A DNA stretch of 64,000 nt. It comes from Takakia lepidozioides. Lineage: Eukaryota > Plantae > Bryophyta. The position numbers and the translations under genes were made by a program. Shown in pieces: positions 1 to 64,000 of the stretch. The notes beneath the pieces were generated by a model. That model made no database searches. It was given only the letters and a program-made list of their open reading frames with translations, and was not told the DNA's origin. Positions within the stretch are counted from its first letter, which is position 1. Each line of letters starts with the position of its first letter. Location of the stretch: NCBI GenBank assembly GCA_030704615.1, contig CM060734.1, positions 59,954,001 to 60,018,000 of the forward strand, in the 5' to 3' direction.

Positions 1-158
1 TGTGAGAAAGAGGTCAATAATGTGGTCATGGTCTGTCATAAACGCATGTGCAGTGAAATTATGTGAAATCCCATCATTGCCTACAACACTAGGATACATA
101 AGTGTGACTGATCTCTCGAGAAGGGCAGGAAGATAGAATATAGGGCAGAGGATCCAAC

Positions 159-1881
159 CTGGACAGTCTCTTCAAGATCAAATAGTCTGCTGGGTCCTCC
201 ATTTGGCAGCACCTCTCGATCTGCAGTAGCCATCACCATCTTTTCCTTCAAAACTCCATTCTCTTCACGCAATCTCAACACCTCTCCCTAACATACCAGA
301 GGAAACAAATCAGGTAAATCAAACAGAAGTTACTCCATTTTCCACAAAGCAAAACATGATTATTGTCTATTCCCAATTTTCATTGATCGAATTAACTCCA
401 AGTGTCTGCAGTTAATGTAATGCTCCAAAATTCATCACTAAAACAGCTATAGCTCATGGTCCTATTGCACATCTTCATGCATGGTAATTTAATTTCCACA
501 CCCTAGTGAACTGGCTTTTAGCTAGTTTGTCCTCAGCATTGCCCAACAACATGCCCATGCTGCTTAATTTTAGGTAGATATAAAAACAGAGGTTTACTCA
601 CAAGACAGCTGCAGGGAACCTGTTATTAAAGGCCATAAGTAAATACATTGTCTCCAGATTGCCATGGGATACAAGTGAGAATAACTTTGTGCAATCCTTC
701 CCACATTTCTCAGCATCCTAGGGGATAATCTATGATGATACCATTCATCAACTAGCAAACCTCATAAATTGCCACCCACATTTGAGAAGAGCCTAACTCA
801 CTCTAAACCCATGGCCAACCAGGGTAAATTATTCTGAAACAATCCCCTAAATGACAGTAAGTCTCAGCACCATATAAGGAGCAACCTGAATAATGAGTTG
901 CCAACTCTCAGATTTTACTCTCAGCCCCAATCAGTTTGCAGAGTCTCAGAAACATCATGCTCAAACCTTAGAAAACCTAAAAACTCATGATAAGAGGCAG
1001 GAACTGTCAGATCTTGTGGTATGCAGATGCAAGTTCACCCCCAAATAAGTACTGAAGGCTCTACAGGTGTGTAAAGAGTAGATGAGGCAATTAAGGGAAC
1101 ATGAGCTTGCCTCTCTCTCTTTGAGAAGGGCAACATAGTTCATTGACATGGCTTGAATGTCTGATTCTGCAGTTTGAAGCCGATTGACTTCGCTCTTATA
1201 CCATTCCAACTGCATATGCAAGGGAGAAGAGTCAGATGGAAGCTAGACTGCTCAGACTTTGTCAAAGTGTATACAAGTCGCTGAAAATCACTGCATTTCC
1301 AATTGTCAGAAAACATAGACTCAACAGGGAAATTCCTAATGTTGAACCTGAGGCCACACCTGAAAGACAAGTTTTAGCTGTCATCAGAGTCCATGCTCAG
1401 CACTCCAGAGCCCTTAACTGTACCCCTCGTTGTGATTTATATACACAGTTCGTTTCAAGAGTTCTCACTAAGGAGTACTCTTCAGCACTGCCAAGAAAGA
1501 AAGTGACTCCTTTCGAGAACTAGAATGGCTGTAAACGTGCTCCTCACGTAAATGCAAGACAAATATTCAAGTGGAAGGTACCTCAGCCTACAAAACAGCA
1601 TTTGCCTTATATTTCGCAGGGTAAATGCTGTACTTTTGCATGTAAATGACAGTACACATGCGTATCAAATGCGCTGAAGTATATACCTCGGCCTTGAGAT
1701 TTGGTCCATCGTCATAATTCGAATTGCGACGCCGAGACGGTCGATGCGAGCCATTAGCAGATGCATCATCATCAGAGTCATCGTGTGATTGAGCCTCAAG
1801 TTCAAGTTCCTCTTGAGTGTCCAGAACATCCGAAGCAATCTGCGACAGATTGTCCTTGAAAACTTGCAAGTTCTTCCACAT
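159..1881 (-). CDS. Golgin candidate 3/4-like coiled-coil protein, 5' exons only (about 1881-1687, 1209-1111, 287-159); continues beyond the window start
   Basis: Spliced translation MWKNLQVFKDNLSQIASDV...AE/LEWYKSEVNRLQTAESDIQAMSMNYVALLKERE/GEVLRLREENGVLKEK resembles the N-terminus of plant GC3/GC4 golgins as I recall it. Splice sites read by eye; the second donor is GC. Confidence 0.7.
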
Positions 1882-3204
1882 CGTGACCCCGCGGCAATAA
1901 CTCAGATTGTAAGAACCGATCGGCGAACATCCCACGCACACAGGGCTAAAAACCCGCTTCTCTGCAGGACCAGATCTGGTGCCCTAAATGCTGAAAATGA
2001 GCAACACTCTGGAAAGAACAGCAAGTTGCCTATTTGACAAGGAACAATGCAGACAACATGAGCGCAGGGGTGAAGGCATTCTGAGATCCGATCGCAGAGC
2101 TACAAAACAAGACCACCACACCTCGCTCCTCTCTCTCTCTCCCTCTCTCTGTCTCTCTTTCCCTGCAACACCCTGCGTGCATGGTAACTTTCCACCAATA
2201 ACTTACTGCGGTAGAACTGCGCATCATTATTGAAGTTCCTAGCATCTGAGCTTTTTTATTTTTTATTTTTTTAATAAATAAATCCAAAGGCCCAGACGGA
2301 CGGAGGCCCTTCAGTCTGGGAATTTAAAAAAAAGCGCGAGTGGCTACAGAGTTTGGCAGAAAAAATAGCCATACATTATGTTCATCCATTTAAATTAGGA
2401 AAGAATCATCCATTTCCGTACATAAATCCATTTATATCATCCATATTGGCGAATTCATCCATAAGTTTTTTTCATTTGGAGAAATTTGGCGATTTCATCC
2501 ACGAAAAAACAGGGAATTTTCGACAGAATATTTCCTATTTTTTCTGAGGTCGAAAATTGGCGAAAAATTAAAATTAAAATTAAAATAATTTAAAAAAAAT
2601 CGCCAGCAAAATTAACGCTGCAAGTTCAGTTGAGATCATTAAAGTTTTTTAAGAAAAACATATTAAAAAGGAGGCATGGGAAAGATAACCATGTGAGAGG
2701 CCTATAAGTCCATAAGGGGTCATCAGAAGCTGATGGTCTGAGCTTAATCACGGTTAGCTAACTAATTTCCGTTAAAATTAACTATATTATTGACGGAAGG
2801 AGTGTGCGAGGTGTGGATTTGAACCCACGGCCAGCACCGGATTGGCAATCATACGTGGTTTGCGGGTCGGGGTTCGAACCTCACATCTGCAGCGTTGTCG
2901 TTTCAGATTCGTAGAATGAGGAGTTTATGGTGTCGTATAAAAACCCTGTCCCAAACCCCGCTCTTTGAGAGCTGAGCGAAGAAGAAGGCGAGGCACAGTG
3001 TGCACAGAATGTGAGTCTGTGAATTTGGCTACTGGGACTAGGGCATTTGTAGAAGCCGAGCTTTCGTCTGGAATTCTGCCTCGTTTGATGTGGTTTCTGT
3101 AGGATTTGGTGGAATCTAGGGATTGAAAGCAAGGATCCATAGATTGAGAGCGTAAAGGCACAGACGCTGCAAACAGAGCTGCGTGTTTTGCTTGTGGAGG
3201 ACAG

Positions 3205-6200
3205 ATGTCGTTGACGTCGGTGAAGGTGACGGAGGAGGTGTGGCTCACATGTCTCACGCATGCTCTCTCCACCGAAACCGAAGAAATCATGGGACTTTTG
3301 CTGGGGGATATCGAGGCATGCAAGCTTCACTCTCTAACTTCTCATCCATGTCTCTGTTACACGGTTTTTGGACAAGAGTATGTCTGGAGATAGTGGTCTT
3401 GTCTATGTTGTCTCGGGCAATTAGGGCCGTCAGTGTACATATAGAGTATTAAGTAATTGAAGGAACTCTGATTACGCCTAAAGCAGCATTGCCGTTGCCG
3501 TTGGCTGGCATGATGAAGACTGGATCCGATGAGATTGAAAGCAGGGCAGTGAGGTAGGCAGATCACTGGACAACTAAGTGCGGGAGATTTTTCGAAGCAA
3601 TCGTAACCAGTCTTATATTGCATAGTGCAACTTCACCCACAGCTTCTGTCTGCATGCAAGCTGAAGTTGATAAAAGGACCATTTGGAATGAATATGCCGC
3701 CTAGAGAATTCTTCGGCTAGAAAACGTTTAAAAGAGGGTAATGTGATCTAGGACCATCTTGAATGGTAATCTGGCCAATTGTGTGGAAATGCAATGAATT
3801 TCACTCGAAGATCTTGTCTAAGGTTCGATAAAATAGAACTGTGACTGATCGCATGGTACCTCGATACACCCTATCTCGACTTGCGATGTGTGTGTCCATC
3901 ACTTTCAGTCATCTGTTGGAATCAGTTTTTCCTTCACTTCATTTTGCACAACGCTCTGACAACGTTATGGTGTGAGATACATGATTGAGGTAAAGTTGAT
4001 AAGTTGCTACGCGTTTGTAACAGTATAAGAACAATGGCTGGGTGACTGCACACGTATGGGCAGCTGCCCCACAGACACGATCAGACCGCCGCAAGGATCG
4101 TGTTGAAACAAAGCCTGAGCAACTTGCTGCCGCATCTGCCCAAGCAGACATATCCACCTTCAATACCTTCTACCAATCTAGTTCACATTTAATGCTGTCA
4201 CCTTTGTTTAGTGAGCTGAGAGAGATACAGAAATTAAGTCCATCAGATATTTCCCGTTGGACCTGGTACATGTGTCATGATATGCCGGGCAAAAAGTGGA
4301 GATCTCTTAATGTCCTCCAGAATTGGCATGCAGTAAATGTTGTTGCTCTGGTATCAACCTCCATGTTGGGAGACCTGTCTCTCAAGTCCTTACAGTCCCC
4401 TGTGTACTAGGTGAAGAGATGCGACAATGAAAGAAATCAGAGAAGTGACAAGGGCTTTTCAAGAAGATTTATGTGCATCTTTTTGTTTTGAATTTTGCTT
4501 CTCAGTGATTGTCATTAATGAAGTCATTGTTAGAAGGGTGCAATGCATTTACAAATATGTTGTGCTTGGTGGTGATCAACTTAACTACGCAGCACAGAAT
4601 GACTGCTGAAACAGGAAAGACTACAAGAGTGATAGGCTGGTACCATTCCCATCCCCATATTACAGTCATGCCATCGCATGTTGGTAAGATAACTTGATAT
4701 AGCCTCTTTCTCATTGGTTTTGTATTGGATTGAGACTTGTACTGATGACATGCTGATCTCTCTCTGCTGTACATTTCTTCTGGGCATTATTGCCACAGGC
4801 CCTCCCTCAATGCATTTTCTGGTTGCAACAGCATGTGATCATCCTAACTTTTGCAAGTTTCCTTAAAGCATGAATGGCTTCCCTGCTTGCTCTGGCTGGT
4901 GTTAAGAGGATGGTGCAGTCATGTTTAGTTGACAGTTCAATGATGGAGCAAATTGCAAACAACAGATATAGCCTACTATCATGGATAATTCAAATTGCCG
5001 TCCTGACCAGAGGCAGCTAAACCTTGCAGGGTTTCCAAAGTGTGAAACTGTTTGCCTCTGGGTAGGTAAGTTGTCCCAATGTGATCAATCTGTCTAAACC
5101 TTCATCCTGATGGACAATCTGAAGTTGGAAAAGAGTCAGGTCTTGGTAAAAGTTGCTTACATGAGCAAGCTGTGGTGTGGATAGACGTGCGGACGCAGGG
5201 AATGTACCAGTTAATGGATGAAGGCTTTGTTGGGCTCATATTCTCTTGTTTCAGTGAAGATTCCAGTAAGGTCAGGTATTTGTTTTAATGTGACCTATTT
5301 CTGTCTTTAGATCACTCTCACAAATGGGCATGCTGTTGAGGTTGCCGTAGAAGCAACATGTTCTGTGGTGTTTGTATCTGTTTTAATTGAGTACTTTCGC
5401 TCTTCTGGCTTGACAATATCTGGCCATGGTTGAGATGCCTGAGAGTAAGTTCTACTATCTCTTCTTGAGAGCCATGAAGCAGGGCTTCGGTGCCTGCGTT
5501 CTTATGCTGAGATTATATTGCTGGTGCTTCCTAGCAGGTCGGAAGAATACAAGCAATTGCATTTCAGTCTCAGGATGGACGGCACAGGAATGCAACTCGT
5601 GGGGCTGCTCGTTTGGGATCTGCCATCAGTCCTGTATCTGATTCTGGAGGGGGTGATGGCAGGATGGCCACTACAAGTTCTAGCTTCAGACAATTGGATA
5701 ATGATGACATTGAGATTACAAACCTACCTTTGAGTGCAAAGGTAAAAGATGTCTTGTTATTCTTGTCCTCCGATCAGAATAGATTCTTTGGGTTGGTCTG
5801 GCTGGCAAAGGTAACCTGAGTACTTGTCAATCAGTAATAAACTAAGACTTCCCTTTTCTCCATATGGTTTTTGATGTTTGGTAATGCTTGTTGGAATGTA
5901 TTATTGAATGGCATCCATACCCAAAAATTGTTGTGCTGTGGAAGGATGTTGCATTGAATACTCCCTATCTTCAGCATGGTTTTTGGCAGACACACTGATA
6001 GCAGAAAGGAATTTTCCTTGGTGGGTTTTGTCAGACAGGTGTGGCTAGCAGTTCAGCTCTGGAAGACTTGTTTGCAATGGCAGATAAGGATCCAGTCAGA
6101 GATGGAGCTGGGGCTGATTCTCCTGCAAAGACTATATCAGGGGAGGAGGATTCTTTGGGCTTGCAAGAGGCTATGCATCTGTCAAGTCTTGATCTGAGGT

Positions 6201-8284
6201 TGTCAAGCTCTACCTGATAAGCTTGAGTAATCTTTGGCCTGAACACGAGCTAGATCTGAGGTCGAAAATTATTACTCAATAACCAAGTTTATACTCTACC
6301 TATTGTTACAGGACCATGCCTGTTGCATTGAAATGCTCTAATAATGATTGGTTTCTTAGGGTTCTGTTCTTTATACTGAAGCCCTGTGGATGTTGCTAGT
6401 TACAATTACACAGCAGTTTGACCAGAGGAGTTTTTGTTGTGGGGTTTGCAGGGATGCAGAGTTTGTGAGAAAAGAGGTCCCCCTAGAGGTAGTTCCTGGC
6501 CACTCCCTGGCACACGTCACTTTCTCCCTGAGCCCATTGGTGGACCTGCAGCGAATTCTGTTTGCAGAAGAGCAGACTGCCTACAACCAAGCCATGACGC
6601 AATGTACCAACAGGTGATTACTCCTTTCATGATGTGTTAGTGTGGTAGCTGTTAGTAAGGGACCTCTCAGTTGGCAGACCACCTGCTCAGAGGATGGGAT
6701 GTGATAAATGGTTGGACTTTTGTAGAAGCTAGTTGACCTACTTGTGCTAACTTCTCTACACTGTTAGTACATTTTTAAAATGGTTATCAATTCACTGGGT
6801 TTCAGTAATACAAGGTGATTTGGGCTTTGGGATGGGTCCTAGTGTTCAACTGATGCTCTCATGGAGGCCTACTCCATACTTCCTCTTTTTGAAAGTGACA
6901 GTTAACATCCTGAAGTTCATTGTGTAATCTGTTTAGGAAGGGGGAGGTACATCCGTTGGCAGCCATCCATCATGCATCAACTTATCAGGCTTCACTAACA
7001 AAGCTTCTGGAATACTGGTGGGTAAGCATGTGCAAGTGCCGAGCATTTTTCTTTCCTCAACCATTGTGTTTTGCAAGTTTTGCTCTATCTCTCTCTCTCT
7101 TTCTCTTTCTGTGGTTCCTTTATTCTTTCTGTCTGTCTCTTGAGTGACATTTGGAATGTCTTGAGCCAGTCTTTTCAGGTGTTCTTTGTTTATAGGATTA
7201 TTCGAGGGGGAATGGTTGAGCCTATGAGAGTGTGCATCTTTATTCTGACTAGGCCTGTGCCAGTGATGAAGAAAATGTGCTTCCACGACATCAGGGTAAA
7301 TTTTGATACTGGGGTGTGCACAGAATATGTAGCAGCAGTCGTTTCTTTTTCTATATCTTGTCCATAGTGCCACCCGTTAAGTTGCAGTAGTGGTTAAGAG
7401 GCTTTGAATTTGCTTATGAGAGTTTGCTTTGCAATTCCTGTGCAGTTTGTGTCCTGTACTCACTTCACTTTGGGACCGACTTCAGCAGAATAAATTGAGG
7501 GTAAGTTCCAGATCTCTGTTAAGGTACCACTTTTGTGGTTAGACTACAAATGCACAATTTTCTATTTTGTCGCTAGTTTTTTACTCTTCTGGAGGAAAGG
7601 GCAAACTGATGTTCAGAACTAGAAAGAACCTGAGCTAGCTATGGTAGGTTAATGGTTCTCTACAGAGGAAGGGCCATGAGACTCCCCATTCCACCCTGTT
7701 TTGGTCTTTCACTGCCCTGACTGTAAATGACTCGTCACTGCATCCTATTGGACTTTATGAATTGTTCTGGGACAGAAGTAATATGAGTCAAGATCTGCAG
7801 CCTATAACCTTCAGTCAGATATGATGGTGGCCCTACCTTGAACAGTTCGACAATTCTGTAACCAGGTTCCTCATCAGCTGTGGACTGCAATATTGGGGAG
7901 TGTTTTTTTAGTCTGGCAGTTGAAAATCCCACAACTGGCTGCAGGAAACTTAGTCTGCCAAAGATGATGGGCATACCTAGGAGTAAATTTCTACCTTTTT
8001 GTCTGGTGTGTGTCTTTTGGCAGTTGGCACTCCTGCAAGATGAAGCAGCAGCACTGCAATTACAGCAACTGGCTTCAAGCACTCGTGGGAGTCCTAGCAC
8101 ACCAGTACATGGTGTAAGGCGAGTGCCACATGGAGGTGTGTATGGAATGGCTCTTGAACGGAGGCCAGGCGTCGGTCTTTTGTCACCCTCTGTGAAAAAG
8201 AGCAACAGTGGTGGTTCTCAAAGTGGCCATAAGGGCTCTCCCGAACAGAAGGGCATTGTGGAGCCCAATTTTATCAGCTACTGA
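3205..8284 (+). CDS. BRCC36: BRCC36-like Lys63-specific JAMM/MPN+ deubiquitinase; about 10 exons (3205-3315, 4024-4149, 4596-4683, 5185-5270, 5538-5741, ~6039-6198, 6452-6613, 6937-7017, 7446-7500, 8024-8284)
   Basis: WLTCLTHALSTETEEIMGLLLGDIE, RSDRRKDRVE, JAMM motif VIGWYHSHPHITVMPSHVDVRTQ and GLIFSCFSED...VGRIQAIAFQ match plant BRCC36. The exons join in frame. Confidence 0.93.
4150..4595 (+). other. U12-type (minor spliceosome) AT-AC intron of BRCC36
   Basis: 5' end ATATCCAC, branch-like CAACTTAAC about 10 nt before a terminal AC. Splicing here gives the conserved ...SAQAD|RMT... junction in frame, and no GT donor is present at this position. Confidence 0.85.
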
Positions 8285-9554
8285 TCTGTGCTCATCTAGT
8301 AGATTCCTTGAATTTTGATACAAAGTAGCAAAAGCCATTGTGAAGGATTTTTGACAGAATCAACTGTGATGTATTATTTATGTGGTCGAGTGTTGAATTT
8401 TTGTAAGGATACTATCCCACAACAAGCTGAAGTCTGCTATAGATCTATCTGAAGTCACAGCCATGGAGGAGATACCCCCAAGCTCAAGAATCAAGTAAAT
8501 AGCTATGCTGTGCAGGGCATTCAAATGAAGAGGTGGCTGCCCACTATGCACAGGTGAGTTTACCCGTCTGGGATATAGCATCAAACTTACATGTTATTGG
8601 GCACAATGTTGAAGGTGGGAAAATATAGATTGCAAATAGTGAACTGGTAGTGGTAAGCATTGAAAAGATCTAGACCAAAGAAGCTGGGATTGCACATTAA
8701 TATGGAAGGTGGGGGAAAATAGCTGACAGATAGTGAACCAGAGGTGCCGGAAAGCATTGAAATGACTAAACTTCTTTACTTATGCGCAGATGAAGATAGG
8801 ATTGCCCGGTAATGTTGCATGCACATTGAAATAAAAGTTGGCCCCATTGTACTGTGATGAAGTAAACTGCACCCAGGGTCTACGGCCACATGATTGCGAA
8901 CTCCAATTTCAATTTGTGAGGAAGACTGCAGATGCCACAATCCCGCCCAGATAATGTTTTTGAAGTATCTTCATTCAAACTAGGCCAAAAACTGTGATAT
9001 CTTTAACAACATACTCACCAGCTGCCATGCATTTCTGCTTAGATATTCAGTAAGAATAGTCGACCTTCAAGCCAATATGGCAAGCATCCCTGCCAGTCAC
9101 TTCTGACAAGAATGCAGAACTGGTGAAGCACAGGAGCAGCAAGTCGCTGCAGCCTCGCGAAGACTGAACCGTAACTTTGTGCACAGGCTAAGCTCACAAT
9201 ATGCTCGCCTCAGACAAAAGTAATACCAGACCCAACCAAGGCCTGCCCTTCCTCTGATGAAAACAGCCATGTCTAGTAGCTCTCTGAGAGAGTGGTAATA
9301 CCAGACAGTTGAGAGACAGTCTCAAGTATGCATTAGCAGTCTACTTCAGAGCTAACTGCAAACCAGCCCCCTCTGATGATGGGCCCAAATCGCCTCCATC
9401 TGCTTACGAAACCCAACCTGGAGAATGTTAGAGCTTTGTATGCAAGCCTGCAATAATCAAGGAGTTTCTTACAGATAATGATGTGCCACAAACAGTAACA
9501 AGCCTTGGCTTGAGCAGGGCAGCCATTCTTTTATTGGCGATTTATCGCCAAATT

Positions 9555-9696
9555 TTGACCTTGCATAGGTCCTGACGACAGGGGTTAAGGGAAATGAGGT
9601 TAAATCTGATCTGGTGGGCCCATCTTGACCTCGCATAGGTCCTGTCGACAGGGGTTAAGGGAAATGAGGTTAAATCTGATCTGGTGGGCCCATCTT
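9555..9696. repeat. Tandem duplication, 2 x 70 bp
   Basis: TTGACCTYGCATAGGTCCTGWCGACAGGGGTTAAGGGAAATGAGGTTAAATCTGATCTGGTGGGCCCATC occurs twice head-to-tail with 2 mismatches. Confidence 0.9.
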
Positions 9697-9949
9697 TCGC
9701 CAGAGGGTCTGCAAGAGGGAGCCACCTGTTGCCATTCTGGAGGGAGGGCCGTTAGAACAGAGAGTCCAGATCCTATATTATTGCCATTTATTTCGAGTCT
9801 GCACTTTGTATCATCGCAATACATGCTCCAATTAGGTTCTCATGGATGTCACTCGCGCCACAATGTAAATAGCTTAAGAGAAACGTTGCAGCAGGGTGCC
9901 TTTCAAGCAGAATATTGTCCGGTTGTTGATTGACCTGTGTATGGGCTGA

Positions 9950-12900
9950 CTACCGGAACTCATCATGGAAGTAGTCGCTTTCCTCATGGTCATAAGCAGT
10001 GCTGTAGAAGACATATGGATGATTCAGCATCTCTTCGAGTGTCAGTCGCTTGTCCTTATTCTCATCAGCCTGTACAGGGGCCACCCACTTAACCTCAACT
10101 CGCAAATCGATGAGCAGAGCAGCCATGCTTTGCAGTACGTTACCTGATCTAAGCCTTTCTGGGAAATGAAAACAGTTGACCCTGCTATTGATTTGTTCTC
10201 TAGTGACACTTGAACTGTCAAAGGACTGCTTGCTCAAGGCTCCACTACTTAACATAGTGACAGAATAGCACCAAACCAATCAGATACAGAGAATGGAGCA
10301 AGTCAGTAAAGAACAATGATAGGTACCTGAGACATCAAGTGCTCAGCTTGCTGCTTGGCATAGAAAGCCTCTCCCGGATGCAGCTTTTTCAAAATTGGCT
10401 CAATCTCTTCTTCTGTCAAAACACTGCACATCATCCACAAGTTTCCATTTAAAAGGACTCACCCTTCACCACTTTCTTGTGTAGAAAATTCCAACTGATT
10501 CTTATTCCTGGAAGATTACCAAATTACCTTACGCACCATTGACGTGCTTTCTACTCGGCCATAACCAGCCATGTCAAAGCAATAAAACTCTGCATGATCT
10601 GGGACAAAACTTCACTCTTTTTCAGACTTCAAATTCCTTGCACAAAACCCGGTAGAAAGAACACGGTGAGAGAGATGCTGCAGCGACACCAGTCGAGGAA
10701 TTCATAGCCAGTTAAGCTGGGGTTGAGATCACAACAAGTACTGAACCAAATAATCATCTGAGGAGGGGAGAAGGAACAATCTGACAAGTTTGGACATAAA
10801 AAAAACAGGATTGTCCTCAGAGAGCTTACCCATCCTGGTTCGTATCAAGCTCAGTAAATCTTGCTTTGGACAGGGTTTGCTTCTTGGATTCAACATCACG
10901 TACTGGGTGCAAATGATCGGATTCTGCCATGCCATCTTCTACTTCATAGTCACGAATGACATCAAACACACTATTGTGAAACTCCTGCAGATTAAGCTTT
11001 CCATCATTATTTGAGTCGCGCAGTCTGCACAGCACAATCCAAGATACACCATTCATTTTAGACACTGAAAACTGGACCAGCAAACCAATCAATTTGAATT
11101 GTGAAGTCTGTAATCATCTTATATTGACTGACATCATAAGAGCATGTTTACAAGCTAGTATAATTTGTGAGAGGAATATTACCGGATCTGTTCCTCACGT
11201 AGCCACTTTCGGAGCTTTGGGTTATCACTATCCTCTGGATGTAGAAAGCTGCACAGAACCAACAACTTACTCAGCCCACTCAGGTCCAAAAAACACAAGG
11301 ACAGAAATAAAGTTATAATGTCCACAGGGGACCTGAGGGCCCATGGGAGGGAGAGAGATGGAGAGAGTCCAGCTATGGTGTAATTGGTGTGAAAAAAATA
11401 GCTGTCCAACATACACTGCTCATAGAGTAACTCTCTTAAACATCCAACAGATGGCCCAATGGTTAGGGCACAAGGCTGCCTTGCAGATGGTCGTGGGTTC
11501 AAAGCCACACGTGTGTATGTTGGATGTCAACCATTATAACCAGCCCAGTTAGAAAAAGGGGATAACTGGTCACTGGTTATTTAGTGTGTGGGTACCTGGG
11601 AACTTTCAAGTCCTTGGAGGAGGTTTGGGCAACCGGGAAGCTGTAGAGCATACATGATAGATTCCGCATGGTTGAACAAACAGGCAGGACACAGAAAAAT
11701 GACAGCATGGATTTCCTTAATTCTGGGATGCAACTTGTCATCTACAATGGACTTCTCCAAATCGGCGCCGACTTACAGTAATGGGGTGATTGCAGCATAC
11801 AGTGTCCATTTTTTGCTGTCACAGCACTGGAACATCTTGCACATGGCCATTTGTACTGCTAGAGATTGTACTCATAAGACGTTGTTTGCCGTAGCCTTGT
11901 GGCCATTGACCCCGCGCCCAGTTTGAGCGGGAACAAAAGGGACAGAACCTACCTCTGTCAGGGGCTGACGTTGGTAGTAAGACTTACCTTCATATATAGA
12001 ATTAATCCGGGTTTTCCAGATATCCTCTAGAAATCCCTTCACACAAGCATCAATCTGCTGTGTGTGATTTGCCCAAAAACTAGGCCTCAGGAGGGCCTGG
12101 GCTTTTGGCTCAGCCTCGAGACTTTCAAAGTTGGTAAACAGGGGTACAGGCACAATTCCCTTAATAGATTTGAAGAGAGCGTCTCTTTGGTGAGAGAACC
12201 CCGGACAGTGTATCAGAAAATGAATACTGTCTTCAGATTGCCCACACAACGGGCAATTGCACTCTCCCTTTCCTCTCTGCTTCTGTTTGCTGTTCAAAGG
12301 TAGGCTTCCTGCCCTGAGTTTAAATTTCAGTCTAGTGCCGAGAGTGGGTAGACCCTTGAGGTCATCCAAGATGTCCTCCCCCATGTCACAGACTGGAAAC
12401 AAGTTCAGGGAAGTTTTCTGCCTAACTTCATTTTCATCAGACAATCTCATGGCAACAGACATGGCTGAGGACACTACAGCCTCTAAGTCAGATTTATCCA
12501 GCAGGGTCAAGACTTGCGGATCCAGGTCCAGGTCCTTGAGGATCTCTTCTACTCTCTTTCTGCCAGGACTTAGCCTGTTTGACAGGGCGGTCCTGTTTCC
12601 AAGATATATTCGATTAACTTAGGATATCTGGTGTTGGGCATATGTTGCAGCTGACCCCACCATCTGACCTTGAATTCATCTCGTCGGGAGCTTAAGGACA
12701 GAATGCCAAACTCACCCCGAACAGCCACATTGGCTGTTTTGGAGCATGCTGACATACACTCCTTAAGCACCCCCACTTGAATGGATTCTAGAGACTTAGC
12801 CTGGTTGGAGTTATCAACCATATAGCAGATCCGTACTCCAAGGCAGGTCTAATAACGCGACAAAGCATGGTTTTCTTAACCTCAGTGTTGACCCCTCTGC

Positions 12901-15884
12901 AGTGGAAAAATTTAGTGAGCCCCAGAGCTTTGCCCTTGCCAGTTTGAACAACTTTCCGGATATGTGCATCCCAATTACAATTGGAGGAGAACTCAACGCC
13001 CAGGTAAGTGTAGGAAGGGAGGACTGGGATCTCTTGGCTACCCCACTGCCACTTAAGATCACTTCCTCCCTCTCCTCTGTCGTTGAATGCTACCACTGCA
13101 CATTTGCTGACATTAGCCTCTAGCCCCCAAAGATCAAAGTATCTCTTTGCGCAATCAATCAATTCCTGGAGATTGGTTGGAGTCTCCCCTATGCCTGCGA
13201 AGTCATCCGCAAACATAAGGGCTGGTATGGTGGTATCACCCACCCTTAACCCAAATCCCTCACTTTCCACATCCTCGAGGAGTTGATTGATGAAAACATT
13301 GAAGAGTAGAGGGGAGAGAGTACATCCTTGAGCTACACCTTGGTCTATGTCAAAGAAGTTGGACTTCTGTCCGTTAACAGTGACACAGCTTTTGGTGTGA
13401 GCATACAAGTTGTGGACAACTCTCCACATCTTTCCCTTGATCCCACAAGACCAGAGGCGGAACCATAGGCCATCTCTCCACACTGTGTCATAAGCCTTTT
13501 TGACATCCAGGAAAAAGACATTAGTGGGTTTCCCTTCTTTTTTCCTTCCCTGGATAATCTGGCTTAGAGTGAAGATATGATCCACACAGCCCCTGTTTCG
13601 CCGAAAGCCAGCTTGGCCTTCGTGGAAACAACCTCTAGACTCCAGATCAACCTCGAGACGAGTACTGAGGAGCGTGATGCCACGGTAGTTCCCCGGTTCT
13701 TCTCTGTCACCCTTCTTGTATAGATTGACAATGACCCCCTGTCGCCAGCGAAAGGGGATCATTTCAGTCTTCCAGGTAAGGTTAAAGAGGAGAACTAGGG
13801 CCTCTATCATGGGATCGCCACCGTGCTTGATAAGCTCATTGACAATACCATCATGTCCACCAGCTTTATATCCATTTAAATGTTCAATTTCATCCACAAT
13901 CTCAGAAGAACTAATGGGAGCATTATAAGCCATTGAAATATACTCCAGTTCATCAGGGCTGTTTTGAATCATAGGAACAGTCTTTCCAACTGTGTCCCTC
14001 CATTCAGCAGAAGACCCCTCACTGTTAGACCTAGAAGTTCTGCCAAGGATACTGTAGTGAGTTTCAAAAGTTTTGACAATGTCAACCGATGAAGTCACCA
14101 CTGCACCTTTAGTAGTCTTCAGCGCTTGTACTTGCTGACCGTTTTTCGGCTTGTACAAACGTTGAAGGGCCAACCAGAATTTCTTGTCATTACCACCATG
14201 GTGGTTTGAGTTCATTTCACTGTATAACTTGTCCCAGTATAATTTCTTCTAAGACCTAACAAGCTGATTGATATCTTTACGGAGCGGGTAGTACCTCGCC
14301 CACAATTCTCTGTTGGTTTCCAAATTGCAGCACTCTTTATAGAGGGCTCGTCTCTCAGCTATCTTGAGTTTAATCTCATTAGTCCACCAATTAACTGCTC
14401 TACCGCAGACAATTAGTTTCCTCCCAATGATCTTGTCAGCCACGGAGGAAACGAAACTCTCCCAAGAGTCCACTGCCCTTTCGACTTCATTTCTTGCGTT
14501 AACAGAGCGTGACTGAAGTTCTTGGAGCGATGTACTGCTAGAGAGACAATATGAAAGATCAAGTGTTCAAGAAACTTGCCCCACAAGAATATCATAATAA
14601 GCAACCAGCCAATGGTCAAAGAGAGTTACTTGTTAAACTCAGTCCGATTGAGAGCATCTTTATCCTCATCACAAATGAGAAACTGCTCCTTCCACCAGCC
14701 AGCACCACCATGATCCATGCTGTTTTTCTCTGGTGAAAATCAACCGGCTATCATAATTCCATCCCCATAAAAACGGACCTTATTAAACCATGGACGCAAA
14801 CTCATCAACCCTTGACTGACGGCAAGAAGAAAACATCAAGCCTGCTCGACTGAAGTTGTATCATCTACCAAGGTTCTGAACCAAATAATCTGTCCTATTA
14901 CCCAGTGATTGGTGCACATATCCAATCTATCCATGATTCATAAACAATCATAATTGTGGTCAATTACATACCTAACTCCTCTTCAGACAGATTTGGGAGA
15001 TACTCCTTGAAAGTAATAAGGCCATCATGATTTGTATCATGCATCTCCATTTCTCGGTCTGTTCGATGCTGTGTCGCTTTCACCCCTTGCTGCCAATGCC
15101 AGTCTCGCAGCTCTGTGATACTTACAAATCCATCACGTGGGTTTGAGTCAAGTTGTGGGAATAGCACAGTAAGGCGGTCAGTTATGTTGAATTGGTCCTC
15201 ATCATTCAAGAAATCCTCTGGATCATCATAGTCTGGATCTTCTTCCCATGGTAGTGGCTGTGGCTCTGGCTCCACTACCTGCCAGCAAGAGAAGACAAGG
15301 CAGCAAATTTGACTTTACTAACAGTACAAGAACTCAAGCGTCTGACAAGCTTCTCTGTGAAGGGTCAAATGTCATGAATCCTACCGGGAACTGACATCCA
15401 GATGGCAACTACTATGTTGCAACAAAGTAGCACCGGAAAATCTGTTTGGTCAACTTTTTGTACAAGTAGATTAAACAAAACTGTTGATCTTTTTTATTTT
15501 TGATTGTGCACTACTTGATGAAGGAGGATCCAAAACCTTATCAGTCGGTTGATGATGCACAGGGTCGACAAGAGGCTGTGAATCAGGTTTCTGATGCCCA
15601 TTTTCCCCCCATTCCTTATATCGTTGCTCAAAATACTGCTTCTCCCATGCCCGATCTTCCCGACGTCTCTCATACTCAGCAACCACAGGATCAAACGCTA
15701 CACGATCATGCCTCTTGCTGGAATCTACAGGACCACTTCTCAGTTTTAACCGCCTTCCTGGCATAAATCTTCGATTTTTCCTTGATTTAGGATGGGAAGG
15801 GTGATTTGAGAATAGAACAAGGGCCATGAAGGCCACCACCAGGAGCATGTAAGCCAAGCCTGCCCTGTTTGATGAGGTCTCCAT
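9950..15884 (-). CDS. Calumenin/reticulocalbin-like (CREC family) multi-EF-hand secretory-pathway Ca2+-binding protein, multi-exon
   Basis: N-terminal hydrophobic anchor (LAYMLLVVAFMALVLF); EF-hand loops DSNPRDGFVSITE, DTNHDGLITFKE, DSNNDGKLNLQE, DTNQDG, DENKDKRLTLEE; FLHPEDS motif; C-terminal HDEFR. Confidence 0.88.
11440..11527 (+). mobile_element. Possible tRNA-derived SINE head / degenerate Pol III unit in a calumenin-gene intron
   Basis: A-box-like TGGCCCAATGG and B-box-like GGTTCAAAGCC at tRNA-like spacing, flanked by the inverted repeat ACATCCAACA...TGTTGGATGT. No proper cloverleaf and no TSD found. Confidence 0.35.
11866..14530 (-). mobile_element. 5'-truncated non-LTR retrotransposon (RTE/RTEX-like LINE) in a calumenin-gene intron, with frameshifted RT
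   Basis: ORF 12788-14215 has RT motifs (YKKGDREEPGNYRGITLLS, QAGFR, FLDVKKAYDTV, QGCTLSPLLF, FADD). C-terminal CPLC..EDSIHFLIHC zinc finger in ORF 11872-12510. Perfect 14-bp TSD TGTACTGCTAGAGA at 11852-11865 and 14531-14544. Confidence 0.92.
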
Positions 15885-17498
15885 TCTCCCTTCCTCCTCC
15901 TCCAATGTCTTTTGCCTAGTGCAACTTAAAACCTTGTGCCTAGATGGGTACTCTGATCAACACCGACAGACAAATCATGATTCATCTCCATGCGGAGAAC
16001 TTGAGAGCGACACACCATATTGCAGGGCTTCCACCCTGCATAATGCAACCCAACATTCAGTGCCCTATCCTCTGCATTGCAATTGAGGTCATCACAAAAG
16101 GACTGTGGAGATAGGGCAGAAAGTATCTACCACAAAATAAGGAGAGGGAGAGATAGAGTTCACAATAGAGCTCAGGGAGTCACGACCCGGGGTGTTTCAA
16201 GCATGGCTGATTCAAGCGGAGGAAGTCGCAGAGTCTACTGCTAATTTTCGAAATCGACCAAGTTGTTGGGTGTTGTTTACGTCCAACATTCCCACTCTAA
16301 GTGTGACAGTGATGGTTGGGTAACCACATTCACGCGCCACCGCATACCAGCATTCAAAGTCACAGCCGATAGAGAACCCGAACGGCACAAACCAAACATA
16401 CCCCAGCCAGTAATTTCAAGATCCTGGATCTCACCATGTTTACTCCAAAGGAAAGAATCTTCAAAAGCCGCATCTTACCTCAACTTGTCCCTGCTCCTTC
16501 AGCCTTAATTCCTCATCTCCTCCACAGATGACGGGCGACTGAGTGACAGCAATGGAATCTGTCTAACGATCCTCACCTCCCTCCACACCGTCTTGCACAC
16601 ACAATGCGAGGCCGCCTTCTATATGAATCCCTCCCCCTCAGCCCTCTACTTACTCAGGTAACAGTGCCACAGACTGAGGCCCCGGAATTGTACACAGATC
16701 CGCAACCCCGAAAAAATGTGCCCTCTCCTCTCACCATGGATTGCACAGAACTCTACTTCTTCAACTCCTGTGCAAGAATGCAGCAAAAGAAAGGTGCTCT
16801 TCCATCAAACGCTTCACAGATCCCAGAACTCTCGCACTGCAATCAACCCCCTGCACTCAAAATTTCCTCGTAACATTTCCTTTGCCCTTCCAATTCTTCG
16901 TTCGTTGCCGAATCTGTCCTTCACCCCCGCACGCACGCGCAAGAAACCGCCCTCCGAAACTTCGGCCTGCAAAACGCACGCCGCTTTTCTGTAACTAGGG
17001 TTAACTTCTGCGTAGATACATGGGCGCGGCCCTTTCCCGCGCAACAAAACATATTTCTATATTTATTTGAATATTTCATGTAACCGCAAGGCCCATGTAC
17101 CCCTGGCAGGGTGGATATCCGTGACGCACCGGAAATATCTATTGCAGCGGTATATATGGATGGATGGATTGTACGATGTCCTGGTTACGAAAGTAAAGGT
17201 AACGGATGATGGAGTACGATAGAGGATGATAAACATCTTCATCCACGATAAAGGCCAGGAAACCAGCGCGGGGTGAGGGTGCGCTAACCAGGGTTAGATC
17301 TTATCCTGGCGGGCGCGATCCCATTTGTCCAAGTCGTGATAGCGCGCATGAGGCAGCCTGCGCTTCTCTTTCTCACTCTTCTCTTCTCTGTCGCCGCCAT
17401 CGCTCATCGATCTCTCTCACTCTTGTCTAGTGATTGCTGTGATTGCTGTGATTGCTGTGGAGGCATTGCAATTGCATTCGGTGCGAGGAAGAGGAGAA

Positions 17499-18802
17499 AT
17501 GGCGGCGGTAGCGTGTAGCAGTGTGTTTTCGGTGCAGTGTGCTGCGGGGCAGAGGCAGAGTGGGAAGAAGGCCGTTGCTTGTCCGACATTCGAGGGCCTT
17601 TCAAGTCGCTCGCTTGCTCTGAGAAGAACAGAATCCGTCGACCTTAATGCCGAGCTGGAGAGCAAGAGGCCCGAAAGCCGGTCTACTACAGTGTGTGCGC
17701 TCAAGGACCTGAGGGATCGCATTCAGACCGTCAAGAACACTCAGAAGATTACTGATGCCATGAAGCTGGTGGCTGCTGCCAAGGTGCGGAGGGCGCAAGA
17801 GGCTGTGGTGAACGGTCGGCCTTTCTCAGAGAACCTTGTGAAGGTTCTGTTTAACGTCAACGCGCAGCTGCAGAATGAGGACATCGACATCCCTTTGACT
17901 CAAGTAAGCTGCTTTCCGCGACATTGCACTAAATTTGGAGTTGATTCTTTCCATTCGGCGTCAGTGTGAGAGTGTGCGAGCATTTACCTCTTCTTCAACC
18001 TCGCTGACAACTAGATACCCTTTTGGAACGTTACTTGCAGATAAGGCCCGTGAAGAAAATTGCTTTGGTAGTTATCACGGGCGACCGAGGCCTCTGCGGA
18101 GGATTCAACAACTATGTCCTCAAGAAGGCCGAGGAGCGGATGAGACAGTTGAGGGCGATTGGTGTAGAGTATACAGTTGTCAGCATTGGAAAGAAGGGAA
18201 ACAGCTATTTTAAGAGAAGGGAATATATCCCTGTTGACAGGTTTCTTGACGCCGGAAGCGCTCCAACCACTTCGGAAGCTCAAGCTATAGCTGATGAGCT
18301 CTTTTCTTTGTTCGTGAGTGAGGACGTGGACAAGGTGGAGCTGCTGTACACCAGATTCCTGTCTCTAATAAAGGCAGATCCTGTTATTCACACCCTCCTC
18401 CCTTTGTCTCCTCAAGGAGAGGTCTGTGATATCAATGGAAACTGTGTGGATGCTGCCGACGACGAGATGTTCAGGTTGACCACCAAGGAGGGCAAGTTCA
18501 CTGTGGAGGTGGACACCACAAGGACTGAGACACCTGAGTTCACAGGAGTTCTTCAGTTTGAGCAAGAGCCTGTGCAAATATTGGATGCGTTGTTGCCTTT
18601 GTACCTTAACAGTCAGATTCTTCGAGCCTTGCAAGAGTCAATTGCCAGTGAGCTGGCTGCTCGTATGAATGCTATGAGTAACGCCAGTGAAAATGCTTCG
18701 GATTTGAAGAAGTCTCTCTCCACCTCTTACAACAGACAACGCCAAGCTAAGATTACTGGAGAGATTTTGGAAATTGTTGCAGGCTCCAATGTTACAGTCT
18801 AA
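17499..18802 (+). CDS. atpC: Chloroplast ATP synthase gamma subunit with transit peptide; exons 17499-17903 and 18041-18802
   Basis: [45 protein letters not shown], redox-regulatory [26 protein letters not shown]; one GT-AG intron. Confidence 0.97.
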
Positions 18803-21800
18803 GCTACACGTCTCTTTTTTTTTTTTGCTGAACCTATTTATTGTACACTAGTTGGTAGAGTAGAAGAAGCGGCTTGCAAGCAAATTCTTTCTTCCAGCCT
18901 GTAATAAGCCAACCAGGGAAGAATTGTCCACGATTGTAATGAGACATTGTCTGCAGTTTTAATGAGACGGTCTCCGCTTCATGTAAACATCAATTGGGAT
19001 GTTATCTTTGTACTATCAAGTGTCTAACCCTGACTGCTGATTAGAGCAGCCATTCTCAAGGAAGGCTCAGAGTTTGTAAACTCGATGGAAATTGCAAGTT
19101 CCATTAACCTGTTGAGACACCCAGGATAGAATTATGTTTCAAGTCATTTTTTGCACTGTCCTCCAATTCCTGCATACTTGGAAGGAAAATCAGGCTTAAG
19201 GAATAAAATTGACAGATGGAAATTTTGAGGAAGCAATCAACGAATACGTGTGATTCAGCATTGTCTTGTGCTATTTTATGCTATTCTTGTATCTCCGTAT
19301 GTGAAATTTTAAACATGTCTCCCCCTTCCAGCTGCCCTCGTTGTCCTTGAGCCCTTTGGGCCTCCCACGGATGGAATATATTCCTTCACCATGCTTTCTT
19401 CTCCAAGTCTGGTTGGTTGTGGGGTGTTGCAGAGTGAGAAAAGAGGTGCCAGTCTACATAGTGCTGGGTCATTCCCTCGCACAGGACAACTTCTGTTGGT
19501 GCATCTGCAGTTTTGCAGAAGGAATGGGCTGCCTACATCAATCCATGAAGCCATGCAATAACAGGTGACTGTAGTTTCCGTGTTGCATTATTGTTTTGTG
19601 GATATGGGTTTTGGCTCTGAAGGGGCCGTGTCCCAATTCCTGGGTGGAAAGTCTTGTCTGTGTGGGTAACATCACCGCCAAAATGGAGAGTCCCTAATCC
19701 CAGATTCCGCATTGAAAGCAGGGAAAAGGATTTGAATGGATTGTCCATTGTGGGTCCTGGGATAGTTTGCAACATTGAAGGCCCAGGAAGTTACTGAGAT
19801 GAGGAGAAAGAAGAAAGAATTTTTTGAATGTCCACAGAGGGTCACATGGACCCATGGGACAGGGTAGAGCAACCCAAGAAAGAGAGTGGATTAGTAGGCA
19901 AGTCAGATCTACATTAAATGTTGCCGAAGCAGCGCTTTCGAGCTCAATTTTTTTTTTGACTAGAGCCCTCAGTAGATATGCGTTCCAGTCAGTAGGGAGG
20001 GATAAAGTCGAAAGGAAAAGAGAATGCTATTGTAGACTTGACATTAGTAGCTCAATGCCATCCTACCCAGTGTCTGGTTTTGGTGACAAAGCTGTGCAGG
20101 GAAAACTGGTTAACTCAGAAAGTGGATTTGTGCGGAGGGTGGATCGGAGCACCCTAACTGCAGATACCACTATCTTTTGAGCTGCTGGTGTTTGATTGAA
20201 GGCAAGGTCTCACTGCCAGGAAATCAAACCGGTGATTCTTCAGTCTCCTTCCCTCTCTCGATATACTGTGTTGTTGAGTGGGCTAGTCCATGGTTGGGAG
20301 GGCAGATTATCACTGCTTTCTGTATCCTTTGGCCTTAGTTGGCTGACCCAATAAAAACCTGTTTGCATAGACCCTCTCAACATTCTCTGCTGATATCTTG
20401 TCCAAATCTGCACCCATGATAACATCCAAGAGTATAAATAGAGGGTTACCAGGCTTTGCGTTGCTTTATGAGAACATGAGTTGTGTAGTTTGTGGTGTCC
20501 TTGCTTCTATTTGAGACAGGCTTCAGCAGAAGAAATAGAGGGTAAGTTCCAAGTAGGATTATAGTTCTCTTGTAGGCCTTACAATGAACATGTAAGGTCT
20601 CTTCTAGTTTCATTTTGGTGGGAAAAGTGGGTGCTCTTTTTCCGATTTTTTCTCTTCCTCGGTATCTCCTAATTGCCCCACTATCAAAAATTGCAGCTCC
20701 ATGACAGTTCAAGAACTCAAGATAGGCTGCTGCCAGCCTATGTTTTGGGTACATGGCATGCTGGCCCTGTCTTCAGCACTTGCATAAGTGCTAACCAGGT
20801 GCGTATCAGCTGTGTGCCACCGTAGTTTGCAATTTCTGAGTATACTCTGGTTCGTCAAGACCCCACCACTGCCTCCAGGACGGTACATGTTTCTCTTGGC
20901 AGGTGGTGCTCATGCAAGATGAAGTACAGCAGGCTGGCTGCAAGGAGCTGAGGCAGATATAGTTAACACCAAGTACATGGTTTGCCACAGTGCATAATGG
21001 CTTCCAAGTGAGTTATGGTTCTCAAATAGCAGTGAAGGCTTTCCAGGAAAGGTGGCTCATGTCTCCTGTATTCGCTTGAATTCTTTGCAATATAACAGGA
21101 AGTAGTTAAAGTGGCGCTTAAGGATTTGGATTTCCATATTTGACGGATATATTCATCCATGTGAGAATCATGCTGTAGAAATGGTTTGAAGCTATTGATG
21201 AAAATATGGATGATCCACTGGCGTTGTCTGGTGCTTCTTTTTATCCTTCTGAATCATTTTCTTCCTTCCAATCTCTACTTTCAGAAGAGAAAATGAAGTT
21301 ACAAACGAAGGATTTCAATAGGGGTAGGTTTTCGGATCGTCACATAACGACTACAAAACTACAGGGAATGACAACTACCCATGTTTCTCCCCTACCCATT
21401 GTTACACATCCATGACATAAAATTTGGGGCTGGTGATGGCAAAGATATATGTTTGCTGTAGCAGTCTGCTCAACAGTCAAGCATCGCCACAGCCCTAGGG
21501 TGTCATTGACTATACAACACTTGCTATAAACTGCAAAACAGGTCACCTAATGTGGTGGACAGATGGGGATTGTCAAGTAATATGGCTGTTCGAAAGTTTC
21601 CACCTCCCAAATGGAAGGCGGCAGCCTTTGTGGCTTAAGAGTCACCATAGAACATGCTTCCCTTAGCAGGGCCTCAGCCTGTGCTCAAGGCCGAACACCC
21701 TATGGAAGGACCTCACCAGTACAAGTTGGTGCAAATTTCCACACATTACTGCATTAAACACCTACAGATTCATTGCAAGAATCTAGCTCAACCATTCAAG

Positions 21801-22131
21801 AGCCAATAGTGAACAGCCAAAGAAATCAAGTGATAAAATCATTGTGATGATAAACTTCCACATGTTCGCATCTTGATACTTTATTGTACTCATAATCAGC
21901 TTACCCAGAATGTGGTTGAAATTCTCTATAAAGTCTAAAACTGCTTTCAAAATTTGATGTTGAGAGAGAGCAACATTTGCTGCTCTCTTCATTAGTCTAG
22001 TTATCACAGCTGACCGCAATGGTTCACTTTTCTGCTTGTCTTGCTGTTGTGTACTCTTGTGTCTCTGTAGCGAAGACAATTGTTCTCTGGCAATGCAAGG
22101 GTGGGACTGAAAGCATTGCACTGTGATGCAC

Positions 22132-27496
<5,365 letters not shown>

Positions 27497-28844
27497 TTTT
27501 AACGATCACGCTCTCCTTCCTGCAAAAAGAAGCTTCCGCCTATGAGAATGACCGAAAGAGGAAGCCTCAAAAGCCCCTTTGAAACAAAATGAAGAAGGAT
27601 CCAACGACCAAAATCTAAAACACGCGGGTCCTTTCTCGGATGTCATGTACTAATTGTAAAGCAAAAACACAATCTGTCATCAAAACATCACACCTCAGAA
27701 AAAGACGTGGTTCCTTCCTGCAAACGCTTGAGAGACAGAAGCAAGGGTGAGATGAGACAGAGGACAGAGACGACAACTTGAAATAAGCAGAATAAGTTGA
27801 GTGAAGCAGGCCATGGAGATCTCATACCTAGCACGGTGCGATCGGGGTTGAGAATCGTCGATCGATCCAGAGCAACACGGATGGCGGGCACGCTTCCTTC
27901 TTGTTCGCGAGAGCGACGGGCGGGGACACCCATGAGCACGACGGGCCGTCCAATGCACCGTCGACGGCGACCGTTGTGAGTATCCGGGACCCAGGACGGC
28001 CTTTCCAGGCCACCGGAACACGCATACCCACCTGAATTGTCTAGAGCTCCGATTTGGTAATTACCTTGAACATATTATTTTGGTATGCACGTACTAAACT
28101 GAATCATTCAACTCTTTGCCGCCTTCAGCAAATCCTGGGGAAAAGATTTTGTGTTCTGCAGGAGAATTGATGACACTAGTATTAGAGTTATCCGTAAAGT
28201 GAGCCTGAGTTTGGTACCCTGTTTGGACCCCATTTACGGGTTTCATCCTGAGTTTGAGTTAATCCGTAAAGTGCAGAGCACGAAGTCAGAAAAGAGGGCA
28301 CCAAATCATAAATTGGGGATGAGGGCAACCGTTGCTATGGCGCGAGCTCGTGAGCTCTGACCACCTCCGCCTCGACGACTAACAAAACTCGGCACCAAAC
28401 TCCTGCCACCCCCATTTTCCTAGTTTGGTCCCGTGTTTTTTTTTAGTCGTACCGCTTGATCCTGAGTACCCGTCTATGCGGAGGCACTCGCAGCAAGCAT
28501 GTCCGTTCATGGCACCCACAGTCCAACCATCGACGGCCGTGGTAGAAGACGTGGTGTTGGGGCCGGAATCTTTGTGGATGACATAGCACATGAGGTCGAT
28601 TCTGATTCTGATGACTGTGACACTTGATATCAAGTTTTCTTTTACTTTTATTCGGGGCCAATTTTGAAATGGGATGGTTGTGTGTCTTTGTTGTCATGTT
28701 TGCAATGTGTGCATTGGATGCAAATTCCTGGGAACAAACTATCGTTGGAGATGGGGGTTGCATGGACTGCCCGGATTGTTCCTTCAATCTCTTTGGTTTG
28801 GGCAGTGCATTCTCGCATCATTTGATGTTGGTCTCCAAACCATT

Positions 28845-29010
28845 TGTCGTGCGCATACATATCGCTACACAACTACATCGCTGTCCAAAACCACACAACA
28901 CATGTGCACACCACACACTAGTATACCACTAGTCCAACCACTAGGCTACAACTAGTCAGTCACTAGGCTGCCACTATGTTGCCCACTATGGCAGTCACTA
29001 GTTCACACAA
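28845..29010 (-). repeat. LTR segment A (terminal copy, element 3' end)
   Basis: Direct repeat of 29340-29528 with a few substitutions; the internal copy carries about 23 extra bp of CCACTAGTCC units. Confidence 0.93.
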
Positions 29011-29337
29011 TGATAAAGAAGAAGAATACAAGCACAAGCTCATGCGAGCTCACAAAGCTGAAGCATAAACTCAGGCATATATAACCTCATCACTCAAATA
29101 CAAGTCAAGCCAAGTGCACCCCACGCCATGGGGAATCCACACTACGGCGCCATAGCTAGGCGCGGTGAGGCTCAACTCGAGAAAGATGAGCCTCCTGCAC
29201 TTGCCGTGAAGATAACCACTCCAGGGCCTAAATCTGCCTTGACCCCTGGATTGACACTTGGGCCAATCCCAAATGTCAATATGTGAAAGCTAGCTATTTC
29301 CTAGCTAGTTTCACACTAGTGGTAAAATAACTTGACA
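29011..29337 (-). repeat. LTR segment B (3' copy)
   Basis: TGATAAAG...CTTGACA; direct repeat of 40699-41024 with about 5 substitutions and 1 indel counted by eye. Confidence 0.95.
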
Positions 29338-29339
29338 GC

Positions 29340-29528
29340 TGTCGTGCGCATACATATCGCTACACAACTACATCGCTGTTCAAAACCACACAACACATGT
29401 GCACACCACACACTAGTATATCACTAGTCCACCACTAGTCCAGCCACTAGTCCAACCACTAGGCTACAACTAGTCAGTCACTAGGCTGCCACTATGCTGC
29501 CCACTATGGCAGTCACTAGTTCACACAA
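29340..29528 (-). repeat. LTR segment A' (internal copy, directly after the polypurine tract)
   Basis: Repeat of 28845-29010, joined to B through the dinucleotide GC (29338-29339) inside the palindrome GACAGCTGTC. Confidence 0.93.
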
Positions 29529-29538
29529 TCGCCCCCCT
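29529..29538 (-). other. Putative polypurine tract (plus-strand primer)
   Basis: Minus strand reads AGGGGGGCGA immediately before TTGTGTGAAC, the start of A'. Confidence 0.6.
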
Positions 29539-29787
29539 AGCTGGTGCTTAGGTCCCTATAAGTCCAGGTAGCCACAAGATGTGATAGTGACCATAGCCTC
29601 ACTAAGTCCTCCACCACTATCCCTACTACACTCAAACTCGATAGATCAAGAGGCCGGGTGCAAGAGTTGCCCCATCGTTAGTCGCCGTCCTGCAACCTGT
29701 GAACTTGAGCTTGGGATCTCATGTATTGACTCATATGAGCTTGGCCTCCCATGTCTTGTTAGCTGCCTCCAGTCATGTCCACTGCCA

Positions 29788-31464
29788 CTATCCCAAGCAG
29801 TGTGGACACAACCAATCTCCGTCAGGAACCTTCTCAAGAGGTGGTGTCAAGCATCCCATATGCCAACCCCTTGAGCATCGATCACACACCAGCATGGTGG
29901 TTGCCCCTTTGGCAGACCCATAGAGCATGCACCTCAAACCTGCAAGTACCACTGCCAAGTTTGGGTCAACTCTGCCATCGACATTGTGAAGGTGACATGG
30001 CGCACAATTACGCACATGGTCCTTCCAAGTCATGCCATCCCGACCCTCTAAGATCAGGACCCCTGAGGGCAACACCTCTCGAACCCTCAGAATAACACGC
30101 CCTGCAGTAACATCCAGAGTCGTAGGAGCAGTCTGCTGCAAATAAACATAGTCACCAGGGCTAAACCTCCGAACCCCAGGACGATATCCTCCACCACGTA
30201 TAGTGGCATACCTCAACGTATCACGGTGTTGTGCAATGGCAAGGTTTTCAAAAGCCATGGGCATGACTTTCTTGAACAACTCTGCACGCTGATCACATGC
30301 ACGTACCCACACGTCCGGATCGTCAAGGTTAAGGACTTGAGCAGTGTCCCTACGAATGGCTGCAGGCAAATCCGGCTCTCGGCCAAAGAGAAGGAAATAT
30401 GGTGAGAAGGAGGCAAGTGATGCTTGTTTGCTGAACCTGTAGCCCATGGCTAACCAAGGAACCTGAAGATCCCAATCTCCTAGGTGTCCCTTCTGCAAGC
30501 CATACTTGCGCAAACCCCTCTTCACCGTCTGAACAACTCTCTCTGCTAAGCCATCGGCCTCAGGATGATCCCGAGAAGTGGTGTGGTGGTCTATCAAGGC
30601 TTTATCACACAAAGCCTGAAACTCCCCCAAAAACTCTCTCCCTTGGTCCGTGAGTACCTCAGCTGGAGCACCAAATCGGCTAAGCACACGATCCAAGAAT
30701 GCATACGCAGCCCCCTCACTAGCCTTGTCAGGCAATGGAACCAACTCAATCCACTTGGAGAAGTGCTTCACCATCACCAACACATATCTGTGGTGGCGCA
30801 TAGTCAGTGGCAACGGTCCTGCGAAGTCAAGACTCCACCTGTAGCCCAATCCCATGATTGGTAAAGGATGCAACTGTGGTGTAGGGGCGTTGAATGAAGC
30901 ACGCACCCTGTCACACACCATGCACCTAGCCACGAACTGTTGCACCTCTGTATGCATACCACGCCACCAATACTGCCCCTGCAATAAACTGTGAGTGCGT
31001 CGCACTCCAAAATGCCCCAACTCCTCATGGGCATGCCGCACTAACCGTGCACGCTGTGTGGGGTGAGGCACAATCCTCACCCGACCATCCTCCCACACTC
31101 GAAGTAGGTGTATCCCCTCCCACTTGAACCTCTTGGCTCGTTGCAGGATCCGATCCCTCTCCCTGGCAGTCACAGTGACTGCCGTGTCTCCCGTGCGGAG
31201 GTAGTCCAACACAGCCGAATCCTCGTGTATATCTCTGGCACCACCTGGCTCATCACTAGCCTCAGGGTCCTCAGACACTCCGTCTACAGTCATCCCTGTT
31301 GTAGGTCCAACCTGACCTCCCGATGCCAAGATACACAAAAATGCAGATGCGTGCCATCTCGGTACCATCTCCTCGTCCGTCTCACCATGCCACCGAGCTC
31401 CTGTGTCATCCTGCTGGCTCATGCATGGATTGCGACTCAATCCATCCGCATCCCGATTGACCAA
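29788..31464 (-). CDS. Retrotransposon DDE integrase with a C-terminal PHD finger (PHD about 29791-29931)
   Basis: HHCC (HAHEELGHFG...CMVC); D-D-E core (WSLDFAG, LTDQGREF, DGLAERVV); C-terminal CMLY...LVCDRCSRGWHMGCLTPPLEKVPDGDWLCPHC fits the C4HC3 PHD pattern with the second Cys replaced by Tyr. Confidence 0.92.
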   Translation of the reverse strand: MVNRDADGLSRNPCMSQQDDTGARWHGETDEEMVPRWHASAFLCILASGGQVGPTTGMTVDGVSEDPEASDEPGGARDIHEDSAVLDYLRTGDTAVTVTARERDRILQRAKRFKWEGIHLLRVWEDGRVRIVPHPTQRARLVRHAHEELGHFGVRRTHSLLQGQYWWRGMHTEVQQFVARCMVCDRVRASFNAPTPQLHPLPIMGLGYRWSLDFAGPLPLTMRHHRYVLVMVKHFSKWIELVPLPDKASEGAAYAFLDRVLSRFGAPAEVLTDQGREFLGEFQALCDKALIDHHTTSRDHPEADGLAERVVQTVKRGLRKYGLQKGHLGDWDLQVPWLAMGYRFSKQASLASFSPYFLLFGREPDLPAAIRRDTAQVLNLDDPDVWVRACDQRAELFKKVMPMAFENLAIAQHRDTLRYATIRGGGYRPGVRRFSPGDYVYLQQTAPTTLDVTAGRVILRVREVLPSGVLILEGRDGMTWKDHVRNCAPCHLHNVDGRVDPNLAVVLAGLRCMLYGSAKGATTMLVCDRCSRGWHMGCLTPPLEKVPDGDWLCPHCLG

Positions 31465-32750
31465 ACCGGTCGATGCACAACCTGAAAGTCATACTCCTGG
31501 AGTATGAGTGCCCACCGTGCAAGCTTCCCCGTAAGCTTGTCTGACTCCATCAACCACTTGAGTGGCTGGTGATCCGTGACAAGGGTGAAAAGATTGTCGT
31601 ATAGATAGCACCTGAAGTGTGCCACGGCCCACACTGCAGCTAAGCACTCTCCCTCATATGAGCTGTACTTAGCCTCCGCAGCGTTGTTCGAGCGGCTAGC
31701 ATAAGCCACTACGAACTCTCTTCCCTCATCATCCACCTGTGTGAGCACCGCTCCTGCTCCAATCCATATGCAAGCTGAAAGGGACGCCCCCTGATAGGTC
31801 GTCTCAGGATAGGCGCCGAGGTCAACCTCGCCTTGAGCTCTTGAAAAGCTCGTTCCTGCTCATCTTCCCACTGCCACTCCTGGTCCACCTTGGTCAGCTT
31901 GGTTAGAGCTTTTGCAATGGTACTAAATCCCTTGACAAACCGTCTATAATAGTTTGCCAACCCCATGAAAGCTCGAACTCGGCTCACATCCGTGGGGTGG
32001 AATTTGTGCAATGGCCTCTACCTTAGTCTGCTGTACCCCCAATCCTCCAGGATATATCATGTGACCCAGATACTCAATCTGGTTGTGGAAAAACTTGCAC
32101 TTCCCCGGATGCAACTTCAATCCGTGCGCTCTCAAGCGCTCCAATACCACCTGAAGGTGTCTCTCATGCTCCTCCATCGTAACACTAAAGATGATGATGT
32201 CATCTATGTAGCACCGAGCAAAGTCCACCCCTGCTAGAATCCTATCCATGACTCTCTGAAACTCTGCAGGAGCATTCTTAAGCCCAAATGGTAAGAACCG
32301 CCACTGATATAGGCAATCCTTGCCGTGCTCATTGATCCCCCAGAATGTCGTCTTCTGCTTGTCCGCCTCCTTGATTGGCAACTGGTGATATCCGGATCGT
32401 AAATCCAAAGTGCTAAAGGCCTTAGCATGCCCGATGGCATCAAAGATCTCCTCTGGTGTTGGCATGGCATACTTATCGGACTTGGTCTGACGATTTACAG
32501 GCCGGTAATCACCGCACATACGTCTCTCCGTCCAATTGCCATAGACATCCTTCTTGGCTGGCATCACTGTGGCTGAAGCATACTCTCCACCAGAGAGCTC
32601 CACCAAACCTGCCTCCCAGAGATCTTGAGTCCTCATCTGAATCAAAGACCTCTCCATGTCACTGTATCTATAGGGTCTCCGAAAGATTGGCGTGTCAGTG
32701 GCCAACTCAATACGGATCTCTTGACCCTTCAGTGCTCCCAAGTCCTTCAA
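31437..32750 (-). pseudogene. Gypsy reverse transcriptase and RNase H, split by frameshifts
   Basis: RMCGDYRPVN, STLDLRSGYHQ, LPFGLKNAPAEFQ, YIDDIII, YLGH; then VRAFMGLANYYRRFVKGF, VAYASR, YSSYEGECLA, VTDHQPL in successive frames. Confidence 0.93.
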
Positions 32751-33199
32751 ACTGAAGGCAAAGCAATTCCTGTAAGCCCTCAGGAACCGCCGTATACGTC
32801 GTCTCTCTTCTCCGGTGACAATGGGTCCAATGTCAGGCTCCCAATTGTCCTCCGTAACTGCAACCTTAAGTCCAGTGGGCTTAGAGGTAGAGGACGCGTC
32901 CAGTGGTTGCTATGTTGCAACCTCTTGAGCAGTACTCCATCCCTGCTCAGTCAATGACAAGGCCTCATCCTGCCCCATCATCTCATCCTTGAGGACCTCC
33001 TCAACCCGAGAAGAATCCCCAACCTCATCCATCACAGCCGCTTGGCTGCCAACTCCCTCTGAACCTCGAGCACCTCCCACGTGTGCCATGGATGCATGCA
33101 CCCCGTGGTCCTCACATGCTCGCCCCCACTCACTGCCTGTACCGTCTCGGTAGGCAGAGAGACCATTGAGGGAAGTGTACTCCGCACTCTGCGTTGCTC

Positions 33200-34160
33200 A
33201 GCCAAAGCCAAGCTGATAATCCAGGTCAAGCAATTGAGATCCATTGCTTGCCCCAACACTTGACGACGTGATGCCTCAGAAAGAGACGACACCGCCGTGG
33301 TACCAGTGGTAAAACCCATTGCCCGCTCACGCTCGTCAGCATTAGGCTCCACTAACTGCTGCAACTGAGCATCCCACAGGAGGCCAGGTCCACTATCCCG
33401 GAAAGCATGCGATCCTGGGAAGCTGAGCAGTGTAGGTAATGCTGCTCGTGGTTGACCCACCTTGTTGACCACTGCCAAAGGCGAACGGTCATCGTGTCTC
33501 ACACGCTGAGACTGCCTCCTGTGTCCAGAATGTTATCCACTGTGAGATGTGCTGGCCGCTGCACCCCATCAAATGCACGCTTGAGCAGTGCGGGTGGCAT
33601 CAAGTTAGTCCACCATAGCCGTGGACGATGAGCCCGTGACCCACTGTAGCTGCATCTAGCAACACTGCTGACCCAAGCCACGACCGGACTTGATGCACAC
33701 TGGCCATCACCCTGGCCCGAGAATCGCCCATCAGTGGCACATTCTCCAAGATGTATGCTGGAGATACAGCTTGATGAAGCTGCAAGTGGCGCAAAACCCG
33801 CACCATCTCCCAAAACAGACCCGACCTCGAGTCTCGCAATCCATTGCCATGCCCGGCTGATGAATGCCCTTGGCAGGGCCAACCTGCCACTACCAGATCA
33901 ATGGAGCCAACCCGCTCCAAATCCTGCGCCCCCAGCAACGAAATGTCTGCTGGCAAGGCCTGCTGATATCCACGAATTGCAGACACCGACAACAACTCAG
34001 GGTACCGCTGCACCAACTGAGCAACATGGCGAAGTGAAACGCGTCGTGCAGTCTCATCCCTCTCCACATACAGGTAACGCCGAACTCGTACACCTGCCTG
34101 TAACACAGCAGCCAATCCGGTGCTGATCCCGCCAAACAAGTCCAGAAGACAAATGCCTTC
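33200..34160 (-). pseudogene. DNMT3-like C5 cytosine DNA methyltransferase domain embedded in the retrotransposon pol region (frameshifted twice)
   Basis: Ordered C5-MTase motifs: I LLDLFGGISTG, II YVERDE, IV IDLVVAGWPCQGHS (catalytic PC), V RSGLFWE, VI ILENVP, VIII LDAATVG/SRAHRPRLWWTNL, IX ERERAMGF, X RRQVLGQAM, across ORFs 33600-34325, 33499-33882 and 33032-33502. Confidence 0.93.
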
Positions 34161-34279
34161 ATCCGGATACTGCCACACAATAGGTGTGGTGTCCAATGGA
34201 GACAATTGAGGTGGTCCTGGTGCAATCCCCACACTCTCCTCCTCTCCTGACGGTACAAAAGCCTCCACCCAGGCTTGTT

Positions 34280-37087
34280 GCACCCGTCGATCAGCATCCG
34301 CTGCAAATCCTTGCTCGTGCCCCACAATGGAGTCTGAGCAACCATGGTAGGCAACTCCGCCATACCATACATGTCATCCTGCTCTCCCGGAGGTGGTACA
34401 TCCTCTGAATGAGCGTTGCCCTCAAGCAACTCTCTAGGCCAACTCACTGCCGCTGTGAATGCTGCTAGTGTCGGCATCTTGCCTCGCTGGGCAACCGCAA
34501 CTCCTCCTATGAACGTCACAGGGAGCTGCACACGCCGGCCCTCCCCTGACTGCCATGCAGGCCTATAGGAAGCTGACTCCTCCCAAAAATCCAGGGTGAA
34601 GCCCATGGGGTACAACACTGCCCCACCAACCAGGACATCGTATGAGACCGCGTCTGTCACAATGGCCTTGGCTCGCATCACTGAGCCATCTGTAGGGTGA
34701 TCCGGCCGTAGTCTGATAGCCAACTCACGCCGTGTCATGCCCCGAGCCTGCTCCGATCCTCCCAGAGACGTCTGTATCTGGAAAGGACAAGGCTCCATAT
34801 CCGCCTCCGTGAGGCCCAAGCCTGCAATAGCAGCTCTGCCCAGCATCAATGGCTGAGCTCCCGAGTCCAACAAGACCCGCAGTGGCCGGTACCTCTTGCC
34901 TGCCGGTCCACTCAAACAGAAAATGCCATCCTGGTTGTCTAACATGACAACTCCAGGTGTCACCATGGCGCGCTCAATGGCTGGCCTAGCTGGCAGCTCC
35001 ATCAACCTGGCAGCTGCAGCTTGCCATGGCGCCGCCGTGGCAGTCTTGACCCTCAAATCCGAGGATCCCTCCGGCACTACACCTCCCACTATCTCCGCAG
35101 AAGATGAAGTAACCTCCCCACTCTCACAGAGTGTAGCTGCCAGCCTGAACACCTCAGCTGGTCTTACCCCCGGCGTCGCAATCATGGTAGCCGAGAACAA
35201 TGGAGCCTGGCACACAGATGTGGCCGCTCCTAGCAGCACACTAGCTGCCGTAGCCTTGGCAACACTAGGTAGTGGTGCTACCCGTGTAGCTCTCCCCAAT
35301 GGCATAGTAACCTCCGCCTCGGTAACAGTCGGGCGAGAACTAGGTGCCATGGATGGCGTCGACACTGTCTCCGCCAATGTGAATGACTGAGGAAGCCTAG
35401 CCTGACGGCTTGCCTCCCCACGCTGTGGATCCAACTCCACCTCTGCACCTCGTGGCTCAGGAACTCGTGCTGCTCCTCGAGTCACGGCTGCAGCAGACTC
35501 CACCTGCACTAGTGGTAGTGCTGCTCCACACATGAATCCCATGCCTCCCATATCTCCTCCCTCAGGAGCAGGAGGTGGACCATCCGGCCTTAGAGCCGGT
35601 ACCACCTGAGCTGTAGCCATGGCAGCGAGCCTCTGCTCTAGCTGCTGAAGCCGGTTGGCCATGCCTTGGTCAACACCCTGACCTCCGCGTCCTTGGCCAT
35701 GTTGAGCTTGCCCTTGGCCTGCACCTCGTGGCTGGCCACCTCGTCCTCTCTGGGCTGCTCCACCTCGCCCCCGGCCACCATTGTTCCCTTGGAACTGGCC
35801 TGGGCGCAACTCAGGATGCAAACCATAACACTGGGCCTCTCCATGCCCGTGCTTGCCACAATGCCCACACTGCAACTGTGCAGGCTGTGCATGTGCCGGC
35901 CCTTTGCCTCCCTCTGGGCAATCCTTCTTGACATGGGGTCCTCCACATGTCCAGCACACCACATCCGCCCGTTGTTGGCCAGCAAATGAAGGGAGAGACC
36001 CCTGCATCTGAGGTCCTCTCTGCCCTTCCCTGAGCTTCACCTGAGCCCCCTTGTTGCCTTGAGCACGTTGAGGTAGTGGTTGGCTAGGAGCACCACTACC
36101 CCGTGGTGTCTCCTTAGCAAATCCCACCATGACCACTCGTTCCTCCACCATGTTGAGCTCTATCCGCTCTGCCAGCAAAAACACATTTGCTAAGGTGGGT
36201 TGGGCCGCTTGTAGGAGAGTTGCATCCCGCACCCTTCTCCTCAGCTCCTTGTCCAATATCCCATACCAGAATTGGACTGCCTGAGCTTCCGTAACCCCTT
36301 GGGTTACATTTATCAAGCGCCTCATGCGAGTGAAAGCCTCCCTCAAGCTCTCGGTCGGCTTCCGTTGGAACTCTTGCAAGCTCCGCAACTTCTCTGTCCT
36401 CACCCCTTGGTAGTTCCCTCTCAACTCTTCGAAGAACTCCACAACAGGGTTGAAGGCAGGCACGGGTACTAGTGCTGGTGCGGTAGTGGCTTGGGTGGAC
36501 GTCGTAGCTACTGTACCACCAGTCCCACTAGTCCCACTGCTACTTGCTGAAGCTGCCGGTGCAGCGGCAGGTGTAGCCACTGCCCTCGTGGCTCTAGTGC
36601 CCCTAGTGATGGAGACATAGTCGGGTGACCAGTACATCCTCCACTCCTCGATCTCAACCTCATGCCCCCGCCTGAACTCATGGTAATCATCCATAGGCGG
36701 CCCCTCAAGGTGCTGAAACAGCCCTTTCCATGCCATGAAAGGCGTAAATAGTTGTGGATTGCGCATTTGCTGCAAATCACACCAACTATCAAACTCTTGG
36801 ATAAAATCATCCAACTCGATGGTGCCCACCGCCCCAGAGTACCTTCGTGGCCCCTTGGTAGCTCCATACATCTCCTCCATTGTGTCCCACAACAATGGCA
36901 AAGAAACAACTTGCACCGCCGGTATGAGTCCTCCTGATTCACAATCCGAATCAGAACCTTCCGTAGAAGACACAGGAGGTGAAGGTGGCCTAAACCGCAC
37001 ACCTCGTCTCGTGTACCCACTAGTATCGCTAGTGCTCGAACCGGCACTGTCCCCAGCAACTAGTGGCACCTCCGTGTTGACACTCAA
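34280..37087 (-). CDS. Retrotransposon Gag (two CCHC zinc knuckles) and aspartic protease
   Basis: Gag-like LRSLQEFQRKPTESLREAF; knuckles CWTCGGPHVKKDC and CGHCGKHGHGEAQC; protease VLLDSGAQ...DVLVGGAVL. The ORF track starts at 37087 and the first ATG is at 36880. The frame shifts into the DNMT frame near 34280. Confidence 0.88.
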
Positions 37088-37739
37088 CCGGTCATGAACA
37101 TGTCCCTAACCCCCTCTCCACAAGGTAACCGGGTAGAGAACCTGTTGCGGCTTATGGTTTGGAATACTAAGTTCCTAACATAGCCTACACCTGTACCTGC
37201 ATCCACCGCAAGCACTCCTATGGTTGGCTGGTCATCACCTCCAACCTCACCACAGGAGAAACAATGATGGTCTGGCTGGTCATCACCCCAGCCTCACCAT
37301 CGACAGCATGCTCTAGGACTGGCCGGTGATCAAATCCGGACCAATCACCTATAAAAACAAGCGCCCACACAAAACTAGCATGGCGCACAGTCAAGCATGC
37401 AGGTATGGAGGGGATCCAAACACAAGAAATCAGAACGACAACTCCCCCACACCAAAAACAACTCCACGGTGTTGCTCCTGCAAGGACACCCCAGCCCAAA
37501 CCCGGACTGACTCTTGCCTCCACCTACGGAAAGGTCTTGGCCTAATGAGAGGGTGGAAACTACGAGGAAGAGAAGCTAAAGCAATGCCTAACCCCAGCAT
37601 GCCCTCATCCCAACACTCTTCCTCTCCTCTCTTCCCTCACTTGCATGACCATGGGAATATCATGAAGATACTCCTCAAACCGCCCTCCACGAGCTTCAAA
37701 ATTCGGCCTTCAGACCACATGCCAGTCCTTAGGCAGTCC

Positions 37740-39170
37740 ACCAGTGCCTCCACGAGTCAGCACAGGCCGTCCACAGGTCAACACGGGCCACCACAGACCA
37801 GCACAGGCCACACAGCTCACTGGTCACAGCCGTCACAGTCCCACAGGCCACTGGGCACAGCCTGTCACACAGCCCCTCACAGCCCCAAAGGCCTCAGCAC
37901 GGCCTGACCCACAGCCCTCACACACAGCCCTCACACACCGCCCCAAAGGCCTCAGGCACGGCTGTACACAGCCCCTCACTCAGCAACCCCTCACAGCCCC
38001 ACAGCCACTGGGCCCCACAACACCACAGCACACAGCCCGTCACAGCCCCACAGGCCACTGGCACAGCCTGTCACACACTCCCCTCCACTCCCTTCACACC
38101 CACCTTTCACAGCCCCCACAGGCCACTGGCACAGCCTTCACCCCATCACACCACGCCCCTCACTCACAGCCCCAAGGCCACGGGCACACAGCCTGTCACA
38201 CAAGCCCCCAAAGCCCTCACAGCCCCACAGGCCACAGGCACGGCCTGTCACAACAGCCCCCACAGCCCACTCACAGCCCCCCACACAACCCACACACCCG
38301 TCCCAACACACAGCCACATCACCCCACACACTCCCACCACAGCCAAAGCCCCACACGGCCTGTCACAGCCCCCTCACACAGCCCGTCACAGCCCCAAGGC
38401 CTCAAGCACGGCCTGTCACAGCCCTCACAGCACCTCAAGCCCATCACAGCCCAAAGGCCATGGGCACAGCCCCTCACAGCAGCCCCTCACAGCCCCACAG
38501 CCACTGGGCACAACCTGTCACAGCCCGCACACCCGTCACAGCCCCACAGGCCACGGCACAGCCTGTCACAGCCCCGCACCCGCACAGCCGTCACAGCCCG
38601 TCACAGCCCCACAGCCACTGGGCACACATCCTTTCACAGCCCCGCACAGCCCGTCACACAGCCCACAGGCCACTGGGCACAGCCCGTCACAGCCCCACAG
38701 GCCACTGGGCACAACAGCCTGTCACAGCCCCTCACACCCCAAGGCCACGGCACAGCCTGTCACAGCCCTCACAGCCCCAAAGGCCTCAGGCACGGCCTGT
38801 CACACAAGCCCACACCCCACAGGCCACTGGGCACACCTTCCAGCCTCGCACAACCCGTCACAGCCCCACAGGCCACTGGCACCGTCTTGGCACAGCTCGC
38901 ACAGCCCGTCACAGCCCAACAGGCCACTGGGCACAGCCCTCTCACAGCCTATCACAGCCCCGCACAGCCCCACAGGCCACTGGCACAGCCCGTCATCCCC
39001 ACAGCCACTGGGCACAGCCTGTCACAGCCCGTCACAGCCCCACAGGCCACTAGGCACGGCCTGTCACAGCCCCTCACAGCCCCTCACACCCCCAAAGCCT
39101 CAGGCACGGCCTGTCACCCAGCCCCTCACAGCTCACACAGCCTCAGTCAGCCCTTCACACATGCCCCACT
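37740..39170. repeat. About 1.4-kb degenerate minisatellite (CACAGCCC / CACAGGCCACTGGG / CACGGCCTGT units) in the retrotransposon 5' leader
   Basis: Dozens of visible CACAGCC(C) units with extreme C/A strand skew. Confidence 0.9.
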
Positions 39171-39649
39171 CCATGGCCGCTCTGGCAGTTTAGCCATTTC
39201 TCCAAGGGTTTAGCCACGCCAAGCTAGGGTTTGTGTCTCTTGGACTCTAGGCTTCTTTCCACCGAACTATGGTGGCTGTGAGGAAATCAGCAAGGTATTC
39301 TTGCTCTTTCGGCTCCCACACACCACCATAGTAGCCCTAAGCCATGAGGTGGTTGCCACAAACCAAGCCTTCTTTCTCACTTAGCCTCCCCAAACACGCA
39401 CTAAACTCATGGCAAACAACCAAGCCCTGCTGGTTCCCAGCCCTTGTGAGCACTCATTCAAGCACTCTCCTTGGCCATAGCATCTGTCTTAGAGCCTATT
39501 CCAGCTCCCTACACCGCTGCTTCAAGAGTTGCGCTCCCTTCAAGCTTGAAGTTGAAACCCCAACCCCAACTCACATAGGCCCTACAAGTGCTTTTCTTTC
39601 ACTCCAAGTGGAAACCAGCCCTAGACCTTCCGTTCTAGCTCTCTAAAGC

Positions 39650-39990
39650 TTGAAAACAAGAGCCTCAATGGGCTGAAGGCATGCTCCACACATGCCCCAC
39701 CATAAGAGAATCAGCTCCTTTGCTTCATTTCTTGCACCCACAAACCTGAAAATACAAGCTTCAGCAGGCTGAAAGCATGCTCCACATGCCCTACAGGGAA
39801 ACCAGCCCCTTCCTTCCTTTCTTGCACTCCCACACCTGAAAGTGCAAGCCTTCACCAGGCTGATAGCATGCTCACACATGCATTGCCCTCACATAAGGGA
39901 AGTTAGCCCTTCCCTCTTCCTTACTTGCCCTCCAAGCTTGAAGATGGAAGCTTCAATGAGCTGAATACATGCTCCACACATGCAACCTCT
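39650..39990. repeat. Degenerate tandem repeat, about 4 copies with roughly 95-bp period, in the retrotransposon leader
   Basis: A GCTGAA..CATGCTCCACACATG-like motif recurs near 39672, 39768, 39859 and 39960. Confidence 0.6.
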
Positions 39991-40682
39991 TCACACAAGA
40001 GATATCAGCCCCCTATCTTGGCTCCTTGGCTCCTTGATGCTCTCTAAGACAAGACTAAGCACTCCACAGCCTTTGCCAAGCTCCTGAAACCCTAAGGCTT
40101 ACATTTCCAGCCACAAGACACTTCTCTTGTGGTGCAAGAGCTCTTCTTCCAAGCTCTGAAACCCTAGGTGCACATTCCATGGCCTTGCCGCACCTCTTAG
40201 CTCCTGTTCCAGCCCTGCTCTTGCCATGCCAAAAGCCCTCTCAATGCTGAAGCTCGAGATTGAAACCCAATCTCACCATACTCCACAAAGTGCACTGATT
40301 TGCCCCAAGCCAAATCAGCCCTTTCGCTTGGTCTTGCAATCTTTCACACAATGAAAGCTCGCATTCCCAAGTCCAGTTCTCAGCTTTGCCACCAAAGCCA
40401 CTATAACCTGCTCTTGACTGGTCTTCTTCCCAATCGTGCTTGCTCATGCATGTACACAATCTGAAACCATCAAGGTGCTCTGGAATTACCTGCAGCATGG
40501 TGCTTTCATCTCTGAAGCTGAAGATCGCATGCCAAGGTTTACCACCTCGTAACTCACATCGCCTCCGCTTCTAACAACCAAGAGCTCCACGGTGCTCCTT
40601 GCATAACAACCTGGTTTCTCTCATTCTCAAGCAAAAACCACAAGTGCTACAACTAACTCGTATTTGATACTCACAGATACGA

Positions 40683-40698
40683 GCTCATCTTTCTCGAG
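40683..40698 (-). other. Putative self-priming primer-binding site
   Basis: Abuts the inner end of B' and is the exact 16-nt reverse complement of 40864-40879 inside the same LTR. It does not begin with the TGG of a tRNA PBS. Confidence 0.7.
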
Positions 40699-41024
40699 TG
40701 ATAAAGAAGAAGAATACAAGCACAAACTCATGCGAGCTCACAAAGCTGAAGCATAAACTCAGGCATATATAACCTCATCACTCAGATACAAGTAAAGCCA
40801 AGTGCACCCCACGCCATGGGGAATCCACACTACGGCGCCATAGCTAGGCGCGGTGAGGCTCAACTCGAGAAAGATGAGCCTCCTGCCCTTGCCGTGAAGA
40901 TAACCACTCCAGGGCCTAAATCGGCCTTGACCCCTGGATTGACACTTGGGCCAATCCCAAATGTCAATATGTGAAAGCTAGCTATTTCCTAGCTAGTTTC
41001 ACACTAGTGGTAAATAACTTGACA
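40699..41024 (-). repeat. LTR segment B' (element 5' end)
   Basis: Direct repeat of 29011-29337; not accompanied by an A segment on its outer side. Confidence 0.95.
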
Positions 41025-41240
41025 CATTCCTGCCAGAAGAATGCTTGGTAAATCCATCGCATTGAAGTCCACGTGATCAAAGATCGTTCAGGCATTCTTC
41101 TGGTGAGCATCCATGATGCTCCCGCACATACCATACATGTTCGCAAGGGTGGTGAGTAAGAAAATATTTCGCAGGGATCCGCTTTGGATGATGTGAGTGT
41201 GCACCTGCTCACGACGTAGGCACATTCCAATGCAAGGGCT
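41025..41240 (-). pseudogene. PLS-type PPR gene fragment at the retrotransposon insertion site
   Basis: VHTHIIQSGSLRNIFLLTTLANMYGMCGSIMDAH...RMPER is a degenerate PPR motif. The other flank (28800-28844, minus) reads NGLETNI..NAL, also PPR-like. Confidence 0.6.
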
Positions 41241-41336
41241 TGGTATGTTAATAACGTCTACATGGATGCAATGGATAGAAAGGATGGATACAATGGATGT
41301 AACACATCCAGTCTGCATTCCCTAGAAAGGGCTGAT

Positions 41337-41880
41337 CGACCCGCGGTAATAGGTGACACCCGCGGAAATAGGCCTTGTATGCATGCTAACGTGGCGTGAG
41401 CCTGTGCTGGGCTCACGGGCTCCTGGGCTCACAGGCTCACGCCTCCGGGCTCACGGAATAGCACCCCCCGCGCCAGAGGGGAGCGGGAGCACCTCGCGGG
41501 GGAGTGGGGAGGGGCGCCGGACGGGAGTGGGCAACCCTCGCGTGGGGAGCAGGCAGCCCGCGCGAGTGCGAGCGGGGAACAGCGGCGGAGGAGAGCAGGA
41601 GCGCTACGCGAGGGAATGGAAGAATCGCACAGCGCGCGGGATCGAACCAGGATCCGGTGCGTGGCGGATGCGAGGTATGACCACGGAGGTACCCCTCTCG
41701 AATGTGTATCCGGGGCTCTCGCGGCGGTTATAATCGGGACGGGCCAGGCGGGCGCGGGGGCGTTGGGGAGCGGCGCGGCGGGGGCGGGGATTTGACGCGG
41801 CCCCCGCGGGCGGGGTGCCGGGGAGCGCACGGACGTCCGTGCTGTCACTCTCGCTCGTGCGGAATAAACTCGTCGGCGTC
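41337..41880. promoter_or_regulatory. CpG/GC-rich island upstream of the Crinkler-like gene, containing a tRNA-like segment (about 41625-41695, minus)
   Basis: Abrupt GC/CpG enrichment relative to the flanks, followed by TATAAA near 41886. Minus strand has CCGTGGT...CCGCCAC...GGTTCGATCCC. Confidence 0.4.
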
Positions 41881-42352
41881 TCTTCTATAAATTCAATAAA
41901 ATGGATGGTTCCGATGGTAAGTCTATTGGTATGAGGCCGTGAGTGTTGGGGTGATAGGAGTATCCGGACATAGTCTGGATGGACAATGATAATGATATGG
42001 ACGAATGATTTTATTTTATTTTATTTTATTTTTGGTAACAGGGGGATGTAGCCGTGTAAATTTTTGGTTCTTGAAAGGAGGAAGGTCTCCTAGTGGAAGC
42101 TCTCCTAGTTGTTTTCGTTGAGTTTTTGGATCTTGATACTGCCTTCGTTCAGCTAGGGCTAGTACCAACTGTGCCTTGGGAGCTCATGGTCCCTCTGGCC
42201 CTGGGGTAGCTATGGTAGAGTATTTCTTGTGTGGTAGTTGACTTGGGGAAAAAGTTGTTAATATTGCTGGCTATCTATTCAGGTCTTCTCCCATCGTGTA
42301 TCTTAATAAAATACTATCAAGGGTGGTCAGCCTGCAAGATACAGCTCCAAAT

Positions 42353-44700
42353 ATGGCGCATACACCTTATGGTAGTATTGAGGCGTTGCTTCAGAATTTT
42401 TTGAAAGAAGAGACTGTTGGAGCTTTTGGTACAAAACTTGCCTCCAGCATGTATACTGTAGCTACATTGCTAGAGATGTCAGAGCAGGAGCTCAATGAGA
42501 TTATGGATGAAGAGTTTGCAGAGGCTGCCAGGGGGGACAGAAGAGGATTCAAGAAAGCAATTTTGTCCAAAAAGCGAAAGCGAACCCAAGGTATTTCAAG
42601 CTGAATTTAGTATCTAATTATGTGGGCTGAAAATTTACCTTAATGATGTCCATTGTTGCTGGGATAGTTATTCAATTGGTTTCCTTTTGTTGTGTATGAT
42701 GCTTTGGTTTGCCCCATGTGTGGAATACGAGCTAATACTTCACTAATTAGAAGTTATGAGAGAGTCTGGTGAACGTTGATGGGTTGCCTAGGGTAGTATA
42801 AGCCCGTCTGTTTTTATGTCTGCAAGTCTGATGATGGGGAGGCTCTTTTAGTGCAAGCAGTCAATGAAGAGAAGATCAAGTGCTTAGGGTTTTGCAGTTT
42901 ATCTGTTTCGTCATTGAGCTGGACTCGTTTTTGTTAGCTCTGAGTTTGTGAATCAACGATCTTTCAGAATATTGTGTCAAACCATTCCTAAGTCCCGAGG
43001 GTTTGCAGATTAGTTTTTTTCTCAGCTATGGCTACTGTAAGGGTTGAGCACCTCAGCACACCTCGAGTGCTAGGACAACAACAATCACTTACTCTCTCCA
43101 TGGTGTCATGGTTGTTGTGTTGTTTAGCACATAAACATGTGCAGTGTGAGATCGCGTTGCCTTGGGCAGTCTGAGCTTGTCTTTTTTTATGTCATAAAGT
43201 TTGATGATGAGGAGGCTTCTTTGGTTGTTGTTTCATAAGAACCATCACGAATCTTAAGTGTCTTATATGTTAATTAATTACTTCATTAATATGATAATTA
43301 CCACCATTGTGCATTTTCTTGCTTCTTGTTGCTCTGTTCTGGTCTGCCTTGCTATGCTTCACTGAATTGTTATTTGTGTCCACCAGAATTGATTGAAAAT
43401 TCTGGAGTATGGATCAGTTCTATGCTGCGGCCTCAGCCTATCAAGCTCCCACAAAACTCTTGTGAGCTAACAGCAGCATTGTTTCCTAATGATCACGGAA
43501 AGCTTCCTGTGTCCAAAATTATCTACTTGAGACTCCGACAGGAGTTGCCCCCTGAGGCATGGGACTTCATCGTGGAGGCCAATGATTCAGAGCTCCCTCT
43601 GAGGCTATCAGGATTGTTGATTGCCAATGTTGTCCCTCCAGTATCAAAGCAGGAAGTATCCTATTTGTGGGAAATTGTTTTAAGACGGTATTCTCTTTGT
43701 ATGACCGGTTCTGCCTGCCTGCTTTGAATATCAAGCTTTCGTTCAGTACTTGTGAAAGGAAGACAGGTACTTCTAGCACCAAAACTATTGGAAAACAGCC
43801 GAGGCCTGACATGCTTGGAATTGCCAGTGGATGCACTTTTCTGGTTGGTGAGGACAAGCTGGCCAGCTTAGCTGCTGCTGAAGACGATATTTTGAGAAAG
43901 ATGAGGCCACTTTGTCCGACGTTTTATGAGGAGGTTCAATTCATTCTCGGCTATATCGCAGCAGGCACAGACTTCCAATGGGTTTATATCAACAAGGATG
44001 GAAAGACGGCAGTTCGAATCAAGCCACATCTTAATGTCACGAGCCTTTATGACCGCCTCCGGTTGTTACTCACCCTTGGCAATGCCTATGAGATCATGAA
44101 GCAGATGGTGGACTCAATCCCGAAAGTGCCAGGCCGGCGGGCAATGTTTTCTGAAGAAGAATGTGGGGATAGGACGATATACTTTCAGCCGAGCAGTGTT
44201 CGGAAGGCAATAAGGAACTTCCCAAGTTATTGTATTGAGAGAAGGACCACTTTTGAACTGATTTGCCAGGCCTACAAAGTTGCACGAGGGGTCCCTTCTC
44301 TTCCGGAGTTAATTTCAGAGCCTGAAATGGATCGTAGACGTACTTATAATATTGAGATCGGTCCACTGGGCTACTCCCCGACGGTGAGGTCGGAGCACGA
44401 TATGAAGCTGTTGGCCCGGGACGTGTTAAAGGCTTTGTCTGTCCTGCATGCGGAAAACCTTGTTCACAGGGATAGCTGAATCTCCATTCAAATTGCCAGA
44501 AGGATTTCAGCCTTTTGCTGATTGGAGCAAGGCCATGTTGGAGGACGGCCACTACACTCCCCAGTCAGATTTGTATCAGCTGGGAGTACTTCTGGAATCC
44601 CTAGATGGCGGTACTGCTCAGAGGTTTATTAGCAGTCTTAAGGGACTGCAGAGGAGGCATTGAAAGATGCTTGGTTACCTCCTGTACAAATTATATGAAA
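42353..44700 (+). pseudogene. Crinkler (CRN)-like SAM-like header + PD-(D/E)xK-like nuclease + kinase-like gene, frameshifted and truncated
   Basis: Exon 1 (42353-42590) is a small helical SAM-like domain (LLEMSEQELNEI...GDRRGFKKAI). Exon 2 from 43387 has RPD...VGEDK, LGYIAAGTDFQW and kinase-like LARDVLKALSVLHAENLVHRD...YTPQSDLYQLGVLL. Frameshift near 43700 and a stop right after HRD. Confidence 0.6.
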
Positions 44701-46151
44701 CTGTAGAGGCTGACTCTATTGGCTACACCTGAAGTTATTTGGTAAAATGCGGGAGGCTAAAAGAAAGCCTTTCTGGTACAGGGAGAAACACCCTTCATTG
44801 TTCATGTGTTTTCTATGAAGTTCTGAAGAAACCTCAAAATAATGACATGAGGTACAAATATATCTCATCCACGAACTATAAGAGAACAGGGTAAACACAG
44901 TGCACGTTAACCCCTAAAGGACTAACCCCAATTTTTGGGTCCACCCCCAAAAAATTGACCTTTCCCATCTAAATAATTTATATCTTGAGATTTCCTCAGG
45001 CCTCGTAAAACTGACCGTTGTAATATGTTCCTATCTACCCCAGCGATGACCACAAAAAACCCGCGCCCGCAGACAGAAAACGAATCGCGGCAAACTCCTC
45101 TAACCTCGTGCTGATGACCACGATATCACCTCAGTAGAACCTACATAAATAGATAATTATTATTATTTAAGAAATTATAAACAGGGGACAGAGGCCCTGG
45201 ATGAGAACTTTATTGAGGATGGGAAAAAAAATTAAAACCCTTGAGTGCCATTGGCTGCCATAAGGCTGTTCGCGCGGTAGCCGTGCTGGATAATTGAGAA
45301 CCCATACTGGAAGCTATATTGTGACTTCCATCATGCTGTAAATGGGGTGAAAATGATACCCCCTAGGAAGAGAACTGGTGAGCGAGAGATAGAGGATGGA
45401 GCACGGCACCTATCTATGAAATTGAAAACGCATTGCTGATGAGGATTGGACATGCTTCCAGTTAATTTCGGTTCTTTCAAACTCCGGGGATGCCGAAGAG
45501 GTAGCCTCTGTGCCCATTCCAAAAGGGGGGGGGGGGGGGGGGATTGATTCTGCCCAATCGCAGGTGAGTCCATTAACACTGCAAATAATCCCATGCTTGC
45601 CCTAGGATGCTCCGAAGGCATTTGAGGAATTTTTTGATAATCTCACATAAGATTCTTTAGTAGGCTTGGTACACCCATTACCATCTTTAGTCTAAGATGC
45701 AGTACTGTTTTATATTGATGATATGGTTTTATGCACATTTGATATTTTTACCAAGTATTTTTGTGGATATTGTATCACACGAGTACCACCAAAATCTTCA
45801 TTCTTGGTAAAAGTATTGATACTAATAACCATGAGTAAATAATTAGTTTATCTCAGACTAAAGATAAATAATGGGTGTAGGCACTATGGAATAAGGCCCA
45901 ATATTCATAACTTATTCATACATCAAGTAGGAAGCTTACTTTGCTAAATAATGCTATAACAGTACCTAATTCACAGAATTGCAACTAAAAGGAAAGTGAT
46001 TCATCGAATGCCATGTTAGCTCATATCTTGCAGCTCTACCATGCTTGATTGTGTGACGATCAATGACGGACATGACTCTGACTGAAGGTTTTGGTAATTT
46101 TGAGCACAACAATCATGGGCATATGTTGTGAAAATCAGGTTCTGCTTTCTG

Positions 46152-46683
46152 ACCTTCGTGATCTCCATCTCCTTCCTCTTCTGAAGAATTCTCATGTCAA
46201 ACAAGTTGTGTTTCCCATAAGCTGGAGGCAGAAAACATTTAGCACAAAGTGCTACATATAAGGTGGAGGTTTTTGGATAACAGTGCTGATTCTTACCCCC
46301 GATGAACTTCGCGCCTCAGCGCGAGGTGGTGTTGCCAAAAATGCTCGTCTGCCTGGAAACACCACCTTTTCCAAATGTATTCTTCCTCCAACCCGTTGAG
46401 GCCTAAACCCTACAAAAGCTTGCCATGGACCGATATTGCTGCCAGCCAGACACCTTGCAACAGAGGCCAGCGAAGGCTTCTCACCTCTACCGGCGTCACA
46501 AAACGCCCTCCTTACGGTTGTGAAACCAGAAAGAGCTGCAAGAGACTTCAACGGCTTATGTCTGATTGTAGCAGGAACCAGAGCTGCAGATTTATTTGCG
46601 GCTACGGACGAATAATGACCGGTAAGCGTTCCAATTGCCATTGTGCTGGGATTTGAAAGACTCGTCCGTGTTGCCATGGCCAA
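46152..46683 (-). CDS. Probable first exons of an unidentified gene with an organellar transit-peptide-like N-terminus
   Basis: Ser/Ala/Arg-rich, acid-poor ORF ending at a GTAAG donor near 46295, then a short exon (YGKHNLFDMRILQKRKEMEITK) with AG/GT borders. No domain recognised. Confidence 0.35.
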
Positions 46684-48159
46684 AACCTGAGGCGGGGTAG
46701 GTGACAGATATTTGACTGCTGAGACAATCTTTGAATACTAAACTTTGAAATAGCCAGGTTCAATCACCAGCGGAAATTCGGGAACGAGAGCAGGGGAAGG
46801 GACGCACTGGGAGATTCTGTGAGCAGCCCAAGTTAGTGTATTGCTTTGCAGTGATGCAACTCCGATCTCCATCTCCATTCTTCACAGTTCCAGCGTCCCG
46901 CGCAGCAGCAAGGAGAAGCCGGTCGATTGTTCCAGAACATACGCCAAGAGCGCAGAGACAGCGAGTGAACGAGTGGGGGATGGATGAAGTTCGTCGACCG
47001 ATCCGATGCTCGACCTTCTCCTCACATGCCCGGAAGCAAGCGAGACTGCTGCGTAGGGACAATCAAAGGCAGCCATGGAGGAGTTGGGAAGCTTGAAAGG
47101 AAGCTTCACAGCAAGTTAGGGAAGCAATTGGTGGAGGCGGTCAAGTCCGTTGCTGCAAAACGATTGTGTTGGGTGAGAACTGCTGCTATCAAAACGGGTA
47201 TACAAATTGTGGCCTTCGTAGTTTCTTCATGGTACTCGCTGCATTCTGAAAACCAGAAAGGAAACTGAGACTTGGGATTACCGTGAATCAAGTGGACATT
47301 TATTGAGTTGTCTGATGATGAGTTGCGTGAGCTTTGGTGCGGAGGCAGGGATGGAATGTGGGTGGATGCGCTAATCTCAGAAGAGCACAGCTTAAGCACG
47401 AAACCGTTGGTGGATTGCTGCCACAAGGAACATGTGTGGGTAGATGGGCAGTGGGAGGAGCTGGAAGAAGGTCAGCAGAAGTCTGTGGCAATCCCTGGGT
47501 TAGCGGCTTCGCGAAACCGCTTTCAGTACGAGAGTCTCTCCTTTTCTGCTGTTGTATATCTCCCGACCACATGAGGGATCGTAGCACTCCCTGATCGCGT
47601 CATAATATTTTGGTGTTCAACAAAGTGTTTGGAGGTGCATGGGGTGTTCTGCGTCGAACTCCAATAAATTCTTACGGCTTAGCCCAAGTAGGGTGAGGGG
47701 ATATTGGTTGCCTTCAAACAGAAGTGGAGCCTGAACTCTATGTGTTGGGGGCCCCAACAGGGAGTTGACAAATGTTTTCCGTTGTATCCTTTTTTCATGA
47801 TGAAAGTAATCGTATGTTTAACTTGCACGATGAAGGTGTCACAGCTGGTGTCTCACAGTTGGTTGGCCCGTTTCAAACGTTTACCTCCATGCTCTGGTTT
47901 CGAATGGCTAAAACCCTTTGTTAAGCCCTGTCAATCTGTGGCAAGGAGCCTGTCCTCATGAAGTGATATTCCACTGAATATGTCGGAGCATCCAGATTCA
48001 CTACACGAATTTTGAGATGAAATATTTATAACAACGAATCTCAATTGTGCAGGATGGCTGCATTGAATCAGGCACATTTATTTGTATCAGGCAGCTCCAC
48101 CGTAATCGCTTTTTTTGAAAGTGGACTAAGAGAGGGAGTCAATAAGGTCTCATGTGGTA

Positions 48160-49445
48160 CTTGTGGAGATGTGAGGACATTATTGAAGGCAGGACATCTG
48201 AAAAAGGTGCTGCACATTTTGAACCAACAAGACACTTCTGCAGACTCCATTACTTATGGCAGAGTGCATCAAGAGGAAAGGCCTAGCAGAGGGGAAGCAT
48301 GTGCATGCCCACATGATCCAAAGTGGACTCAAGCCAAACATCTTTGTACTCAATACCCTTGTCAACATGTATGCCAAGTGTGGGAGCTTGGAGGATGCAC
48401 GCCAAGTGTTTGACAAAATGCCTGAACGAGATGTGTCTACTTACATGGAATATAATGATGGCAGGGAATGCCACGCATGGATTTGGTTAGGAGACTTTGA
48501 AGATCTATGAACAAATGATATAGGAGGGGTTGAAACCCAATAAGGTCTCGTTCATTTGTGTTCTAAATGCGTGTGCCAGCCTTCCAGCCCTGGAAAAGGG
48601 CAAAGATATCCATGCTGACACTGTCAGAGCGCAGATTACGCCAGATGTCATTCTGGACACTGCCCTTCTTGCTATGTATGCCAAAGGTGGGAGCATAAGG
48701 AATGACCGTCAAGTGTTCGACACCATGGCTCGCCGGAATTTGGTCTCATGGAATGCCATGATCACAGGATATGCGCAGCATGGCTATGCTAAGGAGGCTT
48801 TCGACAGCTACGAGCAGATGATACGGGAAGGGGTGACACCTGATAAGATCACCTTCACGTGCATGCTCAATGTGTGTGCGAGCCTAGCAGACCTGGTAAA
48901 AGGCAAAGAGGTCCATGCTGACATCGTGAAAGCTGGAATTACGTCAGATGTAATTCTGGACACTGCCTTCCTTACCATGTATGCAAATGTGGGAGCATAA
49001 GAGATGCACGGCAAGTGTTTGACAGTATGCCTCAACGAAATGTCGTCTCATGGAACGCCATGATTGCAGGACATGTCATGAATGGGTTTGGTAAAGAGGC
49101 TGTAGACATCTACGAACAAATGATACGGAAAGGAGTGATGCTTGACAAAGTCGCTTTTACTGGCATTCTCAATGCATGTGCCAGCATGGGAGCCCTGGAG
49201 AAGGCAAAGTGGTCCATGCCAACATCATGAAAGCTGAAATTCTTCCAGATGTCATCCTGAATAATGCCCTTGTTGATATGTATGCGAATTGTGAGAGCAT
49301 GTGAGAACAAATCCAACAAGAAGGCTTGAAGCCCAATGGCATCACATTTACATGTCTTCTCTATGCATGTAGCAGTGGATGAAGGCCATTACTTCTTTGA
49401 TTCCATGAGTGGAGATCATGGCCTCACCCCCACTGTGGAGCATTT
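48160..49445 (+). pseudogene. PLS-class PPR pseudogene
   Basis: Repeated motifs LVNMYAKCGSLEDARQVFDKMPERDV, VSWNAMITGYAQHG, PDKITFTCMLNVCAS, interrupted by frameshifts and stops; ends at ...HGLTPTVEHF. Confidence 0.88.
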
Positions 49446-51424
49446 TAGGGTTCAGGGTTCAGGGTGGTCAACAAAGGCTTGCAAAAGTAACAAAAAGTAA
49501 AAAAAATATTGAACAAAGACAGTAAATTTTAAAGGGGGGCGGTTCGGACCCAAATACAAATGCAATGGAAACCAAGACAAATGCATACAAAGTGCACCTA
49601 TCGTGCCTGAAGGGATGCTATAAAACTATTATGTCTTATGCAAGGCCTCCCGCCCTCGGGAGATAAGGTTTTCTAATTGAAGAATAAGGCACTTTCGTTC
49701 CAACGGTAAGCTTTTTTTTATGTTTGCTTCTCCTTGTTTAGTGACAAAAATCTTGCTCACTATGGGCAAACATGCGCTCAAGGCACTCACAAACATAGGG
49801 TCAAGTCTCAACCCCTAGTTGGAAAACTTTTATGCCCCACCTTCAAAAAGAGGTTCGTACCTCTAAGGAAAAATGGGAGGGATTACCGCATAAGGTCATC
49901 GACGAGAAGGTTAGGTCGGCAGAGGCTTGCACATGCCCACAGTCCTCTGATCGCTCGAGATGAACTCGAGGGAGGATCAACCAAGTCCCTTCTCTCTGAC
50001 CATCGGGCGTATGACAGGGGAACCGTGTAGTTGGGGCTAAATTAGCTTATCCAACATGATTACCATATACCCCCAGCCGCCTTCCCCATTGTAAGCGGTG
50101 GCTAAGATGGCGTCAAACGGAAGGCTCTATACGCCCGTGCTTCGGAAAGAAAAAAAAGCCTCGAAAGTATCCAAGGGTTGGGATTCCCCTTGGAGCCGAG
50201 CACCCCTATCCAAGTTGCCCGGGTTTTGGGTTTCGGGTTTATAAAAGAGTGGAGACAAATGTTACATGCAACAAGATGCGGACCGCGAATGCACCGGGTG
50301 CAATAAGAACACAATCCGAACCAAAAAGTTTTTAAGGGGGGCCGGGTATGGGCGCCTTGAAAAAACTTGTAGATATCTAGATCCTGGGAATCAAAACTAA
50401 GAGCGTTGATCTAGAGAGACAGCAAGCTAGAAAAGAAGTGATGTTGAGACGTTCTAAGATGCGACTGCAAAGATATGCAAAGAGACAAATATATGTGATT
50501 GAAACTATTTCACTGAGATGACAGGAGAATAGTACCCTATCTCTTTTGCTAAAGAATAGACACATTAGAGAACAACTTAGATGCTCATCTAACACGCAAC
50601 ATTCGAAAAGGAGTTTAAAGCATGCAATAGATGATAGCAAACCTAAGGCTCAACAACATAGAAGAAACATTGAGACAAGAAACCTTAGATGCAGATTAGT
50701 AGCCAATTTCTATAAAGTCCCAGACTAGTTTCGCTCAACAAGTGAGCTCATCAGTGGGAGAGAAACGGAATAGGTTTAGGGTTTAGGGTTTACAAAAGAT
50801 TGGAACTATAAATGTAGCAGTATAACAAATTTGAACCGCGAATGCACCGGGTGCAATAGTAGCACAACGTAGACTAAAAAGTTTTGTAGGGAGGCAGTCT
50901 ATGTATCCCGGGTCTGTTGTGCACGCGTATCTCAATATGAACGCCATTCGTCTGAAATATGCGAAGGTCAGAATTAATTCTACACCTATGTAATTGCAAG
51001 AAGAAAAACATAGTAGATGTGCCATTTTTGAAAACTTCCCAAATCCACTTTTATATGGACTAATTCCATTGGGAATTGAGAGCTATGGATTAATTTATAC
51101 CTAAAAAACAGGTAGATTTGCTCTAGTTCATAGCATCTTTTTTTTTTGAGTTTTGGGATGTCATCTTTTACTAAAAAGATATGCAAACCTATTATCTAGG
51201 ATGGCCAGGTGGTAGATGGACAAACGGTTGTAAATTTAAAGTTTTGATGTCTAAGATCTTTTTCATTTAAATTTTATAATAAATAATATCTTCAATGGAG
51301 TGGGACTCTTTACTAAAAATGTTAATGTTATTATTTTTATGAAAAAAAAGAAAAAAAACTCAAATTGTTTTTTTTCCATGGACTCAACATCTTCCGCTTG
51401 TGGTCCACCCAACCTTGCATAATC

Positions 51425-51900
51425 CCTTGGTGTGGAATGGAGGCTTTGGGGATGTATGAGCAAATGAGACCGGAAGGAGTGAAGCCAGACAAGGTCACCT
51501 TCATTTGCGTTTGCAATGCATGTGCAAGGTTGGCAACCCTGGAAAGGAGCAAAGAGGTCCATAGTGACATCATCAAAGCGGGAATAGTACCAAACATCAT
51601 TCTGAACAATAAAATGGTGGACATGTATGTGAAATGCGGCAGCATTGAGGATGCAAAGGGAGTGTTCTACTCTATGGCAGAAAGAAACGTGGTGTCTGGG
51701 AGTGCCATGATTACAGGATATGCCCAGCATGGGTGTGGAATGGAGGCTCTGGGGATATATGAGCAAATGAGGCTGGAAGGGTGAAGCCCAACAAGGTCAC
51801 CTTTGTTTATGTAATATGTTTGCAATGCATATGCAAGCCTGGTAGCCCTGGAAAGGGACCAAAGAGGTCCATGGTGACATCATCAAAGCAGGAATCGTAC
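51425..51900 (+). pseudogene. PLS-class PPR gene fragment
   Basis: EALGMYEQMRPEGVKPDKVTFICVCNAC...DMYVKCGSIEDAKGVF...AMITGYAQHG; frameshifted, with no start. Confidence 0.85.
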
Positions 51901-53254
51901 CAGGCGTACCTGAGGATGCAAGGATGGAGTGTGGGTGGACAGAATCATCCGAGAGGACCAAATTTCAAGCATAAGATTGCCCATGAATCCCTGTGGATTA
52001 ATAGCCACAAGAAACCTGCATGGGTGGATGGTCAACTGGAAGTAGGAGCAGCAGCAGCGGCACACTTGATAAAATCAGGAACATGCACAACTTCCAATAG
52101 AGGACCTCAAGAGGGAATCCATATTTCCTCCTTTTGTGGCTCTTCTGGGCATGTGAGGATGCTATGTGAGGCAGGGCACCTGAAAGAGGCTCTAAGCATG
52201 GAGCAGTATGTTCTGTAGTGTGATATACCGACCAAACTTTTGTGGTTTTGTAAATACACAGAGTTTTGACCAGAACTAGGACTTCCGTGTCATGCTCCAC
52301 TTCACCTGCCTCGGGAGAAGTAATGTTTTGCTTGGGGAAAGTATGCTTGCTCAAGCAGTAAGTATATTGGGGAGAACGAATCTAATGTAGTGGAAAACAG
52401 CATCACCATCAAGTAACAGGGAGTGACTGTTATTGTAAAATATAAAGGGACCAAAACACAGCTGAGTGGGCCCAGATAACTCAGTAGAGAGTTTGCTCGG
52501 AACACAGTAGAAAGTTGTCGAAAGGAACCATAGCAAAGCTGATACAACAGCTGAGATCGCAGGGAATCCAGTGGCTATGGTCAAGTAGCAACAGATGAGG
52601 CAAGAAAGAAGTTTAGGGATGTTTTTCTTTGTGTAAAGCAACATTGATAGTAACATCACCATAAAAAATGGTGTGGATATTGCATTAAAATTGGCTGTTG
52701 CCGCTTCTCACTCGAACCAAAGCTGAAACCCTTTCCGTACCAAAACCAGAATTGAAAGAGAAATACTAAACCATCTACCCAAAGAAGGAAATGAAGGAAA
52801 GCTTCTAAGAAGAGGGAGCTTGCGAGATAGAAGAGAGCCTTGCAGTTGTGACTCCTCCACTCCTGTTTCAGCCAGTGTTAGAGTCTCAGCCCTCTATGTA
52901 TTCTCGCTCCTTCATCACGCCCATGCTTGTAATTCCCCTGTTCCACAACTCACCTTTGCTTCATCTTCACTGGACGTGTGATTTCACCTCTCCCACAACT
53001 CCGGATGTTCATCTTCTCCTCCCCTTCACTTCCCCTTCACTAGACGCTTCGTGGTCACAAGGTCCTAAAATTAGCTAAAAACATAATATAGTCTAAACAT
53101 TGGCGTGTATCTGTCTACACGGTCTTTAGAGTATGAAAAAGAAAGGTACACCGCTCTGACTGTTGGGTACCCAAATCACAGTTTGGGTTCTGGGGTCGGT
53201 TGTAGTTTAAAGAGGCCCTCAGACTCATGTAACGGTGATGTGAGAGGTTGCGAA

Positions 53255-55848
53255 TTACTGTGTTAGGATGCATCGAATTGGAGAACCCTCGGCCTTCACA
53301 AGCTTCAAGGGGAGGCAATGCATGTTGTACAGGCCCACATCGACGTCATCCAAGTTGAGCCCCTCCACGAGTATGAGTTTCTGTAGCACATCACCAGAAG
53401 AACTCTTTGATAAGACAAATGCTTTCCTTTCAACGTTGCAGCGACATACTCTGAAGCACCCTGAAGCACATAATCCTATGACAAAGTAAACTGCCTTACC
53501 TCTCTGAGTCTCGTAGGGCTTGTTACACCTTCTCACAAACACACCCAAAGGAGTATTGAGAGACAAGAGAGAGGAGGGGAAAGACAGACACCTTTCTTAA
53601 AAGCACTCGATGGGTAGCTGCAAGGTCATCATAACTTGTAACTGAAAGGTAATCAAGGCCTGCACCACAAAACTCAATTCACGAAACTGGTGCAATAATC
53701 AAACACTGTGGCTAGTGTCCTTGAGCACTACAATGGATGGGTCCAGGGACATGATCAGAAACTTGCAACAGGAAAGTTGAATTGGCAATAGCACCGTTCA
53801 AGGTGGACATGCAGATAAAAGACATCTCGATCTAATTGTATGGGAGTTTTCATTCATGGGCCGGCATTGAAATCACCGTGACATGTCCATGCAAGCTAGA
53901 GGGGTGGAGAAGCAGTGTTGGAATAAACCTCCAGCTTTTTATCACTCAAGAGTCTGGAGTCTGGAGAGGGAGATAGTGTGAGAGAGGACTGACCAATCAA
54001 CCTGATTTCAGTGTGGTGGACGAGCCAGTCAGCCCCATCGAGAGTGAGTCCCACATAGCTAGTGTCAAATTCTCTTTTCCACATCAGCTGCCTAGCTCAC
54101 ACACAATACCATCTGGCCTGATAAGCAGAATGAAACAAGTAAACCACTCGAGATAAGACTGAGGGCTTCGTGAAGGTAAGCTACTACGCTTTTATGGTCT
54201 TCTTGAAAAAGTAAATGCTTCTGCCAGGGATGACCATTTTCTGCTGAGACATCGACATCTCCTGCAAAGCTCACAGTACATGTTACCCAGTCCCATCTGC
54301 AGGAAATCATTTGTGAACAAGAAAGTGGAGTACCTATCTGTGTTCAGAGTCTTGAAGATTATGCGCTCTACTCCAAGTGGAATACGGAGGGCTTCCATTA
54401 CCTCCGCTGTAACCACAATCTCATTTTGCAAATGTTTTCTCAATATGAGTCACAAAACAATATGCAAGCTGATAGCATAGTTCCCATTGGATACTGACAC
54501 CATCCTGAATAGCTTTTGTCATGGTAGAGACAGAAGATCCAACTCAAAACGTCAAGGCAGACAATCCCATGACGGGCCGGTCTCAAGGGCGATCTCGTAC
54601 AGGACTCTGAGCTCTGATACCAGGTGTTGCGCACCTCAGCAGTGAGAGGGATAACAAAAGACAAAGTGATAGAGATGAAAGGAACCTTGTGTAATGCCTG
54701 GACTGGCAGGAAAAAATGCTATCTAACAATGAATAGAGACGCGAACATTGCTTCTTAACTGGATAAAAAATCCACCTGTCAAATTTGAGTCCCTGGGAGC
54801 ATCCACAAGCAGTACTGGACCTGCCATAACACAGATCAGCACCCCTCCTGGATTATGATAACTCAACAAAAATCAGTGGTCCAAATGCAAGGTAGTCAAT
54901 AATCATCAACAGAACTCTGCAAGGCCAAAAGCCTCAGTGTGACTGCAGGAAAATGGTTGTCATGGACTGCGTCTCAAGTTTCATGGCAAAGTGTGAGAGG
55001 GTCGTAGTATATATATTAGTCTTCAGGGACGGGCTATCTAGCAAGTGCATTTCCTTTACAAACAGAGATGAACTACATGGCAGTGAGGTAGTCATGTTTC
55101 CATTTGTGGTGTCTCTTCTCATTGAGAGAGGTGCCCTATGGGTGGCCCTTAGACAGTGCTCACCTCCTACCAAAAAGCAAGCGGTCCTCATGGGGGAAGG
55201 AGGCAGAGCTCTGGCTGGCATCATTCTTCTCCTAATCAAGATTCTTTGCTCACTTGCATATAACTCAGATGCAAACCGTCCAACAATTCCATGATATATA
55301 TAAGGCTTATTACTATACTGAAACCCCCCTCTCGCTCTGCTACGGCGGAGGGAATTCGTTTTTGGGTCTCTCCTTCTCCCACAAGACAACCGCCACTCAC
55401 CATCTCTTTCCCAGGCACACAAAGTAAAGCCAAACATGTGGCTCCACAGAAATTCACAAACACTCATACCATTGAGCACATTTAGATCCAACGAGGCCAC
55501 ATCAAGCCCTAGCTCATAAGCCTCCTGCACAGCGTGTCCCGGAGCATCGACATGGGTTCCCATGTGCACAGTTCGCAGCTTCAGTTCGGACAGATTGACC
55601 TCCGACCCTTCAGCGATGCTCTCCACCAGGCGCACTGGAGTCCCCAGCCCCTCGTCCGAGTCCCAGATTGGCATATCTTCCCTGTAGCTGTGGGTTATGT
55701 CTATAATCTTCCTTTGGCTCTTCATGGGAGAGCCTTCAACTCGGCAGAGCTGGGGCTCCAGGCCGGACGGGTAGGCATCTATTGTAACCGAGTCCAGAGC
55801 TCTGCCTGCGTGAAACAGCAGCACAAAGATCAGCAAGAAGACCACCAT
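53255..55848 (-). CDS. Cyclase-family / kynurenine formamidase-like metal hydrolase with signal peptide; about 6 exons
   Basis: Signal peptide [15 protein letters not shown]; HxGTHxDxPxH motif [11 protein letters not shown]; [15 protein letters not shown]; IFKTLNTDR; GLDYLSV; [32 protein letters not shown]. Confidence 0.92.
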
Positions 55849-56764
55849 AGCTCGTCAGTGATGGTCATTCACAGTGCCCAGTTGTGCTGGGCTTACTCTT
55901 CACTCTCTCTCCCTCCCTTATAAGTTAAGTATTTCCGTGGTCCTTACTAACTCTCTCCCCAAATACTCCATCCCTAAGGGGATGGATGTGAGTGGAAGGA
56001 GGAGATGACATCCAGGTGGGAAGGATGGAGCAGTCAAAGCTTTGGATGAATAGGGGTGCGACATCCAAGCAGCGCTAACTAACTTGTTTAACTAACTTCT
56101 TTAACGGTTAGCCGGGCCTTGTCTTCCTGCTCGGATCGGATCCCTTTGTCTGTCTGTGCACACAACGCTGCGCTCTCCTGCAGTGAAGTGCACGAACTCA
56201 ACCTATTGGCTGTGCCGGCCTGGTAATACACCTCGTGCGGTCCTTCTCTGTGTAGGATTGTGCTGCTTTCCCGATCTTTCTTAATCTTGTTGAACTGGAA
56301 TCGTTTTTTTTTTTCCCAGTGGCGGTCCTAAAGGTTTCTCCGCTGGAGTCGGTACTCCCTCTTACTCTCTCCTTGCTCTCTCCTCTTTACATGTATCCAT
56401 ATGTTTCCCCCTCTCAGGAATTCCTGGATCCGGTTCCACTCACACTGTGAAACGTGTGTTGTCATTCGATTACATGTAGTGACTTGCATGTCATCGTCTC
56501 CGATTAAACGCCATTGCCTCTGTCCCGTATTTTGTTCCTTTGCGTTTGCATCTCTGGTCACGGTGCTTGTTTGAACTGTGTCTCTTTTCTCCTGTGGAAG
56601 ATTCTAGTTCTTGGCCCTTTCCATCACGGAGACGTTTTTACCCTAGGTCCCAAGAGGTTTGGATGGAGCCACAAATCTTCTAGCCGGTGTGTTGTCACCC
56701 TTATAAGCACATCTGCTCCCAAATCAAGTCTGCCCCGTATGAGAATCGACAGTGAGTATCAAAC

Positions 56765-59700
56765 ATGGACGGGGCAATTCTGCCTTTGAACTTCTACTGT
56801 CGCAATGCACGACTATGCCTGAAGAAGGCCTCCTTTTCGAAGAAGTCCCATCTGTTTGGGGACGAATTACAGCATCTCAAAGCCTTTACTGCACTCGTTT
56901 CGACTACCATCCCTTCCCACCCCCTGTATCTTGAAAGGAAACAGGAAAAACCCTTGTTGGAGCTCCAATCACATCTAAGCGACGCTACAAATCGGATTGT
57001 GGAGCTTGAAGCAGAGGGTCCCTGTAGCAGGCATCTTGCAACCAACGGTAGGCCGAAACCAGACAAATCCACAGATAGGTTATCCAAAACCACGTCGAAT
57101 TCACCGGGTGCATTGTCCCCAAAGTACACATCAGATTCAGTGTCGAAGTCCCAGAAGGGATTAGGGAAAGTGCAGAAGAGACGATCTGACAGAGCGCAGC
57201 AGTGGGAATATTGGTCGCCTAATATGAAAGAAACATATGGCTTTGCTAGCAAGTCAGCCCCTTCGTCCCGTAAGGCAACCCCTGTAACGCAGAGACTGAA
57301 GAAAGTATCGGACGCTTTGGCTGCAGATTCAAAACCACAACACCGCCACCATCATGGCGGCAAGAATTTCACAAGATCTCAAGCTCTGGTGAACCCTGCA
57401 GCAGGTGAGTAGGTCTCCCAGATTTTTCTCTGATACTCTTACGTGAATGCCCTATAAGCAAATATGTTGGAGGATAAAACATGTTCGGGTTGAGCACTGA
57501 CGGGGCCTCACGTCCGGCACGATGAACCTCATGGCCTGCAAGACGCTGCTGCCCAAGCCAGTGTAAAGACAATATTGCATCCTAATGATTGTCTGTGGTA
57601 TGCAGGTGAGATAACCCCCTATCGTTCAAAAGGAGGCAGAGAGTTGCCCCGTTTGAAGGCATTGGCTCTGGTGTCCTCCATCTCTGCTCGAAACCAAGGC
57701 AAAGAATTCATACATGTCTCCAAGATGAATACCTTGGAGTTGGCCCGGAATGATTGGCCCGAGTCGTCTCCCGAGGAGTCCACTACGGTGTCAATTCCAA
57801 CAATTGGAAGCCCTCATAGGAAACGCGGTGTTCATGGTTTTGTCCCTGACACAGACACTGCGAAGTGTGCAGTCCACAGCGCCATCCCAGGCACAGAGGT
57901 TGTAAGGCGGAGCCGAGAGGTCTTGCCACATGGAGAAGGTGGGGTTTATGAGGAGTTACGGAAAGGGTCGTCACCTGCCGTCTCCTATAAACAAAAGCTT
58001 GCAGGTTCCAATGTAGGCTGGGGGGAGGTTATGCGGAGACAGGAGGACTCGAAGATCAGCTTTCTAGGTATGGGCACACATTCAACAAGGGAGGCAAACA
58101 GAAGTGGGTATTTGCACAGCCACGGTTCGGACGCACACCAACGAGAGGATCCTTCCTGGAGGACAATACGACTGGAGGACTCCCTGAAAGATGCAGAAGG
58201 GAGAGATGGTGGTTATGCAGAAGGAAACGACTGCAGAGAGTATGGTCATCATCAAGTAGGGATTCCACGGGAACGGCAGGGACATAATTCTAGGGGGGAA
58301 GGTTTGCGAGAATGGAAGGGGGGCTTTGCTAGAAGCGACAGGTTGCATGAGCCTGAGGGGGAGAGCTTGCGGGGTGAGATGGAGGGCAGTGGTGGGTTTA
58401 GTGAGCGAAGCAGCCCTGGGAGAGGCCTTGGCCGCGGGTTGGACCTGGGGAGAGAAGGGGAGGGTCGACCAGCATCCGCACCTCGCAGAATGCAAAACGC
58501 AGCTTTGGTTCGAAGGGTGCACCCACCAAAGGTAGAGAATGTGGAAGTAGAGGCCATTGAAGGGAGAGAGCGAAATGCTGTGGGGACACTCAAAGCGAAG
58601 GGGGTAAAGGGCGTAAAGGAAGACTGCGAGAGGTTCCGGTTCCAAATGAAGATGTTGAAGGAGAAAGCAGACAACTCTAGAATCAGAGAAGTAGAAGTTG
58701 AAGGAATGGCAGACAGATTACAAAGGCGGCTGGTAGATGAAATGGACCTGGTCGCAAGCAGGAATGGGGATCGTGTGACAGGAGACCTCAGCAGGCAAAG
58801 ACAGGTGACGATGTTAAGGAACAGTGAGAAAGACAGAGTGGAGTTCCGAGACAGCTACAGTCCCCATAAAAGCCCCACACGTAATGGTAATGCTAGTAGC
58901 AAGCTGGACAATGGCGAGAGAGTTGGCTATGGAAGCCTCGGGAAGACAGAAGGGAGTTCACCCGGTCGTTCTGTAAGAGCTACAAGAGGAAATGCTTCCC
59001 TCCCGAAAGGGCAGCCATTCCAAAGAAGAGAAGCAGATGGCCCCAAAGATGCGCATAAGGAGTTTGAGGCACGAAGAGTAATCCCTACGTTGACTGCAGG
59101 ACTTTCTTCATACTCAAATACCACGAGTTCCTCTACTTCAGGCTCATCGTCCTCCTCTCTCTCCTCTCTCCCTCTCTCCCATTACATTAAGAAGCTCAAG
59201 CACTTGGCCCCCGACTCTCGATTCCCGCCCTCGACCCGCAACCTGCATACAGCTGGTATCAATGGTGGCGCGGGGTGCTGCAATCCTGCCCACACAGCCC
59301 TCCATCACCAAGCTCACACAAGTTCTGCCAGCACCCTGGAGCCCCACTGTGGTTATGACCCTCCCTCTGTATCTGACCCCAAGCATAGCCCAGAAAGTGT
59401 AGATACAGGGTCCACTTCCATCTCTTTACCAGTGGGTGACAATGAACGTGACTCAAGTCTCCCCTCTCCACAGTCTGCTGCGATTCTGTTGCCCACATCT
59501 TCCCCCAGCACTCACGCTCGGCATTGTCCCTTGGGCCCCCGATACAGCAATCGGTTTGGGTCGTATTCACCTCAACACATGAACAGGGCACCGCTGTCGG
59601 ACTCAAGTTCGTGTCGCATGGTGGGAACTGACCAGCGCATAGGTGCAATACTTGGAAGTTGTGCCATGGTCGCTAGCCACCTTCAACAAGAAGAAGACGA

Positions 59701-62700
59701 GGATTTTAACTCTACGAACAAAGGTGGCCAGAAATTCCTAGTCTCAGCCGATGATTTGAGCTCACCGGGAATGAACGGCCATACGGAGGCAAGTGTTTCA
59801 AACGTTGCAATGTTTTCTCTGATGTCATATTTTTGTGCCCAATCTGTTGTAGCATGCATCTCGATGAGCTATTTGTCAGGACTACTGCTTGTGCCTTACT
59901 CAGATGGTCCGAGTACAGAAGTTTTGCATAGAAATTCTTTAGTACTAGCATTTGGTTTCATGTGTGGTCTACGAACTGCAGAGTGCCCATCATGCGACAT
60001 ACGAGGAGAAAATGGCCAAGATGCAGAAACTGGTGGGAGAACTCAAAGGATCAGTCGAAGGTTTTAAAATCCGGATTGAGGTCGAGAGTGAGGGCTGGCG
60101 GGGCCGCATGGAAGGCTTGGAAAAGGACATAGAGACACTGAAAGAGGAGACAGATGACGAAATTTTGGAAACAAAACGCTGCATTCGCAATGAAGTTAAA
60201 GTCAAGCTGGAGGAGCTGCTTTCTGATGCAGAGAAGATAAAGAAAGAAGAGAAAGAACAGGTTTGAGATCTTGGCTGGGTGACAATTTGATTCTGCAGCA
60301 TATTCAAAAGCTGGGGGATGACATAATGTCCCAGTGGTCTCCTCTGCTTTTACCCCTGCAACTTCTAAAGCCAGTTTCTCATTTTCTTAAAAACTAGAAA
60401 ATTCTTTCACTAAAACGAGGTCAATGCTTTGCTCCTCCGGATTGAATACACCCCCAATATGATCCCACATCCTTGAATGCCTAGCCTCAGGACTGATCCA
60501 GATTCTGTACATGAAGAGCACAGCTTCAGAGAATCCAAAAGGGTGAGGGTTGCAGCACTTTTCTGCTCATTTTTTGTGCTGCAGGACATCTGGTAGTAGG
60601 CAGATTCCTTGATGGAACTATGTCTAGACGATAGTGGTGAGGTACGTCACCCACTAAATACCTTTTCCCTGTCTATCAATGTGATGGAAAGAATCAGAAG
60701 TGTTGTGAATATGTGGAGTCCACACAATAGGATTGTTGTCACTGCTATTTAGCACTTGTACTACAATAAAGAATGTGGTATGAGTATGATCCTCTAGCGA
60801 GTTTTCTAATCATATGTATGGGGGGCGGGGGTCAATGGCCACAAGGCTACGTCAAACAATGTCTTATGAGTACAATCTAATCATATGTATGGTGGAGCAG
60901 GTTGAAATACTGGTGGATGACAGGATAGAGAAACGGTTGAATGAGAAGGACATGGGCATGGCTGAGATGAAGAGTGAGATAAGACTTCTCTGGGCTGAGG
61001 TGGAAGCCCTCTCTAAGGGCAGAGAGGAGGTACAAGGTCACGTTGACCACCTAACACAAGTAGCTCACATAGCAAAAGAGAATGCCAACAGAGAACAGGA
61101 TATCTTGAAATCGGAGAACGGCTTTTTGCGGAGACAGCTTCAGTCTTTGAAGAAAGATGGCATGCAGGTCAGGCCCAAGTTGCTGTATTTTTTGGGTATA
61201 TTCTATCGTCCTTCGATTTTTTGAGATTAACAATGTTTGTCAAGGAGTATGATGCTGAATTGGTACACACGAATGACAAGCATTGTAGCAGTATTAGAAT
61301 TTTCCCTTGGTTCCTGGCCGAGCCCATCCAAGGGTAGAGGGCCGAAGCAATGATGATCTTCTACATGCAGCTGCAAAGAGCAGAGTATTATCTCACCTTT
61401 CCCTGAAGTTGGATGTTGTAGTCATGAGCAGTGGATTGCTAAAAATTCCCAGCCAAGCAGTTGTCCAGGAAGCTTGAATGGATGCGCCACCATTTATGTC
61501 CCACATATATGCATTGCCTCTCCATGTTCCTCTGGATCAGTCAATGTCAAAGTGGGTTACATCTCTAACCACTTGCATAAAATGTTTACCTTTCTTGGCT
61601 GCCCATGCTTCTGCAGGTGAGGTTAGACTCTGAGGATTTGAAAGCAGAGAGGGAGGACTTCAGGCAAGCAATGGAGAAGCTTAAAGACGAAGGGACTGAC
61701 ATGAAGATTGAAATCCAGGGCCTCAAGAAAGTGGAGAAAGTGTTGAAGGTAACTGCCTAACAGGACCCTGACTCTGATTTTCTGGCTTGTGACTATCCCT
61801 TTCAAGGATATGCCACATTATCTTGAGCCCAGATGGTGCAATAGCTTGACAACTGGAGTTCCAGTTACAAAAGGTGGATAACAACATAGTTTGAAATCCT
61901 GATTGCTTCTGCAGATTGAAGGAATGTCCTCATGCTATTCTTGTAGTTTGTGTATAGAGGGAAAAGGAGATAGTGACTTAGAGCATGAGAACTGAAAACA
62001 GTCTGTTCAATTTTAAGGAACAGAAGCTTCCCTACCAGAAGATTCGTCACTGGTGCTTCTGTGCAAAGGCAGCCAGTAGACACCGGAAAGTGTAGAACTA
62101 TCACCAGATAGAGTGGATTGTGGCTGTTCTTAAATGCTCATTCAAATTTTAGGTGGAGATTGAGAATCTGCGAAAGCTAGTGGAGAAGATGCAAGAGGAC
62201 ACTGAAGAGCTGGAGAGGGAGAGAGGCACGTCACAAATGGAAGGCGTGCGAGAGAGACTGTTAATAATGGAGAGAGTAGAGAGTCTCTCACAGCTCTATC
62301 TGGGAGGATTGGAAGAGGTTCGAACAGATGTTTTCAATGTGAAGTTTAGTTGTCGTGACCGAGTGGATGAACTGGAGAGCCAATGGAGTGAGTTCAAGCG
62401 CCACCAAAAGAACTCGTCAGAGGAGGGGTCTTCCCTTGTACCACGGCAGGTTAGTTGACACCACGCTGTTCCGTACCAAAGTCCAGGCAAGCAAAGTGTC
62501 AAATCAAATGGCCCACGAAAACAGGATATGCACTTTGAAATGTGGAACATACTGAACAATGGGGTTTAAGATTCCGGCCATCAATGTGATGTGCTGTTGG
62601 CTTTGCCATTTCATGGTGTCTGCAGGATGGGCATCAGCGCAAGGTAATCCCTGGAGTGGCAAACATACGCTTGAATGAAAATAGATCAACATCCCAGGGA

Positions 62701-64000
62701 TCCCTACCATATGCCTGCCTCATAGTGCAACCTGCAAATGCTCCTGACAAAGGCAGAGAACTAGCCCATTTACACCTTTCTCTTGGAGACTGCAACTGTT
62801 TTGGGCCCTTCACATTTCAGTCTTAAGACTGTTTAGTTGTGCTCTCCACGGTGGTATTGTCCAAGGGCCACAGCTGCCTTTACATTGCACCACAAACATG
62901 AGCCCAATTAGCTACTTCAGTTCATGTTGTGACCAGGTTGAGTTTATCCACCCGTACTATTGTTTCTAAGTAAAAAGCGATTACATGCAATTAAGAATGC
63001 TTCTCTGGTGCAACCATGTTGGCAGCTACTGCTTGATGAGCTGGAGCATGTTCGTAATGAGATGGCAGAGATGGTGGAGACTGAGCGCAGCCTCCTTCGT
63101 GAGACACTTGAGAGGGAGACTGGATCTATCCGGCGCCAAGTTATGGATGTGTGTGCCAATAATAAGAGTGAGATGATGAGCATGCTGAAAGTGGAGGTGC
63201 AGAAGCGCTTGCAGACTGCAAGAGAAAAAGTCTTGTTAATGACAGATGCACTTAAGCGGGACATGGACGGGTTGAAGGCTGAGCTAGGGCAGGCACGGGT
63301 ATCAGCCCTTTCACCATACCCTGATTCAATTATCCTTTCACCCAGCTATAATGGGGTCACTAGGTCAAATGATCACCTTTTTGGGGTTTTTTGGGCTAGA
63401 TTGGTCGTCTAACACCTTGGGAACGTCAAGGCTACTGAGTCTCTGGGTGAAAATGGCCCACAAATGTGACTCTGGTACAAAAACCAATGTGGTAGAAAGT
63501 GCCTGTGAACTAAGGGCCTGGTATCAAAATGTATTCTTGTCTCTTCTCACAGTGCTCTGGACAGATTTGAATTAGAGCCCACGGCATGTTAACTACCTTG
63601 CTGCAACTAGCCTACCGTGTTTTTGAGAATTCTTGCAGCAACTGCAAGGAGGGTTGCCTAGATCTTTTCTCAATCTCCCCTCACCATGGTGAGAGTGGGA
63701 CCCGTGAGACTTTCATTGAGCATGAGACAGAATGTCATCAACACTAGCTTCAAAGAGATTGCCAAGCACACATGTTGGTGGTTCACAGGAAGGGGCAGAA
63801 GATTTCTCACGAGCTGTAACGATGGTAGAGAGAGAGAAAGATGTTGCTTCAGCGGCCGCCGCTGAAGCCACCATATCAGCTGCCAAAGCCGGCGATATCC
63901 TCACTGAAATGCTGGGATCTTTCAGCACTGAAATGGCAAACACACGGCGCAAGAGTTTGCAGCTCCAGGTGGGTGTCAGAAATTGCCAATCATCAACAAA
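56765..64000 (+). CDS. Large protein of unknown function: long low-complexity N-terminal region and several coiled-coil exons; runs off the window end
   Basis: Long ORFs 56765-57404 and ~57607-59800, then Glu/Lys/Leu heptad-rich exons with AG/GT borders (~59982-60260, 60901-61167, 61617-61748, 62153-62449, 63026-~63297, ~63730-63968). Confidence 0.6.
60822..60875 (+). mobile_element. 54-bp 3'-end fragment of the same LINE family as 11866-14530
   Basis: GGGGTCAATGGCCACAAGGCTACGTCAAACAATGTCTTATGAGTACAA matches the 3' end of the large LINE with 2 mismatches. Flanked by the 17-bp TSD TCTAATCATATGTATGG (60805-60821, 60876-60892). Confidence 0.88.

What the first reader, a model, noticed from the sequence alone, without database searches (positions are those of the whole stretch)
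28841..41028. Candidate novel system: a self-priming gypsy retrotransposon carrying its own chromatin writer (DNMT3-like) and reader (PHD), with permuted LTRs
Seen in one TSD-bounded element: gag-PR-[C5 DNMT]-RT-RH-IN-[PHD], a PBS complementary to its own LTR, a 3.6-kb repeat-filled leader and split LTRs. Established: DNMT-carrying retrotransposons were reported in dinoflagellates and a charophyte alga (de Mendoza et al. 2018, recalled from memory); I am not aware of this full combination in a land plant. Inference: the polyprotein would package a de novo methyltransferase with the cDNA and a histone-tail reader on integrase. That pairing parallels animal DNMT3 plus its PHD-like ADD domain, and could let the element pre-methylate its own DNA or its insertion site. 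LTR copies differ by only about 2% (counted by eye), so intact relatives may exist.
Basis: partly seen in the sequence, partly recalled or inferred. Interest (0 to 1): 0.95.

Follow-up and report, generated by a model that had tools for sequence, protein, structure and literature searches.

The report
Methyltransferase-carrying gypsy retrotransposon in a bryophyte
This is a real but broken 12-kb copy of a jumping gene in a moss-like plant that encodes its own DNA-methylating enzyme and a histone-reading finger. The same kind of element was described in a green alga in 2018, so the finding extends a known kind to land plants and does not found a new one.

Summary
Window 28845-41024 (minus strand) is one Ty3/gypsy element with 4-bp target duplications. 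Its order is gag(CCHC)-PR-DNMT-RT-RNaseH-IN-PHD. The primer site is complementary to the element's own repeat, the leader is 3.6 kb and repeat-filled, and the terminal repeats are split (X ... Y-X-Y).

The host is a bryophyte. The element belongs to the lineage published as KnitGypsy-Dnmt3 in the alga Klebsormidium nitens, which has a DNMT3-like domain in Pol and DIRS-like repeats. Related copies with the same order, repeats, polypurine tract and ends occur in Calypogeia, Riccia and Sphagnum. A Klebsormidium scaffold carries the same end-to-end palindrome (CGACA-GC-TGTCA). PHD-bearing gypsy elements are already known in Chlamydomonas. Self-methylation of cDNA was already proposed.

DNMT and PHD are integral to the family: they are in frame in relatives, dN is far below dS, catalytic residues are invariant, and the predicted fold matches DNMT3A. 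This copy is dead, with about seven frame breaks and a lost PHD zinc ligand.

Three points appear to be new. The family is present in land plants. It has two domain orders. The integrated form looks like a 2-LTR circle opened at an internal palindrome. Verdict: new member of a known kind, moderate interest.

The parts
28841..28844 (.). Target-site duplication, 3' side of the element (CATT on the + strand)
   Evidence: Four relatives also have 4-bp duplications at the homologous ends.
28845..29010 (-). Y2, the terminal copy of repeat Y. The element's 3' end reads ...GCGCACGACA in sense.
   Evidence: The last 24 nt are identical in the Riccia copy.
29011..29337 (-). X2, the 3' copy of repeat X (327 bp). 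The X2|Y2 border is a blunt join of X end to Y start.
29338..29339 (-). The 2-nt GC spacer in the Y1|X2 junction. The junction forms the palindrome GACAGCTGTC, which is the two integrated ends joined head to head.
   Evidence: The same junction is in K. nitens L005, L007 and L009 and Riccia L011.
29340..29529 (-). Y1, the internal copy of repeat Y (190 bp; it has a 23-bp indel relative to Y2)
29530..29538 (-). Polypurine tract (sense AGGGGGGCG), directly 5' of Y1
   Evidence: It is conserved in L002, L003, L011 and L012, and is similar in K. nitens.
29797..29928 (-). PHD finger at the integrase C-terminus. The second zinc ligand is Tyr in this copy.
   Evidence: Pfam PF00628, E = 5.7e-9. PDB matches. 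Alignment.
30562..31062 (-). Integrase: H2C2 zinc domain and DDE (rve) core
31440..32011 (-). RNase H, split over two or three frames
32055..32525 (-). Reverse transcriptase (RVT_1)
   Evidence: E = 9e-34.
33227..34160 (-). C5 DNA methyltransferase domain, DNMT3-like, with motifs I, IV (PCQ), VI (ENV), VIII, IX and X. It is broken by frame changes near 33640 and 33520.
33890..37087 (-). gag-PR ORF (1065 aa) with two CCHC knuckles and DSG protease. It is out of frame with the DNMT in this copy (break near 34253-34295).
37106..40682 (-). Non-coding leader with tandem repeats (37746-39167 C-rich on the + strand; 39610-40011 ~90-96-bp units)
40683..40698 (-). Primer-binding site for self-priming, adjacent to X1
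40864..40879 (-). Segment of X1 complementary to the primer site. It is the inferred 5' end of the transcript and the self-primer.
   Evidence: A compensatory change between two Calypogeia copies is shown.
40699..41024 (-). X1, the 5' copy of repeat X (326 bp). The element's 5' end reads TGTCAAG... in sense.
41025..41028 (.). Target-site duplication, 5' side (CATT on the + strand)

Best explanation
Identity. This is a decayed copy of a Ty3/gypsy retrotransposon of the 'Gypsy-DNMT3' lineage of green plants, inserted in a bryophyte genome.

Shown about the family:
- It encodes one gag-pol polyprotein with a DNMT3-like cytosine methyltransferase between protease and RT, and a PHD finger on the end of a DDE integrase.
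- Its repeats are X - leader - ORF - PPT - Y - X - Y.
- Integration made a 4-bp target duplication at ends TGTC...GACA.
- DNMT and PHD are conserved under purifying selection.
- This copy is inactive.

Inferred about replication:
- The transcript starts about 146 nt into X.
- Its 5' end folds back on the site next to X and primes minus-strand synthesis, as in Tf1.
- With the polypurine tract lying before Y, reverse transcription would give a DNA with Y-X long terminal repeats.
- The ends of that DNA are joined (the X|Y border).
- The integrase then opens the molecule at the internal Y|X palindrome. This would yield the permuted form seen in the genome.

Inferred with low certainty about function:
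- The methyltransferase travels in the particle and methylates the new DNA or the insertion site.
- The PHD steers the integrase to nucleosomes whose H3 tail is unmodified.
For: Domains and order.

Same order, with DNMT in frame with PR:
- Calypogeia fissa (L002 and L012).
- Sphagnum troendelagicum (L003).
- Riccia (L011).
- An intact 2327-aa polyprotein, P0492.

Host: bryophyte. The ATP synthase gamma exon is 87-90% identical to mosses and 82-85% to liverworts.

DNMT:
- Best PDB sequence hits are DNMT3A/B/C (E = 1e-13 with a profile).
- An AlphaFold model (pLDDT 93) matches DNMT3A with TM 0.84. All top 50 hits are DNMT3.
- The catalytic Cys, ENV and RxR motifs are invariant in 42 domains.
- dN is about 0.2 against dS above 2, like RT and IN.

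PHD: best hits are CHD4, KDM5A/B PHD1, ATXR5, BHC80 and AIRE.

Repeats, ends, duplications and polypurine tract are conserved in the window, L002, L003, L011 and L012.

The palindrome CGACA-GC-TGTCA is also present in K. nitens and in two distant relatives.

The X2|Y2 border equals the blunt join of the ends predicted from the primer site and the polypurine tract in three species.

Self-priming:
- 16/16 nt complementary in the window.
- The 5' end pairs with the primer site in the minimum-energy folds of three species.
- A compensatory change separates L002 and L012.

Published precedents:
- KnitGypsy-Dnmt3.
- Integrases cutting palindromic LTR-LTR junctions (PMC1905944, PMC1180852).
- Self-priming in moss Tcn1 elements (PMC6317226).
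Against: - No K. nitens sequence containing the DNMT could be fetched. The link to KnitGypsy-Dnmt3 therefore rests on the paper's description, on a K. nitens IN-PHD scaffold with the same 3' structure, and on IN similarity of 51-57%.
- No transcript start, polyadenylation site, extrachromosomal DNA or methylation data were available. The replication route and both accessory functions are inference.
- A circle with two identical palindromes should open at either one. Yet every 3' end seen has the same order (PPT-Y-X), which the simple circle model does not explain. One possible reason is that the other product cannot replicate.
- CpG observed/expected in the element (0.45-0.54) equals that of the flanks (0.43-0.53). 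There is therefore no element-specific mark of self-methylation.
- The PHD lacks the acidic residues before its first Cys that some H3K4me0 readers use. Its specificity is open.
Confidence: 0.8

Rival explanations
1. It is a new, land-plant-specific system assembled independently of the algal DNMT retroelements.
For: I found no paper describing such elements in bryophytes. The survey of plant LTR elements lists no PHD or methyltransferase lineage. The PR-DNMT-RT order is the minority order in the databases.
Against: The DNMT of the other order (RT-RH-DNMT-IN-PHD) is 38% identical, E = 2e-61, with the same unusual motif X. The bryophyte integrases form a clade with 99% SH-aLRT support (quick tree), nested among those elements. 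K. nitens shares the polypurine tract, the Y repeat and the palindrome. The 2018 paper describes the same repeat layout. A chlorophyte (Scenedesmus) pol carries the same DNMT.
Confidence: 0.08
2. It is a one-off chimera: a host DNMT3 or PHD gene fragment or a nested insertion inside an ordinary gypsy element, or an assembly error.
For: This copy has many frame breaks around the DNMT, and its repeats look irregular.
Against: The same order and in-frame fusion are found in four other bryophyte loci from independent assemblies and in intact 2100-2800-aa polyproteins. dN is far below dS. The repeat layout and duplications are reproduced in other species.
Confidence: 0.02
3. It is an ordinary LTR element whose repeats were rearranged after insertion, by unequal recombination or partial duplication. 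On this view the permuted layout has no role in replication.
For: Copy L012 has lost X2 and one Y while keeping its duplication. Recombination between repeats therefore does occur.
Against: The layout, the conserved polypurine tract before Y1, the palindrome and the exact X|Y border recur in the window, L002, L003, L011, L007 and K. nitens. Target duplications flank X-start and Y-end, not the ends of a Y-X repeat.
Confidence: 0.05
4. The accessory domains act otherwise than proposed. The DNMT might methylate RNA, or host DNA in trans, or merely bind DNA. The PHD might serve particle assembly or nuclear import, not site choice.
For: No functional data exist. CpG depletion does not single out the element. 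The 2018 paper found one retroelement DNMT inactive on DNA in yeast and raised RNA methylation as a possibility. Most relatives have EC instead of PC at motif IV.
Against: The DNMT3-like fold, invariant catalytic residues and strong constraint point to an active enzyme. A retroelement DNMT3 methylated CG de novo in the 2018 study. Chlamydomonas Gypsy-7a with a PHD inserts in intergenic DNA 2.6 times more often than expected.
Confidence: 0.3

Closest known systems
KnitGypsy-Dnmt3 of Klebsormidium nitens (de Mendoza et al. 2018, PMC5890265)
   Same: It is a Ty3/gypsy element with an intronless, unrearranged DNMT3-like domain inside Pol, repeats laid out as in DIRS elements, a poorly conserved motif X, and purifying selection on the DNMT. 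A K. nitens IN-PHD scaffold has the same polypurine tract, Y repeat and CGACA-GC-TGTCA junction.
   Different: The host here is a bryophyte, not a charophyte alga. The integrase is about 51-57% identical. I could not verify the position of the DNMT in the algal polyprotein. The PHD, self-priming, duplications and junction logic are not mentioned in the text of that paper.
Chlamydomonas Gypsy-7a_cRei (Craig et al. 2022, PMC9940879)
   Same: It is a gypsy element of the green lineage with a PHD finger in Pol, and its LTRs are drawn as 'subparts'. It is active and biased to intergenic sites.
   Different: No DNMT is reported. The paper's legend lists PHD between RH and INT, whereas here it follows the integrase. 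I did not compare sequences directly.
Type-B relatives (RT-RH-DNMT-IN-PHD), e.g. 'pol' of Scenedesmus sp. PABB004 and many metagenome contigs
   Same: They share the same DNMT family, the same IN-PHD, and in two of three loci the same palindromic junction.
   Different: The DNMT sits between RNase H and integrase. gag is a separate ORF. Motif IV is mostly EC, not PC.
Tf1/sushi and plant Tcn1 chromoviruses (self-priming gypsy elements)
   Same: There is no tRNA primer site. The 5' end of the transcript is complementary to the site next to the 5' repeat.
   Different: Those elements have ordinary LTRs and a chromodomain, no PHD and no DNMT. I did not test RT relatedness.
DIRS order: PAT and Ngaro elements with split direct repeats; TOC1 of Chlamydomonas
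   Same: The repeat layout is A1 ... B1-A2-B2, with an internal copy of the joined ends. This comparison is from my own knowledge and from the legend quoted.
   Different: Those elements use a tyrosine recombinase and make no target duplication. This one has a DDE integrase and 4-bp duplications.
Animal DNMT3 with its ADD domain
   Same: A DNMT3-type catalytic fold is paired with a zinc finger of the class that reads an unmodified H3 tail.
   Different: Here the two domains are 1300 residues apart, on parts that the protease would normally separate (inferred). The finger is a plain PHD, not an ADD. The resemblance is functional at most.

Membership tests
Ty3/gypsy (Metaviridae) LTR retrotransposon | Pol order PR-RT-RH-IN with a DDE integrase | tested here: met
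   Pfam RVT_1, RT_RNaseH, Integrase_H2C2 and rve lie in that order on the minus strand. PR has only a weak hit plus a DSG motif.
Ty3/gypsy (Metaviridae) LTR retrotransposon | Identical long terminal repeats at both ends, TG...CA termini, and a short target duplication | tested here: inconclusive
   TG...CA termini and a 4-bp duplication are present. The repeats are permuted (X ... Y-X-Y), so there is not one LTR at each end.
Gypsy-DNMT3 (KnitGypsy-Dnmt3 type) | An unrearranged DNMT3-like domain within the Pol ORF, without introns | tested here: met
   DNMT is in frame with PR and RT in L002, L003, L012 and P0492. Motif order is I-IV-VI-VIII-IX-X. The best sequence and fold matches are DNMT3A/B/C.
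Gypsy-DNMT3 (KnitGypsy-Dnmt3 type) | DIRS-like arrangement of the repeats | tested here: met
   The 3' part is also seen in K. nitens L005.
Gypsy-DNMT3 (KnitGypsy-Dnmt3 type) | Purifying selection on the DNMT | tested here: met
   dN is 0.20-0.21 against saturated dS, like RT and IN. Catalytic residues are invariant.
Gypsy-DNMT3 (KnitGypsy-Dnmt3 type) | Groups with K. nitens DNMT-bearing copies in a tree | not tested
There is indirect support only.
Self-priming elements (Tf1/sushi type) | Primer site adjacent to U5 and complementary to the start of the transcript; no tRNA match | tested here: inconclusive
   Complementarity, adjacency, folds and one compensatory change are shown. The transcript start itself is not known.
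DIRS order | Tyrosine recombinase; no target duplication | tested here: not met
   There is a DDE integrase and a 4-bp duplication. No recombinase hit appeared in any ORF scanned.
Chromoviruses | Chromodomain at the integrase C-terminus | tested here: not met
   The C-terminus is a PHD finger and no chromodomain hit was found.
H3K4me0-reading PHD fingers | Eight zinc ligands and binding of an unmodified H3 tail | tested here: inconclusive
   The closest solved fingers are of that class. Ligands are conserved in relatives, but the second is Tyr in this copy. Binding cannot be tested here.

The most novel reading that the evidence does not exclude
A widespread green-lineage branch of Ty3/gypsy elements replicates through a permuted route. 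Self-primed reverse transcription makes a DNA with Y-X repeats, and its ends are joined. The DDE integrase then opens the molecule at a conserved internal palindrome that mimics an LTR-LTR circle junction. On this reading a circle or end-joined form is an obligatory integration intermediate. It would be the integrase counterpart of DIRS replication, in elements that also carry a DNA methyltransferase and a histone reader.
Probability: 0.3. Interest if true: 0.75.

Novelty: new member of a known kind. Interest (0 to 1): 0.5.

Why it matters
- **Host range.** Retroelements that carry a de novo DNA methyltransferase are not confined to one alga. They occur in mosses and liverworts and, in a second domain order, in chlorophytes and many environmental sequences: 295 cluster representatives at E <= 1e-30. 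This gives tractable land-plant systems with methylome and transformation tools in which to ask what a transposon gains from methylating DNA.
- **Annotation.** Some 'DNMT' or 'PHD' gene models in bryophyte annotations are remnants of this family.
- **Mechanism.** The family has conserved permuted repeats, a DDE integrase, clean target duplications and a deeply conserved end-to-end palindrome. This makes an old question directly testable: can an integrase use a circle-junction-like site as its normal substrate?

Tried and rejected
I searched the ORF pieces separately and used naturally intact relatives instead.
- **tRNA primer.** ARAGORN finds no tRNA gene in the window, and the primer site does not begin with TGG.
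- **Extra ORFs in the leader.** There are none in the window. The 5.2-kb leader of L002 is inflated by a nested LINE fragment.
- **CpG depletion as a mark of self-methylation.** The element does not differ from its flanks.
- **Sequencing error as the cause of the frame breaks.** The four break contexts I printed are not homopolymer runs, so they are probably real. This is unproven.
- **Naming the organisms behind the long DNMT polyproteins.** Three look-ups gave one name, Scenedesmus. No K. nitens DNMT protein was recovered.
- **Terminal repeats in other contigs.** L010 (the intact P0492 contig) shows no terminal repeats, no palindrome and no PHD. L007 lacks a 5' X copy. L008 shows no palindrome.
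- **Integrase tree.** The careful search did not finish. Only the quick tree is reported.
- **Bacterial promoter/terminator scan of the repeat.** It is uninformative for a eukaryote.


Full report
**What is there.** The coding strand is the minus strand. Reading 41024 down to 28845, the element holds the following parts.
- Repeat X1 (326 bp).
- A 16-nt site complementary to X itself.
- A 3.6-kb non-coding leader full of degenerate tandem repeats.
- A 1065-aa gag-PR ORF with two CCHC knuckles and a DSG protease motif.
- A C5 DNA methyltransferase domain, then RT, RNase H and integrase (H2C2 + rve) ending in a PHD finger.
- A polypurine tract, then the repeats Y1, X2 and Y2.

X1 and X2 differ by five substitutions and one indel (98.2%). 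The ends read TGTCA...CGACA in sense and are flanked by a 4-bp duplication, CATT on the + strand. No tRNA gene or tRNA-type primer site is present.

**State of this copy.** The copy is dead. The reading frame changes near 34253-34295, 33640, 33520, between 33191 and 32897, twice or three times in 31950-31760, and at 31467. The second zinc ligand of the PHD is Tyr, where ten relatives have Cys. The four break contexts I printed are not homopolymer runs. I built no corrected or consensus version. All protein searches used the natural ORF pieces or intact relatives.

**Host.** An exon of chloroplast ATP synthase gamma at 18023-18802 was searched alone and by reference. It is 89-90% identical to Sphagnum, 87% to Ceratodon and Physcomitrium, 85% to Calypogeia and 82% to Marchantia. 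The window comes from a bryophyte, most likely a moss not represented in the protein collection.

**It is a family, not a chimera.** The DNMT piece finds about a hundred proteins at up to 74% identity. They include Calypogeia fissa, Marchantia polymorpha and two Sphagnum species. I fetched the loci.
- *Calypogeia L002 and L012, Sphagnum L003 and Riccia L011.* These have the same order, with the DNMT in the same frame as PR and RT. L011 is 5'-truncated and starts within the DNMT. A PHD is seen in L002, L003, L011 and L012.
- *JGI metagenome contig L001.* It shows gag-PR-DNMT-RT-RH before the contig ends.
- *Selection.* Between the window and L002 or L003, dN of the DNMT is 0.20-0.21 with saturated dS. 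That compares with 0.15-0.17 for RT and 0.12-0.14 for IN. The PHD has dN 0.19-0.24.
- *Conserved residues.* In an alignment of 42 domains the catalytic Cys, ENV, the RxR arginines and the motif I glycines are invariant or nearly so.

**What the accessory domains are.**
- *DNMT.* The DNMT profile hits DNMT3A (E = 1e-13), 3B and 3C first among solved structures. Tobacco DRM, bacterial enzymes and DNMT2 follow. An AlphaFold model of the intact relative P0001 (pLDDT 93.4, pTM 0.91) matches DNMT3A-DNA complexes with target-normalised TM 0.84. All fifty best matches are DNMT3.
- *PHD.* It is closest to CHD4, KDM5A/B PHD1, ATXR5, PHF21A, DPF, UHRF1 and AIRE. From my own knowledge, these fingers read an H3 tail unmethylated at K4 or R2. 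The specificity here is untested.

**How it compares with what is published.**
- De Mendoza et al. 2018 described KnitGypsy-Dnmt3 in Klebsormidium nitens. It has unrearranged, intronless DNMT3 domains inside the Pol of a gypsy element, Ka/Ks below 0.2, a poorly conserved motif X, and repeats 'the same as that of a DIRS retrotransposon'. The authors proposed self-methylation of the cDNA.
- A 2026 preprint refers to this as 'streptophytes (Gypsy-DNMT3)'.
- I found no paper reporting such elements in bryophytes.
- The reference survey of plant LTR elements lists no PHD or methyltransferase lineage.
- PHD fingers in gypsy polyproteins are documented in Chlamydomonas Gypsy-7a_cRei, which is active and biased to intergenic sites.

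**Link to the alga.** The integrase-PHD ORF finds KFL_015960010 of K. nitens (51% identity) as well as Volvox, Pleodorina, Riccia, Marchantia, Sphagnum fallax and Calypogeia. The 3.8-kb K. nitens scaffold shows, after the PHD, TTAGGGGGGGAG, then a ~135-nt Y, then CACGACA-GC-TGTCAGG. That is the junction found in the window. The nearest proteins to the algal integrase have RNase H directly before the integrase, as in the window's order. I could not retrieve a K. nitens protein containing the DNMT, so shared ancestry of the DNMT with the algal copies is inferred, not shown.

**A wider family with two orders.** A profile search of 1.84 billion representatives gives 5894 hits, 295 of them at E <= 1e-30. 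Many lie inside polyproteins of 1000-3400 aa.
- *Type A.* This is gag-PR-DNMT-RT-RH-IN, as in the window, the bryophyte loci and P0357/P0492.
- *Type B.* This is RT-RH-DNMT-IN-PHD with a separate gag. It is the majority type and includes 'pol' of Scenedesmus sp..
- *Relationship.* The DNMTs of the two types are 38% identical (E = 2e-61). In a quick integrase tree the window, Calypogeia and type A form a clade (SH-aLRT 99) nested among type B. The careful search did not finish.

**The permuted repeats.**
- *Complete copies.* The window, L002 and L003 all have X1 ... PPT-Y1-(2 to 4 nt)-X2-Y2, ends TGTCA...GACA and 4-bp duplications: AATG, AATG and ATTC in sense.
- *Riccia L011.* It has the same 3' part, and its last 24 nt of Y are identical to the window's.
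- *L012.* It has X-int-Y with duplication CCCC. This is explained most simply by recombination between Y1 and Y2.
- *Junction J1.* Y-end, GC, X-start is the two integrated ends joined. It forms GACAGCTGTC. It recurs in K. nitens and in type-B loci L007 and L009.
- *Junction J2.* X-end|Y-start is, in three species, the exact blunt join of the base before the primer site to the base after the polypurine tract.

The primer site and polypurine tract thus define a Y-X repeat, whereas the integrase ends define X...Y. The genome copy looks like a 2-LTR circle opened at J1. Retroviral integrases can cut palindromic LTR-LTR junctions (PMC1905944, PMC1180852). This route is my inference. It does not by itself explain why all six 3' ends seen have the same order. 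One possibility is that the mirror product cannot replicate.

**Self-priming.**
- *Window.* The 16 nt after X1 pair perfectly with X positions 146-161 (0 of 500 shuffles reach this). An RNA starting there folds with its 5' end on that site (z = -5.0).
- *Relatives.* The same closing helix appears in L002 (z = -2.5) and L003 (z = -2.3) with different sequences.
- *Covariation.* Two Calypogeia copies differ by a compensatory pair: AGTTCTCCAAG/CTTGGAGAACT against AGTTCTCTAAG/CTTAGAGAACT.

This matches the Tf1 mechanism, which has also been predicted for moss Tcn1 elements. The transcript start itself is not known.

**Function.** What is shown is conservation, constraint and fold. That the enzyme methylates the element's DNA, and that the PHD guides integration, remain hypotheses that others have already voiced. 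CpG observed/expected is 0.45-0.54 in the element and 0.43-0.53 in the flanks, so composition gives no support either way. The parallel with DNMT3-ADD is loose. The two domains sit on different mature proteins if the polyprotein is cut in the usual way.

**Verdict.** This is a new, inactive member of a known kind, and it extends Gypsy-DNMT3 elements to land plants. The permuted-repeat logic, conserved across the green lineage, is the part most worth an experiment.

Noticed in passing
window 12788-14215 (-): A 475-aa ORF with a reverse transcriptase domain (RVT_1, E = 2.4e-29). It is a LINE-like element unrelated to the finding.
   Followed up: no
window 17430-17969 and 18023-18802 (+): Two exons of a chloroplast ATP synthase gamma gene. 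The second exon was used to place the host among bryophytes. The exons were not joined.
   Followed up: partly
window 57575-60067 (+): An 830-aa ORF with no Pfam hit. Nearby, a 304-aa ORF at 54934-55848 (-) has a weak Cyclase hit.
   Followed up: no
L004 (Marchantia polymorpha LVLJ01001344.1) 9830-11272; proteins P0032, P0086, P0138: Marchantia gene models annotated as hypothetical proteins are fragments of this family. One holds the PR end plus DNMT only. Another (Mp_7g09570) holds the integrase tail plus PHD. They are either remnants or possibly co-opted pieces.
   Followed up: partly
L012 (Calypogeia fissa CBCUJL010000007.1) 1701-11420: This copy has the form X-internal-Y with a 4-bp duplication CCCC. 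It lacks X2 and one Y. The cause is either recombination between the two Y copies or direct integration of a molecule cut at both palindromes.
   Followed up: partly
L002 2016-2208 versus L012 1855-2055: A compensatory change in the self-primer/primer-site pair separates two copies in one genome. In both, X also holds a local hairpin whose upstream arm repeats the primer-site sequence.
   Followed up: yes
L008 (JGI Ga0392395_0003459) and L009 (ENA NODE_1090): Metagenome contigs of type-B elements assemble as tandems or cycles, with periods of 11,535 and 15,252 bp. This is expected from collapsed repeats but is also compatible with circular or tandem DNA.
   Followed up: no
P0161: An integrase-PHD protein with a DNMT fragment is labelled as coming from a Spirochaetia metagenome bin. 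It is probably eukaryotic contamination of that bin.
   Followed up: no
alignment A4: Most type-B methyltransferase domains have Glu-Cys instead of the canonical Pro-Cys at catalytic motif IV. The bryophyte type-A domains keep Pro-Cys.
   Followed up: no
L002 2570-4612: A LINE fragment (RVT_1 plus zf-RVT) is nested in the leader of the Calypogeia copy. It accounts for that copy's 5.2-kb leader.
   Followed up: yes

Follow-up and report, generated by a model that had tools for sequence, protein, structure and literature searches.

The closest known system to the locus described here is KnitGypsy-Dnmt3 of Klebsormidium nitens (de Mendoza et al. 2018, PMC5890265), which is reported to combine Gypsy domains with an intronless, non-permuted Dnmt3-like domain, to bear DIRS-like A-coding-B-A-B repeats, and to be under purifying selection in that domain (Ka/Ks < 0.2). 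Its methyltransferase (DNMT) is described as lying in one open reading frame (ORF) with the reverse transcriptase (RT) and RNase H (RH), and it showed no activity in yeast, a result which the authors call inconclusive; DNMT3B was likewise inactive there. In contrast, the SymbioDIRS-Dnmt3 domains of Symbiodinium produced de novo CG methylation in yeast (PMC5890265). These are likewise retrotransposon-borne Dnmt3 domains accompanied by split repeats, but they occur with a DIRS RT and a tyrosine recombinase, whereas the moss element described below has a Gypsy RT, a DDE integrase (IN), and 4-bp target duplications. The EpiLTRs of Cymbomonas and Euglena (10.64898/2026.05.21.726589) are also LTR elements carrying both a DNMT and a chromatin reader; however, their DNMT, which is sister to DNMT4 and is accompanied by a chromodomain and a DAM, is described as separate from streptophyte Gypsy-DNMT3. 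Retrotransposons that carry a DNMT have been reported from algae, while a passage of PMC6338049 states that land plants such as tracheophytes lack transposon-encoded methylases; two later papers write "streptophytes" when citing the K. nitens work; their supplements, like that of PMC5890265, may include bryophyte sequences. Further literature was consulted in part (PMC12344493, PMC10952607, PMC11982613, PMC8557442, and 10.1101/2021.11.30.470311).

We analyzed a 64,000-nucleotide stretch of the genome of the moss Takakia lepidozioides (contig CM060734.1; hereafter the window), which contains a Gypsy retrotransposon of 12,180 bp (28845-41024) with the order gag-protease (PR)-DNMT-RT-RH-IN-PHD, encoded on the minus strand. 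The DNMT3-like C5 cytosine methyltransferase of this element (33200-34160, minus strand, ~321 aa) presents the FxGxG-type, PC, ENV, and RxR marks of C5 methyltransferases. Its motifs LDLFGG (34145-34128), VERDE (34067), LPADI (33956), GWPCQG (33884-33867), LENVP (33749-33735), LDAAT (33659), RAHRPRLWWTNL (33636-33601), ERERAMGF (33334), and RRQVLGQAM (33268-33242) run along the minus strand from 34145 to 33242 in the canonical, non-permuted order reported in the preliminary description, which was also correct in placing an intronless domain between the protease (LLDSGA, 34873) and the RT (YIDD, 32210) on the same strand. The numbering of C5 methyltransferase motifs is one that we take to apply to this domain. 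The DNA_methylase match upon which that description had staked its reading is present as well, since the N-terminal DNMT piece matches PF00145 above the cutoff (E=6.9e-13) in a Pfam scan, in which the C-terminal piece by itself had zero matches. It had further called the domain complete, which is true of its motif content and untrue of its reading frame: as assembled, no single reading frame holds all the motifs, which are spread over three and interrupted near 33639 and 33517. The linkers are broken too (near 34297 and near 33040), as are other parts of the element (near 31996, ~31760, and 31465). Extra bases were found at six break sites, all of which lie at short C/G runs, in the short-read contigs of all four runs examined, which collapse many copies and drop rare variants. 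A contig from the single-copy flank was compared to the assembly over 615 bases and had zero differences. Because the break sites fall at short C/G runs and the flank matches without a difference, we consider the window frameshifts to be quite probably assembly errors rather than real lesions.

A profile built from nine family members matched DNMT3A (5e-23) and DNMT3B (6e-21) in the PDB, followed by DRM (8e-10), HaeIII (4e-9), and HhaI (1e-8), and none of its 57 PDB matches was a DNMT1-labelled chain. A liverwort homolog that is 75% identical across the N-terminal 174 residues similarly matched DNMT3A (8e-11), DRM (4e-7), and HaeIII (4e-4). The intact DNMT of a related locus, L109, was modeled from 13 sequences with a mean pLDDT of 58 and a pTM of 0.64, the target-recognition region having a pLDDT <50. 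A Foldseek search with this model yielded exclusively DNMT3-complex entries among the matches listed, with DNMT3A/B at the top (best E 1.6e-12), and the fold alignment with DNMT3A has ~21% identity. Human DNMT3A/B are the best PDB matches of the element DNMT in both sequence and fold. The profile E-values and the Foldseek matches, together with the non-permuted motif order, bear out the original assignment as DNMT3-like rather than DRM. Judged by its profile and fold matches, the domain is a real DNMT3-like C5 methyltransferase; the likeness is one of sequence profile and fold, and our domain tree comprised element-borne domains and five phage enzymes. The five are part of a set of 31 IMG/VR phage-type enzymes, which match stretches of the domain at 29-48% identity, and served as the outgroup. 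This set was considered as relatives and rejected, the DNMT3-type RxRxWxN being absent in the ORF examined. Host DNMT3 proteins, both human DNMT3A/B and Physcomitrium PpDNMT3a/b (PMC6453930), have the same canonical motif order as the element DNMT. The plant host enzymes are, however, described as bearing a C-terminal DUF3444 (PMC6453930), whereas the element DNMT has no introns, and neither PWWP/ADD nor DUF3444 was matched in the element ORFs scanned against Pfam. Of the 43 full domains with the (Gag-)PR-DNMT architecture, 38 retain G-x-P-C and 40 retain E-N. The CpG/CHG ratios of the element (0.54/1.06) and of its flanks (0.42-0.49/1.06-1.20) are similar and uninformative on methylation specificity.

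The remainder of the element follows the Ty3/Gypsy order gag-PR-RT-RH-IN with a DDE integrase. Gag (35843-36880, minus strand) contains two zinc-knuckle-like motifs (35956 and 35869), occupies one open frame with the protease, and matches PF03732 at E=0.005, below the cutoff, while the protease (34520-34900, minus strand; D-S-G at 34867) has a weak Pfam match (E=0.058; relatives 1e-5 to 2e-4). On the same strand, the RT (31944-32909; PF00078, 1.4e-33) is succeeded by an RNase H that is fragmented as assembled (31437-32017; PF17917, 9e-32) and an integrase with H2C2, an rve core, and a C-terminal PHD finger (29788-31488; PF17921, 2e-16; PF00665, 6e-13; PF00628, 6e-9). In place of this integrase type, no tyrosine recombinase was matched among the element ORFs scanned. 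The long 5' untranslated region harbors a degenerate, CACAGCCC-based tandem array (37746-39167) and a second array (39610-40011, ~90-96 bp); the leaders of related loci are much shorter.

One feature overlooked in the preliminary description is a TAG at 32912-32910 that splits the DNMT-bearing ORF from the RT, which opens the ORF behind it. This stop and the following CAA CCA (32904-32912, minus strand) come after the DNMT and a linker, are in frame with the RT, and correspond to UAG-CAR-YYA, the TMV-type readthrough signal (PMC2754532, PMC4132726). Of 80 metagenome loci fetched, 56 span the DNMT-RT stop position, and 55 of these carry a stop there (39 TAG and 16 TAA), with L089 as the sole locus lacking one. 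CAR directly follows the stop position in 52 of the 56. The exact CAR-YYA context, and with it the same stop and 3' hexamer as in TMV-type readthrough, is present in the window and in five loci (L035, L068, L108, L109, and L110). L109 is intact, as a 1369-aa ORF containing PR and DNMT ends in TAG CAG TTA and is followed in frame by 1047 aa of RT-RH-IN-PHD. In four short-read runs, TAG CAA CCA showed no variant at or above 2%, whereas four nearby sites do vary; the stop is also spanned by one 2,173-nt contig of run X12, a run only presumed to be RNA, which is uninformative on expression. The DNMT had been described as a domesticated pol domain. Its strand and its location between PR and RT agree with pol, but it is the last domain of a Gag-PR-DNMT ORF, which a conserved stop closes ahead of the RT; likewise, (Gag-)PR-DNMT without RT accounts for 44 of 164 DNMT-bearing proteins. 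The term domesticated does not apply, since it is the element that captured the domain and there is no domestication by the host. Because the DNMT ends the Gag-PR ORF ahead of the UAG-CAR-YYA stop, its production is predicted to occur at Gag levels, with a minority of ribosomes likely reading through the conserved stop to yield lower amounts of RT-IN. Unlike in TMV-type readthrough, the predicted role of the signal in the moss element would be to determine how much Gag-PR-DNMT is made relative to RT-IN. Two observations argue against CAR-YYA readthrough: the commonest stop context is CAA-CCC (46/56), which belongs to one Sphagnum-like family and departs from CAR-YYA at a single base, and TAA accounts for 16 of the 55 stops. 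Alternatively, ORF2 could be made via splicing or an internal start. Several Marchantia/Sphagnum gene models (P0017, P0019, P0022, P0026, and P0036) run from the DNMT region into the RT or integrase, and their predicted introns likely bypass the conserved stop.

The element is flanked by a 4-bp CATT target-site duplication (28841-28844 and 41025-41028), and its ends consist of two repeats in the arrangement A1-coding-PPT-B1-GC-A2-B2, i.e. a split A-coding-B-A-B rather than a full LTR on either side of the coding region. Repeat A1 (40700-41024, minus strand) starts with TGTCA and forms the 5' terminus. The polypurine tract (PPT) AGGGGGGCG (29530-29538, minus strand), similar to tracts ahead of B in related loci, is directly followed by B1 (29340-29529, minus strand), the 2-bp spacer (29338-29339) of an internal CA-GC-TG junction that joins the right end (B) to the left end (A), A2 (29012-29337, minus strand; starts TGTCA, 98.2% identical to A1), and B2 (28845-29011, minus strand), the 3' terminus, which ends in ...CACGACA. 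The Ty3/Gypsy features of TG...CA termini, a short target duplication, and a polypurine tract are all present. Among related loci, the same layout is whole in L057/L087, L074, and L102, limited to the 3' block in L095, and cut by the contig end in L039, while 11 distinct insertions terminate directly at B1 with an intact polypurine tract ahead. For the 11 loci with both ends, the 4-bp duplication is exact in eight (two of which represent one insertion), matches at 3/4 bases in two, and is missing in one. At the B-to-A joint, a spacer of 2 bp is present in the window and in 8/8 related loci whose junction is intact, reaching as far as L108 and L109 (CACGACA-nn-TGTCA). Most loci have a flush A-to-B joint, and that of L074 contains ~20 extra bases. 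B was absent before A1, as in an A-B-A-coding-B form, in all 21 distinct 5' flanks. A single apparent match to this pattern was rejected, as it was target-site flank and not B. The whole element is nested in another repeated sequence (28231-28844 and 41025-41500), with high contig depth past both ends and with loose contig ends at 41025 that resemble the sequence left of 28845; none of three ORFs in this surrounding repeat had a Pfam match.

Adjoining A1 is a predicted self-primer binding site of 17 nt (40683-40699, minus strand), complementary to 40863-40879 in A1 and 29175-29191 in A2. The 17-mers of the window and of the Sphagnum-like family differ at 10/17 positions, with full pairing in both. 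In 10 related loci, the complement is full in two, 10-12 nt long in four (at another position in one), and shorter in four. The complement in the Sphagnum-like family is located 26 nt behind a TATA, which occurs at that place in 6/10 loci and is absent at the corresponding place in the A repeat of the window. The 17-nt tract and its complement are consistent with self-priming, a known feature of Tf1 and a predicted one of Tcn1 (PMC6317226). As described there, in Tf1/Sushi and the moss Tcn1 chromoviruses self-priming is likewise the predicted substitute for a tRNA primer, but they possess ordinary paired LTRs and a chromodomain, whereas the moss element combines split repeats with a PHD finger and a DNMT.

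Between open lineages, the DNMT is under purifying selection. Its dN/dS is 0.124 for L109-L110, 0.122 for L108-L109, and 0.103 for L108-L110, which resembles that of the protease (0.11-0.13) and exceeds that of the RT (0.04-0.05) among the same three loci; the values near 1 across copies that would speak against a functional domain were not seen between open lineages. The window DNMT had values of ~0.08 versus L038, L039, and L057 and 0.23 versus L108, all near saturation, and dS was saturated in three further window pairs, as it was in many long-distance pairs. The L035 DNMT gave 0.19-0.20 versus L038 and L039. Among decayed copies of a single family, the values were 0.64-0.90, and the DNMT is open in only 7/71 full-span loci.

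Of 46 homologs, 20 are named Marchantia, two Sphagnum, and two Calypogeia, and the window DNMT belongs to a 24-row group with Marchantia/Sphagnum/Calypogeia homologs (SH 100). The profile search returned 133 matches, with a Cymbomonas protein among the best 120 of these. Neither these 120 nor the 46 homologs include a row labelled K. nitens. We scanned 299 proteins and found 164 to be DNMT-bearing, including 51 with the order RT-RH-DNMT-IN-PHD. The 87 domains of this latter type form one group (SH 98). Similarly, all 74 DNMT-bearing RTs are on one side of an SH 99 branch, with 102 other RTs outside; the branch also holds 21 RT rows without a visible DNMT, several of which are short or ORF2-like. 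All trees were FastTree trees with SH support and a midpoint root and carry long-branch warnings. The trees show the DNMT and RT lineage to be long associated, but the origin is not dated thereby because the tree rows were picked by similarity searches. The large sister group (P0040, P0042, P0043, P0045, and P0330-P0419), which includes the Cymbomonas protein, carries the DNMT within a single ORF, flanked by RNase H and integrase, together with a PHD, and several members have G-W-E-C instead of G-W-P-C. The position of the DNMT has changed within one retrotransposon lineage. In deeper relatives (P0247, P0217, P0261, P0234, P0361, and P0310), a single protein continues from the DNMT into the RT uninterrupted by a stop, which makes these candidates for a K. 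nitens-type layout. The summed contig depth of the element in run X1 was ~1e6 versus 43 for the flank, which supports the description highly repeated, not a copy number.

Domain order, DNMT3-likeness, the in-frame stop, purifying selection, split repeats, and 4-bp duplications were seen directly, and the reading of them that we favor, and regard as reasonably probable, is that a DNMT made at Gag level via a leaky stop is packaged and methylates the element's own cDNA before integration. Most ribosomes would stop after the DNMT, and a minority would read UAG-CAR-YYA through into RT-RH-IN-PHD. Fused to Gag-PR, the DNMT would be packaged and thereby be the first to meet the cDNA, the protease would free it from Gag-PR-DNMT, and it would then methylate the cDNA ahead of integration. 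Minus-strand synthesis would be primed by the element's own RNA. Because priming at the polypurine tract and at the self-primer site would make B-GC-A the copied unit, the copied LTR would extend from the one to the other and the TG...CA integrase ends would be internal to it. An integrase cut at CA-GC-TG would create A-coding-B from a one-LTR circle or by two cuts, and joined cDNA ends combined with such a cut would create A-coding-B-A-B; A-coding-B can also come from B1-B2 recombination. A symmetric two-LTR-circle model predicts A-B-A-coding-B, and such copies were found in 0/21 distinct 5' flanks. The IS30/IS3 junctions may be parallels to the CA-GC-TG junction, though we give them no weight here; no matching paper on integrase cleavage of 2-LTR junctions was found in the literature searched. 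Methylation may protect the cDNA, pre-mark it, or govern the junction. A more ambitious version of the last option, which we think distinctly doubtful, envisions an overlooked, ancient green-plant Gypsy lineage with attachment sites inside a permuted LTR, integration from CA-GC-TG junctions, a DNMT3 loaded into particles at Gag level via readthrough, and strand-specific junction methylation that chooses which of the two junctions is cut. The junction CGACAGCTGTC does contain CG and CHG sites, and, if true, this proposal would explain both the co-travelling of DNMT3 and split repeats from Klebsormidium to mosses and the A-coding-B-A-B layout as the sole form seen.

An active DNMT might instead work in the nucleus upon integrated copies or insertion-site chromatin, for self-silencing or self-limitation, rather than upon particle cDNA. 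The kept catalytic motifs and low dN/dS are compatible with any substrate, PMC5890265 names slowed transposition as a possibility, and the integrase PHD reader hints at chromatin targeting; yet the fusion to Gag-PR places the DNMT in the particle precursor, and in the sister group its position between RNase H and integrase (51/164 proteins) likewise makes it part of a particle protein, such that we find a nuclear role unlikely, if credible. Less probable still is a DIRS/Ngaro-like replication in which A-B-A-B is inherited by template switching, with the DNMT serving as a passenger or DNA-binding scaffold of little catalytic importance. The repeat layout does match that of DIRS-type elements (Fig. 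4c legend, PMC5890265), and the lack of A-B-A-coding-B among the 21 flanks fits as well, but the DDE integrase, TG...CA ends, 4-bp duplications, and polypurine tract, with no tyrosine recombinase match among the element ORFs scanned, are at odds with it, as are joints of which A-to-B varies (~20 extra bases in L074) while B-to-A keeps its 2 bp. As for a passenger DNMT, the inactivity of the KnitGypsy DNMT in yeast (PMC5890265) is countered by retention of the catalytic Cys motif in 38/43 domains. It is extremely improbable that this one copy recently captured a host DNMT3 retrocopy or nested insertion, or that it is an assembly chimera. Only the frameshifted state of the window copy speaks for such an origin, whereas dozens of loci, as well as proteins of Marchantia, Calypogeia, and Sphagnum, share the position and frame, 74/74 DNMT-bearing RTs share one side of the SH 99 branch, short-read cover is even across PR-DNMT-RT, and the intact L109 already contradicts it. 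Nor was there a sign of the separate target-site duplication by which the preliminary description would have recognized a nested insertion, with the DNMT in frame with gag-PR in L109 and the DNMT-bearing RTs in one group.

The combination of Gypsy, Dnmt3, and DIRS-like repeats is therefore already known from KnitGypsy-Dnmt3, with which the moss element, compared by description only, shares its Gypsy domains, its Dnmt3-like domain, and its split repeats. The moss element departs from it in having a land-plant host, a highly repeated family, and a conserved stop between the DNMT and RT. Readthrough, self-priming, a CA-GC-TG junction, target duplications, and a PHD were not found in the accessible description of KnitGypsy-Dnmt3 (PMC5890265). 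The literature searched, mostly without subscription papers, yielded no description of moss/liverwort DNMT3-Gypsy elements, of the readthrough stop, or of the CA-GC-TG junction, which suggests that, as far as this literature goes, the land-plant hosts, the readthrough split, and the end anatomy with its internal junction are new. Some Marchantia/Sphagnum gene models labelled cytosine methyltransferase or hypothetical are these elements, which affects bryophyte DNMT counts, and finders requiring paired LTRs and flanking duplications (PMC6317226) are expected to miss split-repeat ends. Marchantia polymorpha is a transformable model with relatives of the element, which makes the use of the enzyme to the element directly testable, and the conserved stop and internal junction provide handles on expression and on an unexplained integration mode.

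Several other features of the window lie outside the element. A chloroplast ATP synthase gamma gene with one intron (17352-18802, plus strand) has 89-90% identity to Sphagnum, 87% to Ceratodon/Physcomitrium, and 82-85% to liverworts, values that on this one gene point to a moss-like host. A non-LTR-type RT ORF (11863-14248, minus strand; PF00078, 2.5e-29) has a second ORF behind it, and its end (11863-11913) matches 60828-60878 in inverted orientation. Repeats spaced at 303 bp with short, broken ORFs (48444-52218, plus strand) are presumably PPR-like, and a 297-aa ORF (43586-44479, plus strand) has a weak kinase-like end (PF00069, E=0.015).
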